In this document: positions 1-64,000 of the stretch, piece after piece | Numbering within the stretch: the stretch's first letter is position 1 | Layout of the letters: each line of letters begins with the position of its first letter | DNA from: Patescibacteria group bacterium | Lineage (GTDB): Bacteria > Patescibacteriota > Minisyncoccia > Phycocordibacterales > UBA918 | Assembly (NCBI GenBank): GCA_019745315.1 | Contig: JAIETH010000002.1 | Location: forward strand, 32,654 to 96,653 | Reading direction: 5' to 3' | Length of the DNA stretch: 64,000 nt | Position numbers and translations under genes: made by a program | The notes under the pieces: model-generated | Told to the model about the DNA's origin: nothing | Seen by the model: the letters and a program-made list of their open reading frames with translations, nothing else | Databases searched by the model: none

Positions 1-282
1 TAGATGAGTACTTATTGCCTTCTACAGAGGCAGTGTGCGTTGAGGATATTTGAACTTGTGATCACGAGTCGCTAAGCAAAATACTTCGTATTTATGCTAA
101 GCGCTCGCGACCCCGGCTCGATTGTTTTTCTTTCAGAAAAACATATCTCCACATGGCACCAAGGACTCGTCTCTTACAGAGACAGTACCCGTTGAGGATA
201 TTTTTATCGCTAAAGCTCAAAAATATCTCGCAACGGTTTCGACCCCTAGTCGAAAGCAATCCCATTGCTTTCTTGCGCGCAC

Positions 283-310
283 AAAAAAACTGCCGTACGG
301 CAGTTTTTTT
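283..310. terminator. Perfect hairpin aaaaaaactgccGTACggcagttttttt with an A-run and a T-run on either side, so a bidirectional intrinsic terminator.
   Basis: Read directly: 12-bp stem around a GTAC loop, flanked by A7 and T7. It sits inside a larger palindrome built from tRNA-Ile 3'-end fragments. Confidence 0.6.
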
Positions 311-313
311 CTT

Positions 314-341
314 TGGTGCGCGCACTAGGGGTCGAACCTAG
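314..341 (-). repeat. Partial direct copy of the tRNA-Ile 3' end: T-arm, acceptor 3' strand and an encoded CCA.
   Basis: The reverse complement reads CTAGGTTCGACCCCTAGTGCGCGCACCA. It matches the 3' 28 nt of the intact tRNA at 518-590 and adds CCA. Confidence 0.6.
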
Positions 342-517
342 ATCATTACATGATCAGTACAGGTTTCTGATATTTTGATTCGCATAGCTCTCAAAATATC
401 TAGTAACCTTCTCTAACAGTTCACAGAACTATTAGAGCCTTTCGAGTGAGAAAGTGCGGGGCACTTTTGCAAGACTTTCTATGGCAAATTATTCTTTTTA
501 TTTTGTTGTGTACTTTG

Positions 518-590
518 TGCGCGCACTAGGGGTCGAACCTAGGACCTTTCGAGTATCAGTCGAATGCTCTACCAACTGAGCTATGCGCGC
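518..590 (-). tRNA. tRNA-Ile, anticodon GAU.
   Basis: The reverse complement folds as a canonical 73-nt cloverleaf: GCGCGCA acceptor, GCUC/GAGC D-arm, UUCGA/UCGAA anticodon stem with loop CUGAUAC giving anticodon GAU, and T-arm CUAGG-UUCGACC-CCUAG. CCA is not encoded. Confidence 0.85.
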
Positions 591-925
591 ACAAAACCTA
601 CAACTTTAAAATAAAAGGACAATTTGCCTAGAAAGTATACAGCTTCCGTAGGAAGTCAGTCGAATATTCCCCCAACCCTATTGCCGGCCCCCTAGGGCAT
701 CGGCAATTTCCTCCTATGGTCGGAACCGGATTCAAAGCAAAACTGTTTACTTTGAATAGCCAGCGCGCATTTTCGAAATACAATCCTTGAATAAATGGAT
801 GAGTATTGCTTCGAGATAGTATCAAAAATAGTACTTTATCGCAATGAAATTGTGATTTTGTATAGAAATCATAAAGGGCCGAAACGAATGTTCCGGCCCC
901 CTTCCATCTGCTCGCTTGCTGGCCA

Positions 926-1165
926 TCACTTCCTGATCGTATTCCTGAAGCCGATCAGAGCAAGGCCTGCCAGCATCATTCCCCCGATCGTCATGAAGGC
1001 CTGAAGCCCCATATGATCGACATCTCGAAACGCGATCCACATCGCGCCGAAGACCGAGACGAGAAGTCCCACTGCCTTCAGCTTCTGCAGACTCGACAGC
1101 GATCGAGATCTGCGATTGGTGGTACGTATTGCGCCACCAACGAACAACCTATCGGAGTGAATCAT
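926..1165 (-). CDS. Hypothetical small membrane protein of 79 aa. Its GC content is higher than that of its neighbours.
   Basis: ORF with two hydrophobic segments. The upstream sequence reads GAAGGGGG-N11-ATG. Downstream on the minus strand there is a GGCCG...CGGCC hairpin followed by T-rich sequence at about 878-905. The local GC is elevated. Confidence 0.3.
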   Translation of the reverse strand: MIHSDRLFVGGAIRTTNRRSRSLSSLQKLKAVGLLVSVFGAMWIAFRDVDHMGLQAFMTIGGMMLAGLALIGFRNTIRK

Positions 1166-1281
1166 AGTTTTTATGTCCCCCTTCTCTGTTTGAACCTGAA
1201 TATATTATATCACGCACATATATATTGTCAAATACCCCACTGTGTATATCGTTTGCACCTTTGGCTGCGGTATACTGTTTA

Positions 1282-1666
1282 CATGAAAAAATCACACATT
1301 CTTACAACATTCCTAGCCCTCGGACTCCTCTCCGTGCCAGCTCTAAGCCATGCTCAAACAGTGACATTGGCAACATATATTGGTGTAGCAATCAGCTTCA
1401 TCAATGACTATCTCATCCCTCTTATTGCTGCTATTGCATTTCTCTTTTTTATCTGGGGAATGGTCAAGTATTTTATTATCGGGGCAACCAATGAATCGAG
1501 TCGCGAAAGCGGGAGTCGTCTTGCGATATGGGGCATAGCCACTTTTGTCGTTATCGTGAGTGCGTGGGGACTTGTGAATATGCTCATTACAGGATTTGGT
1601 GTAGAAAATCCATCAACTCTTCCCTGTCCTGATTACGGACGCGACCGCAACCCTAATTGTATATAG
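1282..1666 (+). CDS. Small secreted or membrane protein with a signal peptide and two transmembrane helices. It is pilin-like, possibly of the TrbC/VirB2 family that is common in CPR genomes.
   Basis: Translation from the internal ATG at 1282 gives MKKSHILTTFLALGLLSVPALSHAQ, a signal peptide, followed by two hydrophobic helices. The listed ORF from 1013 has an implausible N-terminus. The ORF is followed by an intrinsic terminator. Confidence 0.45.
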
Positions 1667-1683
1667 AGAGACCGTGAGGAAAA

Positions 1684-1717
1684 CAAAAAAACGCGACGTA
1701 TATGTCGCGCTTTTTTG
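1684..1717. terminator. Intrinsic terminator (cgcgac-gtatat-gtcgcg followed by a T-run, with an A-run upstream). It is bidirectional and sits between the plus-strand ORF and the 16S 3' end.
   Basis: Read directly from the sequence. Confidence 0.6.
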
Positions 1718-1926
1718 TTTGTGTAATATAGAAAGAAATTTCATCTGTACACACGTCACTTTTATAGAGAAATACGTATCTTCTTTTGCCTTACCCTTGA
1801 ACCTAGTCTTTCCCAGTGTCGCATAGATTTTGAGACCATACCATGATAAGTCTATTTCGGTGCTCAATTGAGGCACCGAATATCGACCGGTAAGGTAAAG
1901 AGCATGAAAGCTCAGTACCATTTCCG

Positions 1927-3385
1927 ATTGGAATTAATCCACGACCAGCTTCCGCTAGCCGTGCCTTGTTACGACTTAGTCCCTGTCATCGAGTTTACCG
2001 TAAGCCTACACGAGGTAGGATTTCGGGCACTCCCGACTCCCTTGACTTGACGGGCGGTGAGTACAAGGCTCGGGAACGTATTCACCCCGGCGTTGCTGAT
2101 CCGGGATTACTAGCGATTCCGACTTCATGAGGGCGAGTTGCAGCCCTCAATCCGAACTGGGGGTACTTTTATAAGGATTTGCTCCACCTTACGGTATTGC
2201 GTCCTGTTGTGGTACCCATTGTATCACGAGTGCAGCCCAAGGCATCAAGGGACATGCGGACCTGGCGTCATCCTCACCTTCCTCCCCCGTGAGGGGGCAG
2301 TCTCGCCTGACAAATATAACAGGCAACGAGGGTTGCGTTCGTTTCCCCACTTAAGGGAACAACTCAAGCCACGAACTGACGACGGCCATGCATCACCTGC
2401 CATACACCCTCGAAGGCTTCCCCGGTTTCTCGGGGCGTGCAGTATGGTTTCTAGCCTTGGTAAGGTTCCTCGCTTAGCGACGAATTAAGCCTCATGATCC
2501 ACCGCTTGTGCGAGCCCCCGTCTATTCCTTTGAGTTTTAATCTTGCGATCGTACTTCCCAGGCGGCCCGCTTAACGCGTTAGCTTCGCCTCAGAGAGGGT
2601 CGATACTCCCTAAAGCTAGCGGGCAACGTTTAGGGCGTGGACTACCGGGGTATCTAATCCCGTTCGCTACCCACGCTTTCGTGTTTCAGTGTCAGGAATA
2701 CGCCAGTAAAGTGCCTTCGCATTTGGTGTTCCCCATGATATCAACGGATTTCACCCCTACACCATGAGTTCCCTTTACCTCTCGTATCCTCGAGCGTAGC
2801 CGTTTCCTCCGCGATTACCGGGTTAAGCCCGGTGATTTAACGGAAGACTAACTACGCCACCTACACACCCTTTACGCCCAGTAAATCCGGATAATGCTCG
2901 GGGCCTCTGTATTACCGCTCCTGCTGGCACAGAGTTAGGAGCCCCTTATTCATGAGGTAACGTCAAAATTTCCTCCCTCATAAAAGATGTTTACGTCCCT
3001 AAGGACTTCATCCATCACGCGGCGTCGCTCCGTCAGGCTTGCGCCCATTGCGGAAGATTCTCGACTGCAGCCTCCCGTAGGAGTATGGCCCGTGTCGCAG
3101 TGCCATCGGTGGGGGTCAGCCTCTCAGCTCCCCTACGCGTCGTAGCCTTGGTGAGCCATTACCTCACCAACTAGCTGATACGTCGCAGGCTGTTCCCAGA
3201 GCGATAAATCTTTACTCTCTCGAGACCATCACGTATTATCTCGCCTTTCGACGAGTTATTCGTGACTCTGGGGTACATACCTACGTGTTACTACCTCGTC
3301 TGCCATGGGTCTAAACCCATTCGACTTGCATGCCTCATCCACGCCGCCAGCATTCATCCTGAGCTAGGATCAAACTCTAATTTAA
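1927..3385 (-). rRNA. rrs: 16S ribosomal RNA, about 1.46 kb, with no large insertion.
   Basis: On the reverse complement there are universal landmarks: a 5' end ...AGAGTTTGATCCTAGCTCAG at about 3359-3378; a 515F-region variant TTACCGCTCCTGCTGGCAC; a 1492R-region GCCTTGTTACGACTT; and helix 45 with a GGAA tetraloop. The 3' tail reads GGAUUAAUUCCAAU rather than GGAUCACCUCCUUA. Confidence 0.9.
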
Positions 3386-3854
3386 GACGATGGTGCAGCT
3401 TACGCTGCGATCATCGATTTTGTCCAAGGATAAGGCAGAAGAAAATACCTATTATTTTTTCTGCCCTCCTACTTATTTTCTATTGTGTGCTGAATGTATG
3501 TAGGCTCCTGGCTTACATACATTCAATTTCGTGTTGTACATATGAAATTGTATGGAGACCATACAACTCTTGTTCATCAGAATACTAAAAATATACGTGC
3601 ATATGATTAGCACTTTTGACTCCCAAGATCTTTCAAAAAACAATTCCCTGCGCACCCAATCCACTGGTCTTTTTCAAGGCCATTTCGGTATTTGAAGGAA
3701 TGAAAAACGCCTTCAAAAGGCAGTGGAAGCATTATACGGATTTGAGGCGTGCCGTCAAGCAAATGCCCTATGGGGATAGAGGGACGCCTCACCAAGCGGC
3801 CGTATACATAAAAAAGACAAGCATTTCTGCTCGTCTTTGGGGGCTCTCGGGCGA

Positions 3855-4058
3855 CTAGAGGTCAACCCGGAACCGTGGATCGCTGCGCGCATAGAGGTCA
3901 AAAGGATCACCCTTCTCAGGAACCTTCGGCAGCTCCTCCAGAGACAGATCCATGGTCGCCTCGTCTGCTCGAGGTGTTTCTGCCTCGGCCCCCCGCACCT
4001 CTTGTGCGAGCTCGATTTCGAGCGGCGCATTCGCTCGCGGACCCGCAAAACTCGTCAT
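3855..4058 (-). CDS. Hypothetical acidic protein of 67 aa, encoded in a GC-rich patch.
   Basis: The ORF has an AAGGAG Shine-Dalgarno motif 7 nt upstream of its ATG. Local GC is much higher than the flanks. No function was recognised. Confidence 0.3.
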   Translation of the reverse strand: MTSFAGPRANAPLEIELAQEVRGAEAETPRADEATMDLSLEELPKVPEKGDPFDLYARSDPRFRVDL

Positions 4059-4401
4059 AACGGCTCTCCTTATGCCTCGAAGATCACATCCTCGTCGGAA
4101 CGAAAAACATCTTACAGATGCTGTACACCATACCGGGTATTTTGTTTCGGCACTGCCTCACAAAATGCCTGGTATGGTCGATTTTTTTGTTCTAGCATGC
4201 CCCCGGCATACTCGAACAAAAAATCCCCCGCAAGGGGTTCCGCTTCGACGTATGTTTTTGTTTTTAGAAACTTACGCAATCACAGAACCCCTCTCCGGAG
4301 AGAAGTAGCTAAACCATGTAAACACGGTTGTCTGTGATTGCATTCGTTCCATATAAAAAGAATATGTCCTTACCCACATTTGGTCAAGCGCCCTACTGTA
4401 A

Positions 4402-5144
4402 CTATTCTTTTACTATTCGCTCAATAAATTTAGGAATTATTGATGACGCTTCAATAGATGGCTTGGCTATCGATTCGACAGACACACCCTGAGGAAGATA
4501 CCCAGGTGAGTTTTGTAATTTCCATGCAATATCTTTCTGTGTTAATTCAGGATGAAATTGAGTGGTATACACATGATTCCCGTAGCGGAGTGCGCTAAAC
4601 CGACACTGCGCACTCTCTGCAAGTACCACTGCCCCAGGAGGAAGCGCAGAGACACTATCTTTATGCCCATACTGCGCCATAAATATCTCTGGGAGATCTG
4701 AGAAAATAGCGTCGCTTTTTCCTGCATCTGTGAGAGCAACGGGGAATGTCCCTACCTTCTTTTGACTCGCGTCATGCAGAACAGGTACACCAAGAACCTC
4801 AGAGATAATTTGGTGCCCATAGCAAATACCTAAAAGTGGGATATCTTTTTCAAGAATATACAAAATTAAAGGTCGAATGCGCGCAACTATATGAGAAGAA
4901 GTTATGCGCGCTGAGTCATCAACTGACCGACCACCATCAAAGTCAAACTCCCCTGAACCACCCAACATGACAGCATCATATCCCGCGAGCATATGCGGAG
5001 GAGTATTCCATTCCAAACTTTCATTCAAGGACGATATAAAATCAGTGTGCGCCGCAGATCCTATTGCTCGAGTATATTCTCCCTGCTCGGCGTGAAGCAT
5101 TTCCGGTCGCGCACGCGATTGAATAATCAAAATCTTTTTCATAT
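4402..5144 (-). CDS. Class I glutamine amidotransferase-like protein (GATase1 fold).
   Basis: The sequence shows the GICYGHQ nucleophile-elbow cysteine and a downstream HPE. The start was chosen at MKKILIIQ, an internal Met of the listed ORF. Confidence 0.6.
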
Positions 5145-5230
5145 GCAATATCGAAATAGTATCAGGGTTTTGTATAAAATAAAAAAGCCGGCACACAAGG
5201 CACCGACTACTCAACTGAACCTACAGAGGT

Positions 5231-6184
5231 TCAGCCATCAAAAACCAAAGCTCCCACAACGGCATCATTCTGACCGTGAACCAACAGTGATTCCCGCGCC
5301 ATCCACATGCCGCCCATCGGCTCAAACTCGCCGCTTCGCGTGTTCAAACCAAAGAACATCCGATAGATCATGTTGCGCGCCCCGAGAGCATCGCGTCGCG
5401 TCGGCATGATGAGCGGCTGCGCAAATGCCGGACCAGACCGACGAAGACGACTTTCAACCTCCCCTGGCGAAAGGCGCTCATTGCGCTTCACCCCATAGAG
5501 AGGAGCTTCTTTGGCTGCGTCATGGAGATACACGGCAACCATGTTGCATCGAGTGCCCCGCAAGGGACGCAGAACGCACGATCGATCGAGCGGCGGCGAC
5601 ACGTAGCCACCTGCCTGCTCACTCGGATCTGTCAGCCACTCGATGCGACGCCAGAGATTCATCCGCTCTCCGTAATGCTTATCACCCTCGTGCCGCACAG
5701 AGCTGATGGCTCGATGCTCGAGAGGGTGATAGTCACGATCTTCTGGGCGAGAGCGCACCAAGAGCGCGCCCGCATGACGAAATGCCTGCTCGAGAGAAAG
5801 ACCTTCTCCCAATGCCAGCGCATCGTCAGTGATCCTGTGAGGAGAGCTGACCCACCGAAATTCAGGCCACATACCCAGCATCTCGCTGAGCCTGCTTTCG
5901 AATTGTGGCACGAGGACTTTCGCCACCCCAATACCACACGGACGCTCCTCCACCTCAAAGAGATGGAGCTTTTCCTCAGGATCAACCACGCAGTCGAGCC
6001 GAACAATGAGCGAAGGACTGCCGTAGTCTCGACCCACGAGGGTATCACCCTTCGGATAGATACCGCGCCACTCCTTGAGCAGCGCCAGAGCTTGGTCGAT
6101 CGCCCCTGTCGAAAAAACCTCGACATGGTCGGACACGTTGAGCGTCCAACCATTTGGCAAAACTTTCTGTTCGAACGAAGCCAT
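5231..6184 (-). CDS. Hypothetical protein of 317 aa, encoded in a GC-rich island of about 58% GC.
   Basis: Long ORF with a strong AGGAGG Shine-Dalgarno motif 8 nt upstream of its ATG. Its base composition is strikingly different from neighbouring genes. No confident family assignment was possible. Confidence 0.55.
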   Translation of the reverse strand: MASFEQKVLPNGWTLNVSDHVEVFSTGAIDQALALLKEWRGIYPKGDTLVGRDYGSPSLIVRLDCVVDPEEKLHLFEVEERPCGIGVAKVLVPQFESRLSEMLGMWPEFRWVSSPHRITDDALALGEGLSLEQAFRHAGALLVRSRPEDRDYHPLEHRAISSVRHEGDKHYGERMNLWRRIEWLTDPSEQAGGYVSPPLDRSCVLRPLRGTRCNMVAVYLHDAAKEAPLYGVKRNERLSPGEVESRLRRSGPAFAQPLIMPTRRDALGARNMIYRMFFGLNTRSGEFEPMGGMWMARESLLVHGQNDAVVGALVFDG

Positions 6185-6734
6185 TGGCTTTTGCCTCCTA
6201 CATGTGTGACGAACTCAGGAATGTCTCCTAAAAACAAAACGACCCCATGCGGGGCCTTGCTTGTCTCTAGATTCCTGTCGGAACTACGCACTCGCAAGAC
6301 CCCTCTGTTTCCAGAGAAGAATAGCGAGGAGGACGAATCCAATGCGATGTTCCATATTTCTACCTTATCAAACCAAAAGTATGTGTCAAGAAAAATCTTT
6401 ACGTTCCACTGCGCACAAAAAAAAAGACGCATGAGCGTCTCAGGAAAGAACGGATGGCGACGAGTAGGATACACGGAATCGGTGCCAGCCTATCCGCATA
6501 AATAGGAGAGGTGAGCCCCGCAACTTCCACGAAGAGGGCTTTTCTTCCTATGAGGCATAGCCTCATCCGCAGACTATTCAGCACGGCGTGCTATCCGCAC
6601 AGAAGTCATATTTGCGCTTTTCACCAAACCTGGCCGGGAGTGCCCAGCATGCGCAAACCTCGCCGCCACCTCAAATATCATACACGCCCCATACAGATAC
6701 GCAAGAAACGACTCTCTGTGCTACACTATTCCGG

Positions 6735-7424
6735 ATGCATTCTGAAACAGTCATAATCTCAGTCGGCGGTTCTCTTATCGTCCCAGATCAGATCGACACA
6801 GACTTTCTCTCCTCTTTGAAGACTCTTGTTGCCACAGAAATTGCTGCAGGCAAGCATTTTATAATCATCACCGGTGGCGGAAAAACAGCACGGAGATATC
6901 AAGACGCAGCGAGTGGTGTAACGAATCTCTCTTCTGAGGACGTTGACTGGATTGGCATCCACGCAACGCGCCTAAATGGACACCTCCTTCGCACTATTTT
7001 TCGAGACATTGCTCACCCTGTCATGATCACAAATCCTGATGATGTACTTGATATCCCGAAAGATGTTCCTCTGATCATCGCATCAGGATATCGCCCTGGA
7101 TCTTCTACCGACCTACGTGCCATTCAGATAGCCGAGCGACGTGGCGCTACAAAAGTAGTTAATCTTTCAAATATTGACTACGTCTATACTGCAGACCCGC
7201 GCACCAATCCTGATGCACAGAAAATAGAATCTATTTCATGGGCAGATTTTAGAAAACTCATACCGTCGGAATGGGATCCCGGACTCTCTTCCCCATTTGA
7301 TCCTGTTGCCGCCCGCGAAGCTGAGCGACTCGGACTTGAGGTAGCGGTTATAAATGGAGGAAATCTTCAAGAACTCCAGAAATATCTTGAAGGAAATCCT
7401 TTTGTAGGGACAGTTATAAAATAA
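6735..7424 (+). CDS. pyrH: UMP kinase of the archaeal type (amino-acid kinase family).
   Basis: Motifs IISVGGSL, GGGKTARRY and YVYTADPRTNP align with archaeal-type uridylate kinases. The start was chosen at MHSETV, an internal Met of the listed ORF. Confidence 0.7.
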   Translation: MHSETVIISVGGSLIVPDQIDTDFLSSLKTLVATEIAAGKHFIIITGGGKTARRYQDAASGVTNLSSEDVDWIGIHATRLNGHLLRTIFRDIAHPVMITNPDDVLDIPKDVPLIIASGYRPGSSTDLRAIQIAERRGATKVVNLSNIDYVYTADPRTNPDAQKIESISWADFRKLIPSEWDPGLSSPFDPVAAREAERLGLEVAVINGGNLQELQKYLEGNPFVGTVIK

Positions 7425-7455
7425 AAAAGAGACCCTTGCGGGGTCTCTTTTTTAT
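7424..7455. terminator. Bidirectional intrinsic terminator (aaaaaagagaccc-ttgc-gggtctctttttt) between the convergent pyrH and the kinase gene.
   Basis: Read directly from the sequence. Confidence 0.65.
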
Positions 7456-7997
7456 TTTTCCATTTCTTCGAGGACGTGAGCCACGCTTTCCTTCAATTCT
7501 TCGAGAGAACCATTATTTTCAATACGAAAATCTGCTGTCTCCATTACCGCACGTGTATTTTGTTTTGAAGGATCATCTGAGTGAAGTTCTTTTTGCTGCT
7601 GCGCTATAAAATCTTCTTTGGTAACAAAATCTGTCTCACTCATGCGACCTTTGATGCGTTCATATCTAATTTCGGGATCAGCATCAACTGCGAGCACCAC
7701 TCCGCCCCTTTTTCGCAGAGCCTCTACTTCACCAAGTGTATAAATAGATTCAATGATCACATTGTCAGAAGAGGTGTGACGTGCAAGATACGTATCAACA
7801 ACATATGAGACACCGTGCTCTGCTCTGAGTTCATTGGCCAAGGCGCTAATGGAAGCTCGATCAAGTGGACTATTTCGCTCTTTAAGAATCTCTAAAAAAA
7901 GCTCGCGTGCTGAGCAATGGATAAAACCGTGCTCTTTGAGGAGGTCAACGACCGCTCCTTTCCCTGCCCCATGAGTACCTGCAATTCCTATGAGCAT
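7452..7997 (-). CDS. P-loop nucleoside or nucleotide kinase family protein.
   Basis: N-terminal Walker A motif GIAGTHGAGKG and the size and pattern of small NMP or dephospho-CoA-kinase-like proteins. Confidence 0.5.
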   Translation of the reverse strand: MLIGIAGTHGAGKGAVVDLLKEHGFIHCSARELFLEILKERNSPLDRASISALANELRAEHGVSYVVDTYLARHTSSDNVIIESIYTLGEVEALRKRGGVVLAVDADPEIRYERIKGRMSETDFVTKEDFIAQQQKELHSDDPSKQNTRAVMETADFRIENNGSLEELKESVAHVLEEMEK

Positions 7998-8021
7998 AGA
8001 ATAGTAGAGTTAGAAATATAT

Positions 8022-8930
8022 TTATGCTACTTCTTCTCGTTTCTGCCATCGCTCAATCATCACAAGGAGGGGCGCAGCAAGACAGATAGAAGAGTATGTT
8101 CCTGCAATCATACCGACCATGAGGGTAAGAGAGAAATTTTTAGTAGGCTCTGGACCAAGTATGTAGAGCGATACGAGCATGATGATAACAGTGATCGAAG
8201 TATTAAGAGAACGAGTAAGTGTCTGCATAATACTTCGTCCCACAACCTCTCCAAAACCTTCTTTAATATTTTTATCAATATTGATTTTGAGATTTTCTCG
8301 AACGCGGTCAAATACTACAATAGTATCGTTTACCGAAATACCAAGAATAGTAAGAAGTGCCACAATAAAGAGTGAATCTACTTCTGCGCCATACATGTAC
8401 CCAAGGTACGCAAAGAGTCCTGCGGGGATCAAAATATCATGAAGTAGTGTCACGATAATAACGATTCCATACTTCCACGAGGCGACGGGCTTTGAAACAT
8501 GACGAAATGCAAATGCGATAAAAGCAATGATGCTCAAAACTACCAAGGCAATTGCCCACCACGCCTTTTTCAAGAGCTCTGCACCAATTGAAGGACCGAT
8601 GGAGTTAAACTGCACCTCGCTTGCTTTACCGAGCGTCTGGAGAGATGACATAAGCTCAATCTTTTCCTCAGGCAACAGCTCGCGTTGACGCAAGATATAA
8701 TCCTTTTCCCCTGAAGGCTGTACGAGCACTTCACCAAGCTCGAGAGGCCTAACTACCGCATGTACTGCCTCAGCGTCTGGACGCACTTCTTCATATGAAA
8801 CCTGCAATAAGGAACCTCCCTTAAGATCAATACCTGGCTTAAGCCCCCACACAAAAAGAGCAACTAACGACGCCACCGAGAGGAGGACTGGAATTGCAAA
8901 GAAATATTTTTGATATCGAATAAAAAGCAT
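8022..8930 (-). CDS. secF: Protein-export membrane protein SecF.
   Basis: Shows the SecF topology and the LKPGIDLKGGSLL motif, and is adjacent to secD. Confidence 0.8.
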   Translation of the reverse strand: MLFIRYQKYFFAIPVLLSVASLVALFVWGLKPGIDLKGGSLLQVSYEEVRPDAEAVHAVVRPLELGEVLVQPSGEKDYILRQRELLPEEKIELMSSLQTLGKASEVQFNSIGPSIGAELLKKAWWAIALVVLSIIAFIAFAFRHVSKPVASWKYGIVIIVTLLHDILIPAGLFAYLGYMYGAEVDSLFIVALLTILGISVNDTIVVFDRVRENLKINIDKNIKEGFGEVVGRSIMQTLTRSLNTSITVIIMLVSLYILGPEPTKNFSLTLMVGMIAGTYSSICLAAPLLVMIERWQKREEVA

Positions 8931-8939
8931 AGGAAGTGA

Positions 8940-10355
8940 TTAGAATCTAAAACCTGAACCCATAAAGAAACGTCCAACTTTTTTAACAGCATCAATGCGC
9001 AGTGCCAAAAGCAGTGTGCGTGAAATACTGATAGCTGAAAGCATTGAGACAAATACTCCCACCGATAGCACGAGCGCAAATCCTTTAATAAGAGACGTGC
9101 CAAACCAAAACAGAATAATTCCTGCTATAAGATGAGCAATGTTTGAATCGCGAATCGCAAGCCACGCACGAGAGAATCCTTCTTGTATTGCGTCTTCCGT
9201 ATCTTTCCCTGCTTTAAGCTCCTCCTTCATACGCTCCGCAATCAATACGTTTGCATCAACTGCAAGACCCACAGAAAGAATGAATCCTGCAATACCCGCA
9301 GCCGTCAAAACCACTGGCATAAGCTTAAACAGTGCCAACATTATCGCAACATACACAAGCAATGCGAGAACAGCCACCAAGCCCGGCAAACGATACCAGA
9401 GTATAAGGAAGATAGAGAGGATAATGAAACCAACTACTCCTGCTCGCACTCCCGCCTTAAACGCATCTTCTCCGAGAGACGCACCAATTGTTTGTGTACT
9501 CAAAAGTTCGATAGGTACCGGCAGTGCACCAAAGTTAAGATTGCGAACAAGTTCGCGACCCTCGTCAGGAGTGAAGTCTCCGGTAATCACCGCAGAACCT
9601 CCCGATATTGCCTCGTTGATCATTGGCTCTGACATCACAACGCCATCAAGAAAGATAGCGAGCCTCTTGCCCACATTATCCCGCGTGATTTGTTCAAAAA
9701 GCCGCGCTCCTTCTTCGTCAAAAGTAATTGCAACAACAGGCGCATTCGCAAGCTGTCCTTGAGAACCACTTCCAAACTCAAGCGTCGCGCGCTCGAGATA
9801 CCGCCCAGTAAGACCTGTAGCAATATACAACTCACCAGCTGCTTCTGTGGCAAGTATTTCTTCGATAACGACACCCTCTTCACCTTGTGTGCTTATAGCA
9901 TTTTGTATCGTAGCAAATGCCTCCTCATTGACGAGCTTAAACTCAAGTGATGGCGTCTGTCCAATTTGTCGAATTGCTTCATTTACATCAGTCACTCCAG
10001 GCAATTCAACCACCAAGCGTTGCATACGCTCACCCGCTACCGCACTCGATTGTTCAACCTGCACAATTGGTTCAGACACACCGAATACATTTGTGCGTCT
10101 CTCAATAACATCACGGAGAGATGCCATTGCATTTTGTACCTCCTCCGGAGCAATCGCCGAAACGTCAGCCTTGTATACAAGATGACTTCCCCCTGCAAGA
10201 TCAAGGCCGAGCTTAAATGGGAATTTCGAATCTGGATTAACGGTCGTTGTATACACAAAGTACGCAATGATTCCTGCGAACACACAGACCACAAAAGCAC
10301 GAAATATTCGTACAGATGCACTTACAGGAACGACGACTTGTTCAGGCTTTTTCAT
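8940..10355 (-). CDS. secD: Protein-export membrane protein SecD.
   Basis: Motif LGLDLAGGSHLVY, a periplasmic domain and a C-terminal 6-TM bundle. Confidence 0.8.
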   Translation of the reverse strand: MKKPEQVVVPVSASVRIFRAFVVCVFAGIIAYFVYTTTVNPDSKFPFKLGLDLAGGSHLVYKADVSAIAPEEVQNAMASLRDVIERRTNVFGVSEPIVQVEQSSAVAGERMQRLVVELPGVTDVNEAIRQIGQTPSLEFKLVNEEAFATIQNAISTQGEEGVVIEEILATEAAGELYIATGLTGRYLERATLEFGSGSQGQLANAPVVAITFDEEGARLFEQITRDNVGKRLAIFLDGVVMSEPMINEAISGGSAVITGDFTPDEGRELVRNLNFGALPVPIELLSTQTIGASLGEDAFKAGVRAGVVGFIILSIFLILWYRLPGLVAVLALLVYVAIMLALFKLMPVVLTAAGIAGFILSVGLAVDANVLIAERMKEELKAGKDTEDAIQEGFSRAWLAIRDSNIAHLIAGIILFWFGTSLIKGFALVLSVGVFVSMLSAISISRTLLLALRIDAVKKVGRFFMGSGFRF

Positions 10356-10413
10356 ACAGAACAGTTATATCAGCTTACACGACCTGCGTCCATGTTGTTT
10401 TTTTGACATATTT

Positions 10414-11244
10414 TTATACAAAGTCAAACTTTAGTTTCAGCATATTTTCAAAAAGAAAGGCAACTGCAAGCGGCCCAATACCTCCAGGCACTGGTGTTGT
10501 GAGATACGCGAACTCGGAGCACGCAGGATCGGCGTCCCCCACTAACCGCCCCCCTTCTTCAGACGTTCCTGCATCAAATATACTCACGCTTTTGTTGAGG
10601 GAAATCATATCAGGAGTCAGAAGCGAAGGAGATCCTGCACCTAAAACAATAATGTCAGCAGTATGTGTATACTCTTTTATATCACCAGAATCTTTTGTAA
10701 GACGCACCACATCCGCACCAGACTGTTCAAACCAGCGTGCGGCAGGCACACCGACGAGTCGTCCTTGTCCTACAACCACAACCTTCTTATCTTTCGGAGA
10801 AACATCATATTCTGTACATATCGCGCGAATTGCAGCAACAACCGGAGGCAGCACTACATGCCTATTCTCATCCAACAACTGCGTCGCCTCGTGCCCCATA
10901 CAATCAGGGTCACATTCTGAAGGAAGGACTGAAAGCAGGTTGTCGATATCAATATGCGGCGGAAATGGAATTTGTATTACAACTCCGTCTGAAGTAGCAG
11001 CGACCTCTTTTACAATTTCAACAACGCGATCATGCGTTGTATGGAGAGGAATCTCTACTATATTCATAGACACACCACAGTCGCGCGCTATTTTTTGTTT
11101 TATACGTAAAAACTGTTGTGTGGCAGCGTTTGGATTCATGGTAAGAGCAGTGAGTTTTGGCTCTAACTGCTGAGACACGACAAAATCACGCATTCGTAGA
11201 ATGCGCGCATGCGCCATACCTTTACCATCAATAATACCTACCAT
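10414..11244 (-). CDS. folD: Bifunctional methylenetetrahydrofolate dehydrogenase/cyclohydrolase FolD.
   Basis: Contains GRLVGVP and TPVPGGIGP motifs. The start was chosen at MVGIIDGKG. Confidence 0.75.
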   Translation of the reverse strand: MVGIIDGKGMAHARILRMRDFVVSQQLEPKLTALTMNPNAATQQFLRIKQKIARDCGVSMNIVEIPLHTTHDRVVEIVKEVAATSDGVVIQIPFPPHIDIDNLLSVLPSECDPDCMGHEATQLLDENRHVVLPPVVAAIRAICTEYDVSPKDKKVVVVGQGRLVGVPAARWFEQSGADVVRLTKDSGDIKEYTHTADIIVLGAGSPSLLTPDMISLNKSVSIFDAGTSEEGGRLVGDADPACSEFAYLTTPVPGGIGPLAVAFLFENMLKLKFDFV

Positions 11245-11245
11245 G

Positions 11246-12319
11246 TTATTTTTTATGTCGTCGGGAAGTCTCGGGGACATAGGACTCATACTCTCCTTCA
11301 GTAAACCGAAAGGCGTCTCCTGAAAGATACTTATAGGTATACCCGTACACTTTAGTGAGCAGCGTACCATCCATAACAATTGGATAACAATAGAATCGCC
11401 AGCCGCCTTTTGATGTAGGGATTCTTCCTCGTGTTACATGCCAGAAGAAAAAGAACGCGATACGTGCCATCCATGGCTGTATGTGGAGTACGCGCTTCCC
11501 AACTGCATCCGCCATCTCAGGAGCCAATACAGGAGAGCCTGGTGGAGTGATATTGAAAACTTGGTACGTGTCAGCGTGATCAGTAAATGCGAGAGTTTCC
11601 ACAATGTTAACGACATCATCTTCATGAATAAATTGTCGACACCACAATGGAGTAGCTGGAACCCATGATACGAGAAGTGACACAATACGATGAATAAACG
11701 AGCCCTTGAGTTGCCCAGAGAGAGCTGCTTGCAACCCAAACCGTACGCGCATAAAGCGACCTCGCGGACCAGTAATTGCAGCGGGGCGCACAACGCGAAC
11801 CATCACCCGCGACCCACTTTGTACTGCCGCTTCGTATTTCTTAAGAAGATGTTCTTCAGCAACCTTCTTTTCAACAGCATACAAGTATTCTTCATCACGA
11901 AAACCTTCATCTTCTTTAAAATAATGCGAGAGTGTATTTGATGTATACGCTCCGTAGGAAGACGCCGTTGAAAAATGAATGAGCTTTACCACACCTGGCG
12001 TACTGAATGCGAAATCAAATACTGCATCTGACCCTTCAACATTCCATTTCCATTGCATTTTTTGTTTCCCATACATCTCTCGAATTTGCCACGCAGTATG
12101 CACAACCACAGTTGGCATATAGTCTTGTGCGTGTTTCTGCCATGAGCCATCAGAAAGATTCGCGGTAATCCACTCAAGCTTCGGAATGTTCGCAAGAAAT
12201 TCCGGCATACTCTCTTTATCGATACCCACAATACGAACAACGTCCCCGCGCGCAGCAAAACGGCGACACAACATAGCCCCCACATATCCCGCTGCTCCTG
12301 TTATAAGTACTGTATGCAT
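11246..12319 (-). CDS. NAD-dependent epimerase/dehydratase (extended SDR).
   Basis: Shows the TGAAGYVG Rossmann motif. The start was chosen at MHTVLITG. Confidence 0.65.
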   Translation of the reverse strand: MHTVLITGAAGYVGAMLCRRFAARGDVVRIVGIDKESMPEFLANIPKLEWITANLSDGSWQKHAQDYMPTVVVHTAWQIREMYGKQKMQWKWNVEGSDAVFDFAFSTPGVVKLIHFSTASSYGAYTSNTLSHYFKEDEGFRDEEYLYAVEKKVAEEHLLKKYEAAVQSGSRVMVRVVRPAAITGPRGRFMRVRFGLQAALSGQLKGSFIHRIVSLLVSWVPATPLWCRQFIHEDDVVNIVETLAFTDHADTYQVFNITPPGSPVLAPEMADAVGKRVLHIQPWMARIAFFFFWHVTRGRIPTSKGGWRFYCYPIVMDGTLLTKVYGYTYKYLSGDAFRFTEGEYESYVPETSRRHKK

Positions 12320-12323
12320 ATAA

Positions 12324-13703
12324 TTATCGTAATCGAATAGTAACACCGAAGCGACCAAGAAGCGTCTTGAATGTGCGGAGTGCGATATTTATATCCAGCA
12401 AGAGTGATCGATGCTTGATATAAAATAAATCGTATGCCAAGCGCATATGCGTCTCCTCAACAGACTGCGGACTAATATGCCCCGGAGTGTATTGTTGATG
12501 GGTTTGAGCCCATCCTGTAATACCTGGCTTAATAATAGTGCGTATTGCGTAAAATGGTATCTCCTCTCCGAGACGGAGGGCAAGACCTTCAATATCATTG
12601 CGCGGACCAATGAGCGACATCTCGCCTTTTAAAATAGTAAGCACCTGAGGCAGCTCATCAATACTTGTCTTGCGAAGAAGTGCTCCTACTTTCGTCACTC
12701 TATTTTTTGACTCACCGAGCCATACACCGTTTTCATTTGAGCTCATTGTGCGAAACTTGTATACGGTGATAACAGTTCCTGCAATCCCCATCCTTCGTTG
12801 CGCAATAAAGAGCGGACCTTTATCTTCAATACGAATCGCACACCACACTAATGGAATAATACACAGAAGAACAATGCCCAAAAGCGATGCGCCAACAATA
12901 TCAATAATTCGTTTCAAGAAACTATATACCGGCTGAGCTGACCGAGTTACGTGTGCCAAAAACCACTCGTAATGCAGCATCGAAACAGGTACTCGATCGA
13001 ATATTTCTTCGTACATCGCATGAAAGTCAATAAACCGCATACTTTTGTCTGAAAACGTAAGTGTGAACAAGAGAGGTACAAGCTTTGTAATTTCAGGATT
13101 CCGCGTATCACCGACAATGATAGAAATGTTTTCTTTTTCTACCAGGAGCCGGACTTTGTTTTCAAGATCGCGCGTCTCAGAAAGCATCTCGGCGTTGAGG
13201 ATACGCACAAATGTTATGCCGTATCGTGAATTTGAATTAACCTCTCTCACCAAATCTTCAATCTCTTCTCCTTCCCCCACCAACAATGCTTTACGGCGTG
13301 TTTTTGGCATCAAATATTCAACCAATAGCAATCGCCACACGAGAAGTGCGGCTGACGAAATAACAAAATAGATGAGCAGATTTGTTTTAGGCGTAATGCC
13401 GAAGTACGGTATAAAAAAGAAAAATAACGCAGCGAGAGCTGCATTTACCATTTGTGCATTAGTGATGGTGCTCAGCATTCCTCGCTTCACAAACTCTGTA
13501 TGCTTGTCATAGAGACCAGCTATAAAAAACACCACAACCCACGCAATTGAGAGAATAAGAAACGGTGCAAAGTGAGCGCCAAAAAGCTCTGAGTCTGGAA
13601 AACCCCAATAGCGCACACAAAGGGTGACCCACAGGGCTAGAAAAAAGATACCAATATCTCCCAAGAGAAGGAGTAGTGACTCTCTTTTATTGTGATAACT
13701 CAT
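12324..13703 (-). CDS. Polyprenyl glycosylphosphotransferase (bacterial sugar transferase, WbaP/CpsE-like).
   Basis: N-terminal TM helices and a C-terminal YKFRTM...LIGPR sugar-transferase signature. The start was chosen at MSYHNK. Confidence 0.7.
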   Translation of the reverse strand: MSYHNKRESLLLLLGDIGIFFLALWVTLCVRYWGFPDSELFGAHFAPFLILSIAWVVVFFIAGLYDKHTEFVKRGMLSTITNAQMVNAALAALFFFFIPYFGITPKTNLLIYFVISSAALLVWRLLLVEYLMPKTRRKALLVGEGEEIEDLVREVNSNSRYGITFVRILNAEMLSETRDLENKVRLLVEKENISIIVGDTRNPEITKLVPLLFTLTFSDKSMRFIDFHAMYEEIFDRVPVSMLHYEWFLAHVTRSAQPVYSFLKRIIDIVGASLLGIVLLCIIPLVWCAIRIEDKGPLFIAQRRMGIAGTVITVYKFRTMSSNENGVWLGESKNRVTKVGALLRKTSIDELPQVLTILKGEMSLIGPRNDIEGLALRLGEEIPFYAIRTIIKPGITGWAQTHQQYTPGHISPQSVEETHMRLAYDLFYIKHRSLLLDINIALRTFKTLLGRFGVTIRLR

Positions 13704-13808
13704 AGAGGGTAAAACCAAGAATATGCTTATATTACAACAAAAAAACAAGGAAACAAGTTACTTTAAGCCGACTTTTAAAGTGATATACTTAGGAAAATAG
13801 CCTCCAAT

Positions 13809-13866
13809 ATGAGCAATAAAACCAAAAAGAAAATACTATTCCTGATTACCAAGAGCAACTGCGGGC
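13809..13866 (+). pseudogene. Remnant duplicate of the N-terminus of the downstream GT4 glycosyltransferase.
   Basis: The stretch ATGAGCAATAAAACCAAAAAGAAAATACTATTCCTGATTACCAAGAGCAACTG parallels the real gene start (MNNPPNRKKILFLITKSNWGG versus MSNKTKKKILFLITKSNCG), then truncates. Confidence 0.45.
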
Positions 13867-13895
13867 TTTCAAAGCAACGGGGTTGCTTTGAAAGA
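13867..13895. other. Perfect 13-bp stem hairpin (ctttcaaagcaac-ggg-gttgctttgaaag) directly after the gene fragment.
   Basis: Read directly from the sequence. Confidence 0.5.
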
Positions 13896-13933
13896 AAAAC
13901 AACCGCCCCAATTCACCAGCTACAAACCAAAGC

Positions 13934-15094
13934 ATGAACAACCCTCCCAATCGAAAAAAAATATTGTTCCTGATTACAAAGTCTAACTGGGGCGGCGCCC
14001 AACGCTACGTCTTTGACCTTGCAACATCTCTTCAAAACTCTTTTGATGTTGCGGTAGCCCTTGGAGGCAACGGCAAGCTTGCTGAAGTGCTTCAGACACG
14101 GAACATCAAAACACTCCCCATAGCCGACCTTAAGCGAGACGTATCTCTCACGCATGAATGGAAAGCGTTTTTAAATCTCTATCGACTACTGCGTACAGAG
14201 CGGCCAGACATCCTTCACCTCAATAGCTCTAAGGCGGGCGTACTTGGCGCACTTGCAGGACGTCTCGCACGCGTACCACACATTATATTTACCGCTCACG
14301 GCTGGGCATGGAATGAAAATCGTTCTCTTGTTTCAAAAATATGTATTGCCGCTCTTCACTGGATAACAGTGATACTTTCAGATCGCACCATAGCGGTGTC
14401 TCATAACATATATGACCAAATGGCACGTTTCCCTTTTACCCGAAGACGTATGCGGGTAATTCATCTCGGAATTACACCTCTTCCCAATCTCTCGCGTGAG
14501 CAAGCGCGCCAAAACATACTGGAAATAATTCCAGGATTAAAAGAAGATAGAGACGGGCTATGGGTAAGCACTATCGCAGAACTTCATCCCATCAAAGGTT
14601 TTTTTCATGCGCTTCCCGCGATACAAGAAGCTCAAAAAAAGTATCCTGGTTTACGCTATATCATATTCGGCGAAGGAGAAGAACGGCTCAAAATTGAAGA
14701 CTACATACAGAAGAATGATCTTACGGAAACAGTATGTCTGGCTGGATATGTACATGATGCCTCAGCGCTCCTTCCTGCTTTTGACCTTTTTATACTCCCC
14801 TCATTCTCTGAATCATTTGGATACGTACTCGTAGAAGCTGGAGCAGTAGAAGTACCCATCATAGCAACCAATGTCGGAGGTATCCCCGAAATAGTTGAGG
14901 AAAATGCCGGTGTATTAGTGGAGCCTGGCAATACAGAAGCACTTGCTCATGCCATCGTAGACGCCTTAGGAAATACAAAAAAGATGCGCGCCTCAGCTCG
15001 CACCTTGAAGCAGCGCGTACTCACCCACTTTACAAAAGAACGTATGTCTGAAGAAACAGCAGATATCTATACCGATCTCCTTACTAAAAGATAA
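13934..15094 (+). CDS. Glycosyltransferase family 4 (GT1-fold).
   Basis: Contains the SESFGYVLVEAGA...PIIATNVGGIPE signature of GT4 enzymes. Confidence 0.75.
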   Translation: MNNPPNRKKILFLITKSNWGGAQRYVFDLATSLQNSFDVAVALGGNGKLAEVLQTRNIKTLPIADLKRDVSLTHEWKAFLNLYRLLRTERPDILHLNSSKAGVLGALAGRLARVPHIIFTAHGWAWNENRSLVSKICIAALHWITVILSDRTIAVSHNIYDQMARFPFTRRRMRVIHLGITPLPNLSREQARQNILEIIPGLKEDRDGLWVSTIAELHPIKGFFHALPAIQEAQKKYPGLRYIIFGEGEERLKIEDYIQKNDLTETVCLAGYVHDASALLPAFDLFILPSFSESFGYVLVEAGAVEVPIIATNVGGIPEIVEENAGVLVEPGNTEALAHAIVDALGNTKKMRASARTLKQRVLTHFTKERMSEETADIYTDLLTKR

Positions 15095-16204
15095 CTATTG
15101 ATCGTGCTCAATAATGACTCGCTTTTTGCGCTTTGTCATACCAATAAGCATTCCAATACCGATACACTCCGTAATGAGGTGAGACCCCCCATAACTTAAA
15201 AATGGCACCGTTGTCCCCGTTACTGGCAAGAGTCCTATGTTCATACCTATATGCACAAAGAAGTGCGTGGTGATGAGTATGGCGAGCCCAGTGCCAAATA
15301 ATCGCTCAAAGTTTGTTTCTCCATCAAGTGCACGAAATAGTATCTTCCACACCAAGAGCGCAAAAAGGAGAAAAACGAGCAGCGCTCCTATAAACCCCCA
15401 CTCCTCAGCAAAGGCAGCAAAAATAAAGTCTGTTTCATATTCTGGCAAAAACTCGAGCTTCGATTGTGTACCATATCCAATACCCTTACCCAACAACTCT
15501 CCCGAGCCGACGGCGATCGTCGATTGGTATGCATTGTATCCAGTACCCTGAATATCAGCGAGCGGATGAAGAAATGTTCTAATGCGATCTTTTTGGTATT
15601 CCTGGAAACCAAAAAACCACAATCCACTAAATGAAAGGACACCGAGGAGAAAAACAGCGCCTACGTGTCGCCACGAAATTCCTGCAACCAATACGAGGCC
15701 AAACCATACAGAAAAAAGAATTATGGCGCTCCCGAAGTCAGGCTGAATGAATACAAGCGCGAAGATAAAAAATGCATAGAGACCCGAAATAATAATATGT
15801 CGAATATCTGCAATTTCTACATGTCGCTTTGAAAAGTATTTCGCCAATACCATAATCAAAACGAGCTTTGCGGGGTCTGACGGCTGAAGTGCAAAGAAAC
15901 CGAAATCAAACCGACTCTGAGCACCCTTTACCACTGTTCCAAATACCAACACTGCAGCAAGCACTGCAATTGTTGCCATGTATATATAAAAGACTGCATT
16001 TCCCGTTCTTAAAAAACGGTAATCGGGAATAGCTGCTATAACAAGAAAGAAAAAAGAAACACCAATCCATATAACCTGTCGCTCAAAATAGAGATTGTCT
16101 CCCAGGTACGAATACATCGTCATAAGGCCGAGCAGACTCAAGACGAGCGCAGTGCCAAAAAGCCACATATCAAAGCCTGCAAATAGCGCTTTTAGTGCTC
16201 GCAT
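15095..16204 (-). CDS. SEDS family peptidoglycan polymerase (FtsW/RodA).
   Basis: A 10-TM protein with the conserved FAAFAEEWGFIG and PFLSYGGS regions. Confidence 0.75.
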   Translation of the reverse strand: MRALKALFAGFDMWLFGTALVLSLLGLMTMYSYLGDNLYFERQVIWIGVSFFFLVIAAIPDYRFLRTGNAVFYIYMATIAVLAAVLVFGTVVKGAQSRFDFGFFALQPSDPAKLVLIMVLAKYFSKRHVEIADIRHIIISGLYAFFIFALVFIQPDFGSAIILFSVWFGLVLVAGISWRHVGAVFLLGVLSFSGLWFFGFQEYQKDRIRTFLHPLADIQGTGYNAYQSTIAVGSGELLGKGIGYGTQSKLEFLPEYETDFIFAAFAEEWGFIGALLVFLLFALLVWKILFRALDGETNFERLFGTGLAILITTHFFVHIGMNIGLLPVTGTTVPFLSYGGSHLITECIGIGMLIGMTKRKKRVIIEHDQ

Positions 16205-16215
16205 GGAAATACTAC

Positions 16216-17598
16216 TTACGGACGCTCTTGGTTGTCATTGAGCTCCCCGATCACCTTTGGCACGATATCAATCACCGCAGCCCCATCCTCGCAGAGTGAA
16301 GTAGTTATTGAGCGATAGATACCGTCGAGAGAGGCTTTATCTAAAGCGCGATATTTTTGCGCGGGGTCAGACGCTATCGAGGTTAAGAAACTGTCTTCAA
16401 CACCTTCGCCAAGTCCAATAGTGATAATAGTGATTCCTTGGTCTTTTGCTCGTTGCGCTGCCGCAATTGCATATGCTTCAGGGTCAGGATCAGGTTCGTT
16501 TGTTTTTCCATCAGTAAATACAATCAATACTTTGCGTGCATCAGGATTATGTCGAGACGACTCAAATTCTTCCGTGGCAACAAGAATTGCATCTCCCACA
16601 TTGGTTCCTCCTGACTGCTCTTTAGGATCAATAGTGAGTCCTTGTACCAACGTACCTACTCCCATCGTATCGCCGGTCAGCGATCGAGAAAGAGTTCCCC
16701 CAGTTGCAAAGGTTGCTATTCCTATTTGATCTTTGCTCCGTAGTCGTTCTACGAACCCAGATGCCGATCGGAGTACAGAGGTAATCGGCTCAGGCGGTGT
16801 ACCACCCTCAGAGTCCATACTTCCAGAAAGGTCAATTGCCATAATTACATCAGTAGGAATCTCACAACTCGTGATAGTTTTTGCTATCGGTTCAGGCCAG
16901 GTAAATGTGACCACTTTCTCAGTTCGTCCTTCAAAGAGAGGGACCACGGTGCGTGAAGCAGTGAGGGCATTTCCTTTTGCATTAAAAATAGTCGCGATAA
17001 TCTCTACGCTTCGAGCATCGTTAAGGGACGTGTTTGTGAGAGATGCTTCAAGTCGTGGCTTCGTGTCCGCATCAACAAGTGCTCGCGAATTAACCGTGAA
17101 CTGGGCGCGATTATCTGTAAAGACCTCCCACCGTGTTACAGGTGCAAGCGTAATGGTGGTTTGAGCAGGAACTTTATTTCCTGTACTGATGCGTCCTTCA
17201 AAAATAGGATACTCACTATCTGGTGGCAAAAATGTTGTCCCTGTTTTTTCAGCTATTTTGGAACCATCAGCCGCAAAGAGTGTAAACGTGTATGAGAGCT
17301 CTCGCGTACCAACATCAAGATTTTTATTTTCTACATACGCCACCGCATTGTAAACGCCATCTGAAACCTTAAGCGCACGACTCCACGCGACTGTCGGCTC
17401 GAGCACATCAAATGGGCATACGAGCACGCACGAACCACCGCAATCAATACCACGCTCATCACCATTTTGGCGATCATCAAAACATGTTGGCTCATTTCGT
17501 ATGAAAAAGAAATAAATTAGCGTGAAAACCACTGCAAAAAAAAGCACTATGCCAATGACATATTGCACCCTTCTCCAAAAAGCCCACGGTCTATACAT
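16216..17598 (-). CDS. Membrane-anchored von Willebrand factor type A domain protein.
   Basis: N-terminal TM, an AIDLSGSMDSEGG MIDAS-like motif and downstream VWA features. Confidence 0.6.
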   Translation of the reverse strand: MYRPWAFWRRVQYVIGIVLFFAVVFTLIYFFFIRNEPTCFDDRQNGDERGIDCGGSCVLVCPFDVLEPTVAWSRALKVSDGVYNAVAYVENKNLDVGTRELSYTFTLFAADGSKIAEKTGTTFLPPDSEYPIFEGRISTGNKVPAQTTITLAPVTRWEVFTDNRAQFTVNSRALVDADTKPRLEASLTNTSLNDARSVEIIATIFNAKGNALTASRTVVPLFEGRTEKVVTFTWPEPIAKTITSCEIPTDVIMAIDLSGSMDSEGGTPPEPITSVLRSASGFVERLRSKDQIGIATFATGGTLSRSLTGDTMGVGTLVQGLTIDPKEQSGGTNVGDAILVATEEFESSRHNPDARKVLIVFTDGKTNEPDPDPEAYAIAAAQRAKDQGITIITIGLGEGVEDSFLTSIASDPAQKYRALDKASLDGIYRSITTSLCEDGAAVIDIVPKVIGELNDNQERP

Positions 17599-17651
17599 AC
17601 ATGTATTGTAACAGAGAGCTGAGCATAAGAAAAAAGTATCTACTAGAAAAC

Positions 17652-17679
17652 AAAAAAACGACCAGTGGTCGTTTTTTTG
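17652..17679. terminator. Intrinsic terminator (acgacca-gt-ggtcgt followed by T7) immediately downstream of the 5S region on the minus strand.
   Basis: Read directly from the sequence. Confidence 0.65.
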
Positions 17680-17694
17680 TAATTAAATATTTAA

Positions 17695-17768
17695 ATCTGG
17701 CGGCTACCTACTCTCCCTCTTGCGAAGTACCATCGGCGCTAGAAGGCTTAACTTCCGTGTTCGGAATG
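17695..17768 (-). repeat. Partial 5S rRNA copy, identical to the 3' 74 nt of the intact 5S gene.
   Basis: A 74/74 nt direct repeat of 17840-17913. It is followed by non-5S sequence. Confidence 0.7.
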
Positions 17769-17839
17769 TTACCGTCTTGCCCAAGAGCAAAGCGATTGGA
17801 TGCAAGACGCAATCCCATACTTTTGAATCAAAAACTATA

Positions 17840-17948
17840 ATCTGGCGGCTACCTACTCTCCCTCTTGCGAAGTACCATCGGCGCTAGAAGGCTTAACTTC
17901 CGTGTTCGGAATGAGAACGGGTGTGACCCTTCCGCCAAACCACCAGAT
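17840..17948 (-). rRNA. rrf: 5S ribosomal RNA, 109 nt.
   Basis: The reverse complement AUCUGGUGGUUUGGCGGAAGGGUCACACCCGUUCUCAUUCCGAACACGGAAGUUAAGCCUUCUAGCGCCGAUGGUACUUCGCAAGAGGGAGAGUAGGUAGCCGCCAGAU aligns to the 5S consensus, including the CCGAAC and GUAC loop E regions and helix I. Confidence 0.85.
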
Positions 17949-18012
17949 TATAATGTTCGATTGTCAAAAGTATGGGGCGAACGGCGTAAAATAGTGCCCC
18001 ACACTATTTTAC

Positions 18013-18034
18013 CCCTTCCGCCAAACCACCAGAT
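18013..18034 (-). repeat. Partial 5S rRNA copy covering the first 22 nt of the 5S gene.
   Basis: A direct repeat of the 5S 5' end at 17927-17948. It is preceded by an 11-bp hairpin at about 17985-18010. Confidence 0.6.
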
Positions 18035-18293
18035 TTAAATATTTAATCTGTTGGAATTTAATATCAAGTGTAGTATTTTTGCAACTCAAAATCAAAACCT
18101 AAGCAACTCTATGAATGCATAGTATTCCTTGTCTTGAATCCTGAAATCGAAATTTGCATGACGATGTTCAGCATTCCTTACAGGAAATACATTCTATTAG
18201 TACACCTCGGCTCCGCATATTTCTATGCTTCCACCTGGTGCCTATCAACCTGATAATCTCTCAGGGAATTTAATGATTCCTCATCTTAGAACT

Positions 18294-18326
<33 letters not shown>

Positions 18327-18452
18327 ATTCCGAACGTAGCTACAGGGCAATGCCGCTGGCGCGACAGCCCTCAGACCAGAGGTTCGTTCATCCCGGTCCT
18401 CTCGTACTAGGGACAAATTTCCTCAAGAATCGACGCCTGCAGTAGATAGGAG

Positions 18453-18486
<34 letters not shown>

Positions 18487-18561
18487 GCGTAACTTTTTAA
18501 TTGGCGAACAGCCAAACCCTTGGGACCTGCTCCAGCCCCAGGATAAGTTGAGCCGACATCG

Positions 18562-18927
18562 CTGTCATTTTTCCCACATTACTGTGAGGATCGGACTATA
18601 TCTTCATCCATACGTAATTTCGCATGGAGATCGGCGTGTAGTCTCTACGGGATCATGTACCAATATGCTTTCGGAATGAAATTAATCTGAAATTGATACT
18701 GACTTCCCACGGTATTGTCCACCTTCTCATTCTCTCTTACGAGAGCGGCTGATGTGGAGTTCACCGTTATAGCCAATTTGTTTTTGTACGGCATTACTGC
18801 CATAGGCACCCCGATGTATTTCGTTTGTTCTATATGGACTTTCGTCCATACAATCTTCGCTCACTCGGTCATGCAAAAGTAAACTTTTGCGCGACGCTCA
18901 TTCGCTTGATTGTAACTACATAAGTTA
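18562..18927 (-). ncRNA. Group I intron of 366 nt in 23S domain V, inserted after the U equivalent to E. coli U2500. It carries no ORF.
   Basis: Exon continuity GGCACCU|...|CGAUGUCGG. The 5' exon ends in U and the intron ends in G. The core sequences GUAGAGACUACACGCC and AAGAUAUAGUCCGAUCC resemble group I P7/J8-7. Confidence 0.65.
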
Positions 18928-19495
18928 AGGTGCCGAACCGTGCCGTCGCTATGGACGCTTGGGCACGACTAGCCTGTTATCCCCAGGGTAACTTTTATCG
19001 GGTAATCTCCGGCCGCATCTAACGCGTACCATCGGTTCACTATGCTCCGCTTTCGCGTCTGCTTGGCATCTACGCCTTACAGTCAAGCTGGCTTATGCCA
19101 TTACACTATCGGCACGGTTTCCATTCGCGCCTAGCCAACCTTGAGACCCCTCCGTTACTTTTTAGGAGGGTAGCGCCCCACTAAAACTGCCTACCACGCA
19201 CTGTCTCAGCATGATTTTTTCATGCTGGTTAGAAACTGCCCGAGTAAAGAATGGTATTTCACTGACGAGTCCACACTTCCCAAAAGAAATGCTTCAACCT
19301 CTCCCATCTATTCTACGCATCACAAGAACAGCCTCAATACGAAGCTACAGTAAAGCTCCTGGGGTCTTTTCGTCTAACTGCAGGTACCCGGCATCTTCAC
19401 CGGGATTGTATTTTCACCGAGCAAGTCCTTGAGACAGTTCCCCAGTCATTACGCCATTCGTGCACGTCGGAACTTACCCGACAAGGAATTGCGCT

Positions 19496-19722
19496 CTTCT
19501 ATTCCTCAAAGAAGGACTCTGTCTTCGTCCGTCCGCATAGGCGACTAAGGACGCGTGACATCTGGTCTCTTTGTGGTCACGTTTTGACTAAGCGTACATC
19601 TCTGTACGCAAGGTAGCTTTTTGAATGATCATCTACGTATCTCTCATAGATGAATTTGCGTCCATTTACCAATCCATAATCGTTCCAGTCATTCGGTTCA
19701 CTTCATTACTGAAATGAACCGA
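19496..19722 (-). ncRNA. Insertion of 227 nt in 23S domain IV at the L1931-equivalent site. It is a candidate small group I intron or intervening sequence.
   Basis: Helix 69 is intact (AGCGAUAACUAUAAUCGUU). The exon reads CUAAGGU|...|AGCGCAAUUCC. The insert begins with U-exon, ends with G, and contains CCUUAG, which is complementary to the 5' exon. Confidence 0.5.
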
Positions 19723-22106
19723 ACCTTAGAACGATTATAGTTATCGCTGACATTGACCGGGGCTTACATAGCCCAGCAGTACAGATTGCTCCATACCACC
19801 TTCCATGTTTAACCTTCCGGCATTGGTCAGGCGTCACCCCCTATACATCCACTTACGTGTTCGCAGGGAGCTGTGTTTTTGGTAAACAGTTGCCAGGGAA
19901 TCTTTCGCTGCGGCCTCTCACCTTGCGGCGAGGAGGCAGGCCTTATCCCGAAGTTACGGCCGCTTTTTTGCCGAGTTCCTTAAGGACCTCTCACTCGTTC
20001 GCCTTGGTCTACTCGACCTGATCACCTGTGTCGGTTTGCGGTACGGAACCGTTTTGTGTAACGTAGAAGTTTTTCTTGGAAGCGTGCTCCCACAATTGAC
20101 GTGTCCGAAGACACATCTTCAGGTTCAACTCGGATGTGCATTAAAGCAGAAGTGCGGATTTACCTACACCTCACCCTCGAAGCACCAACGAAAATCCAGT
20201 AATTCGTTTGAAGTACAACCCTCCGTCCCTCCATAGAAACAAAACGGTGTTATGGAATATTAACCATATGTCCATCGCCTCCCCCGTTCGGGATCGGCTT
20301 AGGCCCGACTAACCCTTGGCTGATCACCATCGCCAAGGAAACCTTGATCTTTCGGCGGGAGGGGCTCTCACCCTCCTTGCGGTTACTTGTGCCGGCATTC
20401 TCACTTCCATACGCTCCAAGTCGGGTCTCCCCTCCTCTTCATCGCAGAATGGAACGCTCTCCTACCACTTACTCTGTACGAATACAGAGCAAATCCGCAG
20501 TTTCGGTACTATGCTTGAGCCCCGATCATCTTCGGCGCAGAAACTCTCGACGAGTGAGCTGTTACGCTATCTTTAAAGGATGGCTGCTTCTAAGCCAACC
20601 TCCTCGCTGTCAATGAATTTCCACCTCCTCAAGTTGCACTGAGCATAGATTTAGGGACCTTAACTGGCGATCTGGGCTGTTTCCCTTTTGACCAATGGAG
20701 CTTATCCCCCATAGTCTAACTGCCGTGTTTTTAATCCTTGGTATTCGGAGTTTGATAGGTCCCACGAGATTTCTCCCTGTTGGGACCTTCCAGTGCTCTA
20801 CCCCCAAGGGGAACACACGACGCCAACCCAAAAGCTGTTTCGGAGAGAACCAGCTATTACGGAATTCGATTAGCTTTTCACTCCTTACCACAAGTCATCC
20901 GATGGTTTTGTACGGCCAACCGGTTCGGGCCTCCCCTTATCTTTCGATAAGGTTCACCCTGCTCATGGCAAGCTCATCCCGCTTCGGGTCGCATTCTATC
21001 CCTTATAATTTCGCGCTATTAACACTCGCTTTCGCTCTGCCTCCGGGGGTCGTCCCCTTAGACGAAGGAATACAATGCACTCGCCGGCTCATTCTTCAAT
21101 AGGCACGCGGTCACCAGACTTACGTCCAGCTCCCACTCTTTGTAGGCATACGGTTTCAGATCTATTTCACTGTCCTCACCGGACTGTTTTTCACCTTTCC
21201 CTCACGGTACTCGTTCACTATCGGTCTCTTAAAATATTTAGCCTTAGGAGTTAGTGCTCCCAGATTCATTCGAGCTATTCATGTCTCGAACTACTCAGGA
21301 ACGACAACAAGAAAGTAGTATTGATTTCGTATACGGGACTATTACCCACTGGGGTCACGCTTTCCAGCGTGTTCTACTACCAATACTTTTTGTAACTTTC
21401 CTCAACTAAATGAAGTTGCCGCCCTACAACCCCGACTATGTAAACACAATCGGTTTGGGCTGATCCCGTTTCGCTCGCCGCTACTAAGGGAATCGCAAGT
21501 GTCTTCTTCCTGACTATAATGGCTCCGCCAGTTGGCAGAATTTAGCCAGAAAGAAAACACCTTGTATTGCTTTCTTTTCCTCCAGGTACTGAGATGTTTC
21601 ACTTCCCTGGGTATGCAAATGTCTTACGACAAATCTCTATCGTAGATAGAGGGGTTTCCCCATTCGGAGATCCTCGGTTATAACGATTGCTTGGCATCTT
21701 ACCGAGGCTTATCGCAGCCATGCCACGTCCTTCTTCGCTTTTAAGAGCCTAGGCATCCACCGTACGCCCTTCATTCCTGTAAGGAATGCTAGACACCGTT
21801 TAAGGCACTTTCCATTCCATTACATGAATACTAAACACCGCTGTTTAGATTTTGATTTTTGTTGTTGTTCGCATGACACACACTCTGACGAAAAGACCCT
21901 CTTTAAAGACATGTGTGCACCATGCGTCACGTGTATGCAACAAAACATACACGATTGCTCGATACTTCCTACATGATATTAAATTTTCAACGAGCGAGTG
22001 TCCCGTATAAGGACTAAAAAAACCGCTTTGAGCGGAGAGAGAAACCCACAGAGAGTCCAACTTCCGCTTACAGGTTTTTATAGTTACTCATAGACACGTA
22101 GCCGCC

Positions 22107-22134
22107 ATTATATAGGAAAGTAAAATGGCGTCAA
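22107..22134 (-). promoter_or_regulatory. Candidate sigma70-type promoter for the 23S-5S unit: TTGACG-N16-TATAAT.
   Basis: A near-consensus -35/-10 pair read on the minus strand, about 320 nt upstream of the 23S 5' end. Confidence 0.5.
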
Positions 22135-22163
22135 CCCCTTGCTGAGGAATGAGGAAATTACAC

Positions 22164-22200
22164 AAAAAAGAGCCTAATTCCTTTGGAATTAGGCTCTTTT
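22164..22200. terminator. Intrinsic terminator (aaaaaagagcctaattcc-tttg-gaattaggctctttt) downstream of the 22248-22871 gene.
   Basis: Read directly from the sequence. Confidence 0.65.
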
Positions 22201-22247
22201 AGAAGGGTACAGAATTACCCAAAAAAGCGGCATTTTGGAGAAATGCC

Positions 22248-22871
22248 TTACTTTCGCAAAGCGTCACGTGTTCCTATCTTGTCTACGAGAATCTGATGTG
22301 GGTAATCAAATACATCGCGCGTCAATTTGTCATACATTCCCAACCGATAGAGAAAGTCTTCTGTGCTAAATACCGCAAAGCGGATTTCAATACCGAGCTC
22401 TGCCTCAAGCGTACGTACCGCAGCCTCAATTTTTCCTTGCTGAACTTTTTTTGCCGCAAGAATCAGATCGAGTCGTCCATCAAATGAACGTGTAAAAATT
22501 CCTGAAGTCACAACAAGATCAAGCTTCCCCGCTTTTCGCATATGACGAAAAACTGTTTTGCTTTCAAGTGGTGCGGTCTCAAACAGAAATGTCTGGAGTG
22601 GAGCAAGTTTTGGAAACTTATGATTCAGCGCATATCCTTGCACACGGCGCTTCTTGCCATTTGGGCCGAGTACTTGAATTTGTTTTTTCTGAATAATAAG
22701 CGCACGTTCAAGCGAAGAAAGCTCAGCCCGCGCAGTATGTCGCACAAGACGCGCGCGCCGCAATATATCGTCAACACTAAAGACAGCAGAGGGATTGAAG
22801 AGGAAAAGACGAAGCAGCTTAACGGTTGCGAGGTTTCCAAAAAGAATTGAGAGCCAGTCAGTATGTTTCAT
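22248..22871 (-). CDS. Hypothetical protein of 207 aa.
   Basis: A long ORF with a native-like composition. No family was recognised. Confidence 0.5.
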   Translation of the reverse strand: MKHTDWLSILFGNLATVKLLRLFLFNPSAVFSVDDILRRARLVRHTARAELSSLERALIIQKKQIQVLGPNGKKRRVQGYALNHKFPKLAPLQTFLFETAPLESKTVFRHMRKAGKLDLVVTSGIFTRSFDGRLDLILAAKKVQQGKIEAAVRTLEAELGIEIRFAVFSTEDFLYRLGMYDKLTRDVFDYPHQILVDKIGTRDALRK

Positions 22872-22934
22872 ATAATTCGTGTTAGCCGAGGGATTATAGC
22901 ATAATCGATTCGGCGGCAGCTACAAAACAAAAAA

Positions 22935-23609
22935 TCAATCGGGAACCCTTGCGGAACTCTTCTTGCTATTCTTGTAACTATGCACTGCAGCATCGACCAA
23001 TTCTTGAACAGTTCTTCTCTCCACTAAAGGGGCCCAAGAATCATATATCGTTTTTATTGCCGAATAATAATCTTCACTTTGTATTCGCCTTAAGAGCATA
23101 TTGTGAGCAAATTCTTCAACCAGCTGTACGAAGACTTCATGTACAGCATACAACGCTCTACTATCTATGGTCTTATACAAAATCACTTGCCACGAAAATT
23201 CCTCCATCTCGTTCAAGAGATTGGTTGAACTTTTGTTCAAATTCTGATCTTCTTCCAAATTTCCCTGTTTTAAACAGATTTCTCTCCTCTGATCGTATAA
23301 CCAACCATATGTAAACTCCTCAATATAACCAACTCTAGGAAATACAAATTTTGAATCTTTCGCCTGCATCTCTGTAAGCATTTTTGAGTAGCGATTCATG
23401 ATTTCGGTTCTAAAAAATCGTAACTGTTGAAGAGTCACGCGCACATCTTCTTGTTCCACTCTATTTCTGTGGTCTACATATGCAACGATCACAGCCAGTA
23501 CAGCAATCACTGTCGCTATATTTGCTAGGCTTTCTAACCAATCAAGATCACTTAGTGAGATAGCCAAAGGGATTGTCAGGCCAAGTAAAAAAGCAATAAA
23601 ATACTTCAT
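22935..23609 (-). CDS. Hypothetical membrane protein of 224 aa.
   Basis: Two N-terminal TM segments and then a soluble domain. No family was recognised. Confidence 0.5.
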   Translation of the reverse strand: MKYFIAFLLGLTIPLAISLSDLDWLESLANIATVIAVLAVIVAYVDHRNRVEQEDVRVTLQQLRFFRTEIMNRYSKMLTEMQAKDSKFVFPRVGYIEEFTYGWLYDQRREICLKQGNLEEDQNLNKSSTNLLNEMEEFSWQVILYKTIDSRALYAVHEVFVQLVEEFAHNMLLRRIQSEDYYSAIKTIYDSWAPLVERRTVQELVDAAVHSYKNSKKSSARVPD

Positions 23610-23651
23610 ATGTGTTTATTAAAAAAATTAAGCACCATCACAAGTTGCTAA

Positions 23652-23700
23652 ATAAAATGCTCCAAGTATTCGCATTTATACTAAGCACTCGCGATCCAGC
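23652..23700 (+). repeat. Conserved non-coding element of about 50 bp, the second copy of the motif at 84-122.
   Basis: The stretch ATTCGCATTTATACTAAGCACTCGCGATCCAGCCTCAGCC aligns with CTTCGTATTTATGCTAAGCGCTCGCGACCCCGGCTCG near the window start, at about 80% identity. Confidence 0.4.
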
Positions 23701-23765
23701 CTCAGCCCTTTCTCGTCCCCTGTACGCGGGCTTCCGGCCCTGGCGTAAAGTCACCTACTCAACAC

Positions 23766-23800
23766 AAAAAGAAAGAGCCCCGAAGGGCTCTTTCTTTTTC
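23766..23800. terminator. Intrinsic terminator after rplL (aaaaagaaagagcccc-gaa-ggggctctttcttttt).
   Basis: Read directly from the sequence. Confidence 0.7.
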
Positions 23801-24208
23801 TTATTTGAGTGTGACTTTTGCGCCAGCCTCTTCCAATTTTGCTTTGAGTGCATCTGCATCTTCCTTCTTGAGACCTTCCTTCATTACTGATGGAGCGGCG
23901 TCAACCAAGTCCTTAGCCTCCTTAAGACCGAGACCAAGTACCTCCTTAACAACCTTGATTACTGCAATCTTCTGCGCACCAGCGTCAGTCAATTCAACAG
24001 CAAATGTGCTCTGTGCTTCCTCTCCACCTCCTGCTGCAGGAGCTGCAACTGCTACAGCTGAAGCAGATACTCCAAACTTCTTTTCAAAAACCTTCACAAG
24101 CTCATGGAGCTCGAGAACGCTCATTTCTTCGATAGCTGCAACGATTGTCTTGAACTTTTCTGGAACAACAACTTCTTCAGTTGTTGTTACTTCTGTTGTT
24201 TCATCCAT
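23801..24208 (-). CDS. rplL: 50S ribosomal protein L7/L12.
   Basis: An Ala-rich hinge and the C-terminal KEAKDLVD...[20 protein letters not shown] region. Confidence 0.85.
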
Positions 24209-24226
24209 ACGAATAGTATTAACTGA

Positions 24227-24712
24227 TTAAGATTTCTTTTCTGCAATAGCATTGAGAGCCAACACCAATCCTTGTATAGGTGAGTTGATTACGTTTACAA
24301 ACATTCCACGAAGCACTGGGAGTGCTGGGATTGATGCAATGGTAACCATCTCCTCCTTATTTTTGTACGCTCCTGCAAATACTCCTCCCACAATCGCAAC
24401 AGCTCCTTTGAATTTCTTTTCAAATTCACCAATGCTTTGTGCTGGCGCAATTGCGTCTGTGCTGTGCACAAATGCAACTTCTCCAGGAAGCTCAGGCATC
24501 GTACCTGTGTATCCTCCTTCATCGAGAGCACGTGCCATCAATGTCTTCTTTGCAACGATATACCCAACGCCTCGAGCGCGAAGCTCACGACGCATTTCGG
24601 TTGTATCTTTACCGGTGAGCCCTGTAAATTTTGCAAAAACGACTGTCTCTGCACCTTTACGCGCAGAACTCAAGCGCGATAGAATTTCTTGCTTTTTCCC
24701 TTTCGAGATCAT
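24227..24712 (-). CDS. rplJ: 50S ribosomal protein L10.
   Basis: L10-like sequence MISKGKKQEILSRL... immediately upstream of rplL. The start was chosen at an internal Met. Confidence 0.7.
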   Translation of the reverse strand: MISKGKKQEILSRLSSARKGAETVVFAKFTGLTGKDTTEMRRELRARGVGYIVAKKTLMARALDEGGYTGTMPELPGEVAFVHSTDAIAPAQSIGEFEKKFKGAVAIVGGVFAGAYKNKEEMVTIASIPALPVLRGMFVNVINSPIQGLVLALNAIAEKKS

Positions 24713-24949
24713 ATGTATGTGGCTTAAAGTTGTGACGAGACCGCGGAATGCGTTCGACCTTCCCAAAGCCCTCGTTATATAAAATGAGGAGTGGGACCTC
24801 GGCAGGGTACGTGATGCGTGTTTAATTAGAGACTCTCGCCTCTAGCCCTACTGTCTTTGGTCTGTCGGGAAATACCATACCATACAAAAGCGCTTATATG
24901 CAATATAAAAAGACCCGTGATACGGATCTTGAAACTCACCTCAAAACTA
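24713..24949 (-). promoter_or_regulatory. Untranslated leader of about 240 nt upstream of rplJ, possibly an L10 autoregulatory leader.
   Basis: Position only; the structure was not verified. Confidence 0.25.
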
Positions 24950-25588
24950 CTATGCCCACAGCCGCCTGATCCCATCGACCGAACGAAAAACACGAACAAT
25001 GGTCGGGAAACTCTGAACCTGCCTCCGAAACCATGCGGGAAACGTATACTCGACCGCGCTTACAATTGTCAGCACGGTCGCGATCCCGAGCATCGTGGCC
25101 GAAGAGATGGAAAGCAACAGGCTCTCTATCGGAAAACCGTAGAGGGTAAGAGCCACCATTTGAGCGGCAGCCTTCCATTTCCCCACAGAACTCGAAGCGA
25201 GTCGTTCACCCTTACGCGCACTCATCCACCGCATGGCGTCCACATAGAATTCACGAAGACCAATGACGCCGAAGCATATGATGTCCACAACCCCCACAGG
25301 CGCGTGCGCCACGAGAAATACGATGAACGAGAGCACGAGAATTTTGTCCGCAATAGGGTCGAGTATCGCCCCTATTTTTGTATGGAGCGCATACTTGCGC
25401 GCAAGATATCCATCCAAAAAGTCAGTGATAGACCCAACAACAAACAGACTGAGCGCTGTCCATTCTCCGAAAAAATCGCTCGAAGCAGCACACCATAGTA
25501 TGGTAGCCGCGCAGAGAAATCGTATTCCCGTGAGAATATTCGGCACATGCCGCACATACCCACGTTTTTGCGAAACATGTATCGACAT
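24950..25588 (-). CDS. pgsA: CDP-alcohol phosphatidyltransferase (PgsA-like).
   Basis: Carries the DG-x2-AR...G-x3-D-x3-D motif (DFLDGYLARKY...GAILDPIADK) and is a multi-TM protein. Confidence 0.7.
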   Translation of the reverse strand: MSIHVSQKRGYVRHVPNILTGIRFLCAATILWCAASSDFFGEWTALSLFVVGSITDFLDGYLARKYALHTKIGAILDPIADKILVLSFIVFLVAHAPVGVVDIICFGVIGLREFYVDAMRWMSARKGERLASSSVGKWKAAAQMVALTLYGFPIESLLLSISSATMLGIATVLTIVSAVEYTFPAWFRRQVQSFPTIVRVFRSVDGIRRLWA

Positions 25589-25892
25589 AGCCCCCTCCTC
25601 ATAGATCCACATCAAGCCTACCTTACGTATACAAAAACGCAATCAACAAGATTTCCACATTGATATCCCCATGTTATCAACATACCCATCAAACCATTTC
25701 TATATGGGTGACATACCTCTCAGATACCAGTCAGATACCAGACACAAAGCTTTTCCAAGCGTATCCCTTTACGACATACCCTTCCGCTACCTGCAAAACG
25801 ACCTCCCTTCAAGGTATGTCGTAAAGGGAGATGCGCAGACTTTTCAACAAACTATCCCTAACCTCTCCACATACTTATCCACATATTTCAAA

Positions 25893-26387
25893 CTACCCTT
25901 CAACCTCATCCTTAAGCTGCTCAGCTTTCCAGCCCACCATATTTGAGAATATTTGAAGCATACTTGCAGCTCCTGCAATTGCGCAGAACAAAATTGGATA
26001 GAGCGCGTATGAAGTGAGGTAATAGAAAAACACCACCGTTGCACCCGACCACATACCTACACACCAGGGACATGAGAGGAGGTCAGCGATAGTTCTTCGA
26101 GGCCCATTATCTGGCTTTTCTAGCGTACGCTTTCCTCGTTTCTCCACAACATCATAAAACTGATCTCTAAAAAAAGAAGTAATTTTATCGTATACAAACA
26201 GTCGTGTTATGCGGAGCGCAGCAAGTGTGAGTATGAAAAACTCCATGAGTGTTGGAATATTCTGGGGAAGCGCATTGAATGCCTCCAGTATCATTCCTCC
26301 CGATATAACAAAGGATGCAAAAAGGAGTGAGAAAAAAACATTCCATACGTATTGATCATTGATGTGCATATTATATATCGCTACCAA
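25893..26387 (-). CDS. DUF1360-like membrane protein with a CPWC motif.
   Basis: Four TM helices and a CPWCVGMW motif. Confidence 0.45.
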   Translation of the reverse strand: MVAIYNMHINDQYVWNVFFSLLFASFVISGGMILEAFNALPQNIPTLMEFFILTLAALRITRLFVYDKITSFFRDQFYDVVEKRGKRTLEKPDNGPRRTIADLLSCPWCVGMWSGATVVFFYYLTSYALYPILFCAIAGAASMLQIFSNMVGWKAEQLKDEVEG

Positions 26388-26661
26388 CTATAAAAATAAT
26401 AAAAAGTGTTACTGCAATAACTCCTAAGAAGCTTACAAAAAATGTATAGAATGTTTTATTAAATAACTTCATACACACAGTATACAAGCAGTGTCTCTAT
26501 AACTAAAAAGATTTAATTGAATATCAATCTACAACCATAGCCTTATAAAAATAAGACGAATCGATTACTAAAAAGATTTTAGCAGACACGCAAAAAGCCC
26601 CCGAAGGGGCTTTTTGCTAACAGTTCTTAACTCACTGTGAGCTAAGTTACTCCACTATGTA

Positions 26662-28614
26662 TTAGATAGTGTTTACAGATACTGTATCTGAGAGGAAGTC
26701 TGTAAGGTTTGAAGTGTAGATCTGGTTTGCAGATGAATCACTTGAACCTGAAGTTCCCCACTTGATACCAGTAACTTTCTGCTGGATGATTCCGTCAATA
26801 CCTGCTTCAGACACAATTGTCATTGTGAATCGGCGAGTATCGCTTTCATCAATACTATATGCATGAGTAGTGTCGCTGCTGTCAGTGTCTGAAGCAGTTG
26901 TTACTGATGAGATAGTAGTTGTTCCAGTAGAAGCAAGTGATGTAGTCGCAAATGCGTTTCCATCAGTTCCTGTTGTTGGGCTTGCTGCAAAGATTGTATC
27001 TTTGTCAACGAAGATTTCTGAACCAAACGCCTTTACATCAAATACGAATGTAAATGTAGCCTGATCCTTCTCTCCAGTGTCATCAGCTGTGAATGACTTT
27101 GTAGCAGTCTTGCTTACAAATGTAACAGCGATACCATCTGAGTAAAATGCATGTGCATCACTTGAAGCAGCTCCTGTCTTGTCAGCAGCATCAAGATCCT
27201 CACCTTCTGCATCTTCAGCATCCCATGCAGCATCGTCTGGGTTCACGTCAGCAGCAAGAGTTGCTCCTGCAACGAATCCAGCTTCGAGATCGTTAACATC
27301 AACGCTCACGATAACTTCTACAGTCTCTCCAGCCTCAACTGTCCAGTCAAGACTATCGAAAGTAATAGTTCGTGTTGTTGCTGTTGTTGAAGAGATTGAT
27401 TCTGAACCAACCACTTCTCCATCAACGATCAATTCTGCTGTGTTAGCAATTTCACCAACTCCAGCACCTACTGATGTGAAGTCTACTGAAAGATCATCGA
27501 TAGTTACGTCTGAAGTTCCTTCGATTTCAACTTCGAAAGAGAGAATTTCAACTCCGTCTGTATCGTTGCTGTCGTCAACTTCGATAGTGCGGCCATCGTT
27601 GATTTCATCATCTCCCTTTGAAACCTTAAGCTCAAGATCAGATGCTGTTGCAAATGCCTCAAAGCTGAAAGTACGTCCAGATCCATCATTGATGTCTCCA
27701 GTTGAAGAATCAGAAATTACTGCGTTCTGTGCATCACGGAAGCGAACGCTCTCGAACTCTACAGTCCAAGTGTCACCTTCGTCGTCAGAATCGAGGTTTC
27801 CGATACCTGTGATAGCTACAGTAAGCTCTCCAACATCTCCAGCCTTGATAACAGCTCCACCGTCAAGTGATACTGTCTTATCGTAGTTGTCGTCGTCTGA
27901 GAACTCATCTGCGTCTACACGAGCAAACTCTTCTCCATCAAGCATGATAGATACTTCTTCGGCAACGTCGTCGAAGTCAGCATCTGATGTTCCGCGTGAG
28001 AAGTTAAGATTTACTGCTGTGATCTCAATGTCTGAAGAATCGTCAGCCTCGATTTCGAGACCAGCAACTTCTACATCCTCATCTCCCTCTCCAACTTCTT
28101 CGTTAGAAAGTTGTGACATGTAGTCTGCATCTTCAAGAGAACCAGCTCCTCCCTTAAGTCCACCTGTTGTTGTAGTAGTTGTTCCACCACCTGTTGTAGT
28201 AGTAGTTGTTCCACTAAGCTTAGCGCGGCTGATTGGACCAAAGTATCCAGCTGCTGGGCTAATACCTACTGCTGCCTGCCACTTTGCAAGAGCTGCCTGT
28301 GTCTGAGCACCGAAGTATCCAGTTGCACCTGCTGCAATTGCGTATCCGTTCTTGATCAAAACATTCTGAAGTGCTGTTACGTCAGCTCCTGATGAACCGA
28401 GAGTAAGATCACGTGTAAATGTTGTTGATGTTGTTGTTGTCGTTGTTGATCCTCCCTTAAGTGCAGCGAGTTCTGCAGTAAGTTTTGCGATCATTGCCTC
28501 CATCTCAGCAGTCGTCATAGCCTTTGCAGGCGCAAATGAAAGACTGAAGATCATAGAAGCAGTTACAAAGCCCACTACGAGCTTTGCTGCAATATTTTCT
28601 TTAGTAAAAGTCAT
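26662..28614 (-). CDS. Large secreted or surface protein with a signal peptide, a peptidoglycan-binding (PG_binding_1-like) domain, Thr-rich linkers and a long D/E-rich beta-rich region.
   Basis: N-terminal signal and TM, then ALQNVLIKNGY...GYFGAQTQAALAKWQ...GYFGPIS, poly-Thr tracts, and a 450-aa acidic low-complexity domain. Confidence 0.6.
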   Translation of the reverse strand: MTFTKENIAAKLVVGFVTASMIFSLSFAPAKAMTTAEMEAMIAKLTAELAALKGGSTTTTTTSTTFTRDLTLGSSGADVTALQNVLIKNGYAIAAGATGYFGAQTQAALAKWQAAVGISPAAGYFGPISRAKLSGTTTTTTGGGTTTTTTGGLKGGAGSLEDADYMSQLSNEEVGEGDEDVEVAGLEIEADDSSDIEITAVNLNFSRGTSDADFDDVAEEVSIMLDGEEFARVDADEFSDDDNYDKTVSLDGGAVIKAGDVGELTVAITGIGNLDSDDEGDTWTVEFESVRFRDAQNAVISDSSTGDINDGSGRTFSFEAFATASDLELKVSKGDDEINDGRTIEVDDSNDTDGVEILSFEVEIEGTSDVTIDDLSVDFTSVGAGVGEIANTAELIVDGEVVGSESISSTTATTRTITFDSLDWTVEAGETVEVIVSVDVNDLEAGFVAGATLAADVNPDDAAWDAEDAEGEDLDAADKTGAASSDAHAFYSDGIAVTFVSKTATKSFTADDTGEKDQATFTFVFDVKAFGSEIFVDKDTIFAASPTTGTDGNAFATTSLASTGTTTISSVTTASDTDSSDTTHAYSIDESDTRRFTMTIVSEAGIDGIIQQKVTGIKWGTSGSSDSSANQIYTSNLTDFLSDTVSVNTI

Positions 28615-29307
28615 ATCTATAAAACTACTTGTAAATTTAACCTAATAATACGAATTAATTCATATTTGCGAATCGAGCACTCTCTTTTAATGAAAGCACT
28701 CGACTCACCACCCACTAACCCTTATACGCATTGAATCGACATGTATATAAGGAATAGCTGCGAAAAGAATACGTCGCGTGTCTGCCATACTTACCGTAAC
28801 GGGAATATGTCATGCGGAATTTCACACACCTATATATAAGTGTGTGTGTCTATGGAGTTTTCAAAGAACTGCTTTGAGTATTTTTATGTAGTAACCCTCT
28901 ACGAAAAAAGGTGCTCAAAGGCACACATGTAGTATATCGTACTCACATACAACAACTACATATGAGCGCTGTGGATAGATTGATAGTACGGTTGAATTTT
29001 TCTAAACTTCAAAACACAGAGTGTAATGAGAGCGAAAACAACGCGCACCAACTACCACACCGGCGCTTAGAGAATACGTTTTCGGACTACTAAAGTCAAC
29101 GAATACGCTTTCTCTATCTGTATATGTAGACGAGGGAGTCTCATACTTTCTTACCTACACAAATGTAAAAAACCTATGTTTTTATAGCTTTTTTAGCATT
29201 TTGTCAAAAAAGCCTACCTGATCTTCTATGCGACATTACTTTACAGCACAATACATTAAACAACTTTAGTAAAGCGCTGCATTTTTATTATAGTTACAAA
29301 ATATGTC

Positions 29308-30141
29308 TTATATAGAAATATCTTTTTTTAAGCTATATTTGCTCCATCTTCGGTCGCCTTCTTTGTGAATGACTCCGTCTTTTATCATATCTATAAGATC
29401 TCTTTGAATTGTCTTTTCTCCGTAGTCCTTTATAGCACCTGAAATGTCTTTTATACTTACAACACCCTTCTCTTTGAGAATATCTATAATCGCGTCTTTT
29501 CTCGTACGTACAGATGTACCAACCTCACTCTCAAGTGGCCTCGGAGCGCGTGGCGCCCTACTCTCTACACTCATATTTTTAGAACGCCGTTTCTCTACCT
29601 GAATATACTGAGGGGACTCGAGCGTGGGATCAATCATATTTTCTGCAGACCTCCGTGTACTCAAGACATGCACACTATAGAGCACGCCATCAATCTCTCG
29701 CAGAAGTACATCAACCAAATCAGAACGGAGGGTTCGGCTACTTGCCGCAAGTGTAAGAAGACTTCGAAGAAGGCTTGCATGTCGAACAGTGGCACGAACC
29801 ATTGCATCATTGCCCGCGCTCACATCAGACGACAACAGGTCGATAACCGATCGAAGCATGTCCTTTGTAACGCCTCGCAACTCGAGTACGGATTCTTGTG
29901 TATTTGAATTGTCTTTTTTAATGTCTGTTATAACAAAAATTGCAGAAGCTATCTTTTCTGTCTTTTTGTATATATTTATGTAGTTATCGCTCTTAAAAAG
30001 AGCTATGTCTAAAGGATCCCTGTCCGATAGTATGTCTTTTATATTCATGGCTATGTCTTTTATATAGAAAGTGTCTTTTATTAGTACTAATGGTACCTCA
30101 AAAAGACACTGTCGCATACTATACAGCGACCGTTTTTTCAT
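29308..30141 (-). CDS. Putative transcriptional regulator with a C-terminal DeoR-type winged HTH.
   Basis: The C-terminal 60 aa resemble a DeoR-type HTH (VSIKDISGAI...TIQRDLIDMIKDGVI). The N-terminal part is of unknown function. Confidence 0.4.
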   Translation of the reverse strand: MKKRSLYSMRQCLFEVPLVLIKDTFYIKDIAMNIKDILSDRDPLDIALFKSDNYINIYKKTEKIASAIFVITDIKKDNSNTQESVLELRGVTKDMLRSVIDLLSSDVSAGNDAMVRATVRHASLLRSLLTLAASSRTLRSDLVDVLLREIDGVLYSVHVLSTRRSAENMIDPTLESPQYIQVEKRRSKNMSVESRAPRAPRPLESEVGTSVRTRKDAIIDILKEKGVVSIKDISGAIKDYGEKTIQRDLIDMIKDGVIHKEGDRRWSKYSLKKDISI

Positions 30142-30245
30142 GTCTCAATCCTATAAAAACTCATGGGCGGACAGATGTTTTTCTGTGAGTTACAGCCCTA
30201 ATAGATGGCTTATTCATGCTATTATTTCAGCGTTACCTCTACCAT

Positions 30246-32399
30246 ATGGCTACAAAGAAGAAAAAAGAAAAAGAGCCATTTTTCGACGATCTGGCACCTC
30301 ACACAAAGCAAGCTATTGGAGCAATAGGGTTTGGTGTCCTTGGTATATTCTTTGTACTCTCGTCTCTCCATACCGCGGGTTCAGCTGGAAATATCACACA
30401 CACCGTTATCTCCTACCTCTTTGGAGTCGGCTTTGTTCTTGCCCCTCTTGCATGTCTATTATATGTCGTCGTACTTCTCCGACCTCGCGAAAATGGTCGC
30501 ACGAGCATGTCTAAGATGCTCGGCGTTACACTTCTCACCTTCTCAGTACTTGGCCTCATTGCGCTCTATAACCCCGAAGACGGCGGCATGATCGGTCGCA
30601 TACTCATGGTTCCACTCACCTACCTTTTTGGAACACTTACAACCGGCATAGTACTCGGAGGCACCACCCTCATCGCCCTCCTTCTCACGCTCAACACCGG
30701 CATCAAGCTCCCGTCACTCTTTAAGCATAGAGAAGTGACTTTAAGTGAAACTCCTGACGTAGCAATTAAAAATCCTATCCCTCCTGAACTTCTCGAAGAA
30801 GAGGACACTGAAGAATCTGACGAGTCAGAGAAGCCTGAGCGAAAAACCCTTAAAGAGCGTGTTCTTGGGAAGCCCGAGTTTTTTGTGGAGCACTTCCGTG
30901 GACCCTATGCCCCACCACCCCTCTCTCTTGTAGAACGAGATAAAGGGAAAGCACGCGTGGGCGACGTTAAGGCGAGTGCAAATATCATCAAACGAACACT
31001 TGAGAAGTTCGGTATTCTTGTAGAAATGGATGAGGTATCTATTGGACCCTCTGTCACACGATACGCACTCAAGCCCGCTGAAGGCGTGCGTGTATCTAAG
31101 ATCGTAAGTCTTCAGAGCAATCTCGAACTTGCTCTCGCTGCAAGTCCTGTGCGCATCGAGGCACCTATTCCAGGTAAGTCCTTGGTAGGTATTGAGGTAC
31201 CAAATACACAAAAGTCTATGGTGGGTATGGGATCCCTTCTTTCTTCAGCAGAGTTTACCGACTCACCAAAGCCGCTTCTTGTTGCTCTTGGAAAAGACAT
31301 TGCAGGCGTCAGTCACTTTAAGGACGTCGCTAAAATGCCGCACCTCTTGATCGCAGGAACAACAGGATCTGGAAAATCAGCAACAATTCATGCGCTCATC
31401 ACATCGCTACTCTTCCGCAACTCTCCTGAGCAGCTCCGATTCATCATGGTTGACCCAAAGCGAGTTGAGTTGACGCTCTATAACGGCATTCCTCACCTCC
31501 TCACTCCGGTAATAACTGATGCTAAAAAATCTATCCTCTCTCTTAAGTGGGCAGCCAAAGAAATGGAACGACGCTATGAAATCCTTCAAACCGAAAAGGT
31601 TCGTGATATCGGTTCATACCACGACACTATTTATAAGCCAGCACTTAAAAAGTTTGACGCCAAGAAAGCCTCAAAAGGTGGAGTAACCCCTGAGGATGAA
31701 AAAGAGCTTCCTGTTGCACTTCCCTATATCGTGATTATCGTTGACGAGCTTGCTGACATTATGCAGACCTACCCACGCGAACTTGAAGCATCTATCGTTC
31801 GCCTCGCTCAGATGTCACGTGCTGTCGGTATCCACCTCATCCTTTCAACACAGAGACCAGAAGTGAAGGTTATTACAGGACTCATCAAAGCAAACGTTCC
31901 GGGTCGCATTGCACTCAAGGTAAACTCACAGATTGACTCACGCGTTATCATCGACTCACCTGGAGCTGAAAAACTCCTTGGACAAGGAGACATGCTCTAT
32001 CTCTCGGGAGAAGTTTCAAAGCCGCTTCGTATCCAGTCAGCATATATTTCTGAAGGAGAGGTAAAGGCTGTCGTTGAATACCTCAAAGGACAAAGTGACG
32101 CTCACAGCCTTGACTCTATTGATCTTGAAGGAGGTGCGGGAGAGCATAGCGATGCCCTCTTTGAATCCATGGTTGACGATGATAATGAAGACGATGAACT
32201 CTATGAGGAGGCAAAGAGTATTGTTATCAAAGATAAAAAAGCCTCAACATCATACCTTCAGCGACGTCTTCGCGTGGGATATTCACGAGCCGCCCGCCTT
32301 ATCGATATCCTTGAAGAGCGTGGAGTCATAGGAGCGCAAGATGGCGCACGTCCCCGCGAAATATTCGGTTCTCCTGAATCAGAAGAACGTCCTTTATAA
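30246..32399 (+). CDS. ftsK: DNA translocase FtsK/SpoIIIE.
   Basis: N-terminal TM helices, Walker A AGTTGSGKS, Walker B IVIIVDELAD and a gamma domain. Confidence 0.85.
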   Translation: MATKKKKEKEPFFDDLAPHTKQAIGAIGFGVLGIFFVLSSLHTAGSAGNITHTVISYLFGVGFVLAPLACLLYVVVLLRPRENGRTSMSKMLGVTLLTFSVLGLIALYNPEDGGMIGRILMVPLTYLFGTLTTGIVLGGTTLIALLLTLNTGIKLPSLFKHREVTLSETPDVAIKNPIPPELLEEEDTEESDESEKPERKTLKERVLGKPEFFVEHFRGPYAPPPLSLVERDKGKARVGDVKASANIIKRTLEKFGILVEMDEVSIGPSVTRYALKPAEGVRVSKIVSLQSNLELALAASPVRIEAPIPGKSLVGIEVPNTQKSMVGMGSLLSSAEFTDSPKPLLVALGKDIAGVSHFKDVAKMPHLLIAGTTGSGKSATIHALITSLLFRNSPEQLRFIMVDPKRVELTLYNGIPHLLTPVITDAKKSILSLKWAAKEMERRYEILQTEKVRDIGSYHDTIYKPALKKFDAKKASKGGVTPEDEKELPVALPYIVIIVDELADIMQTYPRELEASIVRLAQMSRAVGIHLILSTQRPEVKVITGLIKANVPGRIALKVNSQIDSRVIIDSPGAEKLLGQGDMLYLSGEVSKPLRIQSAYISEGEVKAVVEYLKGQSDAHSLDSIDLEGGAGEHSDALFESMVDDDNEDDELYEEAKSIVIKDKKASTSYLQRRLRVGYSRAARLIDILEERGVIGAQDGARPREIFGSPESEERPL

Positions 32400-32403
32400 C
32401 ACC

Positions 32404-32766
32404 ATGCCTATCCTCTTCCATCGTCACTTCTCTCTCGGCACAGTCCTCTATTTTGCAATTGTTATCGCCGTTGTTGGTGGAGTAGTTGCATACGGCATAT
32501 TTCAAGCTCGACACCTCATTGAGGGGCCAGTTATTACCCTTACTGAGGAACCTGCCTACGCCCAGCCTGACGCCGCCATAGAGATCAAAGGCAATGCCCA
32601 GAATATAATCTCTATCTCGATCAATGACCGTCAAATCTTCACGGACGACAGTGGAAACTTTACTGAGACCCTCGTACTTCCTAAAGGATATACTATAATG
32701 ACACTGACGGCAGAAGACCGATATGGTCGAGTGCGCACAGTCGAACGAACATACGTACGAAGTTAA
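32404..32766 (+). CDS. Hypothetical membrane-anchored protein.
   Basis: A single TM followed by about 90 aa. The start was chosen at MPILF. Confidence 0.35.
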
Positions 32767-32783
32767 TAATTATCTCTACCCTT

Positions 32784-33812
32784 ATGGCATTCGCGAAAAA
32801 AGCAAAAAAAAGTCCTTCAATACCCGCAGCCCGCGGCATCGAAGACATTAAACAAGCACTTCAAAGTATTAAGACTAAGTTTGGTGACGATTCTATTATG
32901 ATGCTCGGGGAGCGTCCTAAGGTTAATGTCGATGCTATTCCCTCAGGCTCAATCGGACTTGATTACGCTCTCGGTATCGGTGGATATCCTCGTGGACGTA
33001 TCATAGAAGTATATGGTCCTGAGTCTTCAGGAAAGACAACCCTATCTCTCCATGCTATCGCAGAAGCACAGAAGACTGGTGGTGTATGCGCATTCATTGA
33101 CGCAGAGCATGCGCTTGACCCTGAGTACGCACAACGGCTTGGTGTGAAGATTGAGGATCTTCTCATTTCACAACCTGATACAGGTGAACAGGCGCTCGAA
33201 ATCGTTGAGTCTCTCGTGCGCACTGGGAAGATCGATATCATCGTCGTTGACTCAGTTGCAGCACTCACCCCAAAGGATGAAATCGAAGGAGAAATGGGTC
33301 AGCAGCATGTAGGGCGACAAGCGCGTCTCATGAGTCAAGCACTTCGTAAGCTCACTGCAATTGTTTCTAAATCAAAGACCATCATTATCTTTATCAATCA
33401 GATTCGCATGCAGATAGGTGTGATGTTTGGCAATCCTGAGACAACGACTGGAGGAAAGGCTCTTAAGTTTTACACTTCTGTTCGTTTGGATATTCGTCGC
33501 ATAGCTCAGATCAAAAAAGGAGAAGAGGTTGTGGGAGGCCGGCACCGCATCAAGGTTGTAAAAAATAAGGTTGCTGCTCCCTTCCGTACTACGGAATTTG
33601 ATCTTCTCTATAACGAAGGAATATCAAAGGAGGGCGAGCTTCTTGCTCTTGGAGAGCGATTCGGTATTGTTCAGAAATCAGGAGCTTCGTACTCATATGG
33701 CGAAGCGAAGCTGGGTCGAGGATATGACGCAGCACGCACTGCCCTTCGCGAAGATCCGAAACTTCAGGATGAGCTCCTTAAAGAAGTACGTGCAAAGCTT
33801 CAAGAAACGTAA
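32784..33812 (+). CDS. recA: Recombinase RecA.
   Basis: Motifs GPESSGKTT and [14 protein letters not shown]. Confidence 0.9.
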
Positions 33813-33875
33813 ACCGTATACGAAAACAAAAAAACACCATACTGGTGTTTTTTTGTACTTCTCAACATAAACTAC

Positions 33876-34205
33876 TTAGGCACGCATATGTCGATCAGAC
33901 ATATTCAAACTCATAACTCCAGTATCGCCTTTCAAGAAAGCATGAAATGCGTATGCAAATACTGCAAGTACGAGCAGTGTCCATATTTCTGTACCGGTTA
34001 CGGCTCCCAGAATAAACGCTCCAACATCTCCTACGGTAACCATAGAGAGGTTTTGCGCAACATCAAGAATTGATACGTATTGAACGAATGCATACGCACA
34101 AAATGCCATAACAATCGTATGTCGAGCTCGGGTACCTCCGAGGACTCGCATCGCGTATGCCGTATAAATGCGTCGCATTATTTTTTTGTGTAATTGTGTG
34201 TGCAT
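33876..34205 (-). CDS. Small membrane protein downstream of the ECF sigma factor, a candidate anti-sigma factor.
   Basis: Gene context and three TM helices; there is no sequence signature. Confidence 0.3.
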   Translation of the reverse strand: MHTQLHKKIMRRIYTAYAMRVLGGTRARHTIVMAFCAYAFVQYVSILDVAQNLSMVTVGDVGAFILGAVTGTEIWTLLVLAVFAYAFHAFLKGDTGVMSLNMSDRHMRA

Positions 34206-34249
34206 ATGTGGGCTCTATGAATTGTTCGTACTCTCTATAACGACGTTTT

Positions 34250-34861
34250 CTACTTATTAGTTTCACCACCAATCGAATCACGCCCCATACCTCCCTCTTC
34301 GTATTCTTTTTTAAATACCGCTTTTGCTCTGTGAATACGCGTCTTTACCGCAGCAACACTAATTCCTAAGTGATGCGCTATATCTTTATGAGACCATCGC
34401 TCAAGGTAGTGAAAACGGAGTACTGCTGCAAAATGTCCTGGTATTTTTTCTAACATGCGCACAATCTCATCCTCCTCCTCTTTATTAAGAGCGTGCTCTG
34501 TGACATCGCGCACCTGCTGCTCATACTCTGGATCAAGAGCGCTTACGCGACTACCCTCTCGCTTTTTCTTCATATACCTCGTGAGAGCAGTATTTACCAC
34601 AATGGTATATGCCCATGAGGAAAACTTCGCTCCTTCACGAACCTCAAAACGATCCATATTGAGATAAATCTTGGTAAAAGCATCTTGCACCACCTCTTCT
34701 GAATCAAGTCTGCTATGCAGAATGGACTCCGCTTTTCTCATAAACGCTTCTTCGTATCTCTCAAGGAGCATGGCAAAGAGCCACGGCTCGCTACGGGAGC
34801 GAGCCAAAAGCTCTTCGTCAGAGAGTGCGGGTGTTGATGAATCTCCTAGAAATCTAAACAT
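34250..34861 (-). CDS. ECF-type sigma-70 family RNA polymerase sigma factor.
   Basis: Region 2 (AFMRKAESILHS...EDAFTKIYLN...FSSWAYTIVVN) and region 4 (DIAHHLGISVAAVKTRIHRA). Confidence 0.75.
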   Translation of the reverse strand: MFRFLGDSSTPALSDEELLARSRSEPWLFAMLLERYEEAFMRKAESILHSRLDSEEVVQDAFTKIYLNMDRFEVREGAKFSSWAYTIVVNTALTRYMKKKREGSRVSALDPEYEQQVRDVTEHALNKEEEDEIVRMLEKIPGHFAAVLRFHYLERWSHKDIAHHLGISVAAVKTRIHRAKAVFKKEYEEGGMGRDSIGGETNK

Positions 34862-34986
34862 ACAATATAGAGAACAATACTATAGATTCTCGTACTTTAC
34901 AGGGTTGATTCATTTCTGGCTTTTTGTGAAAGTAGCGGGTATACTCTGGCTTGTATTATAACTAATCAAATACCCACTCCGTTTCT

Positions 34987-35562
34987 ATGGCAACTCTTGC
35001 ATATAATGAAATTCTTCCGAAAACAGTCATCGTCATGAACGGTGAACCCTTTCTCGTTCTCGATGCTCACGTATTCCGCAAACAACAGCGTAAGCCAGTA
35101 AACCAGACAAAGATCAAGTCACTCAAAACAGGGCGTGTAATTGAACAGACATTCCATCAAAATGAAAATGCTGTTGAAGCTGATCTCGAGAGGAAGATGA
35201 TTGAATTTATCTACGAAAATCGTGGTATCTATTGGTTTTGTGAGGCAGGAAAGCCACAAACCCGCTTTGAATTAGGTGAAGCTGTTGTCGGAGAAGCTAT
35301 TAAGTTTATAAAGCCGAAATCAGAAGTTGAAGCGCTTGTATTTGATGAAGAAATCATCGGCGTTAAGGTGCCTATCAAGGTAGAGCTTGCAGTCAAAGAG
35401 GCTGCTCCTGCAATTAAAGGAAATACCGTACAAGGTGGCAGCAAAGAAGTCATACTTGAAACGGGAGCAAAAATCCAAGTCCCTATGTTTATCAATGAAG
35501 GCGACGTCGTGCGCATAAATACCGAGTCAGGAGAGTACACTGAACGCGTAAGTAAGGCGTAG
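34987..35562 (+). CDS. efp: Elongation factor P.
   Basis: EF-P length and three-domain pattern (VIVMNGEPFLVLDAH...KIQVPMFINEGDVVRINTE). Confidence 0.75.
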   Translation: MATLAYNEILPKTVIVMNGEPFLVLDAHVFRKQQRKPVNQTKIKSLKTGRVIEQTFHQNENAVEADLERKMIEFIYENRGIYWFCEAGKPQTRFELGEAVVGEAIKFIKPKSEVEALVFDEEIIGVKVPIKVELAVKEAAPAIKGNTVQGGSKEVILETGAKIQVPMFINEGDVVRINTESGEYTERVSKA

Positions 35563-35566
35563 GGTA

Positions 35567-35604
35567 ACCAACAAAAAAACACCCGTACGGGTGTTTTTTT
35601 GTTG
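35567..35604. terminator. Bidirectional intrinsic terminator (ccaacaaaaaaacacccg-tac-gggtgtttttttgttgg).
   Basis: Read directly from the sequence. Confidence 0.7.
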
Positions 35605-35611
35605 GTCTGAT

Positions 35612-35839
35612 TTAACGAGCCACAAACGGCATCAATGCCATGAATCGTGCGCGCTTCATAGCTTGCGCAAGAAGTCGCTGCTCACGGCCAGTCAACTGTG
35701 TACGTCGACGTCCGTGGATACGAGAGTGCTGATTAACATATCGCTCAAGAAGCGCTGTGTTCTTGTAGTCGAAATGCAGCGCTCCAGTACGAGCACGCCC
35801 CTCTTCTTTCATGTCTTTATTTTTTGGTGTTTTGTCCAT
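35612..35839 (-). CDS. rpsR: 30S ribosomal protein S18.
   Basis: The FDYKNTALLERYV...RRTQLTGREQRLLAQAMKRAR signature. Confidence 0.85.
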   Translation of the reverse strand: MDKTPKNKDMKEEGRARTGALHFDYKNTALLERYVNQHSRIHGRRRTQLTGREQRLLAQAMKRARFMALMPFVAR

Positions 35840-35849
35840 ATGCTAATTC

Positions 35850-36290
35850 TTAAAATGGGATATCGTCAGGATTAATCTCTTCTTCAGGGTATTCCATACT
35901 TTCTGGCATAGAGTCTTTTGGTGCCTTATCTTCTCCCGCCTGTGAAGAAGCTCCTCCTCCCATGCCGCCTTTCGGTCCAAACTGCATTCTGTCAGCAACG
36001 ATTTCTGTTCGATACTGCTTTGCGCCATCTTTGTCCCAACTTCGAGTTTGAAGTCTTCCTTCAACCATTACTCCGCTTCCTTTTTTCAAATACTGAGCGC
36101 TCAGTTCTGCCTGCTTACCAAACAATACAATGTTGTGGTAATCGACTGACTCCTGCTTTCTTCCCTCACGATCTTTGTATACTCGATTGGTAGCAAGTGA
36201 AAATGAACACACCTGAATACCTGATGGCAACGCGCGCATCTCCGGATCTCGTGTGAGATTTCCGTAGATTATTGCTTTATTAAGATACAT
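35850..36290 (-). CDS. ssb: Single-stranded DNA-binding protein.
   Basis: An OB-fold (NKAIIYGNLTRDPEMR...HNIVLFGKQAE...VEGRLQTRSW) and an acidic C-terminal tail DDIPF. Confidence 0.85.
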   Translation of the reverse strand: MYLNKAIIYGNLTRDPEMRALPSGIQVCSFSLATNRVYKDREGRKQESVDYHNIVLFGKQAELSAQYLKKGSGVMVEGRLQTRSWDKDGAKQYRTEIVADRMQFGPKGGMGGGASSQAGEDKAPKDSMPESMEYPEEEINPDDIPF

Positions 36291-36294
36291 ATAA

Positions 36295-36795
36295 TTATGA
36301 TGTTATTCCTTCAAGCGACTTGTTGAGGTCGTCATCAGAAATATCAGCCACCTCTCCCGACGCGTCCTCACTATCTACTACTGTAGCAGATTCCTGCTTC
36401 CCTACGAATACACGGTGAGGATGAGCTGCCTCTTCACGAGTAAGACGTACGAGCAAGTGACGGAGCACTTCGCCGCGGTGAACAATTTCAGTTGTTACGC
36501 TTTCGAGATCACTTCGCATAAGTGAAAAACGAATCCATCCGTACCACGAGTTGGTAAAGCGAAGTGAACGCCCTTCAACAGCCTTCCGTATCTCATACGC
36601 AAGGGTAAAACGCTGAGGATTCTCTTCTTCAAGAATCTCCCCATTGTGAGTCGTGATAATAGCTTTTAGGGCTGCAATAACCCCAGAGACTTCCCCATCG
36701 GCAACCGTTGGAAGTAGGTGGAAAGCGAGTTCATACTGGTCACGCTCGTCGTGATTTTGTGTCGCTTCGACTGCCGGCATTGTTGTTTCGTCCAT
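36295..36795 (-). CDS. rpsF: 30S ribosomal protein S6, with a C-terminal acidic extension.
   Basis: YELAFHLLP...IRFSLM is S6-like, and the gene sits in an rpsF-ssb-rpsR cluster. Confidence 0.7.
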   Translation of the reverse strand: MDETTMPAVEATQNHDERDQYELAFHLLPTVADGEVSGVIAALKAIITTHNGEILEEENPQRFTLAYEIRKAVEGRSLRFTNSWYGWIRFSLMRSDLESVTTEIVHRGEVLRHLLVRLTREEAAHPHRVFVGKQESATVVDSEDASGEVADISDDDLNKSLEGITS

Positions 36796-36890
36796 ATTTT
36801 TTCTCTATTAGTAATGGCGATAACGTACCACAAAAAAGGCCTGTTCGCAAGAAGGGCTCGCGCCCTCTCGGAAATGATATACTAGCTCTA

Positions 36891-37793
36891 ATGAGCAAGA
36901 ACACGGCGCTTTATATCCTTATATCGATACTTATAGGGACAATCTCTTTCGGCGTATTTTGGCATATGCGCCTTTCCAACACTATTACCATGCTCGCAGA
37001 AGATAAAGAGGTACTGCGCACAGAAATCGCTGAATTGAAGACACAGACCGATCAAACAATTGCTGACCTCGGAAGCACAATAGATACCCTGACAAAAGAC
37101 AGAGACGGGTTAAAAGAATCTCTCGAAGAAGCACGCGAAGAAAATGAGTCAGTGGAAAAGAAAGTTTCAACTGCCCTCAAAACTGTCGAGACACTCAGCA
37201 AGCTTGCGGCAACAGATCCCGAACTTCTCCAGAAGTACTCAAAAGTATACTTTCTTAATGAGCACTACGCTCCCCCACAAACAAAAGCTATAGATAAAAA
37301 ATATCTCTATACCGAGACTGATGTTGAATATCTCCATGCAGAGGTAATGCCATTCTTTAAAGACATGGTTGAAGACGCGCTCGACGACGGCATTGAACTG
37401 TATGTAGTATCAGCATTCAGATCCTTTGATCAACAGAAGTCACTCAAAAGTGCCTACAGCGTGACGTATGGTACTGGGGCAAATACGTTTTCAGCAGACC
37501 AGGGATATTCTGAACATCAGCTCGGCACCACAGTTGACTTCACCACCACTGGCATCAATGGAGGACTTACAGGATTTGATACCACCCCTGCATATACATG
37601 GCTTACCAAAAATGCATACCGATACGGCTTCGTTCTCTCCTATCCAAAAAACAATCAGTACTATATTTTTGAACCGTGGCACTGGAGATTTGTTGGCACC
37701 GACTTAGCTCGAGATCTTCATAATGATAAAAAATACTTCTACGACCTCGATCAACGAGAGATAGAAGAATATCGAGCTACGATGTTTGATTAA
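36891..37793 (+). CDS. Membrane-anchored D-Ala-D-Ala carboxypeptidase (peptidase M15, VanY/LAS family).
   Basis: N-terminal TM and coiled coil. The C-terminal YVVSAFRSFDQQ...GYSEHQLGTTVDF carries the zinc ligands. Confidence 0.65.
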   Translation: MSKNTALYILISILIGTISFGVFWHMRLSNTITMLAEDKEVLRTEIAELKTQTDQTIADLGSTIDTLTKDRDGLKESLEEAREENESVEKKVSTALKTVETLSKLAATDPELLQKYSKVYFLNEHYAPPQTKAIDKKYLYTETDVEYLHAEVMPFFKDMVEDALDDGIELYVVSAFRSFDQQKSLKSAYSVTYGTGANTFSADQGYSEHQLGTTVDFTTTGINGGLTGFDTTPAYTWLTKNAYRYGFVLSYPKNNQYYIFEPWHWRFVGTDLARDLHNDKKYFYDLDQREIEEYRATMFD

Positions 37794-37851
37794 GGTTGAC
37801 TCAAGAAGATATGCTGTAGTAGGGTATTCCTGGATCAAGGAGAATCCCCGT

Positions 37852-38091
37852 ATGAGTGGCTCAATCAGAGCAATGACAGGAACAATCGCTCAGGCTGCGA
37901 GCCCTGCAGCGATTGTCAAAGCGCGGGTGACTGGAAAGTGCCCGTCATGCGAAGCCCGCCTCACAGGGCGAGCACTATGGGATGCGGGCACCCTGGTGAA
38001 ATACGTCATCCCCGACCACTACGACGCACGCAACCCCGCCAAGCTGACCTGCACGGGTGCCGGCACCACCATTCCGCAGAAGGAGACCTGA
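37852..38091 (+). CDS. Hypothetical small CxxC protein of 79 aa, encoded in a GC-rich cassette.
   Basis: An AAGGAG Shine-Dalgarno motif 9 nt upstream of the ATG, a CPSC motif, and a downstream terminator hairpin at about 38088-38123. Local GC is well above the flanks. Confidence 0.4.
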   Translation: MSGSIRAMTGTIAQAASPAAIVKARVTGKCPSCEARLTGRALWDAGTLVKYVIPDHYDARNPAKLTCTGAGTTIPQKET

Positions 38092-38117
38092 GACCTTATC
38101 TTACACATAAGGTCTTT

Positions 38118-38954
38118 TTATATTCCAAACATCCGACGAGCATTTTCTCGTAGCGCACTAGCTACAGCCTCTTCATTCTCTCCTCTAATTTCTGCTATTT
38201 TTTTAACTACCTCTATCACAAAGAGTGGCTCGTTTCGTTTTCCTCTATGCGGCACAGGTGTGACATACGGCGCATCAGTTTCTGCATGAAGCATCGAAAG
38301 CGGAGCATTTTTTATAATCTCATCATAGTCTCTCGCAAATGTGATAACTCCTGTAAATGAAGTGGTGTACCCTATATCCCAAAACATCTTTGCCTCTTCA
38401 TATGTTCCTGCAAAAAAATGTACATTTCCTAACACTTTTGTATGAGATCGGAGGATGTCGTACGCGTCCTGGTATGCGTTGTCGCTCTCTCCAGAACGCA
38501 CATGAAGCATCAAGGGTTTCCCCACTGCATTTGCCAATTCAATTTGTTCAATAAATGCTTTTTTTTGAAGCTCTTTGGTCCCCTCTTCTAATCGCACATA
38601 GTCGAGCCCACATTCACCTATTGCAACAACCTTCGGATCTGCAGCCAATTTTGTATAGAGCGCTGCATCAAACACCTCTCCGCGAGACGTAAATCCTTTT
38701 TCGACATCAGTAAATTCTTTTGGATCGTGATACGAACGAGATGTATGAACCGGATGAAGGCCCGCTATGGCATACACTCCTTGTTCGTATTCATGCGCTA
38801 TTTCGATAGCCCGCTCTGTAGTATCACGCTGTGTTCCAACATTAATACACCCCACCCCCGCCTCGAGCATTCTGTCTGTGACTTCTTTCCAGTCAAGGGA
38901 AAAAGCCGCAAGGTTTACGTGAGTATGGATATCTATGTATGCAATATCTTTCAT
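38118..38954 (-). CDS. tatD: TatD family metal-dependent hydrolase.
   Basis: Motifs YIDIHTH, GECGLDY and the AHAETD pattern. Confidence 0.8.
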   Translation of the reverse strand: MKDIAYIDIHTHVNLAAFSLDWKEVTDRMLEAGVGCINVGTQRDTTERAIEIAHEYEQGVYAIAGLHPVHTSRSYHDPKEFTDVEKGFTSRGEVFDAALYTKLAADPKVVAIGECGLDYVRLEEGTKELQKKAFIEQIELANAVGKPLMLHVRSGESDNAYQDAYDILRSHTKVLGNVHFFAGTYEEAKMFWDIGYTTSFTGVITFARDYDEIIKNAPLSMLHAETDAPYVTPVPHRGKRNEPLFVIEVVKKIAEIRGENEEAVASALRENARRMFGI

Positions 38955-39084
38955 ATTAAAAAAGTAACAATCTCACATACGCATTTATATGCAGGTAGAC
39001 GCATGGCGAGACCACGAGTCATGACGTGCATGATAGGCGATCAAGCTGACGAGGTCGTGAGCACAAAATGCGTATGTCAGACTC

Positions 39085-39747
39085 CTACCAATGACTATTG
39101 ATAGTAAGTATAAGTCGTTCACCAGATTCTATAGGCTCTACTCCATGGAATGTACGATCTCCAAAGAAAAGACAGAGATCATTCGGACGCGAGCGCGCAA
39201 TAATATGAGGGACGACACGCCGAAGAAATGGGACATGTCGCAATGCGCGTGAAAACAGCTTGATCAAAAAAGCATTCTTACTGGTACGCAGGTTTGGAAA
39301 TGCTATCAACTCCCCGCCTGTCTCTGGCATTTTGAGAGCCAAGGTTGCATTCGCGTACGCTCCGTCATAATGATACTCCGTTTCTTCTGTACGCTTACCG
39401 TCGCGAGCATCTTTATACGGAAAACCAATCATCTGTCGTTCAGGCTGAAGCGGCACAAAATCTTTCCCTTCTTTTTCGGCGCGAATCTTGTGAAGTCCGT
39501 TAAAAAGCGCCATAAATTCCTCGCTGTGCGCAAGACGATCTGCAATAGATCCCTGAAGTTCAATTGTTTTTTTATTTGCGAGTCGCTCGCCAGTAGCCCT
39601 GAGTTCAGAAAATGCGTCAGGAGTTAGGAAATCTGACAACATGACATACCCCTGTTTCCACATAGACTCAACGAGCTCCCTATGCCAGCTCTGATCCGTA
39701 ATTTTTGAAATATAGAGTGGATTGATCATATGTACGTAATTATACAT
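39085..39747 (-). CDS. Putative 2OG-Fe(II) oxygenase superfamily protein.
   Basis: H-x-D...H arrangement (YHYDGAY ... FHGVEP). Weak. Confidence 0.35.
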   Translation of the reverse strand: MYNYVHMINPLYISKITDQSWHRELVESMWKQGYVMLSDFLTPDAFSELRATGERLANKKTIELQGSIADRLAHSEEFMALFNGLHKIRAEKEGKDFVPLQPERQMIGFPYKDARDGKRTEETEYHYDGAYANATLALKMPETGGELIAFPNLRTSKNAFLIKLFSRALRHVPFLRRVVPHIIARSRPNDLCLFFGDRTFHGVEPIESGERLILTINSHW

Positions 39748-39748
39748 C

Positions 39749-41185
39749 TCACTCCTTCCTAACAAAAAGGGACTCGGGCATTTTATTTTCTTTAATTGCC
39801 GCAAGAATTTTTTCGCTCGTTTCTGACATAAAAGGTTTTAGAGAGACAGCAATATCATACAAGGAGGAGACAAGATACGTGATATCTTTTATTCCTTTCT
39901 CTCGATCTGTTTTTATAACCTTGAATGGTTGCTCTGTTTGAATAAACAAATCAAGAGATCCTATTTTCTGCCAAATACTATCGAGTGCCTCCCCCACATT
40001 AAATTTTTCAAAGCTATTAGCATATGCCGCCAAGGCATCCGTATCGTCTTTTATATCAACAGGTTCTTGAAGATGTGTTTCTGCCATCTTCATAATGCGG
40101 GCAGCTAAATTGCCCAATCCATTTGCAAGGTTAGCGTTATACCACTCGGTCAACTTCTCAAACGTTATGTCAGTATCCTCAAATGGGTGAACATGACGCA
40201 GGAGTAAATACCGCGTAGCCTCTGTTCCATATCGCTCCACAAGCTCAAAAGGACTAATGACATTTCCGAGCGACTTACTCATCTTCTGCCCTCCCGAAGT
40301 AATAAAGCCGTGATATACAACTTTTTTAGTCTCACTAAGACCTGCAGATTTGAGCATTGCTTGCCACATAATAGACTGAAAACGTATCTGATCTTTACCA
40401 GCCACTTGTACAGGGAAACCATTTTCCCAAAAGTTTTTATAGTTCCCGTCTGTATCTTCTGGCCACCCAAGCGTTGAAATGTAATTAGTAAGGGCGTCAA
40501 ACCATACATACATAACGTGCCCTGCATCCCCCGGCACCGGAATACCCCAGTCCATACGAGACACCTCTCTCGAGATACTAAAATCTTCGAGTCCCTGCTC
40601 TAAAAATTTCAACGCTTCAAGTCTTCGCCACTCTGGCACAATAATGCCCTCACGCGAAAGATACCCTTCTAAATACTTCTGGTAGTTACTCAGTCTAAAA
40701 AAATAGTTTTCTTCTTCAATCTCTTGTAGTTCAAGATTAGGATGGTTCGGGCACCGACCATCTACCAACTCACTCTCCTTCATGAACATCTCATCCCCCA
40801 CGCAATACAGGCCTTTGTATTTCTTTTTATAAATATCACCTGCTTTTTCACAGCGACGCCAGAGCTCTTGTGCTGCACGCACATGAGCTTCATCTGTTGT
40901 TCGAATAAAATGAATATCGGAGAGGATACCGAGTGTTGGAATTAGTTTTTTAAATTCCGCAGCATAGTGATCGACATAGTCTTGTCGAGACTTCCCCGCT
41001 TCGTCTGCTTTTTCTGCAATCTTCTGACCATGCTCATCAGTACCTGTGCTAAAAAACACCTCTCGACCACTAAGCTTAAAGTAGCGAGCAACGGCGTCCG
41101 CCTGCACAAGCTCAAGGGCGAAACCAATATGTGGGTCGCTGTTTACGTACGGCAATGTTGTCGTAAGATAAAATTTTTCTGACAT
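39749..41185 (-). CDS. metG: Methionine--tRNA ligase.
   Basis: Class I HIGH (PHIGFAL) and KMSKS motifs and a MetRS-like arrangement. Confidence 0.85.
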   Translation of the reverse strand: MSEKFYLTTTLPYVNSDPHIGFALELVQADAVARYFKLSGREVFFSTGTDEHGQKIAEKADEAGKSRQDYVDHYAAEFKKLIPTLGILSDIHFIRTTDEAHVRAAQELWRRCEKAGDIYKKKYKGLYCVGDEMFMKESELVDGRCPNHPNLELQEIEEENYFFRLSNYQKYLEGYLSREGIIVPEWRRLEALKFLEQGLEDFSISREVSRMDWGIPVPGDAGHVMYVWFDALTNYISTLGWPEDTDGNYKNFWENGFPVQVAGKDQIRFQSIMWQAMLKSAGLSETKKVVYHGFITSGGQKMSKSLGNVISPFELVERYGTEATRYLLLRHVHPFEDTDITFEKLTEWYNANLANGLGNLAARIMKMAETHLQEPVDIKDDTDALAAYANSFEKFNVGEALDSIWQKIGSLDLFIQTEQPFKVIKTDREKGIKDITYLVSSLYDIAVSLKPFMSETSEKILAAIKENKMPESLFVRKE

Positions 41186-41197
41186 GGTGTGTCGTAA

Positions 41198-42571
41198 TTA
41201 TTTTAAGGCTGCCATCAAATCTGCTATGGCAACACGCTTCTGCTCCCCTGTATCGCGATCACGTACGGTCACTGTATTATCTTCGAGCGTTTCAAAATCA
41301 ATAGTCACACACGCTGGAGTTCCAATCTCATCTTGTCTTCGGTATCGCTTACCAATATTTCCGTTATCATCCCATTCACACATCATTTCCTCTTTGAGCA
41401 TAGAGAATACCTCGCGCGCTTTCGCAACGAGCTCTGGCTTATTTTTCAAAAGAGGAAAGACAGCCACCTTGATAGGAGCAAGTTCGCGAGAAAGCTTGAG
41501 TACGGTACGCGGCTCACCGTTAAGCTCATCTTCTGTATATGCATCAGAGATGAATGCAAGGAACATACGCCCGAGACCAACTGACGTTTCCAATATCCAT
41601 GGAATATATTTCTCTCCAGTAAAAGGATCTGTGTAATTAAGATCAGTTCCTGAATGCTTCATATGCTGAGTGAGATCGTAGTCAGTACGATCATGAATAC
41701 CTTCCAATTCATCAAAGCCATATGACGGAAAATTGTACTCAATGTCCCATGCGTCCTTTGCATAAAAGACAAGATTTTCGTGCTGCTTCCACTTGAGATT
41801 TTCTTCACGAATTCCCATTTTGAGATACCACGCCCATCGCTCTTCCTTGATGCGATCATACGCCTCTTTATTTTCATGCGGCTTCACAAAAAACTGTGTA
41901 TCTGCCTGCTCAAGCTCGCGTGTGCGAAAAAGGAAGTTGCGAGGAGATATCTCGTTACGAAATGCCTTACCAATCTGTACGATACCAAACGGTACTTTTA
42001 CACGCGTCGTATCTACAACATTTTTAAAGTTTAAATAGATACCCTGACACGCTTCTCCAGGAAGATATACAGGCTCTTCGTTAGTACCCGTGAAGTCTCC
42101 CATATTTGTTTTGACCAACAAATTGAATGCGCGCACTGGAGTAAAGTCATGTGCGCCACATTTCGGACACTTTATTTTTGCTTTATGTTCATCAAACAAT
42201 GCATTGAGATCGCTCTCAGACATCTTTTCGTCTGCAGTGACACCTATTTTCCCCAATTCTTTGTCTACACGAATACGTGTATTGCACTTTCGACATTCTG
42301 AGAGTGGATCAGAAAAACCACCAGTATGTCCGGACGCCTCCCAAACACGAGGATCTTTAAACATCGCCGAATCAAGACCTACGTAGTTGTCACGTCTTTG
42401 TACATACTCTTTCCACCACTCTTTCTTGAGATTATTCAAAAGCTCAACCCCATACGGACCGAAATCATACATCCCAGCCATGCCACCATAAATCTCAGAG
42501 CCAGGGTAAATAAAACCCTTGCGTTTAGCGAAAGAAATGATCTTCTCCATCAATGCAGCATCTTTTTCCAT
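41198..42571 (-). CDS. glyQS: Glycine--tRNA ligase (dimeric class II type).
   Basis: N-terminal GFIYPGSEIYGG...YDFGPYG and a C-terminal anticodon-binding domain. Confidence 0.85.
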   Translation of the reverse strand: MEKDAALMEKIISFAKRKGFIYPGSEIYGGMAGMYDFGPYGVELLNNLKKEWWKEYVQRRDNYVGLDSAMFKDPRVWEASGHTGGFSDPLSECRKCNTRIRVDKELGKIGVTADEKMSESDLNALFDEHKAKIKCPKCGAHDFTPVRAFNLLVKTNMGDFTGTNEEPVYLPGEACQGIYLNFKNVVDTTRVKVPFGIVQIGKAFRNEISPRNFLFRTRELEQADTQFFVKPHENKEAYDRIKEERWAWYLKMGIREENLKWKQHENLVFYAKDAWDIEYNFPSYGFDELEGIHDRTDYDLTQHMKHSGTDLNYTDPFTGEKYIPWILETSVGLGRMFLAFISDAYTEDELNGEPRTVLKLSRELAPIKVAVFPLLKNKPELVAKAREVFSMLKEEMMCEWDDNGNIGKRYRRQDEIGTPACVTIDFETLEDNTVTVRDRDTGEQKRVAIADLMAALK

Positions 42572-42609
42572 ATATCCACGTTATACCATATTTGACCCTG
42601 GCTGCGTAC

Positions 42610-44559
42610 TTAGTCTCTCTTTGGCTCTACCTGCCCCTCTTCATTCGCGTACTTCGGATCAAGTGAGAGTTTTGTGGTCAGTGCTGGAGCCTCAGAGCGA
42701 AGTGTTGTGCCTGTGAAGCGATCAGTCGCCCTGAAGCGCTGCTCTTCAAGGAGAGTGAGGCTTTGCCCAACCTGGTTTGTGCTTGGTTTGAGAGATATTT
42801 GAAGCGAAGCTTCCTTTGTCCCCCGCGCAGCAATGCTTCCTACGTCCCATGTCACTTCGCGCGTTGATGGATTATAGGTAAACGCGTCAGATGGAGATGA
42901 TATATCAAGCCATGTCACGTATTGAGGAAGGCGCGCAGTCACAACACCATCGGTAACAGCATTGGTACCATTTTGTACACTCATACGAAGTGTAAACGTA
43001 GACACCGACTCAGCACGCGGAGGCACAGGACCCGTATTGGTGAAAGCTCCTATGCTATAGAGAGCAGCTGAAGAAACGGATGCAACGCTCTCTACTTTGA
43101 TACTCCGCTCTACCGTACCAGAGAGCCGCTCTGATACATTTCCTTCAGATACTCGATTCCCCAAAGCACTCACCTTGAATGTAATTTGGGGAGTTCGATC
43201 GTCTTGTGATTGTGGACTCAAAGAAAAACGCACTGTGCTCGAATCTCCTGGCTGCAATGCATTCAATGAATCAGTATCTGCGCTCGTCCACTTAATAGTA
43301 TTTTGTGATGAATCATAATATCCATCGCTTACACTGATCTCAGAACGTCCAAGTCCGCTTCCCGACAAATCAACAGTGATGACTCCATCATAGAGCGTTG
43401 TCGAAAGTGTATTTTCTAGGTCAATAACCACCTGCGCGGTAGCACCCGGAGCAATAGCAACTTCAGCTGAATCAGAACCATTTATATCTACCGACATATC
43501 AAGGAATGGTTCCTCAATTTGTATCTCTTCTTTTTGAACACTAAATACAGACGCCATGCTCCATATATCTCGCTCATTCGGTACTCCTACTGAGAAGGTA
43601 AATACTTTTGTTTCGTCTTGCGCTCCAATGAGAGAACCTTTTATAGAAATTACTTGCTTTTCCTGAGGCTTAAGGTTGCTGATACCCCAGGTATCCCGGC
43701 CAGAAGCTGGGCTTGGTTTTGACTCAATAAAATCAAACCCTTGCGGAGACTCCATCTTAAGAAGCGCTCTTTCAATCTCACTTGGAGAATTTGAAGTCAC
43801 TGTCACTTCAAATTCTACATCTTGTCCGGACGCGCTTTTTGAAACCTGCTCTACAGAGAGGACTATAGGAGACGAACTAATAGTAAAGCGATATGGAGGA
43901 TCAACTTCTTTATAGAACGTTGCATTCGATCCCTCAACGCGATACTCCATAGATATAAGCACTTTCTTTTCTTCGTTTTCTTCCCCAAAGACACGAGCGG
44001 AGAGTGGAATATTAGTAACCTCTCCAGGCTTCAATGGTGCAAGCGGTTTTCGATCGCGAGTAAGTTCTTTTCCACCTTCTTCGGCCGACTGCGTTCCGTA
44101 TGGATACTCAACAATAAGAGTCGCTGATTCAATGGTAACAGCGTTTTTATTTGAGATAGTAACTTGAAAATCTAATTCCTCTCCACCACCCACAACCGAG
44201 GGACCATTTACTTCAATGTCAATATTCTTTCCTGATATCTCATTCTTGCCAAAAAGCAAAAATGAGCCTGAAAGAAGGAGTGCAACACAGAAGAATATTA
44301 ATCCTCCAACAATAATCTTTATGCGATACGATCGTTTATTTTTTTTCATAGATAAAGAAAGATCTTGAAAAGCAGCAACGGGTGCTGGTGGCGTGTATTC
44401 CACCGGCATATCCATTCGCCACTCCGCTGCTACCTCATGAGGTTCGTCTTTCAGCTCTTTTCTGACCTGTGATTCTGGAGGTCGAGTTCGTGAATATAAC
44501 CGCTCGCGCAACTCGCGCAAACGCTCTTCGTGACCTCCCTCAACCTCTTTTTCTTTCAT
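42610..44559 (-). CDS. Large membrane-anchored protein with a beta-rich extracytoplasmic region; function unknown.
   Basis: A cytoplasmic N-terminus of about 75 aa, one TM (IIVGGLIFFCVALLLSGSF), and then about 550 aa of repetitive beta-like sequence. Confidence 0.5.
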   Translation of the reverse strand: MKEKEVEGGHEERLRELRERLYSRTRPPESQVRKELKDEPHEVAAEWRMDMPVEYTPPAPVAAFQDLSLSMKKNKRSYRIKIIVGGLIFFCVALLLSGSFLLFGKNEISGKNIDIEVNGPSVVGGGEELDFQVTISNKNAVTIESATLIVEYPYGTQSAEEGGKELTRDRKPLAPLKPGEVTNIPLSARVFGEENEEKKVLISMEYRVEGSNATFYKEVDPPYRFTISSSPIVLSVEQVSKSASGQDVEFEVTVTSNSPSEIERALLKMESPQGFDFIESKPSPASGRDTWGISNLKPQEKQVISIKGSLIGAQDETKVFTFSVGVPNERDIWSMASVFSVQKEEIQIEEPFLDMSVDINGSDSAEVAIAPGATAQVVIDLENTLSTTLYDGVITVDLSGSGLGRSEISVSDGYYDSSQNTIKWTSADTDSLNALQPGDSSTVRFSLSPQSQDDRTPQITFKVSALGNRVSEGNVSERLSGTVERSIKVESVASVSSAALYSIGAFTNTGPVPPRAESVSTFTLRMSVQNGTNAVTDGVVTARLPQYVTWLDISSPSDAFTYNPSTREVTWDVGSIAARGTKEASLQISLKPSTNQVGQSLTLLEEQRFRATDRFTGTTLRSEAPALTTKLSLDPKYANEEGQVEPKRD

Positions 44560-44587
44560 GCCTATAAGTATATCACTGATGTTCTCC

Positions 44588-45172
44588 TTACAAGTGGCTC
44601 AACGTCAACGCATTTTCGATAGTTTTCTCGAGTACTGGTACAGAAAAATCTTCACTTTGCACACAAATACATGCTTCCTCGAATGTAGCCGCCGAAAGAA
44701 GCCGTGCGTACGAAGCGTGTGGCGATACATATCCCAAGTGACTCAAAAGTCGTAGCAAGAAAACGCGTTCACCAAGAGGATGCTCCGCCGCCCCCAATAC
44801 GTACATACCATCAACGACCTCAGTAAATAACTCAGGGTGACGACCGCCTCCCTGAACAAAGCGAGATAGTGAGCGTGTACCAGCCAGTACGGCAGCCCGA
44901 GCGGCGCGAGTACGCGCTTTATAATAAAAATTATCAAGGGCAACGGCGCCGATCACTCGCCACTCAGATCTCCCTCGAACCAATGTCACTTTGGCATATG
45001 AAAAATCCTGAAGACCATATCTCAGTTTTGAAATATGCGCTCGCGTCCCGCCTGCGCGCGCATAGAGCATTCCTCCCTCTTTTGTAAAAAGACGGAGCGT
45101 ACGATCGTGCTCTTTGTCAGAAAATGATCCGCAAACAATTGCTTCTGTGGTATATGTCTCAAAGGTGGCCAT
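44588..45172 (-). CDS. recO: DNA repair protein RecO, short form.
   Basis: An N-terminal OB-like region with the G...A.A.G.R....K.R...LQ.F pattern. Moderate similarity. Confidence 0.5.
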   Translation of the reverse strand: MATFETYTTEAIVCGSFSDKEHDRTLRLFTKEGGMLYARAGGTRAHISKLRYGLQDFSYAKVTLVRGRSEWRVIGAVALDNFYYKARTRAARAAVLAGTRSLSRFVQGGGRHPELFTEVVDGMYVLGAAEHPLGERVFLLRLLSHLGYVSPHASYARLLSAATFEEACICVQSEDFSVPVLEKTIENALTLSHL

Positions 45173-45183
45173 GACGCCCTCTA

Positions 45184-48100
45184 TTATACCAAGGTCACTC
45201 GATATGTTCGTTGATCAAGAGTGAGGGCTTCTCCGTCAGAAGAATCAAAACGAATATCTGTAGCATTCACCGTACGTGCAATCATATCTCTATACTCTGC
45301 CACTATGCTCTGACCCTCTCCATCAGTGTCTACAACAAGAACAATACCGTCTTGTGGCGCGTACCCTGACTGCTTTCGTAATTCTTGAATATGGCGCATA
45401 AGATCTCGCACCTCCCCTTCACGCGCGAGTTCTGGTGTGATCTCTGAATCAAGGGCAACCTCGCTTAATAGGGACTGGTCTTCTACGATCTGTTTTACAT
45501 TCACCTCTTCCTTGATCAATATGAGAAGATCTTCTGTATTTAAATACTCAGCACTCTTGATGCGAAGTGTTTGAAGAGGCTGACGAACTTTTACTCCCAC
45601 CTCATTACGAGCCTCAAGCGCCAAAGATACAACATCTCGTACTTTTTGCATTGCGCGCAAATCTTCTTCTTTTGGAGAAATTGAAATTGAAGGCCATGAT
45701 GCAAGGTGCACACTTATAGGATCAGCTTCTTCGCGCACAACTTGGAATAGGTGCTCAGCAAAAAACGGCATCGCCGGAGCCATCACAAGTGATAGCGTTT
45801 TAAGAATATAACGAAGCGTTGCAAGTGTTGCTCGTTGATCTTCCTCTCCCCCATACTTCAATCGCTCACGTGAGCGTCGCAAATACCACACCGAGAGATC
45901 GTCAATAAAGCCAGTAATTGGTCGCGTTGCTCGATCAAGCTCATACTCTTCCATACCGAGAGTTACATCCGCGACCACCTCTGACATCCGCATCAATATC
46001 CACGTATCAAGTACATGTGTTGAACCAAGCGCTTCTCCTGCTGGCACATCAGACTCTTTATACAACTCATAGAATGAAAGCACATTAGCCAAACGACCAA
46101 TGTTTTTGCGCCCAAGCTCAGCAAGACTTTTTTCAGAAAAGTTAAGATCTTCACCTCGAATGATTGGAGACGAGAGTAGATAAAAACGAAGTGTGTCTGC
46201 GCCATAGACATCAACAACATCCATGGGATCAGGATAGTTTTTTAGCTTCTTTGACATCTTGCGCCCGTCTTCAGCTAACACCAATCCGTTCACAATAACG
46301 TTCTTATATGGCGATCTTCCAAAAAGAGCTGTTCCAAGTACGATAAGAGAATAAAACCACCCACGAGTTTGATCTACTCCTTCCGCAATAAAATCAGCAG
46401 GATACCCTATTTCTTTCTCTGGGTTAAAACGATCAGTATTTTCAAATGGATAATGCTGTTCTCCATATGGCATCGAGCCCGATTCAAACCAACAGTCAAA
46501 TACATCTGGTACGCGTACGAGTGTTTCTCCATCAGTATCTAGAAGTTTAATTTCATCAATATACGGGCGGTGATAATCAAGTTCGTAATTTCGATTATGC
46601 GGCAATGGTACAAACTGAAGCTCTCGCACCTCTGCATTTGTAAAATACTCGCCTGAGTTACGCATCAGTTCGGTCTTATCTATATCTGCACCGAGAGCCA
46701 CCGACTCAAGTCCAAAGAGAGGCCCTGCGTGACTAATGATAAGGATATTCTTGCCCTTAAACTTCGCATCAATATCATAGAGAAATTCACCCACCCTTTT
46801 CTGTACATCCCGACGATTTTCAAGATTCCCAATTTTTGTGAGATATCGTGATTTCCAATCAGGAAAAAGTGCACTGTGTTCTGCCCATGTCTTCCCTTCA
46901 AAATCAGGACCGATCTGCATTTCACCAATTCGATCGTCTTCAATCATCGCTGAATCAGGAAGGTTAAAATGTTTCTGCAAAATTTCTGCAGTTTGTTTTG
47001 TGCGCTCGTAACCAGAGTGGATGATGAGATCGATTTTTTTATCTTTGTACTCTCCCGCAACCTTCTCTACCTGCTCTATCCCTTTTTGTGTCAAAGGATT
47101 GTGAGCCTCCTTTTTGGTACTTACTACGTCAGCCGCATTGCTTTCAGCTTCGCCGTGACGCATGAGGAAATACTGATTACCAGACTTTGGCACATGTGAC
47201 GCAAGCTCCTCGAGTGAGCCAAATACTTTATAGGTATTTGCTTTTTTGTTTTTCCATACCGGAAGCGGTGCTCCCCAATACCGCTGACGAGAGACCGCCC
47301 AATCACGTGCGCCCTCAAGCCAATTTCCAAAACGAGCTGAACCAATATGTTCTGGCACCCATCCAACTTTCGAATTTTCTTCTACGAGCTTATCTTTAAA
47401 ATCGGTAACCCGCACAAACCATGAAGACGTTGCATAGTTAAGAAGTGGTGTCTCACAACGCCAACAGTGCGGATAGCTGTGCACAATGTTTTCTTTTCCA
47501 AAAAGGCGTCCGCGCTCTTTAAGCATCTTTAAGATCAAAACATCTGCATCGGTATGAAGAATGCTCTTCTCAGAATCATCTTTCGGCTTCACAGGGCGCC
47601 CAGAGAGATCAGTAATATGCGACATGAAGTTCCCTTCTGTATCTACATGATGTACTACTGGAATTTCTTCCTTTTGTGCAAGAACAAGATCTTCTTCTCC
47701 GTATGCAGGAGCCAAATGCACTGCGCCTGTTCCGCTTTCAAGTGTTACATAATCAGCATGATAAATTTTCCATGCATTTGTTTTATTCTCTATATCGCGA
47801 TCAGCATAATATTCAAATGGAGGTATGTATGATTTTCCAACTAACTCTGAACCCTTAAACTCTTCCACTATTGAATAGTCTTCAGTCCCGAGCTGAGAAA
47901 TTCGCTCTTTCGCAAGAATAACAAAATCTTTTTTCCCTTCTAGAGAAACTTCAACCTTTACATACTCGTGGTCATTATGAACGGCAGCTGCCATATTGCC
48001 TGGAAGCGTCCACGGTGTAGTTGTCCACACAAGAAGAGACGTATCAGTCACCTCGCGAGCCTCATCCAGAAGCGGAAGCTTCACAGTAACCGCAATATCT

Positions 48101-48735
48101 TTTATATCTTTATAGCCCTGGTTTACTTCAAAGTTTGAAAGTGTGGTGCCGCAACGGGGGCAGAAGTGCATGGACTTAAATCCTTCGTATACCAACCCTT
48201 TTTTATTAAGCTCAGAAAAAACCCACCACACACTTTCAGTGTATGACGCATCCATTGTCTTATAGTCATCGTCCATATCAGCCCAACGACCGAGGCGCGG
48301 AATGATACGCTTCCAATCATCCGCATACTCCATCACAGTATCAGCACATGCTTGATTGAATTTCTCTACCCCAAGCTCTTCAATATCTCTTTTAGTAGCA
48401 AGTCCGAGCTTTTTCTCGATGATGTTTTCAAGAGGGAGTCCGTGACAGTCCCATCCCCACTTACGAGTGACATGATATCCGCGCATCGTTCTATAGCGTG
48501 GAATGGTGTCCTTAATAGTTCCTGCAAGAATATGTCCGTGATGCGGAAGCCCAGTTGCAAACGGTGGCCCGTCATAAAAAACGTATTCACCAAGCGGAGA
48601 TTCTTTTTCTAATGACTTTTCAAAAATCTTTTCTGTATTCCAAAACGCAAGAACAGCTTCCTCACGCAAAGCGACATCACTCACCTTTTTTTCTGTTGTA
48701 GTATCTGGTGTTTTTTCCATAACAAATCCCCCCAC
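45184..48735 (-). CDS. ileS: Isoleucine--tRNA ligase (type 2) with an inserted histidine-phosphatase (PGAM-like) domain.
   Basis: Shows HIGH (PHHGHIL), the editing domain, WCISR-like RDWAVSRQRYWG, KMSKK and the C-terminal domains. About 195 extra residues with LMRHGEAESN and ILIISHAGPL motifs are inserted between PLPVW and YHRPYIDE. The likely true start is MEKTP at 48720. Confidence 0.85.
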   Translation of the reverse strand: MGGFVMEKTPDTTTEKKVSDVALREEAVLAFWNTEKIFEKSLEKESPLGEYVFYDGPPFATGLPHHGHILAGTIKDTIPRYRTMRGYHVTRKWGWDCHGLPLENIIEKKLGLATKRDIEELGVEKFNQACADTVMEYADDWKRIIPRLGRWADMDDDYKTMDASYTESVWWVFSELNKKGLVYEGFKSMHFCPRCGTTLSNFEVNQGYKDIKDIAVTVKLPLLDEAREVTDTSLLVWTTTPWTLPGNMAAAVHNDHEYVKVEVSLEGKKDFVILAKERISQLGTEDYSIVEEFKGSELVGKSYIPPFEYYADRDIENKTNAWKIYHADYVTLESGTGAVHLAPAYGEEDLVLAQKEEIPVVHHVDTEGNFMSHITDLSGRPVKPKDDSEKSILHTDADVLILKMLKERGRLFGKENIVHSYPHCWRCETPLLNYATSSWFVRVTDFKDKLVEENSKVGWVPEHIGSARFGNWLEGARDWAVSRQRYWGAPLPVWKNKKANTYKVFGSLEELASHVPKSGNQYFLMRHGEAESNAADVVSTKKEAHNPLTQKGIEQVEKVAGEYKDKKIDLIIHSGYERTKQTAEILQKHFNLPDSAMIEDDRIGEMQIGPDFEGKTWAEHSALFPDWKSRYLTKIGNLENRRDVQKRVGEFLYDIDAKFKGKNILIISHAGPLFGLESVALGADIDKTELMRNSGEYFTNAEVRELQFVPLPHNRNYELDYHRPYIDEIKLLDTDGETLVRVPDVFDCWFESGSMPYGEQHYPFENTDRFNPEKEIGYPADFIAEGVDQTRGWFYSLIVLGTALFGRSPYKNVIVNGLVLAEDGRKMSKKLKNYPDPMDVVDVYGADTLRFYLLSSPIIRGEDLNFSEKSLAELGRKNIGRLANVLSFYELYKESDVPAGEALGSTHVLDTWILMRMSEVVADVTLGMEEYELDRATRPITGFIDDLSVWYLRRSRERLKYGGEEDQRATLATLRYILKTLSLVMAPAMPFFAEHLFQVVREEADPISVHLASWPSISISPKEEDLRAMQKVRDVVSLALEARNEVGVKVRQPLQTLRIKSAEYLNTEDLLILIKEEVNVKQIVEDQSLLSEVALDSEITPELAREGEVRDLMRHIQELRKQSGYAPQDGIVLVVDTDGEGQSIVAEYRDMIARTVNATDIRFDSSDGEALTLDQRTYRVTLV

Positions 48736-48788
48736 CTCCCTAGGCTTTTCATAGTACCACTATCTCAGGAAGGCATCAAAAATGACGC

Positions 48789-49877
48789 TTATTTCACGAG
48801 GGTTATAAGCGGACGCTTTGTGGCTTCTGTCACAATGGTAAACGTCTCGCTCCCAAGTATCTGCCTCCGCTCAGTCTCTACAATACAGCGCCACAAACCA
48901 TCATGAACATTGGTTACATACGTATATCCTCTATATCCTCGCTCATTTCCTCCTGAAATAGTAAATGGGATTCTGCTTTGAGTGACCCACTCGCCACTCG
49001 TCTCATTAAAGTACTGCCAGTGATGAAATATTCTGAGTGAAAATGAGGTCGGCGCAAATACAGAGGTGAAGCAGTGAACCTCATCCCCCTTTGTGTATCG
49101 ATACGTTGTGTCAGCATCGCGCCAAAACTTATACCACGGAGCTTCCTCGTATGTAAGACGATAACTTCCGTCTTCAATTTTTTCAACCTGATGATAGATG
49201 TCTATATTTTTAAGTGAAAGCGGAATAGGCGGAATAATGTTTCCAAAATATAAAAAATTAAGAACAGCAAAAATGATGCCGAGGGAAAATATAATATTGC
49301 GGATATGAAGCTCAATAAAATTTGGGACAATAAGACGTAAGAGTCGTAGGTACAAAAATATAACAATGAGCGCCAATGTCCCGCTTCCTACAAAAACCCA
49401 TGGCCCCATTTTCTTAACAAGAACTGGTACAAACAAAATACAGTATGAAAAAATACCTAAGAAAAATATTGAAAGATTGAGGAGCAACCTCTCCGCTCGA
49501 TCACGCACCATCTCATTCCCTATCATCACACCAAGAACAAGTACGAGAAATGGCCACGAAACCGACCATGAGCCACTTTGGCTATAAAAAACAAGTGTTC
49601 CTGAAAGAAGTGAACCGAAACTAAATTGCACCAAAAGTGGCGCGTACCGCAATACAAAGGCTCGCATTTTTTCTCCTAACTTATCTGCAGTAGCGGCATA
49701 GAGAAGCGCTAAATTAGTGCCGGCATTCAATATATGCGCGAGCAAAATTCCCATTGCAAAAAACTGATCGACGCGTCCGAGCGTTAAAATATCGACAACA
49801 AAACCTCCAACAAAGGCAATGGTGAGCCACCACTGTTTTAGTTTTTGCGCTTTATCGTAATACGAACGAAATACCAT
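48789..49877 (-). CDS. Multi-pass membrane protein with a C-terminal soluble domain; function unknown.
   Basis: About 8 TM helices and a 130-aa C-terminal domain. Confidence 0.5.
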   Translation of the reverse strand: MVFRSYYDKAQKLKQWWLTIAFVGGFVVDILTLGRVDQFFAMGILLAHILNAGTNLALLYAATADKLGEKMRAFVLRYAPLLVQFSFGSLLSGTLVFYSQSGSWSVSWPFLVLVLGVMIGNEMVRDRAERLLLNLSIFFLGIFSYCILFVPVLVKKMGPWVFVGSGTLALIVIFLYLRLLRLIVPNFIELHIRNIIFSLGIIFAVLNFLYFGNIIPPIPLSLKNIDIYHQVEKIEDGSYRLTYEEAPWYKFWRDADTTYRYTKGDEVHCFTSVFAPTSFSLRIFHHWQYFNETSGEWVTQSRIPFTISGGNERGYRGYTYVTNVHDGLWRCIVETERRQILGSETFTIVTEATKRPLITLVK

Positions 49878-49940
49878 TTCTTCTATTGTATGACCAAAGC
49901 CTCGCGTTACAAACAGACTTTTAGAATAGAAAAAGAACGG

Positions 49941-49972
49941 CGTATGTGCCGTCCTTGGAATTGATGCCAGGG
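49941..49972 (-). terminator. Intrinsic terminator (ggacggc-acatac-gccgttc followed by a T-run) after the small basic protein gene.
   Basis: Read directly on the minus strand. Confidence 0.5.
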
Positions 49973-49973
49973 C

Positions 49974-50099
49974 CTACTTGTCGCGGCGCGGGCGACCGCC
50001 GCCGCACTTGCGACGCGTGCCGACGACGCGATGCGGGTTGGTCAGATTGCCGAACACCTGCCTGCCACGATTGCGGAACTTCTTGCCCTTGATGGTCAT
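49974..50099 (-). CDS. Small basic protein of 41 aa (MTIKGKKFRNRGRQVFGNLTNPHRVVGTRRKCGGGRPRRDK), possibly a ribosomal or nucleic-acid-binding protein.
   Basis: A GC-rich ORF that is not in the supplied track (under 60 aa). It is preceded by GGGAGG-N6-ATG and a TTGACA-N17-TATAAA promoter, and followed by a terminator. The overlapping plus-strand ORF 49978-50220 looks spurious. Confidence 0.45.
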   Translation of the reverse strand: MTIKGKKFRNRGRQVFGNLTNPHRVVGTRRKCGGGRPRRDK

Positions 50100-50144
50100 C
50101 AGTAGCCTCCCATACCCAACCCCGTCATGGAATTGGATCGTATT

Positions 50145-50173
50145 TTTATACTTCTATAAGCTCCAAGTGTCAA
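50145..50173 (-). promoter_or_regulatory. Near-consensus sigma70 promoter TTGACA-N17-TATAAA upstream of the small basic protein gene.
   Basis: Read directly on the minus strand. Confidence 0.45.
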
Positions 50174-50207
50174 TGGTACGTACGTGCGTATATCTCACCT
50201 ATATCAA

Positions 50208-50247
50208 AAACACGCAATGAGCACCTGGACTCATTGCGTGTTTTTAA
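50208..50247. terminator. Intrinsic terminator after glyA (aaaaacacgcaatgag-cacctgga-ctcattgcgtgttttt).
   Basis: Read directly from the sequence. Confidence 0.65.
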
Positions 50248-50259
50248 ATAATTACTTAG

Positions 50260-51558
50260 CTAGTTAATGAAAGAATCTGGAACTGGATGCGCAAGACAAA
50301 TTTCTTTGATCTCACTTTTTATCTCTGCTTTTTTATTCGCATCATCTTTATTTCGAAGTGTTTCTATCATCAATTCCGCAACACGTGTCGCTTCTTTTTC
50401 TTTCATATTACGCGTTGTCATCGCAGGAGTTCCAAAGCGAATTCCAGAGGGATCCATAGGACTGCGTGTATCGTCTGCTATTGAATTCATATTGAGCGAA
50501 AGCCCTACTTCGTCAAGCACTGCCTGAGACTCTTTCCCTCCTACACCAAGAGATCCATACACATCTGCAAGAATTAAATGATTTGAAGTTCCTCCACCAA
50601 TCATACGCACCCCCTCTCTGCGGAACACGTCTTCCATTGCTTTTGCGTTTTTAAGAATCTGTTGTGTGTATTTCTGGAATTGTGGGGTTGCTGCCTCCTT
50701 AAACGCAATCGCCTTACCTGCAATCAAGTGCATGTGAGGACCACCTTGGAGCCCTGGGAATACCGACTTATCAATCTTTTTGGCATACTCTTCATTTTCG
50801 CGCGTCAAAATCATACCTCCGCGTGGCCCCCGGAGCGTCTTGTGAGTGGTGGTGGTAATAACATCGAAGCCATCATCAAATGGGTTACGAGCAACCTTAC
50901 CCGCAATCAAGCCTGCAATGTGTGCCATGTCAGCCACTGTGATAGCTCCCACCTCTCGTGCAATTTCTACAAATTTTGCATACTCAAGCTCTCGACTATA
51001 GGCAGAGAAACCAACTAAAATCATTTTTGGCTTCTCACGAAGCGCTGTGGCGCGAAGCTCATCAAAATCAATCTCACCCGTTTCTATATTCTTCATCTTG
51101 TATCGCACAAAACGGAAAATTTTTGCAAGCGCTGTAACTGGATGTCCATGCGTTAAGTGTCCTCCGTGCGAAAGATCCATACCCAATATAGTGTCTCCTG
51201 GCTCAAGGAGCGCGAAGTACATAGCAACATTTGCCGGAGCCCCCGAAAGCGGCTGCACATTTGCATATTCACAATTAAAAAGAGTCTTGGCGCGCGCTAT
51301 CGCAATGCGCTCAACAGCATCGGTAAAATCCTGACCGCCATAGTAGCGCTTCCCTGGATATCCTTCTGAATACTTATTCGTGAACACCGAACCATTTGCT
51401 TCCCGCACCGCGCGAGACACATAGTTTTCACTCGGCACCAATTCAAGACCCTCCTCTTCTCGACGCTCTTCTCCAATAAGGGTATTGAAAACTTCAATAT
51501 CTTCTTTTTCTATCCACGGATAGAGCGACTCTTTTAATTCATGTTCAGACATACGCAT
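50260..51558 (-). CDS. glyA: Serine hydroxymethyltransferase.
   Basis: The PLP site TTTTHKTLRGPRGG and overall SHMT similarity. Confidence 0.9.
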   Translation of the reverse strand: MRMSEHELKESLYPWIEKEDIEVFNTLIGEERREEEGLELVPSENYVSRAVREANGSVFTNKYSEGYPGKRYYGGQDFTDAVERIAIARAKTLFNCEYANVQPLSGAPANVAMYFALLEPGDTILGMDLSHGGHLTHGHPVTALAKIFRFVRYKMKNIETGEIDFDELRATALREKPKMILVGFSAYSRELEYAKFVEIAREVGAITVADMAHIAGLIAGKVARNPFDDGFDVITTTTHKTLRGPRGGMILTRENEEYAKKIDKSVFPGLQGGPHMHLIAGKAIAFKEAATPQFQKYTQQILKNAKAMEDVFRREGVRMIGGGTSNHLILADVYGSLGVGGKESQAVLDEVGLSLNMNSIADDTRSPMDPSGIRFGTPAMTTRNMKEKEATRVAELMIETLRNKDDANKKAEIKSEIKEICLAHPVPDSFIN

Positions 51559-51626
51559 ATAGTTACATTAATAAAACTTTTGTAGCGTACGTCAGATCAT
51601 AGTTTTATAAAAATTACTTTTTTAAA

Positions 51627-51956
51627 TTATCGAACATCTCCATTGCCAACAATCGCCCCACGCTCTTTTCGTGACGCAAGCTTTTCTATATTTTCCTGCG
51701 CAAGCACACCAAGATCAAGCTTGAGTTCAGTTGCGAGACATGCGAGATACCACAATACATCTCCCATCTCAGCACCAACGGTTGCGCGTACTTCGTCAGT
51801 TATAACTCCACCATAGTCTCGTTCAATTTTTTTGACTTTGTTTGCAACTTCTCCCGCTTCACCCGCAAGTCCTAAGGTTGGATACAAATAATTACTGCCT
51901 GCATTTGGATGCATTGCAGTTGTCCATGCCTGCTTCTGATATTCGCTAAAATTCAT
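51627..51956 (-). CDS. MazG-like nucleoside triphosphate pyrophosphohydrolase.
   Basis: The EAGEVANKV...EMGDVLWYL all-alpha NTP-PPase motifs. Confidence 0.65.
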   Translation of the reverse strand: MNFSEYQKQAWTTAMHPNAGSNYLYPTLGLAGEAGEVANKVKKIERDYGGVITDEVRATVGAEMGDVLWYLACLATELKLDLGVLAQENIEKLASRKERGAIVGNGDVR

Positions 51957-52018
51957 ACAAATCTATAGTGTGACACCATTCTACCATGATGTATTTATTT
52001 GGAGAAAACGACGTTCGA

Positions 52019-53530
52019 TCACGCAAAACCAGGGAAAAAGTCCGTACGAATATTGGAGGTTGGCACCCCACTCTTCTGTAGTATCCCTTCAAATGCAGTA
52101 ACCATCCCATGAGAACCTGAGATATAAAATACTCTTTCTTTCAGATCTCCGACCTCTCGTCTCAAGATATCTTCTGTCAGAAATCCCTTATACCCCGACC
52201 ACTGCGAAGAAGCTTCATTTACCACATACACCATCCGAATACCGAGCCCTCTCGCCTCCTCAAAAAGCTCCTTGTATGCAATTTCGTCCTCGCTTCTATT
52301 TGCATAGAAAAATACAATATCCCGGCGCTCTCCTGTATCTAAAAGACACTTGACCATGCTTCGAAATGGAGTGACTCCAATTCCTCCTGCAATAAAGACG
52401 AGTTTTTTCTGTGTATCGGCTGGTAGGACAAAATCCCCCGCTAAACTTGATGCCGCAACAATATCACCCTGCCCTAATTCCATAAGCGCTTTTTTAAAGC
52501 TACTTGATCTGGTCTCCTCAATACGCACTCCGAGTCGAATATCGTCTTCTGTTGGAGACGATGCAATAGTGAAGTAACGGCGCATACCACGCTGATCCGC
52601 ATTTTTATGAGGGAGTGTCCATTCGAAATATTGCCCGGGCGAAAAAGATACTTTTTCGTTGGTAGAAAATACAAACTCAAAAAGATTTTTAGCAAGCTTT
52701 GTTTTTTCTTTTAAAAGTAATTTTAATCGATACTTTGGACTTACAGCATAGGCATATATGTTCCCCACAAAGAGCGCAATTTCAGGAGAAGAATAGAGCG
52801 TCCCAAAAGAAAACTGAGAACCAAAGAGAAGTCCGACCAGTGCTCCATACACAATCTGATGCGTACGTCCCGGAGGTGTCGTCAAAGGCTCAGTCAACAT
52901 GATACTCGCAAAAAACAGCGCTGGCCCTGAAAGGAAAAAAGTAAGTGCTATATCTGAAAGTGTAAATTCGTTATATATACCAAATGTAATACTGGTAACG
53001 AGAGCTGTCCCTAAAAATACCGCCGGAAGCGCGTACCTTCGAAGCTTGCGTACCACCAAAAGTCCAAATGCGAGAACTACGGGAAACAATGCCGCACTCC
53101 CAATCCACCATATTGCTTCGCCACTTCCAAAAAGAGCAAGAGCAACTAATCCAAATACCGCAGGATTAATGAGATGCTTATGCTTATATGCCACCACATA
53201 TTTTGATGCAATGGCGAGAGCTGCTGCTGCCGCAAGTAACATATATTCAGTAGCGGTTTGAGCCGGAAATAAAATAAAGAACAGTATAAATGCAGTTATA
53301 AACGAAGACTCGCTATTGCTTGGAGCATGAAATAATCTCGAACATACTTCGTTAACAATCACTGACACGACAAGAAGTACGATGAGGGAGGTGACAAGTG
53401 GTACCAGTCCAAACGAAAGAAAGCCTAACGCCGACAAAACGCAGGCATGGACGAGAAGTGCTACAAGACCATACAACACCAGTCGGTACATGGTGATCCT
53501 GTTAAGAAAAGCATCAATGAATGTAATCAT
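52019..53530 (-). CDS. Polytopic membrane protein fused to a C-terminal ferredoxin-NADP-reductase-like FAD/NAD(P)-binding domain.
   Basis: About 8 N-terminal TM helices. The C-terminus carries RRYFTIAS (RxYS FAD motif) and GGIGVTP (NAD(P) motif). Confidence 0.6.
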   Translation of the reverse strand: MITFIDAFLNRITMYRLVLYGLVALLVHACVLSALGFLSFGLVPLVTSLIVLLVVSVIVNEVCSRLFHAPSNSESSFITAFILFFILFPAQTATEYMLLAAAAALAIASKYVVAYKHKHLINPAVFGLVALALFGSGEAIWWIGSAALFPVVLAFGLLVVRKLRRYALPAVFLGTALVTSITFGIYNEFTLSDIALTFFLSGPALFFASIMLTEPLTTPPGRTHQIVYGALVGLLFGSQFSFGTLYSSPEIALFVGNIYAYAVSPKYRLKLLLKEKTKLAKNLFEFVFSTNEKVSFSPGQYFEWTLPHKNADQRGMRRYFTIASSPTEDDIRLGVRIEETRSSSFKKALMELGQGDIVAASSLAGDFVLPADTQKKLVFIAGGIGVTPFRSMVKCLLDTGERRDIVFFYANRSEDEIAYKELFEEARGLGIRMVYVVNEASSQWSGYKGFLTEDILRREVGDLKERVFYISGSHGMVTAFEGILQKSGVPTSNIRTDFFPGFA

Positions 53531-53574
53531 TGGAGTATTCTACCAGATCCTTTTTGTTCCATTAAAATACAGCA

Positions 53575-54456
53575 TCATCCTGCGCTAAAAAATTCTCCAG
53601 GAAATTGTGGTGAGTATCTCATGTTCATACCATCCTCCAGAAGGGCCCATTCGAAAGAAAAATGTTGACTCAGTGTCTCGGGAGAGACAAAAAATAATGC
53701 CGTGGTGAGCATATCTGCAAGAAATGTTGTGTCAGCAACAACCCACACAGCTACAATGTGTTTTGGAGAAAGGAGTAATACAGGGTCAATAATATGGTGA
53801 AAGTCTCCCCATGACCTTCGCGATCCAGCTGAACCGCAGATACTTTTGTTTACAATATGGGCTACACCCACCACCTCGGTGAGATTAAGAGGGTTTTCTA
53901 GCCCTACCTTGAGAGGTGTTGATTCACTAGAGCGCACTCGTATATCACCCCCGGCGTCAACCACATATGACGCAACGCCATAATCCTCGATCACCGCACT
54001 AACCAAATCTATGAGATGTCCTTTTCCAGCCGCACCAACATCAATCATAGTGGGTCTGTGAACGGTAAGCACGCTGTCTTTATACGAAAGAACTTCATCC
54101 CATAGATATGCAGGAGTTAACGGTTCTTTTTGTGTAAGAGAATACTCAGCATCGTAGCCCGCTGCCACAAGCACGTCCCCTATTAAAGGAGTGACCTTAC
54201 CTTCTGTGATGTCATATATTTTTTTATACAACGAAAACAACTCTTCTGAATCCTGAGGAAGTACGTAACTACCCGCCTCTTTTGAAGCATGAGTAACAAT
54301 AGAGTCAGGCCGAAAACGAGAGTATGCTCGATCGTATGCACTAATACGAGCACAAATTTTTTCTAATAAAGAATCTTCGTGCTCTACGGAAAGGCTGTCG
54401 CGTATATCAATACGCCACTTCGTTCCTATCGCATCAAAGGCGAATGATGCTGCCAT
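53575..54456 (-). CDS. apbE: FAD:protein FMN transferase (ApbE family).
   Basis: ApbE-like length and motifs (DAIGTKWRIDI, LIDLVSAVIEDYGV...VDAGGDIRV). Confidence 0.7.
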   Translation of the reverse strand: MAASFAFDAIGTKWRIDIRDSLSVEHEDSLLEKICARISAYDRAYSRFRPDSIVTHASKEAGSYVLPQDSEELFSLYKKIYDITEGKVTPLIGDVLVAAGYDAEYSLTQKEPLTPAYLWDEVLSYKDSVLTVHRPTMIDVGAAGKGHLIDLVSAVIEDYGVASYVVDAGGDIRVRSSESTPLKVGLENPLNLTEVVGVAHIVNKSICGSAGSRRSWGDFHHIIDPVLLLSPKHIVAVWVVADTTFLADMLTTALFFVSPETLSQHFSFEWALLEDGMNMRYSPQFPGEFFSAG

Positions 54457-54461
54457 ACAGC

Positions 54462-55013
54462 TTACGCTTTTGCGTCTGCTTGGATTTTCAATACTGCATC
54501 GTTAAACCCTTTTGGTGTAAGAGACGATCCAGAAACCTTATCAAGAGAAACTTCAGAGAGCTTTTTCCCTACAACCTGTACTCCAAAGCCAGCAACAAAC
54601 TGTGTCTGAAACTTCTGAGACGCTGCATTCGTTGCCAACACCTCACCTGTCGCTGCAACGATTACATCATCCTTAATAGTAAGAGTAATACCAACTGTTT
54701 CTTTTCCAGCAGGAGATGTATACGCACCCTGTGTCGTATACATACCGTCCTTAAACACAGACGCCTTTACAGTAGCTGTTTCAACCTGCTCTTTGGTAAC
54801 AGGTGTCGGTGTCGGCTGTGGACTGGTTGGAGCTGTAGAATCATTTTCTTTTGTAGAAGTGGTTGGAGTCGAGGTCGATGCTGTAATAGGAGCATCGACC
54901 TTTTTAAAGTATGCAAAGCCACCCACTGCAACAATCAGAGCTGCGGCGAGCGCCAGACCAAAAAACTTTGTATTCGAAGGAGTACCTGATACTGATGTAT
55001 TTTTTTCATCCAT
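54462..55013 (-). CDS. Membrane-anchored FMN-binding domain protein, a likely ApbE flavinylation substrate.
   Basis: N-terminal TM, a Thr/Pro-rich linker, and an FMN_bind-like domain with a DKVSGSSLT flavinylation-type motif. Confidence 0.55.
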   Translation of the reverse strand: MDEKNTSVSGTPSNTKFFGLALAAALIVAVGGFAYFKKVDAPITASTSTPTTSTKENDSTAPTSPQPTPTPVTKEQVETATVKASVFKDGMYTTQGAYTSPAGKETVGITLTIKDDVIVAATGEVLATNAASQKFQTQFVAGFGVQVVGKKLSEVSLDKVSGSSLTPKGFNDAVLKIQADAKA

Positions 55014-55092
55014 ATATTTATATTGTTATTACAATGCCTGTTTCATCTTCATTTTTAATACGCCCTATCACCAGCAAAATTTCACAGACAAA

Positions 55093-55296
55093 CTATATCA
55101 GACCCTCGAGAGATGCGGTATAGCTACTGAGAAATGCGGGAAGCGCAAAGACAAGGCCTATCGCTGGCAATACTACGAGAGCCACTGTTACCCACATAAC
55201 AACAAGAAAGTACTTTCGTGTTTTTTCAACAGACTCATAGATGGCCTCTATTTTTGCTTCCTGTGCTTTTAGTCTCTCTAAGATTTCATTTTCCAT
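55093..55296 (-). CDS. Small membrane protein of 67 aa.
   Basis: An ORF with a coiled N-terminus and one TM helix. Confidence 0.3.
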   Translation of the reverse strand: MENEILERLKAQEAKIEAIYESVEKTRKYFLVVMWVTVALVVLPAIGLVFALPAFLSSYTASLEGLI

Positions 55297-55310
55297 ATAC
55301 CCTCACAAAG

Positions 55311-56012
55311 TTAGTGTTTTTCTAAACCTTCAAGCAGTTCTTTGGTTGTGCGCAATAATTCTTCTTCATACATCGGGAGCTTAAACGAGTGATCTGCGCC
55401 TTCTATAACCCTCAATACACCTCCGGTCGCAGAAGCAATAATTTTTTCTGAGTTAGCAAGCGGAATCACTGAATCAGTAGTTCCGTGGATAATGGCAATG
55501 AGAGCATCGTCTGTTTGTATATCCTCAAAGCTCATTTGAATATCGAGGAGATTTTTTATTTCTTTGAGCTGTGTAGTAAGAAGAGACGAGATATTTTCCT
55601 TTTCACTCACCCCAATTGCAGGGGCCCACATGATTTTTCCAGTAATGTGCGGATGCTCATATGCGAGAACCAAACCTCCACCAAAGCTTTTTCCAATAAG
55701 CACTATTTCTTCAAAGCCATTGTGGAGCAAGTATTCTACTGACGCCTCCATTTCTGAGTAGAGCTGTTTCAATGTCTTGGTCTGCACATCCGCCTCCCCC
55801 TCCCATGCGTGCATACGTACAGACGTATGACCCAGACCAGTTATTATCTGGGCCAAAGGAGCAAACCGATCACTCAACGCTCCACCACTAATACCAGGCA
55901 GAAATAGAACAGCTACATCACCTGCAAACTCTCCTTGTTCCAGTAAAAGGGTCGAACTCCCAACACTAATCTCTTTTCTCATGTTCGTAGTATACCAAGG
56001 AGTATCGCTCAA
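55311..56012 (-). CDS. Alpha/beta hydrolase fold protein.
   Basis: The GKSFGGG nucleophile elbow and a downstream His. Confidence 0.6.
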   Translation of the reverse strand: MSDTPWYTTNMRKEISVGSSTLLLEQGEFAGDVAVLFLPGISGGALSDRFAPLAQIITGLGHTSVRMHAWEGEADVQTKTLKQLYSEMEASVEYLLHNGFEEIVLIGKSFGGGLVLAYEHPHITGKIMWAPAIGVSEKENISSLLTTQLKEIKNLLDIQMSFEDIQTDDALIAIIHGTTDSVIPLANSEKIIASATGGVLRVIEGADHSFKLPMYEEELLRTTKELLEGLEKH

Positions 56013-56046
56013 AGTGATATTGGCAGAGCAATTTCTCTAGGGTATT

Positions 56047-56940
56047 ATGAAGCCAATGAAACCCTACACAGAGCGAACTCCTGACGAACAGTACAAAAAT
56101 CTTCTCCGAAGCATTCTCGAAAAAGGCACCCGTGTAGAAAGTCAGCAGGGTCCTGACGCACTCACCTTCATAGGACCAACCCCACTTCATTTCAAATTTG
56201 AAAATGGTTTTCCCATGATCACTGAGCGGAGCGTAAAAGGGTTTTGGAAACAAGCTATTGGAGAAATTTGTGGCTTCATAAACGGAGCTCGAACACTCAC
56301 AGAACTTGAATCATTTGGATGTAATTTCTGGACACCGTGGGGCACTCCCGAAAAATGTGCGAAGCGCGGACTTGAAACAGGAGACCTTGGACCCGGCTCA
56401 TACGGAGCTGCTTTTCATGACTTCCCTACAAGTGAAGGCGTTCCATACAATCAATTTCAAAACATTATCGAGCAAATAAAAGAATTTCCTCATTTGCGCA
56501 CACACTTTATTTCTCCGTGGATTCCACAATATACAATTCGAGGCACTGGTAAACAGCAAAAAGTAGTGGTCTGTCCGTGTCACGGCTGGATTCATATTCG
56601 AATACTCAACAACAAGTTGACGCTCCACATGTTTCAGAGATCAGCCGACGTTCCCGTAGGTGTTCCTTCAAATATGATTCAGTACGCAGCATTAACCATG
56701 ATGATTGCGCAAGCAACAGGATTTGAGGCATACGAATATGTACACAGTTTTTCTGATGCGCATATTTATGTAGACCAAATACCTATGGTTGAAGAATTGA
56801 TTGCACGAGAAACAAAACCGTTCCCTACCGTAACATTAACAAATCCAACAAACGATCTTTTTGCATTCCGCAAAGATGATTTTGAACTTGCCGACTATAC
56901 TGCAGGAGAATCGATGCGAGGAATACCCGTCGCTGTATAA
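56047..56940 (+). CDS. thyA: Thymidylate synthase.
   Basis: ThyA signatures, including the PCH catalytic cysteine region. Confidence 0.85.
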   Translation: MKPMKPYTERTPDEQYKNLLRSILEKGTRVESQQGPDALTFIGPTPLHFKFENGFPMITERSVKGFWKQAIGEICGFINGARTLTELESFGCNFWTPWGTPEKCAKRGLETGDLGPGSYGAAFHDFPTSEGVPYNQFQNIIEQIKEFPHLRTHFISPWIPQYTIRGTGKQQKVVVCPCHGWIHIRILNNKLTLHMFQRSADVPVGVPSNMIQYAALTMMIAQATGFEAYEYVHSFSDAHIYVDQIPMVEELIARETKPFPTVTLTNPTNDLFAFRKDDFELADYTAGESMRGIPVAV

Positions 56941-56944
56941 AAAT

Positions 56945-57397
56945 ATGCCTCACGAATCTAAAGTTGGTCTTAACCACAGAAACGCTCGAACCGAGGAACA
57001 AAAAGCTCTCATGGCAAAGATAGAAGCTGACGGTGTATGTCCTTTTTGTGCAGAGCATTTTAAAAAATATCATCCCAAGCCCATTCTGCGAGAAACTGAC
57101 TATTGGTTTGTTACAACAAATATGAGTCCGTATGAAGGAACGCAGCATCATTTCCTGCTCGTATATAAGCCATTCCACGCAACCCTTCCCGAACAAGTTG
57201 TCAGAGAAGCACAAACAGATCTTTTTGCATCCATTGAATGGATAATGAAAACACACCACATTATGGGAGGATCTTTTTTTATGCGCTTCGGTGATATGAA
57301 ATACACCGGCAGCAGTGTGGAGCATCTTCATGCACACCTCATCGTAGGCGACGTTGATGCGCCAGACCATCAACCTGTAAAAGTACGTCTTGGCTAA
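56945..57397 (+). CDS. HIT-family protein with an N-terminal CPFC motif.
   Basis: Histidine triad HLHAHLI. The start was chosen at MPHESK. Confidence 0.55.
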   Translation: MPHESKVGLNHRNARTEEQKALMAKIEADGVCPFCAEHFKKYHPKPILRETDYWFVTTNMSPYEGTQHHFLLVYKPFHATLPEQVVREAQTDLFASIEWIMKTHHIMGGSFFMRFGDMKYTGSSVEHLHAHLIVGDVDAPDHQPVKVRLG

Positions 57398-57476
57398 ACC
57401 TTAACAGGTTTTTTAAAAGGTTGACTTTTTTTGTTTTTTATTGCACTCTCAATCTTGGATTCAAAAGGAGGACCCG

Positions 57477-58019
57477 ATGCCCGCATGTGACGCCCCCACC
57501 CTGCTCACCCCCGAACAACTGTTCTGCCTCTGCGGATGCCGCAGCTATAAGCAGTACTACGAGATGCGGAAAGGCTTCGAGTCTGGAGCTTGTGCTTTCT
57601 GCCAGATCGACAAGGGGCTCAACCAAGTGCTTTTCGAGAACGATTTTTGGCTGATCTGGGAGGTTCCCTCGCAATTTCTGCGTAAGGAACTTGCCCTCCA
57701 TCTGATGATCGTCCCGAAGCAACACGTTCGGTTCCCTTGGGAACTTCCTGCAGAAGCTACGCGCGCGAAGTACGCGTGCTGGGAGTGGATCGAGGAACAC
57801 TACGCTGACCGGATCGAGGGCGGCATAATTGCTACCCGCATTGGAGACATGCGGCTCAATGCCGGCACGGTGCCGCACATGCACACCAACGTGTATGTGC
57901 CGAAGGGTACCGCTGAATTTCGGATTCCTGTTTTTAAGGATCCGAGTGACGCCGCGGAGAACGCTCTGCGTGCCGCAGAATTTTCGACACGATACGAAGC
58001 AGGTGAAGTGCCCGCCTAA
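57477..58019 (+). CDS. HIT-like paralog of the preceding gene, encoded in a GC-rich cassette of about 57% GC.
   Basis: Shares the CAFC, RIGDM and PHMHTNV pattern with the 56945-57397 product. It has a perfect AGGAGG Shine-Dalgarno motif 5 nt upstream of its ATG and its own downstream terminator. Confidence 0.55.
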   Translation: MPACDAPTLLTPEQLFCLCGCRSYKQYYEMRKGFESGACAFCQIDKGLNQVLFENDFWLIWEVPSQFLRKELALHLMIVPKQHVRFPWELPAEATRAKYACWEWIEEHYADRIEGGIIATRIGDMRLNAGTVPHMHTNVYVPKGTAEFRIPVFKDPSDAAENALRAAEFSTRYEAGEVPA

Positions 58020-58034
58020 CGCGAGGCACATCTG

Positions 58035-58062
58035 GACAGGATTACTCCTGTCCTTTTTTTAT
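58035..58062. terminator. Intrinsic terminator (ggacaggattactcctgtcc followed by T7).
   Basis: Read directly from the sequence. Confidence 0.6.
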
Positions 58063-58914
58063 ATCAACAAAAACAAGTTCTACTCCTGCCTCTTTCAAAA
58101 ACACATCTCCCTCTAAGACTGCATATCCTTTACTAAACAGAACTTTTTTAATTCCCGCTTTTACGATAAGGCGCGCGCAGTATGGACATGGAAAATCTGT
58201 GACATAGAGCTCGGCTCCTTCAGTCGACACCCCTCTCCGAGCCGCCTCCCCGATAGCTGCCACCTCCGCATGTGCTGAAGTTACATAATTAATATGTACT
58301 CCTTTTTTAAATAACGCACGTGTATCCCCGAGTATATTTGGCATCTGCGCTTCTGGCATATGCTCATTATGCGTAACCACAATAACCTCGCCATCCTTTA
58401 CAAGTGCAGCACCAACCTGACGCCACCAATCAAAGCTCTTTGTTGATTCAGAAATAACTTCCCCGAATATTTTTTGCTCAAGATCTGAAAGTTGAACCGT
58501 TTCTTGATGAAGTGGAACAACATCTTCCCCTATATTGTCTTTATTCCATCGCAAGAAAATATCACAGTACTCTATATTCTTTTGAGGAAAATATGTCGTA
58601 GCAATAAAATGACTTATGTCTTCGTTTGGCATCATAATACCAACCTCTTCTTTTTGAAGCTCTTCTATGGTTTTAGAATCCAAGATCTCCATCCTAAACG
58701 AGCGCATGCTCGATATAGCAGCCACAATGGAAGCGCTCGGCAACGCACGAATTCGATCTTTTCGATTAATATAATCGAGCTCGGTGTGTGATTCTAAGAC
58801 TTCATCTGAAACTATGTAGAGCTCTGCAACTCCTTGCTTTGAGAGTTCATTAAAAAAATCGATATACCCTTTGTGGAGTACGGGTACATATGCGACACCA
58901 ACAATCCTGCTCAT
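58042..58914 (-). CDS. Deoxycytidylate/cytidine deaminase-family protein with an N-terminal extension of about 170 aa.
   Basis: The C-terminal HAEVAAI...PCPYCARLI zinc-binding CDA fold motifs. The N-terminal domain is of unknown function. Confidence 0.6.
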   Translation of the reverse strand: MSRIVGVAYVPVLHKGYIDFFNELSKQGVAELYIVSDEVLESHTELDYINRKDRIRALPSASIVAAISSMRSFRMEILDSKTIEELQKEEVGIMMPNEDISHFIATTYFPQKNIEYCDIFLRWNKDNIGEDVVPLHQETVQLSDLEQKIFGEVISESTKSFDWWRQVGAALVKDGEVIVVTHNEHMPEAQMPNILGDTRALFKKGVHINYVTSAHAEVAAIGEAARRGVSTEGAELYVTDFPCPYCARLIVKAGIKKVLFSKGYAVLEGDVFLKEAGVELVFVDIKKGQE

Positions 58915-59441
58915 GAGCCGTCTTTACTAATTTGTATCAAACGTATTTTTGCACTTGTTGAAGTAGACGATTGAGGTTCAAGTACTATGATTTCCCCACA
59001 ATACTCGCGCTTATCATCAACCTCTTCATCATCATGCTTCGTAGATTTTGACACTACTAAAATATCGGGTCGTACAAGTTTAATGAGGTGATTTTTTGGA
59101 TCAGATGCTTTTTTAAGTGTCAGCACATCAGCATGTCGCACGTGTGAAATAATAGCTACTCGCTCATCTTCTGGAACGATTGGTCTCCCTGGACCTTTTC
59201 GCTCCCTCACCTTTTCATCACTATCAACTCCCACAATAAGTAAATCTCCGAGACTCTTTGCTTTTTCAAGATACTGAGCATGACCCACATGAAAGAGATC
59301 GAATGTTCCTGAGGTAAGGACGATACGGAGTCCGAGCTTTTTCCAGTAGACCACAAGCTCTGCGAGACGATCATGATCAGCGATAAAGCGGTGTTCAAAG
59401 CTTGTAGTATCTCCAAAAATTCCTGTATTAATTGCCATATG
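58911..59441 (-). CDS. Cytidylyltransferase-family nucleotidyltransferase (TagD/RfaE domain II-like).
   Basis: The TSGTFDLFHVGH (HxGH) motif and a TagD-like length. The start was chosen at MAINTG. Confidence 0.6.
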   Translation of the reverse strand, partial: HMAINTGIFGDTTSFEHRFIADHDRLAELVVYWKKLGLRIVLTSGTFDLFHVGHAQYLEKAKSLGDLLIVGVDSDEKVRERKGPGRPIVPEDERVAIISHVRHADVLTLKKASDPKNHLIKLVRPDILVVSKSTKHDDEEVDDKREYCGEIIVLEPQSSTSTSAKIRLIQISKDGS

Positions 59442-59526
59442 CGTTTTTATAGGAGCAGTATAGCGTGAATTATTTTGATTCAGAAGCCAGGACAAAGACA
59501 GATCATTGTGTCATAATCATTCCTAT

Positions 59527-60015
59527 ATGAAACCTCGTGTGAGTATTATTGCTGCTATTGGAAGAAATCGAGAGCTTGGCAAAAGCGGCGATCTTATTTG
59601 GCGCATACCAGCTGACCTCAAGCACGTGAAAGACCTCACGATGGGTCACCCACTCATCATGGGACGAAAAACGTATGAATCCATTGGACGACCTCTGCCA
59701 GGGAGAACCATGATTGTCGTTACCAGAAACGCCATGGAAATTGAAGGGTGTATCGTAAAAAACTCACTTGAGGACGCTCTCACAGAAGCAAAAAATATTG
59801 ATCCAAAAGAGGTTTTTATTTTTGGGGGAGCACAACTGTATGAACAGGCCTTAGCAATAACTGATCGCCTATACCTAACACGTATTGATACAGAAGATTC
59901 CGAAGCAGATACCTTCTTCCCTCCCTATAAAGACACATTCATAAAAGTCATGGAGTCAGAAACGCATACAGAAAACGGACTCACGTACGAATGGATAATT
60001 CTTGAGAGAAACTAA
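59527..60015 (+). CDS. folA: Dihydrofolate reductase.
   Basis: The VSIIAAIGRNRELG...LIMGRKTYESIG...FIFGGAQLY motifs. Confidence 0.85.
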   Translation: MKPRVSIIAAIGRNRELGKSGDLIWRIPADLKHVKDLTMGHPLIMGRKTYESIGRPLPGRTMIVVTRNAMEIEGCIVKNSLEDALTEAKNIDPKEVFIFGGAQLYEQALAITDRLYLTRIDTEDSEADTFFPPYKDTFIKVMESETHTENGLTYEWIILERN

Positions 60016-60016
60016 C

Positions 60017-60048
60017 AAAAAACCGCGCCTCATCGGCGCGGTTTTTTG
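60017..60048. terminator. Intrinsic terminator after folA (aaaaaaccgcgcc-tcat-cggcgcggtttttt).
   Basis: Read directly from the sequence. Confidence 0.7.
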
Positions 60049-60156
60049 TTAGTTAATTATTTTACTTCCACCCTCTACGAGGGCAGTTCGGGTTGTATGA
60101 CAAAATTAAAACCGCCCAAAGGCGGATCTAATTTGTCGACAACCCCGTTGAAGTAA

Positions 60157-60579
60157 TTATTTTACTTCAACGCCCATTGAACGTGCAGTACCTTCAATAA
60201 TACGCATTGCAGCTTCTACTGATCCGGCATTGAGATCTGCCATCTTCTCTTCAGCAATTGCCTGAACCTGCGCCTTTGAAAGCGTTCCTACCTTAGACGA
60301 AAGATTCTTTCCTGAACCACTCTCCTTTCCAATCGCCTTAAGAATAAGACGAGATGCTGGAGAAACCTTTGTTATGAAATCAAACGTACGGTCATCATAT
60401 ACGGAAATTTCAACTGGGATAATTGAACCCATTTTATCGCGTGTACGCTCGTTAAATTGATTTACGAACTCACCGATATTAACTCCAGCCTGACCAAGAG
60501 CAGGACCTACAGGAGGCGCTGGAGTTGCCTTTCCGCCAGCGATCTGGAGCTTAAGCTTTTTTACTATTTTTTTCGCCAT
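60157..60579 (-). CDS. rplK: 50S ribosomal protein L11.
   Basis: The N-terminus [25 protein letters not shown]. Confidence 0.9.
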
Positions 60580-60631
60580 ATTTATTGTGGTGTTACTATA
60601 CTGATTTTTTGAAATTGAGCAAGGACGCCTC

Positions 60632-61177
60632 TTATGCGCGCTTTACCTGAAGGAAATCAAGCTCAACTGGAGTTTCACGACCAAACATTGAAACCAGAAC
60701 CTTTACCTTGCCCCGCTCCTCATCAATTTCCCCAACCTTACCTTCAAGTTCACGGAATGGTCCGTCCACAATGGTTACAAGATCATGGATTGAAAGGTCA
60801 ACTTTGTGCTTAACAACTTCCGTCTGCATACGTCCCATAAGAGCATCGAGCTCATCTTTTTGAAGAGGTACTGGCTGCGTACCGCTTCCCACAAACCCTG
60901 TTACGCGAGGCGTGTTACGAACCACATACCATGACTCGTCATTTACCACCATGTCTACGAGAACATATCCCGGATATACTCGCTCTTCTTCAACGATACG
61001 CTTTCCTCCTTTCACGCGGATCTTTTTTTCTACAGGAACCAATACTTCAAAGATTTGATTCTGCATTCCCAAAGATTCAATGCGCTGCTTCAAGTTTCGA
61101 GCAACTGCATTTTCATATCCTGAGTACGTATGAATCGCGTACCAGTGTCGCTCATTATCACCGAGTTGTTTTGCCAT
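60632..61177 (-). CDS. nusG: Transcription termination/antitermination factor NusG.
   Basis: An NGN domain ([11 protein letters not shown]) and a C-terminal KOW ([28 protein letters not shown]). Confidence 0.85.
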
Positions 61178-61189
61178 GATATATATTCG

Positions 61190-61372
61190 TTAGTTACTGA
61201 TAAACCAATCAAGTCCTCGAGAAAAAATAAAATCTGCAAAACCAAGAATCACCGCTACAACAAGAGAAAAAGCAACAATGAGCCCCGTAAATACGATCGC
61301 TTGACGCTGCGTTGGCCATGAGACATGGCGCATTTCTGCTTTTGTATCCCTCAAATATTCAACGAGACTCAT
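61190..61372 (-). CDS. secE: Preprotein translocase subunit SecE.
   Basis: A 60-aa single-TM protein immediately upstream of nusG. Confidence 0.7.
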   Translation of the reverse strand: MSLVEYLRDTKAEMRHVSWPTQRQAIVFTGLIVAFSLVVAVILGFADFIFSRGLDWFISN

Positions 61373-61538
61373 ACTGATATATGTTATGCGATTGTGTAAT
61401 ACAAAATCTTGCCAAAATTAAAACGCCCTGAGGGCGAATTTCTTATAGAGTACCAAGAAGAAACCAATCCGTCAAATACAGAAAAAACGCACATATGTGC
61501 GCTTTTTCTGTATTTGTACTCTTTATTTTTCTTTTGAT

Positions 61539-62327
61539 TTAGTGAATTTTGTATGTAAGTGACACAGAAGCACTAATCTTACTTTCCCCTGCACTCACCT
61601 GTGGAGCACTGTAGGCATCAGCCTTCATCATACCTCCCATGCCCATATTTGACTCATAGTATGATGACATTGGTTCGTTGTCATAGAATGACTGAAGATC
61701 TCCAAGGCGTACACCGAGACTCTTGGCAAGAACACGTGCTTTTTCCTTTGCGTCAGCAATTGCTTCAGCTTGTACTTGAGCCTTCGCCTCGTCAGTATCG
61801 TCAACGGTAAACGCAAGGCTGCTTACATTTGTTGCACCCTTTGATCCAACTCCTGCAATAAGCTCGCCCGCCTTTTCGAGCGCTCGCACCTTCACCGTAA
61901 CCGTTTCCTCTGCTGTGTAGCCTACAAGAACCTGGTTTTGATTTGTCGATGGATACATCATAGAGTCATACGGAGCCGCTGCTGCCCATTCGTACTTCGG
62001 CATCAAATTGTAATATGTTGTTTTGATGTCTTTTTCTTCAACTCCCATCTCCTTGAGATATGCCTTTACTGCATTACTTTTTTCTGCAGATTTTCCTTGT
62101 GCTGCAGTTGCGTCCTTCTCCTCAGCCATTACCGAGAAGGTGAACTCTGCAATATCTGGCTTTACAAACATTTCTGAAACTCCTACAACTGAAATAGTTT
62201 GATACTCAGCTGAGTCTCCTTGCTTGTATGCAAGGCGTGCATAGGCTACAAGCGCCACTATGGCAAAAACTAAAAACCCAAATACAAGAGCCTTGAATAC
62301 TTTATTTTGACCCCATTCTTGAAGCAT
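61539..62327 (-). CDS. SIMPL/DUF541 domain protein, membrane-anchored.
   Basis: N-terminal TM and the SIMPL-like pattern (ISVVGVSEMFVKPDIAEFTFSV...). Confidence 0.5.
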   Translation of the reverse strand: MLQEWGQNKVFKALVFGFLVFAIVALVAYARLAYKQGDSAEYQTISVVGVSEMFVKPDIAEFTFSVMAEEKDATAAQGKSAEKSNAVKAYLKEMGVEEKDIKTTYYNLMPKYEWAAAAPYDSMMYPSTNQNQVLVGYTAEETVTVKVRALEKAGELIAGVGSKGATNVSSLAFTVDDTDEAKAQVQAEAIADAKEKARVLAKSLGVRLGDLQSFYDNEPMSSYYESNMGMGGMMKADAYSAPQVSAGESKISASVSLTYKIH

Positions 62328-62389
62328 AACGTTAGTATATTTATCGCTAATAAGTACTTAAGTGTACCACCAGAGTTGTACAACACCAA

Positions 62390-63295
62390 TTACTCCCCAC
62401 AGACCCGATTATACTCGGCAATATCAAACGAAGAGAGAGCGAATCCTGAAAAAGCCCCTTCCATCACGTCGTGCATTATAGACGCAGCACCTTCAACATG
62501 ATCAAGAGAAAGTGCGTGCCCGAGTTCATGCGCTAAAACCTTTTTCAATTCGGTCATATCATCAAATTGATAAATAGAAATTGCATCTCCATGATATTCG
62601 CCTTGTGTAAACTCTCGCTCTGTCGCAAACATAGTGTTGTACCATGCAACATCTTTGTTATAGTCCTCGACAACTTGATTACCCTTAAAACTGAGCTCAT
62701 TTAACGCCTCGGTAAAATCATTTAATTTCTGAGCACGCTCATTAAGTTCTTTACTTTCACTCTCCAAAGCACGCTCACGGGACGCAAGATCTCTATATGC
62801 ATCCTCAGGAGCACCACCCTTGCTATTCCACTCAGAGACTTCTGCATTATATGCAGCAAGATTTTCTTCGTATCGTGCTACACGGGCTTCATATGAGGCC
62901 TTAAGATCCTCATACTCTTCCTGCATGCGTGCATATTTTGTATATATTTCTTCACTTATATTTTGCTTTGAATCAAGAACAGTTTGCGCCTCATGACTTT
63001 CATCAGTTACATCCTGTCGTTCATCGTAGACAAAATTTACTTTAAAGGGTGTGCCGGGTGTGTAGGTAAACAAATTTTTACCTGTTGCATCTTCCCATAG
63101 CGATTCCGCGGTAGACAGAGCATCTCGCACTTCATCTTTAGAAATATTGAAACGAGGATCTATATCACCTATGTCATAAAGCACAGGAACCCTGCACTTT
63201 GATTCAGCGAAACGATACCAATACACCCCTCCAAAAATGAGGGTCACACAGAGCACGTACAGAAAGACTTTACGCATACCATAATGATAGCGCAT
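62390..63295 (-). CDS. Membrane-anchored zinc metalloprotease (metzincin/matrixin-like HExxHxxxxxH).
   Basis: N-terminal TM, a coiled-coil region, and a C-terminal HELGHALSLDH motif. Confidence 0.55.
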   Translation of the reverse strand: MRYHYGMRKVFLYVLCVTLIFGGVYWYRFAESKCRVPVLYDIGDIDPRFNISKDEVRDALSTAESLWEDATGKNLFTYTPGTPFKVNFVYDERQDVTDESHEAQTVLDSKQNISEEIYTKYARMQEEYEDLKASYEARVARYEENLAAYNAEVSEWNSKGGAPEDAYRDLASRERALESESKELNERAQKLNDFTEALNELSFKGNQVVEDYNKDVAWYNTMFATEREFTQGEYHGDAISIYQFDDMTELKKVLAHELGHALSLDHVEGAASIMHDVMEGAFSGFALSSFDIAEYNRVCGE

Positions 63296-63400
63296 AAATA
63301 GAAAGACTCACAAAATGGCTTTAAATAAAGCGGATTGAACGTGTCACAAAAGAAAAAACGAGCACAGAGTGCCCGTTTTTTCTTTTGTTGTGCTTACTTT

Positions 63401-64000
63401 TTACCACTGCAATGCTCCTCCTGTTTTGTATTCGGTTACGCGAGTTTCAAAGAAATTCTTTTCTTTCGGCATATCCATAATCTCACTCATCCATGGAAGT
63501 GGATTTTTTGTATTGTATTGACGAGGAAGACGGAGACGCTCAAGTCTACGGTCAGCAATATATTCTACATAGTCTTGTACTGTTCCCGCATTAAGTCCAA
63601 GAATACCGTTTGGTAGTGCGTCAGCCGCATATGCCTTCTCAAGCTCAACCGCTTTCTTGATGTTTTCAATAATCACATTCTGAAATTCAGGAGTCCATAT
63701 ATCTGGATTCTCATCAACAATTGCATTGATGAGATCGACACCAAACGCAAGGTGGACTGACTCATCACGCAATATGTACTGGAACTGCTCTCCTACCCCC
63801 ACCATCTTGTTGTGACGGAGCAGCGAAAGCATCATCACAAATCCTGCATAGAAGAAGATGCCTTCCATGATTGCATAGTATCCAATGAGATCATGCACAA
63901 ACTTCTGTGTGTTTTCTGTCCCTACAGTTGAGAAGTGAGGATCAAGAACTGATTTTGTAATGGAAACTACAAATTCATCTTTTGCCTTGATCGAAGGGAT
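63401..64000 (-). CDS. nrdB: Ribonucleotide reductase small (beta) subunit, C-terminal part. The gene runs off the window edge.
   Basis: Ferritin-like di-iron motifs in the visible part (EGIFFYAGF...[11 protein letters not shown]). The N-terminal part lies beyond coordinate 64000. Confidence 0.65.

Follow-up and report, generated by a model that had tools for sequence, protein, structure and literature searches.

The 23S rRNA gene of a Patescibacteria genome probably carries, at site L1931, a group I intron in reduced form. The element is a 227-nt insert located in the window, the whole 64,000-nt stretch of contig JAIETH010000002.1 that was analysed. Judging from its conserved core and its exon guides, it is a real intron of group I ancestry and not a canonical group I intron, and it is predicted to be removed by splicing. 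Relatives of the insert are common in Patescibacteria (CPR). The 23S rRNA is 91% identical to that of a Saccharibacteria MAG, by which the genome was placed in that group.

Position and boundaries of the insert

The 23S rRNA gene is otherwise intact, and helix 69 is complete, as an earlier note made from the letters alone had read it. That note also placed a 227-nt insert at the L1931-equivalent site, preceded by an exon U and ending with G. Alignment to E. coli rrlH (MAFFT) and the sequence itself bear this out, and the nested hairpin that it described (GGUUCAUUUCAGUAAUGAAGUGAACC) is present within a 13-bp hairpin at insert nucleotides 1-30.

21783..18175, minus strand: 23S rRNA (Rfam LSU_rRNA_bacteria, 2278 bits)
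19722..19496, minus strand: insert of 227 nt, exactly between E. coli U1931 and A1932

The 5' exon ends with ...AGCGAUAACUAUAAUCGUUCUAAGGU, the insert runs from UCGGUUCAUU to GGAAUAGAAG, and the 3' exon resumes with AGCGCAAUUCCUUGUCGG. These boundaries are unambiguous because the junctions share no bases. The site falls between helices 69 and 71 in the E. coli alignment, and a conserved family of inserts occupies the same 23S site in many genomes. The minimum free energy (MFE) of the insert is -71 kcal/mol, better than 200 of 200 dinucleotide shuffles (z = -4.55).

A family of reduced inserts at L1931

Scanning GTDB genomes for inserts at L1931 recovered 120 loci. About 60 of these are canonical ("class A"), with the guide GCCUUAG roughly 10 nt from the splice site, and about 49 share the 5' architecture of the window insert. 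Within the latter group, 27 inserts are short (178-299 nt) and lack P4 motifs; their hosts are Patescibacteria or unlabelled MAGs. Long relatives at L1931 have genes for LAGLIDADG_1 proteins (74-94 bits). Neither the insert nor the neighbouring L2500 intron contains a LAGLIDADG gene or one for a maturase, and no open reading frame fits into 227 or 366 nt. As this copy holds no homing endonuclease gene, it was probably inherited vertically or mobilised in trans.

The reduced family is defined by a 5' hairpin, a long-range helix (X-X'), a guide to helix 69, the internal guide G(C/U)UACCU, a GNRA-capped P2, a P3 lying directly before J6/7-P7, an L9 loop of the AGGAAU type and a terminal G, all of which are found in the insert. 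The comparative analysis comprised 20 sequences, the window insert included, in a MAFFT alignment that was not fitted to any structure. Across them 90.4% of cells are paired, compared with 35-39% when the partners are slid. Compensatory changes occur in 36 of 69 pairs, and the observed values were reached by none of 500 shuffles. The 23S exons of lineages with the reduced architecture are only about 74-91% identical. The window insert fits all consensus helices of the family and matches its profile over the full length (nhmmer, 127.6 bits, E 1.2e-37), the insert itself being among the profile's 20 sequences.

A group I catalytic core without P4-P6

Secondary-structure modelling had been proposed in the earlier note; the comparative fold of the 3' half gives the group I elements P3, P7, P8, P9 and J8/7.

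19576..19581, minus strand: P3 5' strand CGUGAC, pairing with 19559..19554
19570..19575, minus strand: joiner CACAAA (6 nt), in the place of P4-P5-P6 in canonical group I introns
19565..19569, minus strand: P7 5' strand GAGAC (G, bulged A, GAC), the guanosine-binding-site strand, followed by P3'
19554..19559, minus strand: P3 3' strand GUCACG, from comparative pairing
19526..19553, minus strand: P8 hairpin
19518..19525, minus strand: J8/7, AAGACAGA
19514..19517, minus strand: P7 3' strand GUCC
19497..19513, minus strand: P9/P9.0 hairpin UUCU-UUGAGGAAU-AGAA
19496, minus strand: terminal G (omega-G), last intron nucleotide
19493..19495, minus strand: 3' exon AGC, exon strand of P10 (E. coli 1932-1934)
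19484..19489, minus strand: 3' exon AUUCCU, target of the L9 loop guide (E. coli 1938-1943)

A pseudoknotted P3-P7-P8 core is found in which P3 and P8 covary while the P7 core and J8/7 are invariant. P3 is paired in 97.4% of cells, with compensatory changes in four of six pairs, and its place agrees with P3 in the RF00028 alignment of the longer relative L086. The outer pairs of P8 show compensatory changes in four of five cases; its interior is variable. In P7, the GAC/GUC pairs form in 20/20 sequences. Its 5' strand lies in the motif AGAG.CCA, which is invariant in 20/20 sequences and agrees with the RF00028 consensus AGACUA, and its 3' strand has an invariant G.CC with a nearly invariant intervening U. 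In the window insert and in 13/20 relatives, mismatches (C.A, A.G) take the place of the two distal P7 pairs. J8/7 follows the family consensus AAGAUAGA or AAGAUAUG, with AAGA.A invariant, agrees with the RF00028 consensus AAGAUAUAGUC and lies within the nhmmer matches to canonical introns. The P9 stem covaries, and the terminal nucleotide is G in 28/28 reduced members (27 relatives and the window insert). The L9 loop AGGAAU (19506..19501) constitutes a 3'-exon guide that pairs with exon positions +7 to +12, with compensatory changes at two positions.

GACUGG (insert nucleotides 33-38) was considered as the P7 5' strand and rejected; it shows covarying pairs with X' (AGUCA) instead, and the strand in question proved to be AGAGACC, which precedes P3'. 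A C229-omega-G pair closing P9 is disfavoured by mapping to canonical P7. The likelier partner of C229 is the G that lies below the bulged A, which would leave omega-G free; both columns are invariant. Thermodynamic folding favours a different structure for the 3' third of the insert, the comparative fold being about 5-12 kcal/mol costlier than the MFE with its pseudoknots uncounted.

The P4-P5-P6 domain, with its J3/4, J4/5 and J6/7 contacts, is absent from the insert, where only the 6-nt joiner lies between P3 and J6/7-P7. The same place in the relatives L086 and L042 holds about 66 nt (CUAUAUNCUGGGAAG...AUCAGNAGGGAAG...), which RF00028 aligns to P4-P6.

Covariance models do not recognise the insert. 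The intron-model search suggested earlier came back empty: neither RF00028 (gathering threshold 50 bits) nor any other Rfam intron model, group II included, matches the insert at E<=10, and 227 nt is far too short for a group II intron. Rfam scans of the whole window and, with permissive settings, of 19440..19780 left the insert unmatched save for the flanking LSU model and two chance matches, one to a snoRNA (E 1.8) and one to a plastid 3'UTR (E 6.5). The link to group I introns comes from the relatives. Those that keep P4-P6 and have the same 5' leader match RF00028, L086 with 50.7 bits (at least the gathering threshold), L058 with 39.6, L075 with 30.2 and L005 with 29.3, and the model puts their P3, J6/7-P7, P3', P8 and J8/7 at the places assigned here. 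Two short forms have sub-threshold matches of 24.1 and 19.6 bits, and reduced members other than the insert range from 0 to 24 bits. In an nhmmer profile of the short forms, the 3' half matches canonical group I cores, among them that of the Rfam-annotated intron in the same 23S (18658..18582, E 1.2e-5). At L2500 (18927..18562, 366 nt), 570 nt downstream of the insert in the same transcript, lies a canonical group I intron that has a P4-P6 domain.

The earlier suggestion of a group I intron at L1931 thus appears to hold for ancestry (P3-P7-P8 core, J8/7, terminal G and P1/P10 guide). It fails for a canonical intron of near-minimal size, given the missing P4-P6 and the silence of RF00028.

Leader, guides and exon contacts of the 5' half

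The elements of the 5' half and the exon segments next to it are as follows.

19727..19740, minus strand: CUAUAAUCGUUCUA of the 5' exon, from the loop and 3' strand of helix 69 (E. coli 1914-1927), target of the long 5'-exon guide
19723..19727, minus strand: 5' exon AAGGU, exon strand of P1; 5' splice site after U1931 (19723)
19693..19722, minus strand: hairpin Ha, 13 bp, GUAA loop, starting at intron nucleotide 1
19687..19691, minus strand: X strand UGACU, pairing with X' at 19589..19585
19674..19687, minus strand: guide UGGAACGAUUAUGG to the 5' exon, where it pairs with the 3' strand of helix 69
19618..19673, minus strand: A-rich linker of variable length
19610..19617, minus strand: internal guide sequence GCUACCUU, about 105 nt into the intron
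19592..19609, minus strand: P2 hairpin (Hb), 7 bp, GNRA loop GAGA
19585..19589, minus strand: X' strand AGUCA, partner of X

Compensatory changes are found in 13/13 pairs of Ha (90.7% of cells paired) and P2 covaries in 7/7 pairs, its loop being GNRA in 20/20 aligned sequences. The X-X' helix is paired in 95% of cells; at its outer pair, 15 sequences have G-C and 4 have U-A. The linker measures 20-70 nt across the family and holds here a lineage-specific hairpin (19653..19629, loop AGAGAUA), whose stem differs from that of L020, the closest relative, by compensatory changes.

The exon segment CUAUAAUCGUUCUA is complementary to intron positions 19687..19674, and this pairing covaries across loci. 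The helix 69 guide is 13-14 nt long (a 13-bp pairing) and is paired in 98.9% of cells over nine core pairs, three of them compensatory. Exon and guide types include UCGUU/AACGA, UCGUC/GACGA, CGGUC/GACUG or GACCG, CUGUC/GACAG, CCGUC/GACGG and CGAUC/GAUUG.

The internal guide GCUACCUU is the reverse complement of the ligated exons (AAGGU joined to AGC), so that ACCUU/AAGGU forms P1 and GCU/AGC forms P10. It reads G(C/U)UACCU in all reduced members except L021 (GCUACCC). Complementarity of AAGGU to the guide holds in 19-20 of 20 sequences, and AGC is 100% complementary to GCU or GUU (20/20). P1 and P10 fall outside covariation testing because the exon columns are invariant. In 20/20 aligned reduced members U1931 faces A, not G, whereas relatives with P4 motifs and a readable guide have G opposite U1931 in nearly all cases, L060 (GCUACUC) being an exception. 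The G.U wobble at the 5' splice site, a criterion for group I introns, is therefore absent from the window insert, which has U-A instead.

The hexamer CCUUAG, which the earlier note had offered as a candidate internal guide, is present (19550..19545) and does not serve this role. The hexamer sits inside P8, where the sequence varies; L020 lacks it, and as a guide it would place a U opposite U1931. The match alone is not significant, about 0.05 being expected in 227 nt.

Predicted splicing mechanism and alternatives

The reduced intron would retain from its group I ancestor the P3-P7-P8-P9 half with a bulged-A P7, J8/7, the GNRA-capped P2 and the terminal G, together with an internal guide that pairs with both exon ends. 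It would have lost the entire P4-P6 domain. Its presumed gains are the 5' leader, composed of the terminal hairpin, the X-X' helix and the helix 69 guide; the pairing between the L9 loop and a 3'-exon segment 6 nt beyond the splice site; and the U-A pair that replaces the wobble. Among these, the 13 bp formed by the guide and the 3' strand of helix 69, the L9-3' exon pairing and the U-A pair are new features.

Removal would follow ordinary two-step group I transesterification. A P7-bound guanosine would attack after U1931; the terminal G would then replace it, and the 5' exon would attack the 3' splice site. The predicted ligated junction is CUAAGGU-AGCGCAAUUCC (in a longer form, ...AAUCGUUCUAAGGU joined to AGCGCAAUUCC...). 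What keeps the exons in register may be their doubled pairing with the intron, in place of docking by P4-P6. Metagenome contigs with an intron-less or spliced junction were found (61), the nearest being only 95.5% identical, and they therefore count neither as evidence of splicing nor as an allele of the same strain that lacks the intron.

Recognition of the G.U wobble at the 5' splice site is normally the task of J4/5 in P4-P6. Since P4-P6 supplies J4/5 and one catalytic-metal ligand in group I ribozymes, unaided catalysis by the insert may be weak, and a protein or RNA helper may be needed. It is nevertheless a serious possibility, which we put forward tentatively, that the reduced inserts are natural, autonomously self-splicing group I-type ribozymes without P4-P6 and, at 178-230 nt, the smallest natural members of the class, and that they form a new structural subgroup restricted to Patescibacteria. 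The scaffold and wobble-receptor roles of P4-P6 would then pass to two elements that clamp both exons: a four-helix junction with a pseudoknot, built from the helix 69 guide helix, P1, P2 and X-X', and the L9-3' exon helix. In that case nature would have its own parallel to the engineered "minimal catalytic domain".

Alternatively, the group I-derived intron may no longer catalyse its own removal and be spliced only with a trans-acting helper, a situation that we consider rather unlikely. The helper could be a protein (maturase or chaperone), or P4-P6 could be borrowed from a second intron of the pre-rRNA such as the L2500 intron, which lies nearby in the same transcript. The combined absence of P4-P6 and the wobble points in this direction, and Tetrahymena ribozymes engineered to lack P4-P6 depend on high Mg2+/polyamine or on receiving that domain in trans. 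Degenerate group I introns of lichen fungi also set a precedent, as they are excised in vivo (PMC8527467) and are reported to be unable to self-splice. Against a helper, neither the insert nor the L2500 intron encodes a maturase, and the added exon guides resemble built-in compensation.

Far less probable is an intervening sequence that RNase III or some other endonuclease removes, with the ends left unjoined and the 23S rRNA in fragments. The earlier note had named an RNase III-processed element as its alternative, and such a type was suggested for short CPR rRNA inserts unmatched by intron models (Tsurumaki et al., 2024; PMC11270868). A hairpin at each end of the insert would suit this view, yet the two are separate and no long joint stem pairs the ends, and the site is neither helix 25 nor helix 45. 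If an endonuclease removed the insert, the terminal G, the P7 and J8/7 core and the exon guides would be under no selection, yet all of them are conserved across the family. To our knowledge, a 23S break between helices 69 and 71 has no precedent.

Finally, a decaying functionless remnant, or an expansion segment kept in mature 23S rRNA, is hardly credible: the loss of a domain considered essential and the blindness of RF00028 would fit it, but the reduced architecture recurs across many Patescibacteria lineages with abundant compensatory changes, which argues for purifying selection on structure and not decay, the remaining 23S is intact, and retention of 227 nt is implausible because the helix 69/71 junction lies on the subunit interface.

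Implications for Patescibacteria and group I ribozymes

More than half of CPR rRNA inserts match group I or group II intron models, while the rest, including nearly all Saccharibacteria inserts, are unclassified. One recurrent unclassified class, at site 1931, can now be assigned to a structurally defined, probable group I derivative. Standard covariance models miss this class, and intron counts for Patescibacteria are therefore underestimates. Annotation of rRNA and primer design for these organisms need a model of the reduced family.

Although its structure is under strong selection, this family appears to have lost a domain regarded as both universal and indispensable among group I ribozymes, together with the G.U wobble that the domain recognises. 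If the RNA self-splices, it offers a naturally occurring test of the share of the group I fold that catalysis requires and would show how exon-binding helices can replace tertiary docking. The intron guide must unwind helix 69, and splicing would therefore be coupled to formation of this intersubunit bridge. Such coupling matters for how ribosomes are assembled where biogenesis factors are few.

Comparison with known systems

The nearest counterparts are the canonical group I introns at L1931, which we take to include those of Thermotoga, Simkania and organelles. They share with the insert the site, the P3, J6/7-P7, P8 and J8/7-P7' elements (AGAGACNANAC...AAGAUANAGUCC), a guide complementary to CUAAGGU and AGC, and the terminal G; their long members, like the longer relatives of the insert, carry LAGLIDADG_1 genes. 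In contrast to the insert, they possess P4-P6, a G.U wobble at the splice site and a guide that lies some 10 nt away from the 5' splice site, and lack the helix 69 guide, the X-X' helix and the L9-exon pairing. They are also widespread outside Patescibacteria. The RNase III intervening sequences of helices 25 and 45 are, like the insert, short ORF-less elements of bacterial 23S rRNA, whereas the insert occupies another site, lacks a terminal stem joining its ends and has a conserved ribozyme core.

The CPR rRNA insertion site 23IS7 corresponds to position 1931 and harbours short unclassified inserts in Ca. Saccharibacteria (Tsurumaki et al., 2024; PMC11270868). These agree with the window insert in site, length class (<=250 bp), absence of an ORF and absence of an Rfam intron match, and the window insert is almost certainly one of the objects counted in that study. 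The short inserts were left uncharacterised there, with an RNase III type as a possibility, and their structure and group I ancestry were not described. In the literature searched, which covered few subscription journals, no other paper was found that describes them, and no natural P4-P6-less bacterial group I intron was found.

Degenerate group I introns in the nuclear rDNA of lichen fungi are precisely removed in vivo (PMC8527467). Like the insert, they are small rDNA introns of group I ancestry that miss parts of the core. They differ in being eukaryotic and nuclear and, set against the insert by description only, are not known to share its architecture. An engineered Tetrahymena ribozyme deleted for P4-P6, the "minimal catalytic domain", was reportedly made by Ikawa, Shiraishi and Inoue in 2000. 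It resembles the insert in having the P3-P9 half alone as its catalytic unit. That construct is artificial and needs non-physiological conditions, whereas the insert family is natural, conserved and equipped with added exon-binding elements.

An insertion beside helix 69

Alignment with Escherichia coli rrlH places a 227-nt insertion directly after E. coli position 1931 (site L1931, between U1931 and A1932), just 3' of helix 69 in the 23S rRNA. Across its boundaries, marked by slashes, the RNA reads AGCGAUAACUAUAAUCGUUCUAAGGU / UCGGUUCAUUUCAGUAAUGAAGUGAACCGA ... UUGAGGAAUAGAAG / AGCGCAAUUCCUUGUCGG. The earlier note had described an intact helix 69 and an insert of this length preceded by U, ending in G and containing both a nested hairpin and the hexamer CCUUAG; all of these are present, the hairpin having 13 bp. 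The fold of the insert beats those of 200/200 dinucleotide shuffles (z = -4.55).

Ribosomal RNA features of the window
19722..19496, minus strand, L1931 insertion
21783..18175, minus strand, 23S rRNA (Rfam), 3609 nt against a 2925-position model
18562..18927, minus strand, L2500 intron, 366 nt, after E. coli position 2500
17947..17840, minus strand, 5S rRNA, 3' of the 23S
3385..1927, minus strand, 16S rRNA, far downstream of the 23S-5S pair

The rRNA genes are unlinked, the minus-strand order being 23S, 5S, about 14.4 kb of protein-coding ORFs, 16S and tRNA-Ile (517..590). The 23S also carries minus-strand insertions of 68 nt after E. coli 227 (21499..21566) and 54 nt after 289 (21383..21436), one of 21 nt after 1502 (20132..20152), and several deletions. 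Rfam reported no family for these three insertions, which may represent expansion segments or else intervening sequences of the RNase III type. A 5.2-kb metagenome contig (L001; ENA ERZ27249646 contig k119_89533) is 98.2% identical to window 13296..17613, directly downstream of the 5S, and stops near the 5S gene; this identity and end point to a closely related strain assembled elsewhere, its assembly breaking at the rRNA.

Relatives at L1931

One genome per GTDB species was scanned for the helix 69 loop followed by CUAAGGU and a non-A base, a pattern that selects any L1931 insert. At least 120 loci of two kinds were recovered. About 60 of the matches listed are canonical group I introns, mostly from non-CPR phyla, with a guide GCCUUAG roughly 10 nt from the 5' splice site, then P3, a P4-P6 region (GGCUAUAUGCUGG...CAGCAGG), CAGAGACUACACGCC, P8 and AAGAUAUAGUCC. 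About 49 of the matches listed resemble the window insert, starting with a hairpin from intron nucleotide 1-2 followed by (A)AGGACUGGGAC(N)2UUAUAG; the majority terminate in ...AGGAAUAGNNG. Among those listed, the labels are Saccharibacteria, Paceibacteria, Nomurabacteria, Kaiserbacteria, Yonathbacteria, Adlerbacteria, Zambryskiibacteria, Minisyncoccia and similar, others being unlabelled MAGs; the exceptions (L040, L075, L076, L084 and L106) are labelled Bdellovibrionales or Gammaproteobacteria. The type lacking P4-P6 is widespread in Patescibacteria. The 23S of one Saccharibacteria MAG (L020) shares 91% identity with the window 23S, and its L1931 insert, of 221 nt, is a close homologue. A profile built with nhmmer from 20 short members, one of them the window insert, matches that insert over its full length (127.6 bits, E 1.2e-37).

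Single-domain LAGLIDADG_1 genes (74-94 bits) occur in long members, in agreement with a catalogue of CPR rRNA inserts in which position 1931 is a LAGLIDADG_1-rich site (Tsurumaki et al., 2024; PMC11270868). In the same catalogue, 64/66 Saccharibacteria inserts are short (<=250 bp) and without a group I/II intron or endonuclease gene; these were left uncharacterised, with RNase III-type sequences raised as a possibility (Tsurumaki et al., 2024).

Many window-like relatives that keep P4-P6 apparently end in U, C or A, not G, directly before exon AGCG (L058, L075, L086, L011, L085, L114, L044, L060, L007, L106), as do some canonical introns (L038, L120, L002, L056, L099, L016). Sliding the boundary does not regain a terminal G, so that either a different 3' splice site is used or the exon junction is other than assumed.

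Comparative structure

Secondary-structure analysis, which the earlier note had proposed, gave a comparative fold with a group I-like core. The window insert and 19 short relatives, each with 20 nt of 5' exon and 6 nt of 3' exon, were aligned with MAFFT, the alignment being fitted to no structure, and pairs were counted for a hand-written structure that includes pseudoknots. Standard pairs fill 90.4% of cells, against 35-39% with partners slid by 1-3 columns, and compensatory changes occur in 36/69 pairs; the observed pairing values were reached by 0/500 shuffles.

Structural elements of the window insert
19722..19693, minus strand, terminal 5' hairpin Ha; 13/13 pairs compensatory
19691..19687 with 19589..19585, minus strand, long-range helix X/X'; 95% paired (G-C n=15, U-A n=4)
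19687..19674, minus strand, helix 69 guide UGGAACGAUUAUGG; 98.9% of core paired, 3 compensatory positions
19617..19610, minus strand, internal guide GCUACCUU; complementarity in 19-20/20, columns invariant and hence without covariation signal
19609..19592, minus strand, P2 hairpin; 7/7 pairs compensatory, GNRA loop in 20/20
19581..19576 with 19559..19554, minus strand, P3; 97% paired, 4/6 compensatory
19553..19526, minus strand, P8; outer pairs 4/5 compensatory
19513..19497, minus strand, P9; stem covaries

The helix 69 guide targets 5' exon CUAUAAUCGUUCUA (E. coli 1914-1927, the helix 69 loop and 3' strand), and each helix 69 variant is accompanied by its own guide variant: UCGUU/AACGA, UCGUC/GACGA, CUGUC/GACAG, CCGUC/GACGG, CGAUC/GAUUG, and CGGUC/GACUG or GACCG. 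The guide complementary to both exons is GCUACCUU, the reverse complement of the ligated exon AAGGU/AGC (P1 + P10), and the earlier proposal of CCUUAG as guide was mistaken. A second alignment, made without gaps from 29 3' ends, shows 3' exon AUUCCU (E. coli 1938-1943; window 19489..19484) as the pairing partner of the P9 loop AGGAAU (19506..19501), and rare 3' exon variants are mirrored in the loop (AAUACC/AGGUAU, AGUACC/AGGUAC, UAUUUCC/GGAAAUA).

A linker hairpin between the two guides (window 19629..19653) occurs only in the window and L020 (3742..3962). Compensatory changes separate the two stems, while the loops are near-identical (AGAGAUA in the window, CGAGAUA in L020), a pattern suggestive of a functional addition specific to this lineage.

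Group I ancestry and departures from it

The insert type has a conserved architecture and is homologous to group I introns. Relatives that keep P4-P6 share the 5' leader and have about 66 more nt between P3 and P7. The Rfam group I model RF00028 (gathering threshold 50 bits) scores L086 at threshold (50.7 bits), L058 at 39.6, L075 at 30.2 and L005 at 29.3. In its alignment with L086, P3, P4-P6, P3', P8, J6/7-P7 (CAGAGACCAAAC) and J8/7-P7' (GAAGAUAUGGUC) coincide exactly with the segments homologous to the comparative assignments. Positions ~124-200 of the short-form profile match canonical group I introns at L1931 and other sites, among them the Rfam-annotated intron of the same 23S (18658..18582, E 1.2e-5). 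Conservation falls on the catalytic nucleotides: AGAG.CCA (J6/7 and the P7 5' strand with its bulged A), AAGA.A (J8/7) and G.CC (P7 3' strand) are invariant in 20/20 sequences. Mapped onto Tetrahymena numbering, the guanosine-binding G-C, the A-U above it, the bulged A and the pair below are all kept. Mismatches in the P7 of the window insert are confined to two distal pairs, and the terminal G is present in 27/27 reduced relatives (those without P4-P6) and in the window insert.

Comparison with intron models, another check that the earlier note had named, returned no match for the window insert: RF00028 leaves it undetected and gives other reduced members at most 24 bits, and a permissive Rfam scan of the insert region found no intron family and no other family. 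The P4-P5-P6 domain is absent in 28/28 reduced members, the P3-to-J6/7 spacer of the window insert being 6 nt (CACAAA, 19575..19570). U1931 lies opposite A, not G, in 20/20 aligned reduced members; G is found there (GCUGCCU) in nearly all guide-readable relatives with P4 motifs, the exception being L060 (GCUACUC). Since the G.U wobble is recognised by J4/5 of P4-P6, the two losses are coherent. About 105 nt separate the internal guide from the 5' splice site, and nothing in canonical L1931 introns corresponds to the leader (Ha, X, helix 69 guide, linker) or to the L9-exon helix. With neither P4-P6 nor the wobble, the insert is not filed as a canonical group I intron. The group I reading of the earlier note holds for ancestry at L1931 and not for a canonical minimal intron.

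The L2500 intron scores 63 bits with RF00028 over 18823..18572 only; its extra ~104 nt at the 5' side form hairpins inside the P1 loop, and its guide GGGGUGCC, ~120 nt from the 5' splice site, pairs with exon GGCACCU. Long L1 leaders thus seem a habit of these CPR introns beyond the L1931 family. Elsewhere, a 104-nt stretch of L058 (644..747, minus strand) matches RF00028 end to end at 36 bits with ~100 model positions (P3 to P7) skipped, and may represent a further group I element, severely shortened or fragmented, at another 23S site.

Proposed mechanism and alternatives

The insert is classed as a reduced group I derivative that most likely still works like a group I intron. Removal would proceed by guanosine-initiated two-step transesterification. 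The 5' exon would be gripped twice, by a 13-14-bp helix with the helix 69 strand and a 4-5-bp P1, and the 3' exon likewise by a 3-bp P10 and the 6-bp L9 helix. Strand connectivity would bring the helix 69 guide helix, P1, P2 and X-X' into a four-helix junction, with Ha bridging the distal ends of P1 and X-X' and the splice-site phosphate then at the base of Ha. Such a pseudoknotted exon clamp could take the place of P4-P6 docking. Retained catalysis is suggested because an endonuclease-processed or retained insert needs no terminal G, intact guanosine site, J8/7 or guide matching both exons.

P4-P6 normally supplies J4/5 and a metal ligand, and an insert without it may need a helper protein or RNA; splicing only with such a helper is the main rival, which we consider unlikely. 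An RNase III-type intervening sequence, the other option of the earlier note, is very improbable, as no pairing joins the two ends of the insert and it lies in neither helix 25 nor helix 45. Decay or a retained expansion is scarcely credible given abundant compensatory change across lineages with exons only 74-91% identical and a position at the subunit interface. A group II intron or other ribozyme class gave no signal in the Rfam scan.

The intron-less junction occurs in 61 contigs of a metagenome scan, the closest 95.5% identical to the window lineage, and at this identity they have no direct bearing on splicing. Short rRNA-only contigs with this junction (L152, L179, L150 and L157; JGI Ga0075498_*, Ga0075501_*) carry the helix 69 variant of the window lineage at 88-95.5% identity to the window exons, and could come either from relatives without the intron or from spliced rRNA that was assembled.

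Comparison with known systems

A 2026 paper on Patescibacteria tRNA introns describes 'divergent group I introns' that RF00028 misses but whose length and structure are normal. A literature search, of incomplete coverage that leaves absence unproven, yielded no account of natural group I introns in bacteria that lack P4-P6. The reduced L1931 insert merits a splicing assay. The Tetrahymena ribozyme has reportedly been engineered without P4-P6, a precedent in spirit for the window insert. A second such precedent is provided by the degenerate group I introns of lichen rDNA, which are removed in vivo (PMC8527467) but are reported as unable to self-splice.

Follow-up and report, generated by a model that had tools for sequence, protein, structure and literature searches.

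The isoleucyl-tRNA synthetase (IleRS) gene in a 64,000-nucleotide stretch of DNA from a Patescibacteria group bacterium (the window) encodes a type-2 enzyme into whose CP3 subdomain a histidine phosphatase is built. This nested phosphatase is a real, conserved and undescribed variant of aminoacyl-tRNA synthetase (aaRS) architecture and is clade-wide in Paceibacteria-type Patescibacteria, not peculiar to this window; the host enzyme is essential, and the bacteria have tiny genomes. In related genomes, the same phosphatase family is encoded by a separate gene of approximately 190 aa, directly upstream of an ileS gene that lacks the insert, and the recognition of these free-standing homologues is new here. 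The original prediction, an in-frame phosphoglycerate mutase (PGAM)-like domain nested in an otherwise intact IleRS, is borne out by a match to PF00300 (E = 1.7e-29), a confidently predicted fold and a score above the cut-off of TIGR00392, and the 1183-aa open reading frame and the four peptides that it quoted all lie where they had been placed.

The IleRS host and its nested domain

The ileS open reading frame (45184..48735; all features described here are on the minus strand) extends over 1183 aa from a GTG at 48735 and was assigned to a type-2 (eukaryote-like) IleRS with a nested phosphatase by the ORF call, TIGR00392 and its PDB relatives. The NCBI version of the product, MBX9906684.1, is counted from the ATG at 48720, which gives 1178 aa; the exact window protein is on record at NCBI from three sources, and PGAP labels it merely as a class I tRNA ligase family protein. 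Against TIGR00392, the ileS equivalog model, the protein scores 900 bits (cut-off 621) in two stretches around the insert, and in Pfam tRNA-synt_1 is similarly matched in two stretches with His_Phos_1 between them. Its best PDB relatives are eukaryote-like IleRS enzymes, with 8wnd at E = 1e-219. The HIGH signature of the class I catalytic site, located by motif position, reads HHGH (aa 65-68; 48532..48543), and the KMSKS signature, located in the same way, reads KMSKK (aa 826-830; 46246..46260). The CP1 editing domain (approximately aa 207-423; 47467..48117) was delimited by alignment to the editing-domain structures 1wk8 and 1wny and carries the threonine motif WTTTPWT at aa 237-243. In 56 full-length fusion proteins, drawn from a search of cluster representatives, H68 is conserved in at least 90 %, while K826, S828 and K829 as well as W237, T238, T239, T240, P241 and T243 are invariant. 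Anticodon_1 (aa 910-1055) and the type-2 C-terminal domain DUF5915 (aa 1062-1180), both assigned by Pfam, occupy 45196..46008. The window protein hence shares the full domain set of the type-2 IleRS enzymes of Candida albicans (6LDK) and yeast (8WND, 7D5C) and of Thermus thermophilus IleRS (1ILE), that is, the Rossmann fold with HIGH and KMSKS, the CP core, CP1, CP2, CP3, and the anticodon-binding and type-2 C-terminal domains. None of the solved IleRS structures has a phosphatase in CP3, whereas the window copy has approximately 206 extra residues there and has lost the zinc cysteines.

The gene is followed by recO (44588..45172; RecO_N and RecO_C matches) and occupies the same argS-ileS-recO slot as the insert-less ileS genes of its relatives. 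The MupA/MupB models of mupirocin-resistance IleRS (NF000257/8) give 694 and 734 against a cut-off of 1900, and the model of IleRS with a GNAT domain (NF040702) gives 336 bits against 1999, with no GNAT domain found by Pfam in the window protein. Judging by these sequence features, the window gene in all likelihood encodes the housekeeping type-2 IleRS of a bacterium of the Paceibacteria-type Patescibacteria.

Between residues 512 and 719 of the query, the aligned yeast IleRS (8wnd) advances only from 489 to 498, which places the extra residues proper at aa 513-718. This segment of approximately 206 aa (46582..47199; delimited by Pfam and the 8wnd alignment) consists of a short linker, the histidine-phosphatase domain and the C-terminal linker FVPLPHNRNYE; the original prediction had marked the slightly wider span 46560-47250, equivalent to aa 496-726. 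His_Phos_1 (PF00300) is matched at aa 523-692 with 103-107 bits (103 bits at E = 1.7e-29; gathering cut-off 21.7), and the excised segment by itself reaches E = 8.6e-31. The quoted peptides map to aa 477-494 (RDWAVSRQRYWGAPLPVW), aa 523-533 (FLMRHGEAESN), aa 664-676 (ILIISHAGPLFGL) and aa 721-754 (YHRPYIDE...WFESGS). The N-side of CP3, RDWAVSRQRYWGAPLPVW followed by KNKKANTYKVFGSLEELASH, comprises aa 477-512 (47200..47307; by alignment and the CP3 definition of PMC7191050), with aa 512 pairing with residue 496 of the Candida enzyme, and the C-side with the re-entry into the Rossmann fold was aligned to aa 719-754 (46474..46581). The site had been described as a loop of approximately 30 aa in Thermus-type IleRS, and this loop corresponds to CP3, the subdomain that binds zinc in the Thermus enzyme (PMC7191050). 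Relatives of the window protein have a four-cysteine zinc motif in CP3 like that of Thermus IleRS (PMC7191050), with a CxxC on the N-side and a second Cys pair on the C-side; the window copy is without the CxxC. By these alignments, the insert sits within CP3 at the tip of a former four-cysteine zinc knuckle (CxxC...CxxC in relatives). The insertion point is identical in all nested forms, and the knuckle cysteines are an all-or-none feature, all four being lost in 50 nested forms, the window protein included, and kept in 46, while 19 of 21 insert-less IleRS proteins retain them. GC content runs through the insert without a break.

Structure prediction bears out that the insert forms an independent, confident PGAM-type fold: the AF2 model of the insert has a pLDDT of 91.8 and a pTM of 0.89, and in the full-length model the pLDDT of 10-residue blocks is 84-97 across the insert. 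A Foldseek search with the insert model returned PspA, PhoE, GpgP and CobC with a probability of 1.0 and a TM of approximately 0.7. The predicted active site comprises the RHG motif R526, H527 and G528 (47152..47160), with H527 as the predicted phospho-accepting nucleophile, the second phosphate-binding arginine R578 (47002..47004), the predicted general acid E605 (46921..46923) and the second catalytic histidine H669 of the motif ISHAG (46729..46731). Across 163 unique domains (119 nested and 44 free), R526, H527, R578 and H669 are conserved in 163/163 and position 605 is Glu or Asp in 162/163, the Glu-to-Asp variant being found in both nested and free states; the asparagine of the RHGxxxxN signature is mostly retained. 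R526 and H527 are likewise invariant in two other alignments, one of them that of the full-length fusion proteins. The sole exception at position 605 is a copy of the P0025 type, a derived form that has been relocated and re-used in a sugar-nucleotide cluster. The fold model and these residues indicate that the insert is a complete histidine phosphatase of branch 1 and resembles the small enzymes PhoE, PspA and CobC. With the signatures of the synthetase and the catalytic residues of the phosphatase fully preserved, activity is expected of both enzymes.

The fold, the size of approximately 190-200 aa and the set of RHG, second Arg, Glu and second His are common to the insert and the small branch-1 phosphatases with which it was compared, namely PhoE/YhfR (1H2E, 1EBB), PspA (4IJ5/6), the glucosyl-3-phosphoglycerate phosphatase Rv2419c (4QIH), CobC (6NRU, 6E4B) and the riboflavin-pathway HFP (9MMH), but identities are merely 20-28 %. 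For none of the characterised subfamilies does the domain reach the curated cut-off, scoring 73.7-77.4 bits with CobC (alpha-ribazole phosphatase, TIGR03162; cut-off 162.9), 69.8 with archaeal short dPGM (NF038349; 225), 51.1 with PspA (NF045917; 350) and 44.2 with SixA (TIGR00249; 74.5). No PADLOC defence family is matched by the insert or by the free homologue P0055, and in PHROGs there is one matching family, of unknown function. Also, the CobC-like phosphatase half of Rv2228c-type RNase H/acid phosphatase (PRK07238), in which a phosphatase is likewise fused to a nucleic-acid enzyme, matches the domain (E = 2e-17); in that case, however, the fusion is end-to-end, the partner is an RNase H and the score of 63 is below the cut-off of 326.

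The CP1 editing domain provides a parallel within IleRS itself: this hydrolytic domain is likewise nested in the class Ia Rossmann fold and acts in cis on a product of the synthetic site. All IleRS, ValRS and LeuRS enzymes have CP1, which cleaves aminoacyl esters, whereas the insert has a phosphomonoesterase fold, lies in CP3 and is restricted to one bacterial lineage. A second precedent is NF040702 (ileS_w_GNAT, NCBIfam), in which an unrelated small-molecule-modifying enzyme domain is built into IleRS, although that domain is a GNAT and not a histidine phosphatase. Patescibacterial IleRS proteins also take up other, unrelated inserts, including GNAT domains, a P-loop kinase-like domain and an IS200-type transposase domain. 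For instance, P0152 combines the phosphatase with a GNAT domain that is located in another loop, after WFESGSMPY, and some IleRS proteins hold tandem phosphatase copies with intact catalytic motifs in the extra copies. The P-loop domain of P0171, considered as a clue to the substrate, gave generic kinase matches alone (E ~0.02-0.05).

Nested and free-standing forms

The search for the same insert in other IleRS proteins returned at least 193 protein clusters (50 % identity, E <= 1e-30) with the same in-frame fusion, which was confirmed in at least 235 GTDB species genomes, Patescibacteria in all of the matches listed. Each of the 80 GTDB loci inspected encodes a single in-frame fusion ORF (80/80), and 39 metagenome loci from unrelated samples have the same architecture, a recurrence far beyond chance. 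Inserts have changed along with their host proteins, to 30-55 % identity, and evolve faster than the IleRS body (mean pairwise identity 0.30 versus 0.42); identities to the window of insert and body are weakly correlated (r = 0.11). It had been asked whether such an insert might be a widespread and already annotated feature of IleRS. Widespread it is, but the annotation consists of automatic Pfam labels, without a curated name or a paper that we could find; searches of the literature on IleRS or aaRS with histidine phosphatase or phosphoglycerate mutase, and on Patescibacteria, returned no description of the fusion. Another label currently given to such proteins is "histidine phosphatase family protein, partial".

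Each of the four free homologues whose loci were inspected is followed by an ileS that lacks the insert (4/4). In a metagenome sample selected by phosphatase similarity alone, and hence unbiased, ileS starts within 60 nt of the free copy at 34 of 37 scorable loci. The usual order at these loci is argS-phosphatase-ileS-recO, with argS mostly overlapping upstream, and the adjacency of phosphatase and ileS is tight, with overlapping or abutting ORFs, and persists even where the ileS subtype has been replaced. This sets the family apart from usual stand-alone phosphatases, since it is either nested in ileS or almost universally beside it and its free forms are basic. No separate copy of the phosphatase is present in the fusion loci inspected, and the 64-kb window contains a single such domain; the nested and free states are mutually exclusive. 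The order ileS-recO-DUF11/CLIPPER protein-class II aaRS is common to both states, and recO downstream of the window ileS anchors the synteny with the separate-phosphatase loci. A search for decayed phosphatase remnants in the argS-ileS gap of fusion loci found nothing significant, the best tblastn E being 0.003 for 163 queries against 39 gaps.

Nested and free domains can be close relatives, as illustrated by the nested domain of locus L107, which shares 66-67 % identity with the free domains of L118, L129 and L110. A single origin of nesting was considered and rejected, as no one branch parts nested from free in either the phosphatase tree or the IleRS-body tree, the best split misplacing 22 and 15 sequences, respectively. 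All trees were built by neighbour joining (NJ), their backbone is poorly resolved, and their construction drew a numerical warning; at least five state changes are required in 100/100 bootstrap trees. The interleaving of nested and free sequences suggests several transitions between the states, which recombination could mimic.

The free forms are unusually basic, with +9 charges per 100 aa compared with +1.5 to +2.5 in the neighbouring IleRS and ArgRS. The charge signal is confounded by lineage, nested domains near free ones in the trees also being basic. It was also considered whether tethering relaxes the charge: free forms are overall more basic than nested ones, but in close nested/free pairs the gap is small (median +3.5, positive in 19/26), and this is a weak hint only.

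Possible roles of the phosphatase

Conserved gene order together with fusion is strong, though not conclusive, evidence of a shared function, and we infer that IleRS has a dedicated partner in the phosphatase. Taken as a whole, an active phosphatase that is nested in IleRS as such a partner is the explanation that we consider best, and we hold it with slightly more confidence than doubt. The basicity of the free forms is a weak hint of a polyanionic or acidic partner. The free phosphatase would work with or on the synthetase, or its complex with tRNA, near CP3, and nesting would make this association permanent and 1:1. His527 would then attack the terminal phosphomonoester of a nucleotide-type ligand presented at the synthetase, and the phospho-histidine intermediate so formed would be hydrolysed, with Glu605 as the general acid. 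In this way, a ligand that is unchargeable or inhibitory to charging would be removed. Branch-1 histidine phosphatases act on terminal phosphomonoesters and not on mixed anhydrides, and the activity on an adenylate that had been suggested for the insert is for this reason chemically unlikely. Our leading guess at the substrate, unlikely to be right as it stands, is a tRNA acceptor end with a 2'/3'-phosphate or else a nucleoside monophosphate, and not the aminoacyl-adenylate itself. In its most specific form, the dedicated-partner reading describes an accessory enzyme of the IleRS cycle that would give the synthetase a second, phosphate-directed activity in quality control or repair and has repeatedly switched between a docked operon partner and a form nested in CP3. 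Such an enzyme might, for example, dephosphorylate the acceptor end of tRNA at the 2'/3' position or rid the synthetic site of an inhibitor in the form of a phosphorylated nucleotide, a proposal that is rather unlikely to hold in all its parts.

Among the alternatives, the phosphatase could be an unrelated housekeeping metabolic enzyme, such as a metal-independent phosphoserine phosphatase, a short phosphoglycerate mutase or a sugar-phosphate phosphatase, that shares the ileS operon and became nested neutrally in a permissive CP3 loop without any link to aminoacylation. The nearest structures and HMMs are indeed those of small-metabolite phosphatases (PspA, PhoE, GpgP, riboflavin HFP and CobC), the other unrelated inserts show that patescibacterial IleRS is generally permissive, the P0025 copy serves in a sugar-nucleotide cluster, and insert and body are weakly correlated in their identities to the window. 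However, adjacency to ileS that is tight, near-universal (34/37) and survives replacement of the ileS subtype, nesting in the same loop that has apparently arisen or been exchanged several times, which is unexpected under pure neutrality, and a basicity of the free forms that greatly exceeds that of the neighbouring proteins and is uncommon among metabolite phosphatases, make this alternative somewhat unlikely.

IleRS is a frequent target of antibiotics, and it is conceivable, by analogy with GNAT enzymes that detoxify aaRS-targeting warheads, that the phosphatase is a guard or antidote that inactivates a phosphorylated IleRS inhibitor or reverses the phosphorylation of IleRS by a HipA-type toxin kinase. 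We know of neither an IleRS inhibitor with an essential phosphomonoester nor a PGAM-type resistance enzyme. Immunity to microcin C and to tiarins is provided by GNATs that modify the warhead (bioRxiv 10.64898/2025.12.02.691738), and the curated IleRS-with-GNAT class NF040702 and the co-occurrence of phosphatase and GNAT in P0152 fit this idea. The association is nevertheless ancient and apparently universal in a very large clade, with frozen catalytic residues, which points to a core function and not to an arms-race trait, and as no defence-system model in PADLOC was matched, a guard function is improbable.

A structural scaffold or pseudo-enzyme that has taken the place of the zinc knuckle and now stabilises CP3 or makes contact with tRNA, with catalysis being irrelevant, would agree with the loss of the zinc cysteines in half of the nested forms (50 versus 46) and their presence in 19/21 insert-less enzymes. 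It is very improbable given four catalytic residues that are invariant in 163/163 nested and free domains and an acid present in 162/163, the largely retained signature Asn, tandem copies that keep their motifs, and a free-standing form that cannot serve as a CP3 scaffold. Finally, a chimeric assembly join, a frameshift artefact, an intein or the recent arrival of a mobile element, for which the unusual ORF length and nothing else speaks, can be dismissed as practically negligible, as the original prediction had already argued for the frameshift and the intein, in view of an unbroken frame, recurrence in hundreds of independent assemblies (80/80 GTDB and 39 metagenome loci), a protein recorded from three sources, an even base composition, divergence of the insert with its host to 30-55 % identity, the absence of Hint/intein domains in Pfam and junctions (...ASHVPKSGNQ... 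and ...PHNRNYELDYHRP...) without a splice signature. The splice signature looked for was Cys or Ser as the first residue of the insert and His-Asn followed by Cys, Ser or Thr at its end. The PHN near the end of the insert is conserved as part of the linker, and the residue that follows it is variable.

Implications for aaRS biology and evolution

For protein evolution, the family presents a case in which an operon partner ends up within the catalytic fold of its neighbour, at the tip of a zinc knuckle that is then often lost, and its two natural forms, separate and nested, offer a ready-made comparison. The proteins are now under-annotated, and a dedicated model would mend the annotation of IleRS in Patescibacteria genomes. 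If true, the accessory-enzyme reading would add a new functional class of aaRS-associated domain together with natural, recurrent nesting at one site. The aaRSs belong to the most thoroughly studied enzymes, and their accessory domains, whether for editing, tRNA binding or signalling, have repeatedly exposed new biology. A conserved phosphomonoesterase fold tied to one synthetase in hundreds of species may likewise point to an unrecognised phosphate-dependent step or hazard in the formation of Ile-tRNA or in the physiology of episymbionts with reduced genomes.

A nested histidine phosphatase and its insertion site

The uninterrupted ileS ORF (window 45184-48735, minus strand) is predicted to start at a GTG (48735; MGGFV...) and to encode 1183 aa, in which the Pfam families are arranged as tRNA-synt_1, split into two stretches with His_Phos_1 between them, followed by Anticodon_1 and DUF5915. 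With 900 bits, the protein clears the cut-off of 621 set for the NCBIfam ileS equivalog TIGR00392, and the nearest solved structures are eukaryote-like (type-2) IleRS enzymes. An alignment with yeast IleRS covers residues 24-512 and resumes at 719-1084 while the yeast chain advances only from 489 to 498, so the additional material corresponds to aa 513-718 (window 46582-47199, minus strand). The composition is continuous across this segment. The original prediction of a PGAM-like phosphatase inside IleRS, whose quoted peptides are all in place, is borne out by PF00300, which matches aa 523-692 of the whole protein with E = 1.7e-29 and the insert cut out alone with E = 8.6e-31. Pfam and NCBIfam scans rejected an intein, as had been argued from the sequence, and also a GNAT-IleRS; the MupA/MupB class was rejected by the NCBIfam scan. 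The deposited protein MBX9906684.1, which starts at the ATG at 48720 and has 1178 aa, matches the window protein exactly from that start, and carries only the PGAP label 'class I tRNA ligase family protein'. Fragments of relatives are labelled 'histidine phosphatase family protein, partial'; evidently the insert defeats the standard IleRS naming rule.

As proposed by the original prediction, the structure was modelled, and AlphaFold2 confidently predicts a phosphatase fold for the insert both alone (pLDDT 91.8, pTM 0.89; 16-sequence alignment) and within the full-length protein (pLDDT 91.1, pTM 0.87; 56 homologues), where it is modelled with the same confidence as the remainder. In a Foldseek comparison with the PDB, the insert model resembles small branch-1 histidine phosphatases (probability 1.0, TM about 0.7, identity 20-28 %), among them the metal-independent phosphoserine phosphatase PspA, PhoE/YhfR, mycobacterial hydrolases and glucosyl-3-phosphoglycerate phosphatase, a riboflavin-pathway phosphatase and CobC. 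Every curated NCBIfam phosphatase subfamily model stays below its cut-off on the insert; the characterised subfamilies were therefore rejected and the domain is placed at the superfamily level only. The window protein is thus a bona fide type-2 IleRS joined to a bona fide branch-1 histidine phosphatase. No solved structure joining the two folds was found by PDB sequence and fold comparison, and no paper describing the combination was found in the literature searched.

The insert is preceded by the class Ia strand RQRYWGAPLPVW and VFGSLEEL, and is followed by a flank beginning DYHRPYIDE. This region corresponds to the CP3 subdomain of Candida IleRS (residues 473-534; PMC7191050), and window residue 512 aligns with Candida residue 496. 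Insert-less enzymes follow the pattern PIWxCxxC..V(I)GSxxEL..(5-25 aa)..DLHRPYID..CxxC, and in every nested form the phosphatase lies between GSxxEL and DLHRPYID. The four CP3 cysteines are kept or lost as one unit among loci L001-L171: both pairs are present in 19 of the 21 scorable insert-less enzymes, while 46 nested enzymes have both pairs and 50 have neither. The window IleRS and its closest relatives have lost both (window 47200-47307 and 46474-46581), and the phosphatase domain may take the place of the zinc site structurally.

Other architectures occur among the relatives. P0251, P0254, P0262, P0245 and P0184 are IleRS proteins with extra phosphatase domains, with 2-4 in tandem in CP3, and P0184 carries a further phosphatase at another site, between its KMSKS region and anticodon-binding domain; the catalytic motifs are retained in most of the copies. 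Another IleRS loop is a second hot spot for insertions, occupied by a P-loop kinase-like domain (AAA_18/AAA_33) in P0171 and by a GNAT acetyltransferase in P0152, whose editing region additionally contains an in-frame IS200/REP-type Y1 transposase domain. P0025 (L090 6001-6870; also L091) is a 289-aa phosphatase without an IleRS body, encoded in a NeuB/CMP-sugar transferase/UDP-GlcNAc 2-epimerase cluster. It is flanked on both sides by remnants of the CP3 zinc knuckle (CAAC... and CSQCGG), has nested domains as its nearest relatives and carries Val at the catalytic Glu position; judging by its sequence, a nested domain was apparently cut out and put to use at another locus.

Distribution and conservation of the fusion

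A word-index search with aa 470-760 returned about 40 fragment clusters in which PF00133 and PF00300 occur together, mostly labelled Patescibacteria or Paceibacterota. An exhaustive search of 1.84 billion representatives gave at least 193 clusters at E <= 1e-30, nearly all of which align to the entire query in one stretch, and many are full-length (1110-1270 aa). The survey of CPR genomes that the original prediction called for found the insert clade-wide: a scan of GTDB with an insert-only alignment and one genome per species confirmed at least 235 loci. The 80 listed matches all come from Patescibacteria (Paceibacterota, Kaiser-, Nomura-, Zambryski-, Vogel- and Adlerbacteria, Minisyncoccia), and in all 80 the IleRS N-part, phosphatase and C-part share a single stop-free frame, which rules out an artefact. 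The best of these listed matches is only 53-54 % identical, and the window's species is therefore absent from the representatives. A widespread and already annotated feature would have spoken against novelty; the nested form is indeed widespread, but its numerous database copies carry automatic labels only. We rate the fusion as a well-supported, clade-wide case of an aminoacyl-tRNA synthetase with an accessory domain.

Both catalytic sites are conserved. In 56 full-length fusions that share 36-58 % identity with the window protein, the HIGH His, K826, S828 and K829 of KMSKS and the editing-domain WTTTPWT are invariant or nearly so, as are R526, H527, R578, E605, E639 and H669 of the phosphatase. 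Among 163 distinct phosphatase domains, of which 119 are nested and 44 free, R526, H527, R578 and H669 are 100 % conserved, and all but one domain have Glu or Asp at position 605. On this pattern, synthetase and phosphatase both look functional, and the conservation shows an intact phosphatase under strong selection. Mean pairwise identity is 0.30 for the insert, 0.42 for the IleRS body and 0.335 for the C-terminal domains; by this measure, the insert evolves somewhat faster than the body and roughly keeps pace with the C-terminal domains.

Free phosphatases beside ileS

Free homologues of about 189 aa, approximately 40 % identical to the insert, are found in Staskawicz-, Nealson- and "Pacebacteria", and each of the four that were looked up is encoded upstream of a type-2 ileS without the insert (968-989 aa). 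P0055 and P0061 are encoded in the order argS-phosphatase-ileS-recO, with 4-nt spacers and overlapping genes, respectively; at P0089 two tandem phosphatase genes precede ileS, and at P0062 ileS follows on the same strand 1.6 kb downstream. For an unbiased count, metagenomes were searched using an alignment built solely from free forms. The best 80 loci comprise 41 free and 39 nested copies, and ileS homology begins within 60 nt downstream in 34 of the 37 free copies with sufficient downstream DNA, and at 751 nt in one further; argS usually abuts or overlaps them upstream. Both conserved, close gene adjacency and nested fusion tie the phosphatase to the housekeeping IleRS. At L082 (1935-4877; GCA_964490095), the phosphatase-adjacent ileS is split into ORFs of 403 and 577 aa; the L081 phosphatase is identical and its ileS intact, and a sequencing error or frameshift is a more likely cause than a truly divided gene.

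No separate copy of the phosphatase was found at the 80 listed GTDB fusion loci, and the nested copy is the only one in the 64-kb window. There, ileS is followed by recO, a DUF11/CLIPPER protein and a class II synthetase (tRNA-synt_2b and HGTP_anticodon; 41198-42571, minus strand), the same order as at separate-phosphatase loci, and these therefore represent one locus in two states. On its other side, ileS is flanked by genes for a DUF2914 membrane protein (48789-49877) and serine hydroxymethyltransferase (50260-51558), both on the minus strand, as is tRNA-Ile(GAU) (517-590). Contrary to most related loci, argS is not directly upstream of ileS. Among 70 fusion loci, argS and ileS adjoin in 28 (gap <=66 nt) and are 0.1-2.8 kb apart in the others, and no decayed phosphatase gene was detected in the intervals between them.

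Nested and free forms are intermingled in descent. Nested L107 shares 66-67 % identity with the free forms L118, L129 and L110, the nearest matches of free L148 are the nested L143, L150 and L163 (58-61 %), and a Glu605-to-Asp variant is common to particular nested and free forms. A neighbour-joining tree of the phosphatase requires 6 state changes (5-11 over 100 bootstraps), with a numerical warning for saturated distances; the IleRS-body tree, whose backbone is weak, likewise leaves the two states unseparated. We conclude that there were probably several transitions between adjacent and nested states, or recombination events, in one direction or the other. Two IleRS subtypes also occupy the same slot, a divergent "DVGNPWLDAGIVPF" type (L084, L118, L106, L122, and nested L155) and another (L081, L088, L096, L129 and others). 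Phosphatase genes beside different subtypes can be about 70 % identical (L118 versus L129), which suggests that ileS was swapped in place and the phosphatase retained.

Possible roles of the phosphatase

Nested and free forms appear interchangeable in function, and we infer that the phosphatase acts with or on IleRS or the IleRS-tRNA complex. The free phosphatases of L081-L171 are strongly basic (median net charge +16 on about 190 aa, pI 9.9, +9 charges per 100 aa), compared with +1.5 and +2.5 charges per 100 aa for IleRS and ArgRS of the same loci, which weakly hints at a polyanionic or acidic partner. This signal is confounded by lineage, because nested domains recently related to free forms are still basic, whereas ancient ones are near neutral. 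The tandem or second-site copies with catalytic motifs in some relatives are a further weak hint that the phosphatase acts with or on IleRS.

The chemistry of the phosphatase family leads one to expect a terminal phosphomonoester as substrate, which makes the aminoacyl-adenylate of the original prediction unlikely. Our leading guess, and a tentative one, is that the phosphatase acts on a phosphate of nucleotide type presented to it at the synthetase, either a nucleoside monophosphate or an acceptor end with a 2'/3'-phosphate. The principal alternative, that an unrelated metabolic phosphatase is merely co-expressed and was neutrally nested, is a serious possibility, if short of probable. A role in guarding against inhibitors of IleRS or kinase toxins has a precedent in GNAT, yet seems doubtful, and a purely structural role is very improbable given the frozen catalytic residues. 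The separate and nested states constitute an unusually clean natural experiment.

Follow-up and report, generated by a model that had tools for sequence, protein, structure and literature searches.

The glyA gene (50260–51558) and the gene for a DUF2914 membrane protein (48789–49877) are separated by a gap of 382 nt (49878–50259) in the window, the 64-kb stretch of a Parcubacteria (Patescibacteria) genome analysed here. On the minus strand this gap holds all the signals of a small cassette, a promoter, a 41-codon open reading frame (ORF) and an intrinsic terminator, in the correct order and with correct spacing, which supports the proposal of an earlier note on this DNA that an unannotated, self-contained small gene unit lies here. 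The upstream neighbour, glyA, ends with its own intrinsic terminator (50206–50245, minus strand), made up of a 16-nt perfect inverted repeat (I1, 100% complementary) and a T-run, and this forms the upstream limit of the cassette; the downstream limit is the promoter of the DUF2914 gene, TTGTAA-N16-TACAAT (49885–49912, minus strand). Because the glyA terminator precedes the cassette, the small ORF is not expected to be co-transcribed with glyA and, given the limits on both sides, the unit would be monocistronic.

The promoter proposed in the earlier note, TTGACA-N17-TATAAA, is present on the minus strand at 50173–50145, with the −35 hexamer TTGACA at 50168–50173 and, after a 17-nt spacer, the −10 hexamer TATAAA at 50145–50150, which agrees with TATAAT at 5/6 positions. 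This 11/12 match with a 17-nt spacer is the sole one on either strand, against a chance expectation of 0.51 for the whole 64-kb window. A second, stricter promoter scan, which demands T as the final −10 base, missed the site because TATAAA ends in A. From a predicted transcription start at ∼50138 on the same strand, the transcript would begin with a hairpin, AUCCAAUUCC-AUGAC-GGGGUUGGGU (50114–50138, minus strand), which occupies the first 25 nt of a ∼38-nt leader, has a 5-nt loop, is the same in all alleles and appears in both the minimum free energy and the centroid structures from RNA folding. A Shine-Dalgarno (SD)-like GGGAGG (50106–50111, minus strand) lies 6 nt ahead of the ATG at 50099, from which the ORF extends to a TAG at 49976–49974 (49974–50099 including the stop, minus strand) and translates as MTIKGKKFRNRGRQVFGNLTNPHRVVGTRRKCGGGRPRRDK. 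The terminator (49926–49956 including the T-run, minus strand) starts 18 nt past the ORF stop with the hairpin AAGGACGGC-ACATAC-GCCGTTCTT (49956–49933), a 9-bp stem with 5 G-C pairs and a 6-nt loop, followed by the T-run; the hairpin and T-run described previously are thus also in place.

The cassette stands out as an island with a GC peak of 0.68 vs a window mean of 0.448. In simulated islands of like composition, an enclosed ATG-to-stop ORF of at least 41 codons occurs in ∼2% per strand. The GC-rich part is flanked by an imperfect direct repeat, CAATTCCA-T-GACGG at 50135–50122 and CAATTCCA-AG-GACGG at 49963–49949 (both minus strand), for which a rough estimate of the chance expectation is ∼0.02; the second copy has AATTCCAA in common with the 16S 3′ tail, probably by coincidence. 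This weak repeat could be microhomology left from insertion and is the sole candidate mobile-element signature at the cassette. A mobile element was rejected, as neither terminal inverted repeats around the cassette nor a second copy of it within the window was found. Another GC-rich intergenic island, with a peak of 0.67, is located at 37852–38091 on the plus strand, with a terminator hairpin extending to ∼38120. It contains a 79-aa ORF that starts at an ATG preceded by AAGGAG and has a 10-bp hairpin with a T-run immediately behind it; its codon periodicity is weak (GC1/2/3 0.56/0.61/0.66) and its folding z-score is −1.9. No Rfam match and no significant Pfam, PHROGs or PADLOC match was found for it, and it is absent from the protein collection. 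This island may be another orphan gene or an RNA of a new type.

Coding signal and predicted product of the minus-strand frame

The ORF has an overall GC content of 66% in a 45% GC genome and GC1/2/3 of 0.59/0.54/0.85, with GC1 higher than GC2 as in real genes. G or C is found at 35/41 third positions vs 46/82 at positions 1 and 2 (Fisher p = 0.0012, permutation p = 0.0027), and the GC3 of 0.85 exceeds that of every 41-codon window of the host genes (13,883 sliding windows in 48 genes; mean 0.39, SD 0.10, maximum 0.83). Host genes range from 0.29 to 0.43, with glyA, DUF2914 and ileS at 0.36–0.39. Codon choice in the ORF, AAG over AAA (5:0), CGC over CGT (6:2) and GGC over GGT (6:1), is opposite to that of the host, which prefers AAA, CGT and GGA. 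A pattern in which GC is highest at position 3 and lowest at position 2 marks genes from GC-rich genomes. We conclude that the minus-strand frame of the segment codes for protein or did so until recently, and its foreign period-3 composition points to a history of coding in an organism of high GC. The promoter, the start of the leader and the terminator, in contrast, are AT-rich and host-like, and a simple one-piece transfer does not account for this difference between the signals and the ORF that they surround. Most gene callers leave the ORF uncalled, and it was called by one pipeline among several. Raised GC3 is also seen elsewhere in the window, in the ORFs at 5231–6184 (minus strand, 0.61) and 57441–58019 (plus strand, 0.65), vs ∼0.38 for the host; the first has no Pfam match, and both may likewise be accessory genes of foreign composition. 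The opposite-strand ORFs of the crude gene list at these places, 5522–6505 (plus strand) and 57438–58031 (minus strand), are apparently spurious.

A structured RNA gene such as SRP, 6S, tmRNA or a riboswitch was rejected. The Rfam 15 covariance models give no match at E ≤ 1 on either strand of 49000–51000, the whole-window Rfam scan gives no gathering-level match at the cassette, and ARAGORN finds neither a tRNA nor a tmRNA there. Folding is also no better than that of dinucleotide shuffles, with z-scores of −1.23 for the minus strand and 0.01 for the plus strand.

Plus-strand frames do exist across the island, as the ORF list has an 80-aa ORF at 49978–50220 and a 48-aa ORF at 49946–50092, and a codon-aligned antisense frame rich in Ala and Leu (...LLVAARATAAALATRADDAMRVGQIAEHLPATIAELLALDGHQ*) runs opposite the minus-strand ORF. 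The earlier note had dismissed the plus-strand ORF as spurious, and this judgement agrees with our observations: a scan of the plus strand from 49500 to 50600 gave no promoter-like site, and the 80-aa ORF, whose TTG start lies within a hairpin, extends beyond the GC island over the AT-rich DNA that holds the promoter and terminator of the minus-strand unit. The Ala-rich frame resembles a protein at first sight, but its GC1/2/3 (0.82/0.53/0.59) peaks at position 1, which is a non-coding pattern, and the frame is the mirror image of the CGC, GGC and AAG codons of the minus-strand ORF. Neither this frame nor the 80-aa ORF has a Pfam match or an annotation, their exact sequences are absent from a collection of 15 billion proteins, and a word-indexed search found no homolog of the Ala-rich frame. 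The plus-strand frames thus lack relatives just as the minus-strand frame does, so that conservation of the plus-strand ORF in its place is not observed. Both a plus-strand gene and an Ala-rich protein relic were rejected for want of a Pfam match or homolog and because of the wrong codon-position GC pattern.

The predicted product contains 9 Arg, 5 Lys, 7 Gly and 1 Asp, with a net charge of +13; 15/41 residues are charged and there is no hydrophobic run. The descriptions in the earlier note of a highly basic 41-aa minus-strand ORF (50099–49974) and of a GC-rich, Arg/Gly/Lys-rich composition are therefore accurate. AlphaFold gives no confident fold (pLDDT 56.6, pTM 0.13). The product would be an intrinsically disordered peptide that, to judge from its composition alone, would most likely bind RNA or DNA electrostatically. 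A type I toxin or small membrane peptide is contradicted by the lack of a hydrophobic transmembrane stretch and by the negative PADLOC search.

Searches for known families were negative. The best Pfam match of the peptide is Ribosomal_L29 (E = 0.22), with 12 bits vs a 24.5-bit cut-off; NCBIfam and the PDB sequences, ribosome chains included, give no match at E ≤ 10, and PHROGs and PADLOC give none. Membership of a known protein family, ribosomal or other, was rejected on these grounds. A word-indexed search of 5.8 billion clustered proteins returned one relative, a JGI-called protein of 41 aa and 90% identity (P0001), and an exhaustive phmmer search of 1.84 billion representatives again recovered it as the sole true relative. 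Two further phmmer matches (P0002, P0003) are not homologs; they are long tandem-repeat proteins whose scores are summed from many weak repeat matches. A scan of GTDB genomes with two 8-residue patterns gave a single match, in a Caldilinea MAG (L002), which we attribute to chance, as it lies antisense inside a 485-aa substrate-binding-protein gene and the matched frame holds no ORF. A donor was sought in phages, plasmids, viral collections and IMG/VR by tblastn, blastn and scanning, with no match, and a phage, plasmid or viral origin was rejected accordingly.

Translation in this host would have to proceed by another route than SD pairing. The 3′ end of its 16S rRNA (window 1927–1945, minus strand) reads GGAUUAAUUCCAAU where the bacterial consensus is GGAUCACCUCCUUU, and the canonical CCUCC anti-SD is absent; 29/48 long ORFs have no SD-like 4-mer upstream. 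A subgroup of Parcubacteria without the anti-SD motif has been described, in which SD helices were inferred not to form (PMC9297842). The GGGAGG-N6-ATG arrangement reported in the earlier note is there, as described, but its designation as a functional SD is not justified: because the 16S lacks CCUCC, the motif is no evidence of translation here and is probably not working as an SD in this host. In view of the codon usage, a carry-over from an SD-using donor is the better interpretation of this motif. Since the host has no anti-SD, translation, if any, would be SD-independent, which is feasible as the folding energy of the start region (−30 to +30; −8.8 kcal/mol) is average for host genes (mean −8.4, SD 5.3). 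The rRNA genes themselves are arranged in the manner typical of CPR: 16S (1927–3385) is unlinked from 23S-5S, which lie ∼15 kb away with protein genes between (5S 17840–17947, 23S 18175–21783), and the 23S gene carries a group I intron (18572–18823), also typical of CPR.

Distribution of the cassette and variation at the glyA/DUF2914 junction

The DUF2914 protein of the window is identical to NCBI MBX9906685.1, the relatives of which are labelled Kaiserbacteria or Parcubacteria; its next closest homologs are 72% identical. A database entry that appeared to offer a further allele (P0124) was discarded as it proved to be the window's own DUF2914 protein. The contig that encodes the 90% identical peptide (L001) has the same order of SHMT, ORF, DUF2914 and IleRS and is 96.8% identical in DNA overall. 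Three other contigs (L010, L011 and L012) carry an ORF identical to the window's allele, and their sole difference is a T-to-C change at 49936, which turns a G·U pair of the terminator stem into G-C. This is the one informative change outside the ORF, and it leaves the terminator stem paired; the alleles are too alike to yield a covariation signal. The cassette and its ORF are intact in all carrying contigs, from at least five independent assemblies and in two alleles, and the cassette is therefore not an assembly artefact.

Seven loci (L003–L009) whose DUF2914 protein is 46–72% identical were used for comparison, and blastn and tblastn of the ORF and the island found no trace of either in them. 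The junction is empty in L003 (2835–2959) and L009 (2486–2500), where 125 and 15 nt, respectively, separate the SHMT stop from the DUF2914 start. It holds a conserved 126-aa ORF in L007 (536–1824) and L008 (1347–1883), with a 202-aa ORF on the opposite strand in L007, and tmk and a 109-aa ORF in L005 (1355–2500); in L004 another gene lies upstream of DUF2914. The inserts of L005, L007 and L008 are unrelated to the cassette and have a host-like GC3 of 0.29–0.49. The glyA/DUF2914 gap is a variable site across related Parcubacteria and the cassette is confined to a single lineage, at species level, of an uncultured Parcubacterium. Its absence from syntenic relatives indicates, by parsimony, that it was gained in the lineage of the window, and this together with the GC3 of 0.85 vs ∼0.38 for the host makes the acquisition suggested earlier probable. 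Conservation of the reading frame in related genomes, proposed as a check in the earlier note, is not found, as the ORF is missing from genus- or family-level relatives with the same gene neighbourhood. A side feature of the locus is the IleRS gene (45184–48735, minus strand), whose 1183-aa product has an inserted histidine-phosphatase-like segment (...YFLMRHGEAESN...); Pfam His_Phos_1 falls between two tRNA-synt_1 matches in L005–L007, so that this fusion is conserved in the clade.

The relatives retain a terminator hairpin ∼40–55 nt upstream of the DUF2914 TACAAT box, from which it follows that the cassette terminator may pre-date the GC-rich insert. An equivalent TACAAT box precedes DUF2914 in relatives without the cassette, and a role of the cassette as an attenuator or leader peptide of DUF2914-ileS was rejected because DUF2914 has this separate, conserved promoter.

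The two alleles differ by nine substitutions within 18 nt (50055–50072, minus strand; codons 10–15), where NRGRQV is replaced by GRGKDI with the frame kept and no indel; 2/6 patch codons are synonymous and two changes are conservative. Outside the patch there is a single, synonymous difference in the ORF (CGC/CGT at 49986). By the Nei-Gojobori method pN/pS is 0.60 for the ORF frame, 0.48 for the antisense frame with the same third positions and 1.2–1.6 for the other four, values that rest on ten substitutions and so are without statistical power. They agree with the period-3 result, to which ten substitutions add no statistical weight. Divergence from L001 over 47338–50773 is mosaic, ∼1% for glyA and DUF2914 as against ∼5% for the 5′ part of ileS, and suggests recombination among strains. 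Tight substitution clusters are seen at 48706–48740, 48115–48121 and 50055–50072, and an 11-nt indel lies near 49925, past the cassette terminator. As ileS has similar clusters, the 18-nt patch probably belongs to a recombination mosaic rather than forming a hypervariable site of its own. A diversity-generating retroelement was rejected as its source, since the substitutions are not confined to adenines and the neighbourhood lacks a reverse transcriptase.

Origin and nature of the cassette

Our preferred reading, to which we assign a probability of about one half, is that the cassette is a recently acquired, independently transcribed, species-restricted orphan mini-gene that is expressed as a protein. 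On this reading, the ORF took shape as coding sequence of an organism with a high GC content and SD-based initiation; both its GC3 of 0.85 and the GGGAGG motif would be accounted for in this way. The acquired cassette would have been placed in the variable glyA/DUF2914 gap of the Parcubacteria genome. There, transcription from the near-consensus sigma-70-type promoter would give a monocistronic RNA of ∼210 nt, with the 5′ hairpin first, then the 41-codon ORF and its own intrinsic terminator last. Translation would be SD-independent in a host without anti-SD, and the disordered +13 peptide would most likely bind RNA or DNA electrostatically. A more particular proposal, which we regard as unlikely, is that of an expressed, very young gene in which a coding fragment with its donor SD came under a promoter and terminator of native style, the +13 peptide binding RNA or the ribosome in this lineage without SD/anti-SD pairing; the source of such a capture would be a high-GC, SD-using organism, possibly the host cell of the presumably episymbiotic Parcubacterium.

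It is possible, if rather unlikely, that the cassette is inert, a foreign high-GC coding fragment that was fixed neutrally, with a promoter and terminator that are fortuitous or remain from an earlier occupant. Junction inserts that differ between relatives would fit such a relic, as would the lack of relatives in any searched collection, the non-significant pN/pS of 0.6 and the hairpin that relatives keep in the corresponding place upstream of the DUF2914 promoter, by which the terminator could be older than the insert. However, chance would fill the island with an intact ATG-to-stop frame in only ∼2% of cases per strand, and this frame coincides with the only near-consensus promoter of the window, well placed, and with a terminator 18 nt past the stop. 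The cassette is also intact in every sampled contig, and small streamlined CPR genomes tend to shed useless DNA, which counts against a relic. About as unlikely, in our estimate, is a small non-coding RNA, where the ∼210-nt GC-rich RNA is itself the product and the ORF is incidental or a leftover. The significant period-3 GC in the ORF frame is a signature of coding and not of RNA structure, and a structural role is difficult to reconcile with the absence of an Rfam match at E ≤ 1, with folding no better than that of dinucleotide shuffles (z = −1.23) and with an allele patch in which 9 bases in 18 nt are changed without compensating changes elsewhere. What speaks for an RNA is the stand-alone promoter/terminator unit of typical small-RNA size, the GC-rich island in an AT-rich genome, as for many structured RNAs, an SD-like motif that carries no weight in a host without anti-SD and an ORF that most gene callers pass over.

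The earlier note had suggested a small ribosomal or nucleic-acid-binding protein. A lineage-specific ribosomal or ribosome-associated protein, comparable to bS22, bL37, bTHX or Sra, would match the peptide in size, extreme basicity, Arg/Gly/Lys richness and disorder, and the ribosomes of the host's group are reduced. Profile searches, however, give at best the sub-threshold L29 match, no family model is matched, the 90% allele is the only relative among the 1.84 billion representatives, none is found among PDB ribosome chains, and the ORF is absent from relatives that keep the neighbourhood and have a 46–72% identical DUF2914 protein. Its codon usage is foreign and unlike that of a host core gene. 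Ribosomal proteins belong to the conserved gene core and share the codon usage of their host, which makes a ribosomal role very unlikely. We give still less credence to a plus-strand gene, either the 80-aa ORF (49978–50220) or the Ala/Leu-rich antisense frame. Both frames are open in both alleles, the lowest pN/pS (0.48) belongs to the frame that shares the ORF third positions, and realignment of the patch by a 3-nt shift keeps an Ala-rich ‘LPAT’ motif through third-position changes. Against these points stand the missing promoter-like site in 49500–50600, the TTG start of the 80-aa ORF within a hairpin and its spill into the AT-rich minus-strand signals, the position-1 GC peak of the Ala-rich frame, which is not a coding pattern, and the lack of a Pfam match, homolog or annotation for either frame.

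The preferred reading of an acquired orphan mini-gene can be compared with several known systems. In a large survey, species-specific orphan genes (SSOGs) in prokaryotic pangenomes proved to be short, disordered, poor in optimal codons and matched to their host in GC (PMC11293555). The cassette ORF resembles them in that it has no similarity outside one species-level lineage, is short, predicted to be disordered, uses non-optimal codons and occupies a variable site, but differs in that its GC content of 66%, with a GC3 of 0.85, contrasts with 45% for the genome. This mismatch runs against the SSOG pattern, and an external origin is therefore favoured over a native one; no similarity of the cassette to viral sequences was found. 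Very small basic ribosomal or ribosome-associated proteins, such as bL34, bL36, bS22/Sra, bTHX and the mycobacterial bS22 and bL37, share with the peptide a length of 25–45 aa, richness in Arg and Lys, disorder when alone and a tendency to be missed by annotation. They are, however, conserved across a phylum or more and have family models, whereas the peptide belongs to one lineage, matches no model and has foreign codons.

The N proteins of phages lambda and P22 are arginine-rich-motif RNA-binding peptides, and the cassette peptide is likewise short, unstructured and Arg-rich; in principle, the stem-loop of its own transcript, with a 5-nt loop, might serve as a target. The resemblance is one of analogy only, as the peptide shows no sequence similarity to them, no phage context and no nut-like arrangement. 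SgrS/SgrT, RNAIII/hld and SR1/SR1P are dual-function small RNAs that also encode a small protein. The cassette, as a putative stand-alone transcript of ∼200 nt with its own promoter and terminator and a short ORF, would be similar in layout, but unlike in that the analysis revealed neither regulatory RNA activity nor target complementarity nor a conserved structure for it.

If the cassette is unexpressed, it is merely foreign DNA in a variable intergenic site; expressed or not, it leaves the picture of core ribosome composition unaffected. If it is a very young gene with a peptide that binds RNA or the ribosome, it would represent a datable gene capture in CPR and perhaps a translation or RNA factor peculiar to the lineage. 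Should the peptide be produced, it would be an unannotated small protein in poorly understood, uncultured CPR/Parcubacteria and a clean, datable gene gain, in which the foreign codons and the donor-style SD are still visible in a non-SD host. Such cases help to trace the origins of orphan genes and show that small genes are missed by gene callers.

Follow-up and report, generated by a model that had tools for sequence, protein, structure and literature searches.

Gene organization of the locus

Four open reading frames were confirmed on the minus strand of the window (the whole 64,000-nucleotide stretch of DNA that was analysed), each where the original prediction had placed it; all features described below lie on this strand. 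In 5′ to 3′ order, they encode p67, a 67-residue protein with a C-terminal transmembrane (TM) helix (55093..55296); FMNb, a 183-residue protein that, by family membership, is an NqrC/RnfG-like FMN-binding protein and the predicted ApbE substrate (54462..55013); an ApbE-family FAD:protein FMN transferase of 293 residues (53575..54456); and a 503-residue fusion of a membrane domain with an FNR domain, identified by domain searches (52019..53530). The FMNb, ApbE, and fusion genes form a tightly packed three-gene operon, in which ApbE starts 5 nt past the stop codon of FMNb. These three genes are adjacent and co-oriented, as first claimed, and an independent gene call on an identical ENA contig returned the same 183-, 293-, and 503-residue products.

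The original prediction had also listed the 67-residue protein encoded just upstream. No Pfam or NCBIfam family was matched by p67, no homologue was found among 80 related loci, and loci of the same subtype (see below) showed no consistent positional analogue; p67 is therefore probably not part of the module. The genes around the module encode MazG, SHMT, an alpha/beta hydrolase, and ThyA, with no iron transporter or siderophore gene around it in the window. No Rnf/Nqr family was found in ten further window proteins that were scanned, eight of which are polytopic membrane proteins. In the neighbourhoods of the 80 loci, no acceptor or partner gene was conserved near the module; recurrent neighbours were a MacB-like ABC system, a two-component system, an ECF sigma factor, and MsrA/MsrB in 6–7 loci.

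The ApbE-family flavin transferase

Assignment of the middle gene to the ApbE family was confirmed by a match to PF02424 (E 4.9e-37; 128.3 bits against a cut-off of 25.6) that covers profile positions 2–250 of 266. Residue 9 aligns to residue 22 of the ApbE chain 4xgw, and the GKG, GG, H-x-x-DP, and AD-x-x-T motifs match those of the ApbE chains 4xgw and 2o18. Across 32 homologues, GKG, DAGGD, HHIIDP, and LADxLTT are conserved, and G144-K145-G146, H221, D248, and T252 are invariant. Judged by sequence, the protein is a full-length member of PF02424 with its FAD-, Mg-, and catalytic-site motifs kept.

No signal peptide, anchor, lipobox, or hydrophobic N terminus was detected in the window ApbE. 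The short distance to the upstream stop codon, together with a fold that begins at about residue 9, leaves no room for a leader. None of the 68 cluster-linked ApbE proteins has a signal, an anchor, or a hydrophobic N-terminal segment, even when read from the most upstream start, and the best 120 homologues are 286–309 residues long. The enzyme thus does not resemble, by sequence, the secreted or lipidated ApbE of NQR, RNF, and EET systems, and with leaders lacking from the window and from the 68 related clusters, the extracytoplasmic flavinylation claimed in the original prediction is not secured. Because ApbE is leaderless throughout the family, flavinylation would probably take place on the cytoplasmic side; a non-classical outward route for ApbE is the alternative. 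The acceptor serine lies only 20 residues from the FMNb C terminus and so would be in the last part of the protein to be exported. In all extracytosolic systems characterized to our knowledge, the substrate is modified outside the cell, which a leaderless ApbE does not fit. Either modification precedes export, or the accepted topology is wrong.

The FMN-binding protein

In FMNb, an N-terminal TM helix is joined through a Thr/Pro/Ser linker to an FMN_bind-type domain at the C terminus; the protein is 100% identical to the entry [quoted passage not shown] Members of its family were found by jackhmmer in 71 of 81 sources (the 80 loci and the window). The single TM helix, a signal-anchor, follows 16 polar residues and spans approximately residues 17–36 (54906..54965), as indicated by a hydropathy peak of 2.16 and by a helix at residues 18–36 in the AF2 model. 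The Thr/Pro/Ser-rich linker (approximately residues 40–83; 54765..54896) is of low complexity, has no secondary structure (pLDDT ∼50–65), and varies strongly in length between homologues. The C-terminal domain (approximately residues 85–183; 54465..54761) is modelled as a β-sheet with two helices at pLDDT 87–97.

The original assignment of this domain to FMN_bind did not hold in Pfam for the window protein itself, which scores below the PF04205 gathering threshold (13.0 bits against 22; E 0.17), and was recovered at the level of the family. PF04205 was matched by 43 of 55 family members at E < 0.001. Alignment of the SGSS subtype, to which the window protein belongs, with the canonical subtype by hhalign gave a probability of 99.8% and E 7e-28 over 93 columns, with SGS-S opposite SGA-T, and the family profile matched the solved FMN-binding domain 8p2a with E 3.4e-20. 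Foldseek ranked IscU first, with 8p2a, CPE2226, RnfG, and NqrC listed at weak E values (∼0.01). On the profile-profile evidence for the family, FMNb can be taken as an FMN_bind-type protein. The flavinylation-type motif that had been noted is present as D158-K-V-S-G-S-S164 within D158-K-V-S-G-S-S164-L-T166 (54516..54542). Ser161, Gly162, Ser163, and Ser164 are invariant or nearly so in 53 homologues, and Ser164, which aligns with the acceptor threonine of canonical FMN_bind proteins, is the predicted FMN acceptor.

An FMN-binding domain in the cytoplasm would contradict the original prediction, and for the family as a whole the charges flanking the helix argue against one: 54 of 57 canonical partners start with MKK followed by a hydrophobic stretch, with a net-positive N-terminal flank (N-in), and none is reversed. 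The same rule makes the SGSS subtype only weakly N-in, with 8 partners N-in, 3 reversed, and 4 tied. Many SGSS partners carry KK or KKK directly after the TM helix, and in the window protein the net charge is 0 on the N-terminal side and +1 on the C-terminal side. One partner of this subtype (L061) has a lipoprotein-like leader.

The fusion protein

The membrane domain of the fusion (residues 1–265; 52736..53530) belongs to PF03116 and has an RnfD/NqrB fold with 10 TM helices, rather than the 8 first counted, and with both ends assigned to the cytoplasm. Counts of lysine plus arginine on the two sides are 11 versus 0 in the window protein and 10.6 versus 0.7 as the family mean. The FNR-type FAD/NAD(P)H-binding domain (residues 268–503; 52022..52729) had been recognized correctly, with a match to NAD_binding_1 (E 1.4e-17), GGIGVTP at residues 382–388, and R318-Y-F-T321; it is NqrF-like and has no 2Fe-2S domain.

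Approximately 70 positions are invariant in 28 fusion sequences that share ∼50% identity with the window protein. Among them are six polar or charged residues within the membrane or at its interface (N72, S75, K110, H119, N122, and E214), but the 28 proteins have no invariant cysteine and no [ST]G[AS][ST] flavinylation motif. Also invariant in these sequences is the pair W141-W142 (FGSGEAIWWIGS; 53105..53110) in the outer TM5–TM6 loop, which is a candidate for the place where the FMN of FMNb docks or stacks.

Subtypes and covariation

Two co-varying ApbE/substrate subtypes were distinguished, one in which SGAT substrates accompany an ApbE of ∼247 residues and one, including the window, in which SGSS substrates accompany an ApbE of ∼290 residues. 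The short ApbE accompanies SGAT in 44 loci and the long one accompanies SGSS in at least 13, with one exception. The subtype switch also co-varies with outer-face residues of the fusion's membrane domain. The 25 fusion positions with the best separation between subtypes include 17 from the outer half and 2 from the FNR domain, whereas the corresponding numbers for control splits within one subtype (two partitions only) were 6 and 10 for the outer half and 15 and 14 for the FNR domain; the outer half is, however, more variable in general (entropy 1.78 versus 1.27). The strongest discriminators are at positions 131–140, beside W141-W142. Four of the five strictly subtype-specific positions are on the outer face, and none is in the cytoplasmic loops or the FNR domain.

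Relationship to known systems

Related ApbE modules had been said to be catalogued already, and the closest is the NQR/RNF-like system, which was defined by Méheust et al. (2021, eLife; PMC8238504), modelled by Huang et al. (2024; PMC10979944), and proposed to export electrons one way, with NAD(P)H as their source. The 2021 definition calls for one protein that joins an NqrB/RnfD domain (PF03116) at its N terminus to an NAD-binding domain of the NqrF type (PF00175) at its C terminus, and for ApbE, FMN_bind, DUF2271, or DUF3570 no more than five genes away. Both PF03116 and PF00175 are found in the 503-residue fusion, with ApbE immediately upstream of it and FMNb upstream of ApbE. As in the 2024 description, the flavinylation site is present in FMNb and the RnfD-like part lacks the flavinylated threonine. 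Its RnfD/NqrB-like membrane domain, which the original prediction had not recognized as such, places the cluster in this system, whose definition it matches in domain content and gene neighbourhood. The window differs from the members described in having SGSS in place of SGAT, an FMNb that falls below Pfam FMN_bind, and a longer ApbE of ∼290 residues. The published pipeline required a signal peptide on a recognized ApbE, FMN_bind, DUF2271, or DUF3570 gene (PMC8238504), so clusters of the SGSS subtype could escape detection. The leaderless ApbE, the subtype pairing, and the outer-face covariation were not found in either study.

A canonical RNF or Na+-NQR complex, which has six subunits and covalent FMN on RnfD/NqrB, was not recovered, as RnfA/E (NqrD/E) and RnfB/C (NqrA/F) were not found among the window proteins scanned. 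An FMN_bind subunit anchored by a single TM helix and flavinylated by ApbE (here predicted) is common to both, but the module has no RnfA/E (NqrD/E), RnfB, or RnfC (NqrA) and no Fe-S clusters. The membrane subunit, to which the FNR domain is joined directly, is ∼85–120 residues shorter than RnfD or NqrB and lacks the covalent FMN site, and electron flow is presumably reversed and one-way. In RnfD/NqrB, riboflavin on the cytoplasmic side and FMN on the periplasmic side lie ∼8 Å apart (PMC12174285).

With Listeria-type extracellular electron transfer (EET), the module would share, as predicted from its genes, an ApbE-family enzyme, an outside flavinylated FMN_bind protein, the export of electrons from NADH, and a monoderm host. 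The Listeria pathway (FmnB/PplA/Ndh2/EetAB/DmkA) relies on EetA/EetB, an NADH dehydrogenase of type II, and a dedicated quinone; both FmnB and PplA are lipoproteins there, and an ECF transporter carries FAD out of the cell (PMC9973259). None of the Ndh2, EetA/EetB, PplA, or FmnB families was found among the neighbours or the window proteins scanned, and the ApbE here has neither leader nor lipobox. The NOX/FRE ferric-reductase type (PF01794) was likewise rejected, as the membrane domain belongs to PF03116 and only the FNR module is NOX-like; NOX/FRE, MsrQ-like, and PepSY-like proteins with a C-terminal PF00175 have bis-haem membrane domains, whereas here, with an RnfD/NqrB fold, every cofactor is presumably a flavin. 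Cytoplasmic ApbE/FMN_bind pairs are known from Klebsiella pneumoniae (reviewed in PMC12052999), where ApbE also has no signal peptide and is encoded with its substrate, but that substrate is a soluble cytoplasmic fumarate reductase, in contrast to the signal-anchor and envelope-type linker of FMNb.

Proposed electron path and alternatives

The operon is read here as a two-subunit, flavin-only electron conduit of the NQR/RNF-like kind encoded with its own maturation enzyme, which we consider rather probable. This agrees with the general sense of the original prediction, which saw a flavin-based system for transmembrane electron transfer linked to ApbE; its likely donor is NAD(P)H. NAD(P)H, the substrate expected from the family, would reduce FAD in the cytoplasmic FNR domain, and electrons would then enter the RnfD/NqrB-fold domain, probably via a non-covalent flavin assumed to occupy the RnfD/NqrB riboflavin site near the cytoplasmic face. 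From there they would reach the FMN that ApbE is predicted to attach covalently to Ser164 of FMNb. The FMN domain would dock on the outer face of the membrane domain, supplying the flavin that is carried by a threonine in canonical RnfD/NqrB; such docking is supported by the covariation and by a published AlphaFold-multimer model of a Ktedonobacter homologue, in which the FMN-binding partner is outside (PMC10979944). From this FMN, tethered on the flexible Thr/Pro linker, electrons would exit to an extracytoplasmic acceptor. The path would be the second half of the NQR/RNF route (RnfG/NqrC FMN, RnfD/NqrB FMN, and riboflavin) in reverse, and would need no haem, iron-sulfur clusters, or quinone, which would suit a reduced genome.

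The leaderless ApbE of all 68 clusters and of the best 120 homologues could also be accommodated if FMNb were N-out/C-in and flavinylated by a cytoplasmic ApbE, so that it shuttles between the FAD of the FNR domain and the membrane domain, which would deliver electrons to a target within the membrane or on its far side, or would serve as a redox-gated channel. The Klebsiella pairs, the lysines after the helix of many SGSS partners, and the flank charges of the window FMNb favour such an arrangement. It is nonetheless unlikely: canonical partners are almost uniformly N-in, L061 appears to be led as a lipoprotein, and long, variable Thr/Pro/Ser linkers are usual in envelope proteins. Moreover, the positions of the fusion that discriminate the subtypes lie on the side away from the FNR domain, RnfG and NqrC are located in the periplasm (PMC12174285), and the multimer model likewise places the homologue outside. 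The same outward architecture could instead serve assimilatory metal reduction, with ferric iron or its chelates reduced for uptake rather than for redox balancing or respiration-like disposal. A VIT1 ferrous-iron transporter occurs in six NQR/RNF-like clusters, and iron assimilation was proposed for some (PMC8238504), but no iron transporter or siderophore gene is found around the module in the window or among the recurrent neighbours in the 80 loci, and this role is given a small, although appreciable, probability.

RnfD/NqrB is a leading candidate for the ion path of RNF and NQR (PMC12174285), and the invariance of N72, S75, K110, H119, N122, and E214 would be consistent with an energy-conserving pump in which that path is kept and flow from NAD(P)H to the acceptor drives export of Na+ or H+, as a minimal respiratory-type coupling site. 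Against this stand the shortened membrane domain and the absence of RnfA/E (NqrD/E) from the neighbours and the polytopic membrane proteins scanned in the window, which leaves a moving RnfG/NqrC switch without its second station here; a pump is thus very unlikely. We regard as similarly improbable a combined arrangement, a coupling site without haem, Fe-S clusters, or quinone in which the RnfD/NqrB fold moves Na+ or H+ and ApbE flavinylates FMNb before its C-terminal site is exported. We know of no ApbE system in which cytoplasmic flavinylation precedes export of the acceptor site. Were it true, electrons from NAD(P)H would pass through three flavins to an outside acceptor, and bacteria of the candidate phyla radiation (CPR) would energize their membrane in a minimal respiration-like way. 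That the genes are a decaying, functionless remnant of an RNF or NQR operon might be suggested by the presence of only two of six canonical subunits and by the loss of the RnfD-type flavinylation site. It is effectively refuted by conservation, as the ORFs are intact, the fusion retains its ∼70 invariant positions, gene order is conserved across phyla, ApbE keeps its catalytic motifs and co-evolves with its substrate, and the module persists in hundreds of lineages.

Distribution

The order FMNb, ApbE, and fusion on one strand is kept in most of the 80 loci, of which 46 are labelled as CPR, 11 as Chloroflexota, and 3 as Actinomycetota, with 20 labels generic or doubtful. Searches with the membrane domain gave 368 cluster representatives at E ≤ 1e-30, nearly all of ∼500 residues and hence fused. 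The module is far more widely distributed than the initial count of 127 clusters (PMC8238504) suggested, in part because Pfam misses an entire subtype of the FMN carrier. The host range of the NQR/RNF-like system covers CPR, Actinobacteria, and Ktedonobacteria. The CPR host that the original prediction had singled out is not new, as the system had been reported "primarily" from Actinobacteria and CPR (PMC8238504). The system was published, together with its occurrence in CPR, in 2021 and was modelled in 2024; the finding is an ordinary one except for the leaderless flavin-attaching enzyme. The module is one of few membrane redox devices in these reduced, mostly fermentative, and often epibiotic bacteria. 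The same three genes are present in cultivable Chloroflexota such as Dictyobacter (L063), in which these questions could be addressed without growing a CPR organism.

Composition of the module and its relation to known systems

The cluster belongs to a divergent subtype of the known, biochemically uncharacterised NQR/RNF-like system, distinguished by an SGSS motif in its FMN-binding carrier and by a long ApbE; canonical relatives carry SGAT in the carrier. Four co-oriented ORFs lie on the (-) strand of the window between 52019 and 55296, in the 5' to 3' order p67 (55093-55296, 67 aa), the carrier FMNb (54462-55013, 183 aa), ApbE (53575-54456, 293 aa, starting 5 nt past the FMNb stop codon) and a membrane-FNR fusion protein (52019-53530, 503 aa). 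An independent gene call on an identical ENA contig reproduced the 183-, 293- and 503-aa products and a downstream MazG gene. The arrangement of co-oriented adjacent genes in the original prediction holds. FMNb is 100% identical to K2X96_02200, annotated as 'hypothetical protein [Patescibacteria group bacterium]'. A scan for promoters and terminators gave fewer sites than were found in shuffled sequence and carries no information on the module. The p67 protein, with a charged N-terminal helix and a TM segment at its C terminus, has no Pfam or NCBIfam family and no homologue or positional analogue in 80 related loci, and was rejected as a module component for these reasons; it is an orphan-like gene beside the module.

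Méheust et al. 2021 (PMC8238504) defined the NQR/RNF-like system operationally by a PF03116-PF00175 fusion encoded in an ApbE-associated gene cluster. Huang et al. [quoted passage not shown] The window cluster agrees with this system on each point tested, including the lack of an [ST]G[AS][ST] flavinylation motif, which was absent from all 28 fusion proteins scanned. Of those polytopic membrane proteins of the window that were scanned, none was an Rnf or Nqr subunit, and a motif scan of its ORFs returned neither a CxxCH cytochrome nor a second protein with a flavinylation motif. Since both the system and its occurrence in CPR hosts have been published before, the host context, put forward in the original prediction as the notable feature, loses that standing. 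Overall, the observation stands with corrections and its interpretation in part; the value left lies in the leaderless ApbE, the co-varying subtypes and the cultivable hosts available for testing.

The FMN-binding carrier

FMNb could not be assigned directly, as Pfam FMN_bind scored 13 bits against a threshold of 22 and the NCBIfam call likewise failed. The assignment rests instead on jackhmmer in related loci, hhalign and a PDB profile search, and at this family level the predicted FMN-binding protein is retained. FMN_bind was matched by 43 of 55 family members collected from related loci, and the family profile matched the solved FMN-binding domain 8p2a (E 3e-20). Profile-profile comparison of the SGSS and canonical subtypes by hhalign (99.8% probability, E 7e-28) aligned VSGS-S with VSGA-T, which makes S164 the predicted acceptor from the alignment of sequences. 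A structure model of FMNb was confident over residues 85-183; Foldseek searches of the PDB with it ranked IscU first, with weak and unspecific matches to FMN_bind, RnfG and NqrC (E 0.01-0.2), and this model-based result is compatible with an FMN_bind fold.

Fold and topology of the fusion protein

The original prediction of a polytopic membrane protein with an FNR-like domain was right about the FNR part, where NAD_binding_1 was matched (E 1.4e-17; FAD_binding_6 fell below the Pfam threshold), and overlooked the membrane part, which matches NQR2_RnfD_RnfE (PF03116, 35.7 bits against a cut-off of 27.7). A PDB search with the membrane-domain profile gave RnfD 8ahx_D as the sole match, in the C-terminal half (E 0.0018). 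In the AlphaFold2 model (pLDDT 84.6), ten membrane helices precede an FNR fold. Lys and Arg residues number 11 in the FNR-side loops and 0 in the opposite loops, against family means of 10.6 and 0.7, and this asymmetry places the N terminus inside, with ten helices and a cytoplasmic FNR domain, as in RnfD and NqrB. There is no invariant cysteine in the fusion, and hence no Fe-S cluster in the module. Apparent extra domains in two long homologues (P0034 and P0075) were rejected, their N-terminal extensions being junk.

As an independent test of topology, fusion positions were ranked by the difference between loci with SGAT and loci with SGSS partners. Most of the top 25 belong to the outer side of the membrane domain (outer half 17, inner half 6, FNR domain 2), with clusters at 131-140, adjoining the invariant W141-W142, and at 201-202 and 237-240. 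When loci of a single subtype were divided instead, in two control splits, the outer half contributed 6 and 10 of the positions and the FNR domain 15 and 14. The outer face also holds 4 of 5 strictly subtype-specific positions. Because the outer half is more variable overall, the pattern suggests, without proving, that FMNb docks on the side facing away from the FNR domain.

A route for electrons can be proposed. FAD in the FNR domain would be reduced by NAD(P)H, and electrons would next reach a non-covalent flavin in the riboflavin-type site of the RnfD/NqrB fold, then the FMN on S164 of a carrier docked at the outer face, from which they would pass to some outside acceptor. In RnfD and NqrB, riboflavin on the cytoplasmic side lies ~8 Å from FMN on the periplasmic side, and RnfG or NqrC feeds electrons to that FMN (PMC12174285); the module would reverse this RnfG/NqrC to FMN to riboflavin segment. 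Of this picture, the folds, the fusion topology, the flavinylation motif, the enzyme-substrate pairing and the missing RnfD-type site come from the data, and the membrane-domain cofactors, the direction of flow, the acceptor and the side of flavinylation are inferred.

ApbE and the side of flavinylation

The ApbE assignment was confirmed over the full length (PF02424, E 4.9e-37) and by alignment, from residue 9 of the window protein, to the ApbE chains 4xgw and 2o18, with matching GKG, HxxDP and ADxxT motifs that are invariant across 32 homologues. Its length tracks the substrate motif, being ~247 aa with SGAT (44 loci) and ~290 aa with SGSS (at least 13 loci) with 1 exception, so enzyme and FMNb substrate clearly belong together. 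In the 80 related loci the shorter form begins MKxTRxLMGMP and the longer FEAIGTxW, with a conserved C-terminal FPGEFF; both are leaderless.

Even when translated from the farthest upstream start, 0 of 68 cluster-linked ApbEs have a hydrophobic N-terminal segment. The nearest 120 homologues in the database (286-309 aa) span the domain only, and the space upstream of the window ApbE is insufficient for a leader. Extended 'ApbE' reading frames at L030, L061 and L080 proved to be in-frame read-back with no hydrophobic stretch. A genuine FMNb-ApbE fusion would have fixed the membrane side of the enzyme; the 444-aa candidate in L059 proved spurious. That Chloroflexia locus (L059:4951-7017) has two tandem copies of the FMN-binding gene, and the second, being frameshifted, imitates a fusion with ApbE if reading begins at the farthest upstream start.

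In characterised extracytosolic systems ApbE is secreted or lipidated, and the only substrates known for cytoplasmic ApbEs are themselves cytoplasmic (review PMC12052999); the passages of Méheust et al. 2021 and Huang et al. 2024 drawn on here do not mention ApbE localisation in this system. The reading we prefer is that FMNb would be flavinylated on the cytoplasmic side before its C-terminal region crosses the membrane; the acceptor Ser lies 20 residues before the protein end. Alternatives would be export of ApbE by a non-classical route, or an FMN domain of FMNb that is itself cytoplasmic. Bearing on the latter, the N flank is net-positive in 54 of 57 canonical partners, typically MKK plus a hydrophobic stretch, and reversed in 0; the bias is weak in the SGSS subtype (N-in in 8, reversed in 3, tied in 4), and the window FMNb, net 0 on the N side and +1 on the C side, favours neither orientation. 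Cytoplasmic-side flavinylation, if true, would also make an FAD exporter unnecessary. As for carrier export, the window encodes the export-assisting Sec subunits SecD and SecF (8022-10355, -).

Distribution and gene neighbourhood

At least 517 relatives were confirmed among the first 600 pattern matches (one genome per GTDB species), and the best 80 of these all showed full-length coverage. By record title these 80 comprise 46 CPR, 11 Chloroflexota (including the cultivated Dictyobacter aurantiacus), 3 Actinomycetota and 20 generic or doubtful entries. Ten are titled 'uncultured Gammaproteobacteria bacterium' (L006, L014, L021, L023, L024, L056, L061, L065, L066 and L071); their module proteins show ~45-48% identity to the window protein, the same range as CPR-titled loci, and the labels are suspected to be wrong. 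With the membrane domain alone, 368 representatives of 50%-identity clusters were retrieved at E<=1e-30; nearly all are ~500 aa long and thus fused.

Most of the 80 loci keep FMNb, ApbE and the fusion in this order on one strand, the genes usually overlapping or nearly touching. No further gene is consistently linked in these loci, p67, MazG and a hydrolase being found in this window alone, and neighbourhood clustering yielded no conserved electron acceptor gene. Recurrent neighbours within ~7 kb were a MacB-like ABC ATPase (22 loci), a sensor kinase of a two-component system (15), an HlyD-like protein (12) and an ECF sigma factor (9). MsrA (7 loci, e.g. L037:10425-10985) and MsrB (6 loci, e.g. 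L009:12263-12643) also lie within ~7 kb, and were rejected as a conserved acceptor because they occur in just 6-7 of 80 loci and look cytoplasmic.

Other features of the window

The 16S rRNA gene (1927-3385, -) lies ~15 kb from the 23S and 5S genes with protein genes between, so the rRNA genes are unlinked, which is typical of CPR genomes. The 23S gene (18175-21783, -) is 3609 nt long, where the model has 2925 nt, and a group I intron lies within it at 18572-18823 (RF00028, 63 bits); a 5S gene follows at 17840-17947. The intron and the distant 16S gene are CPR hallmarks and support the CPR-like host that had been guessed.

Two adjacent ORFs of ~180-190 aa (56861-57397, + and 57441-58019, +) include a weak HIT-domain match in the first (E 1e-4) and no family in the second; the gene call is ambiguous there because a 197-aa opposite-strand ORF (57438-58031) overlaps the second. 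Between the isoleucyl-tRNA synthetase gene and glyA lies a gene (48789-49877, -) whose 362-aa product is a polytopic membrane protein with DUF2914 at its C terminus (E 4e-12). The synthetase itself (45184-48735, -; 1183 aa) carries a His_Phos_1 domain (PF00300, E 1.7e-29) inserted at residues 523-692, where it splits the class I catalytic domain.
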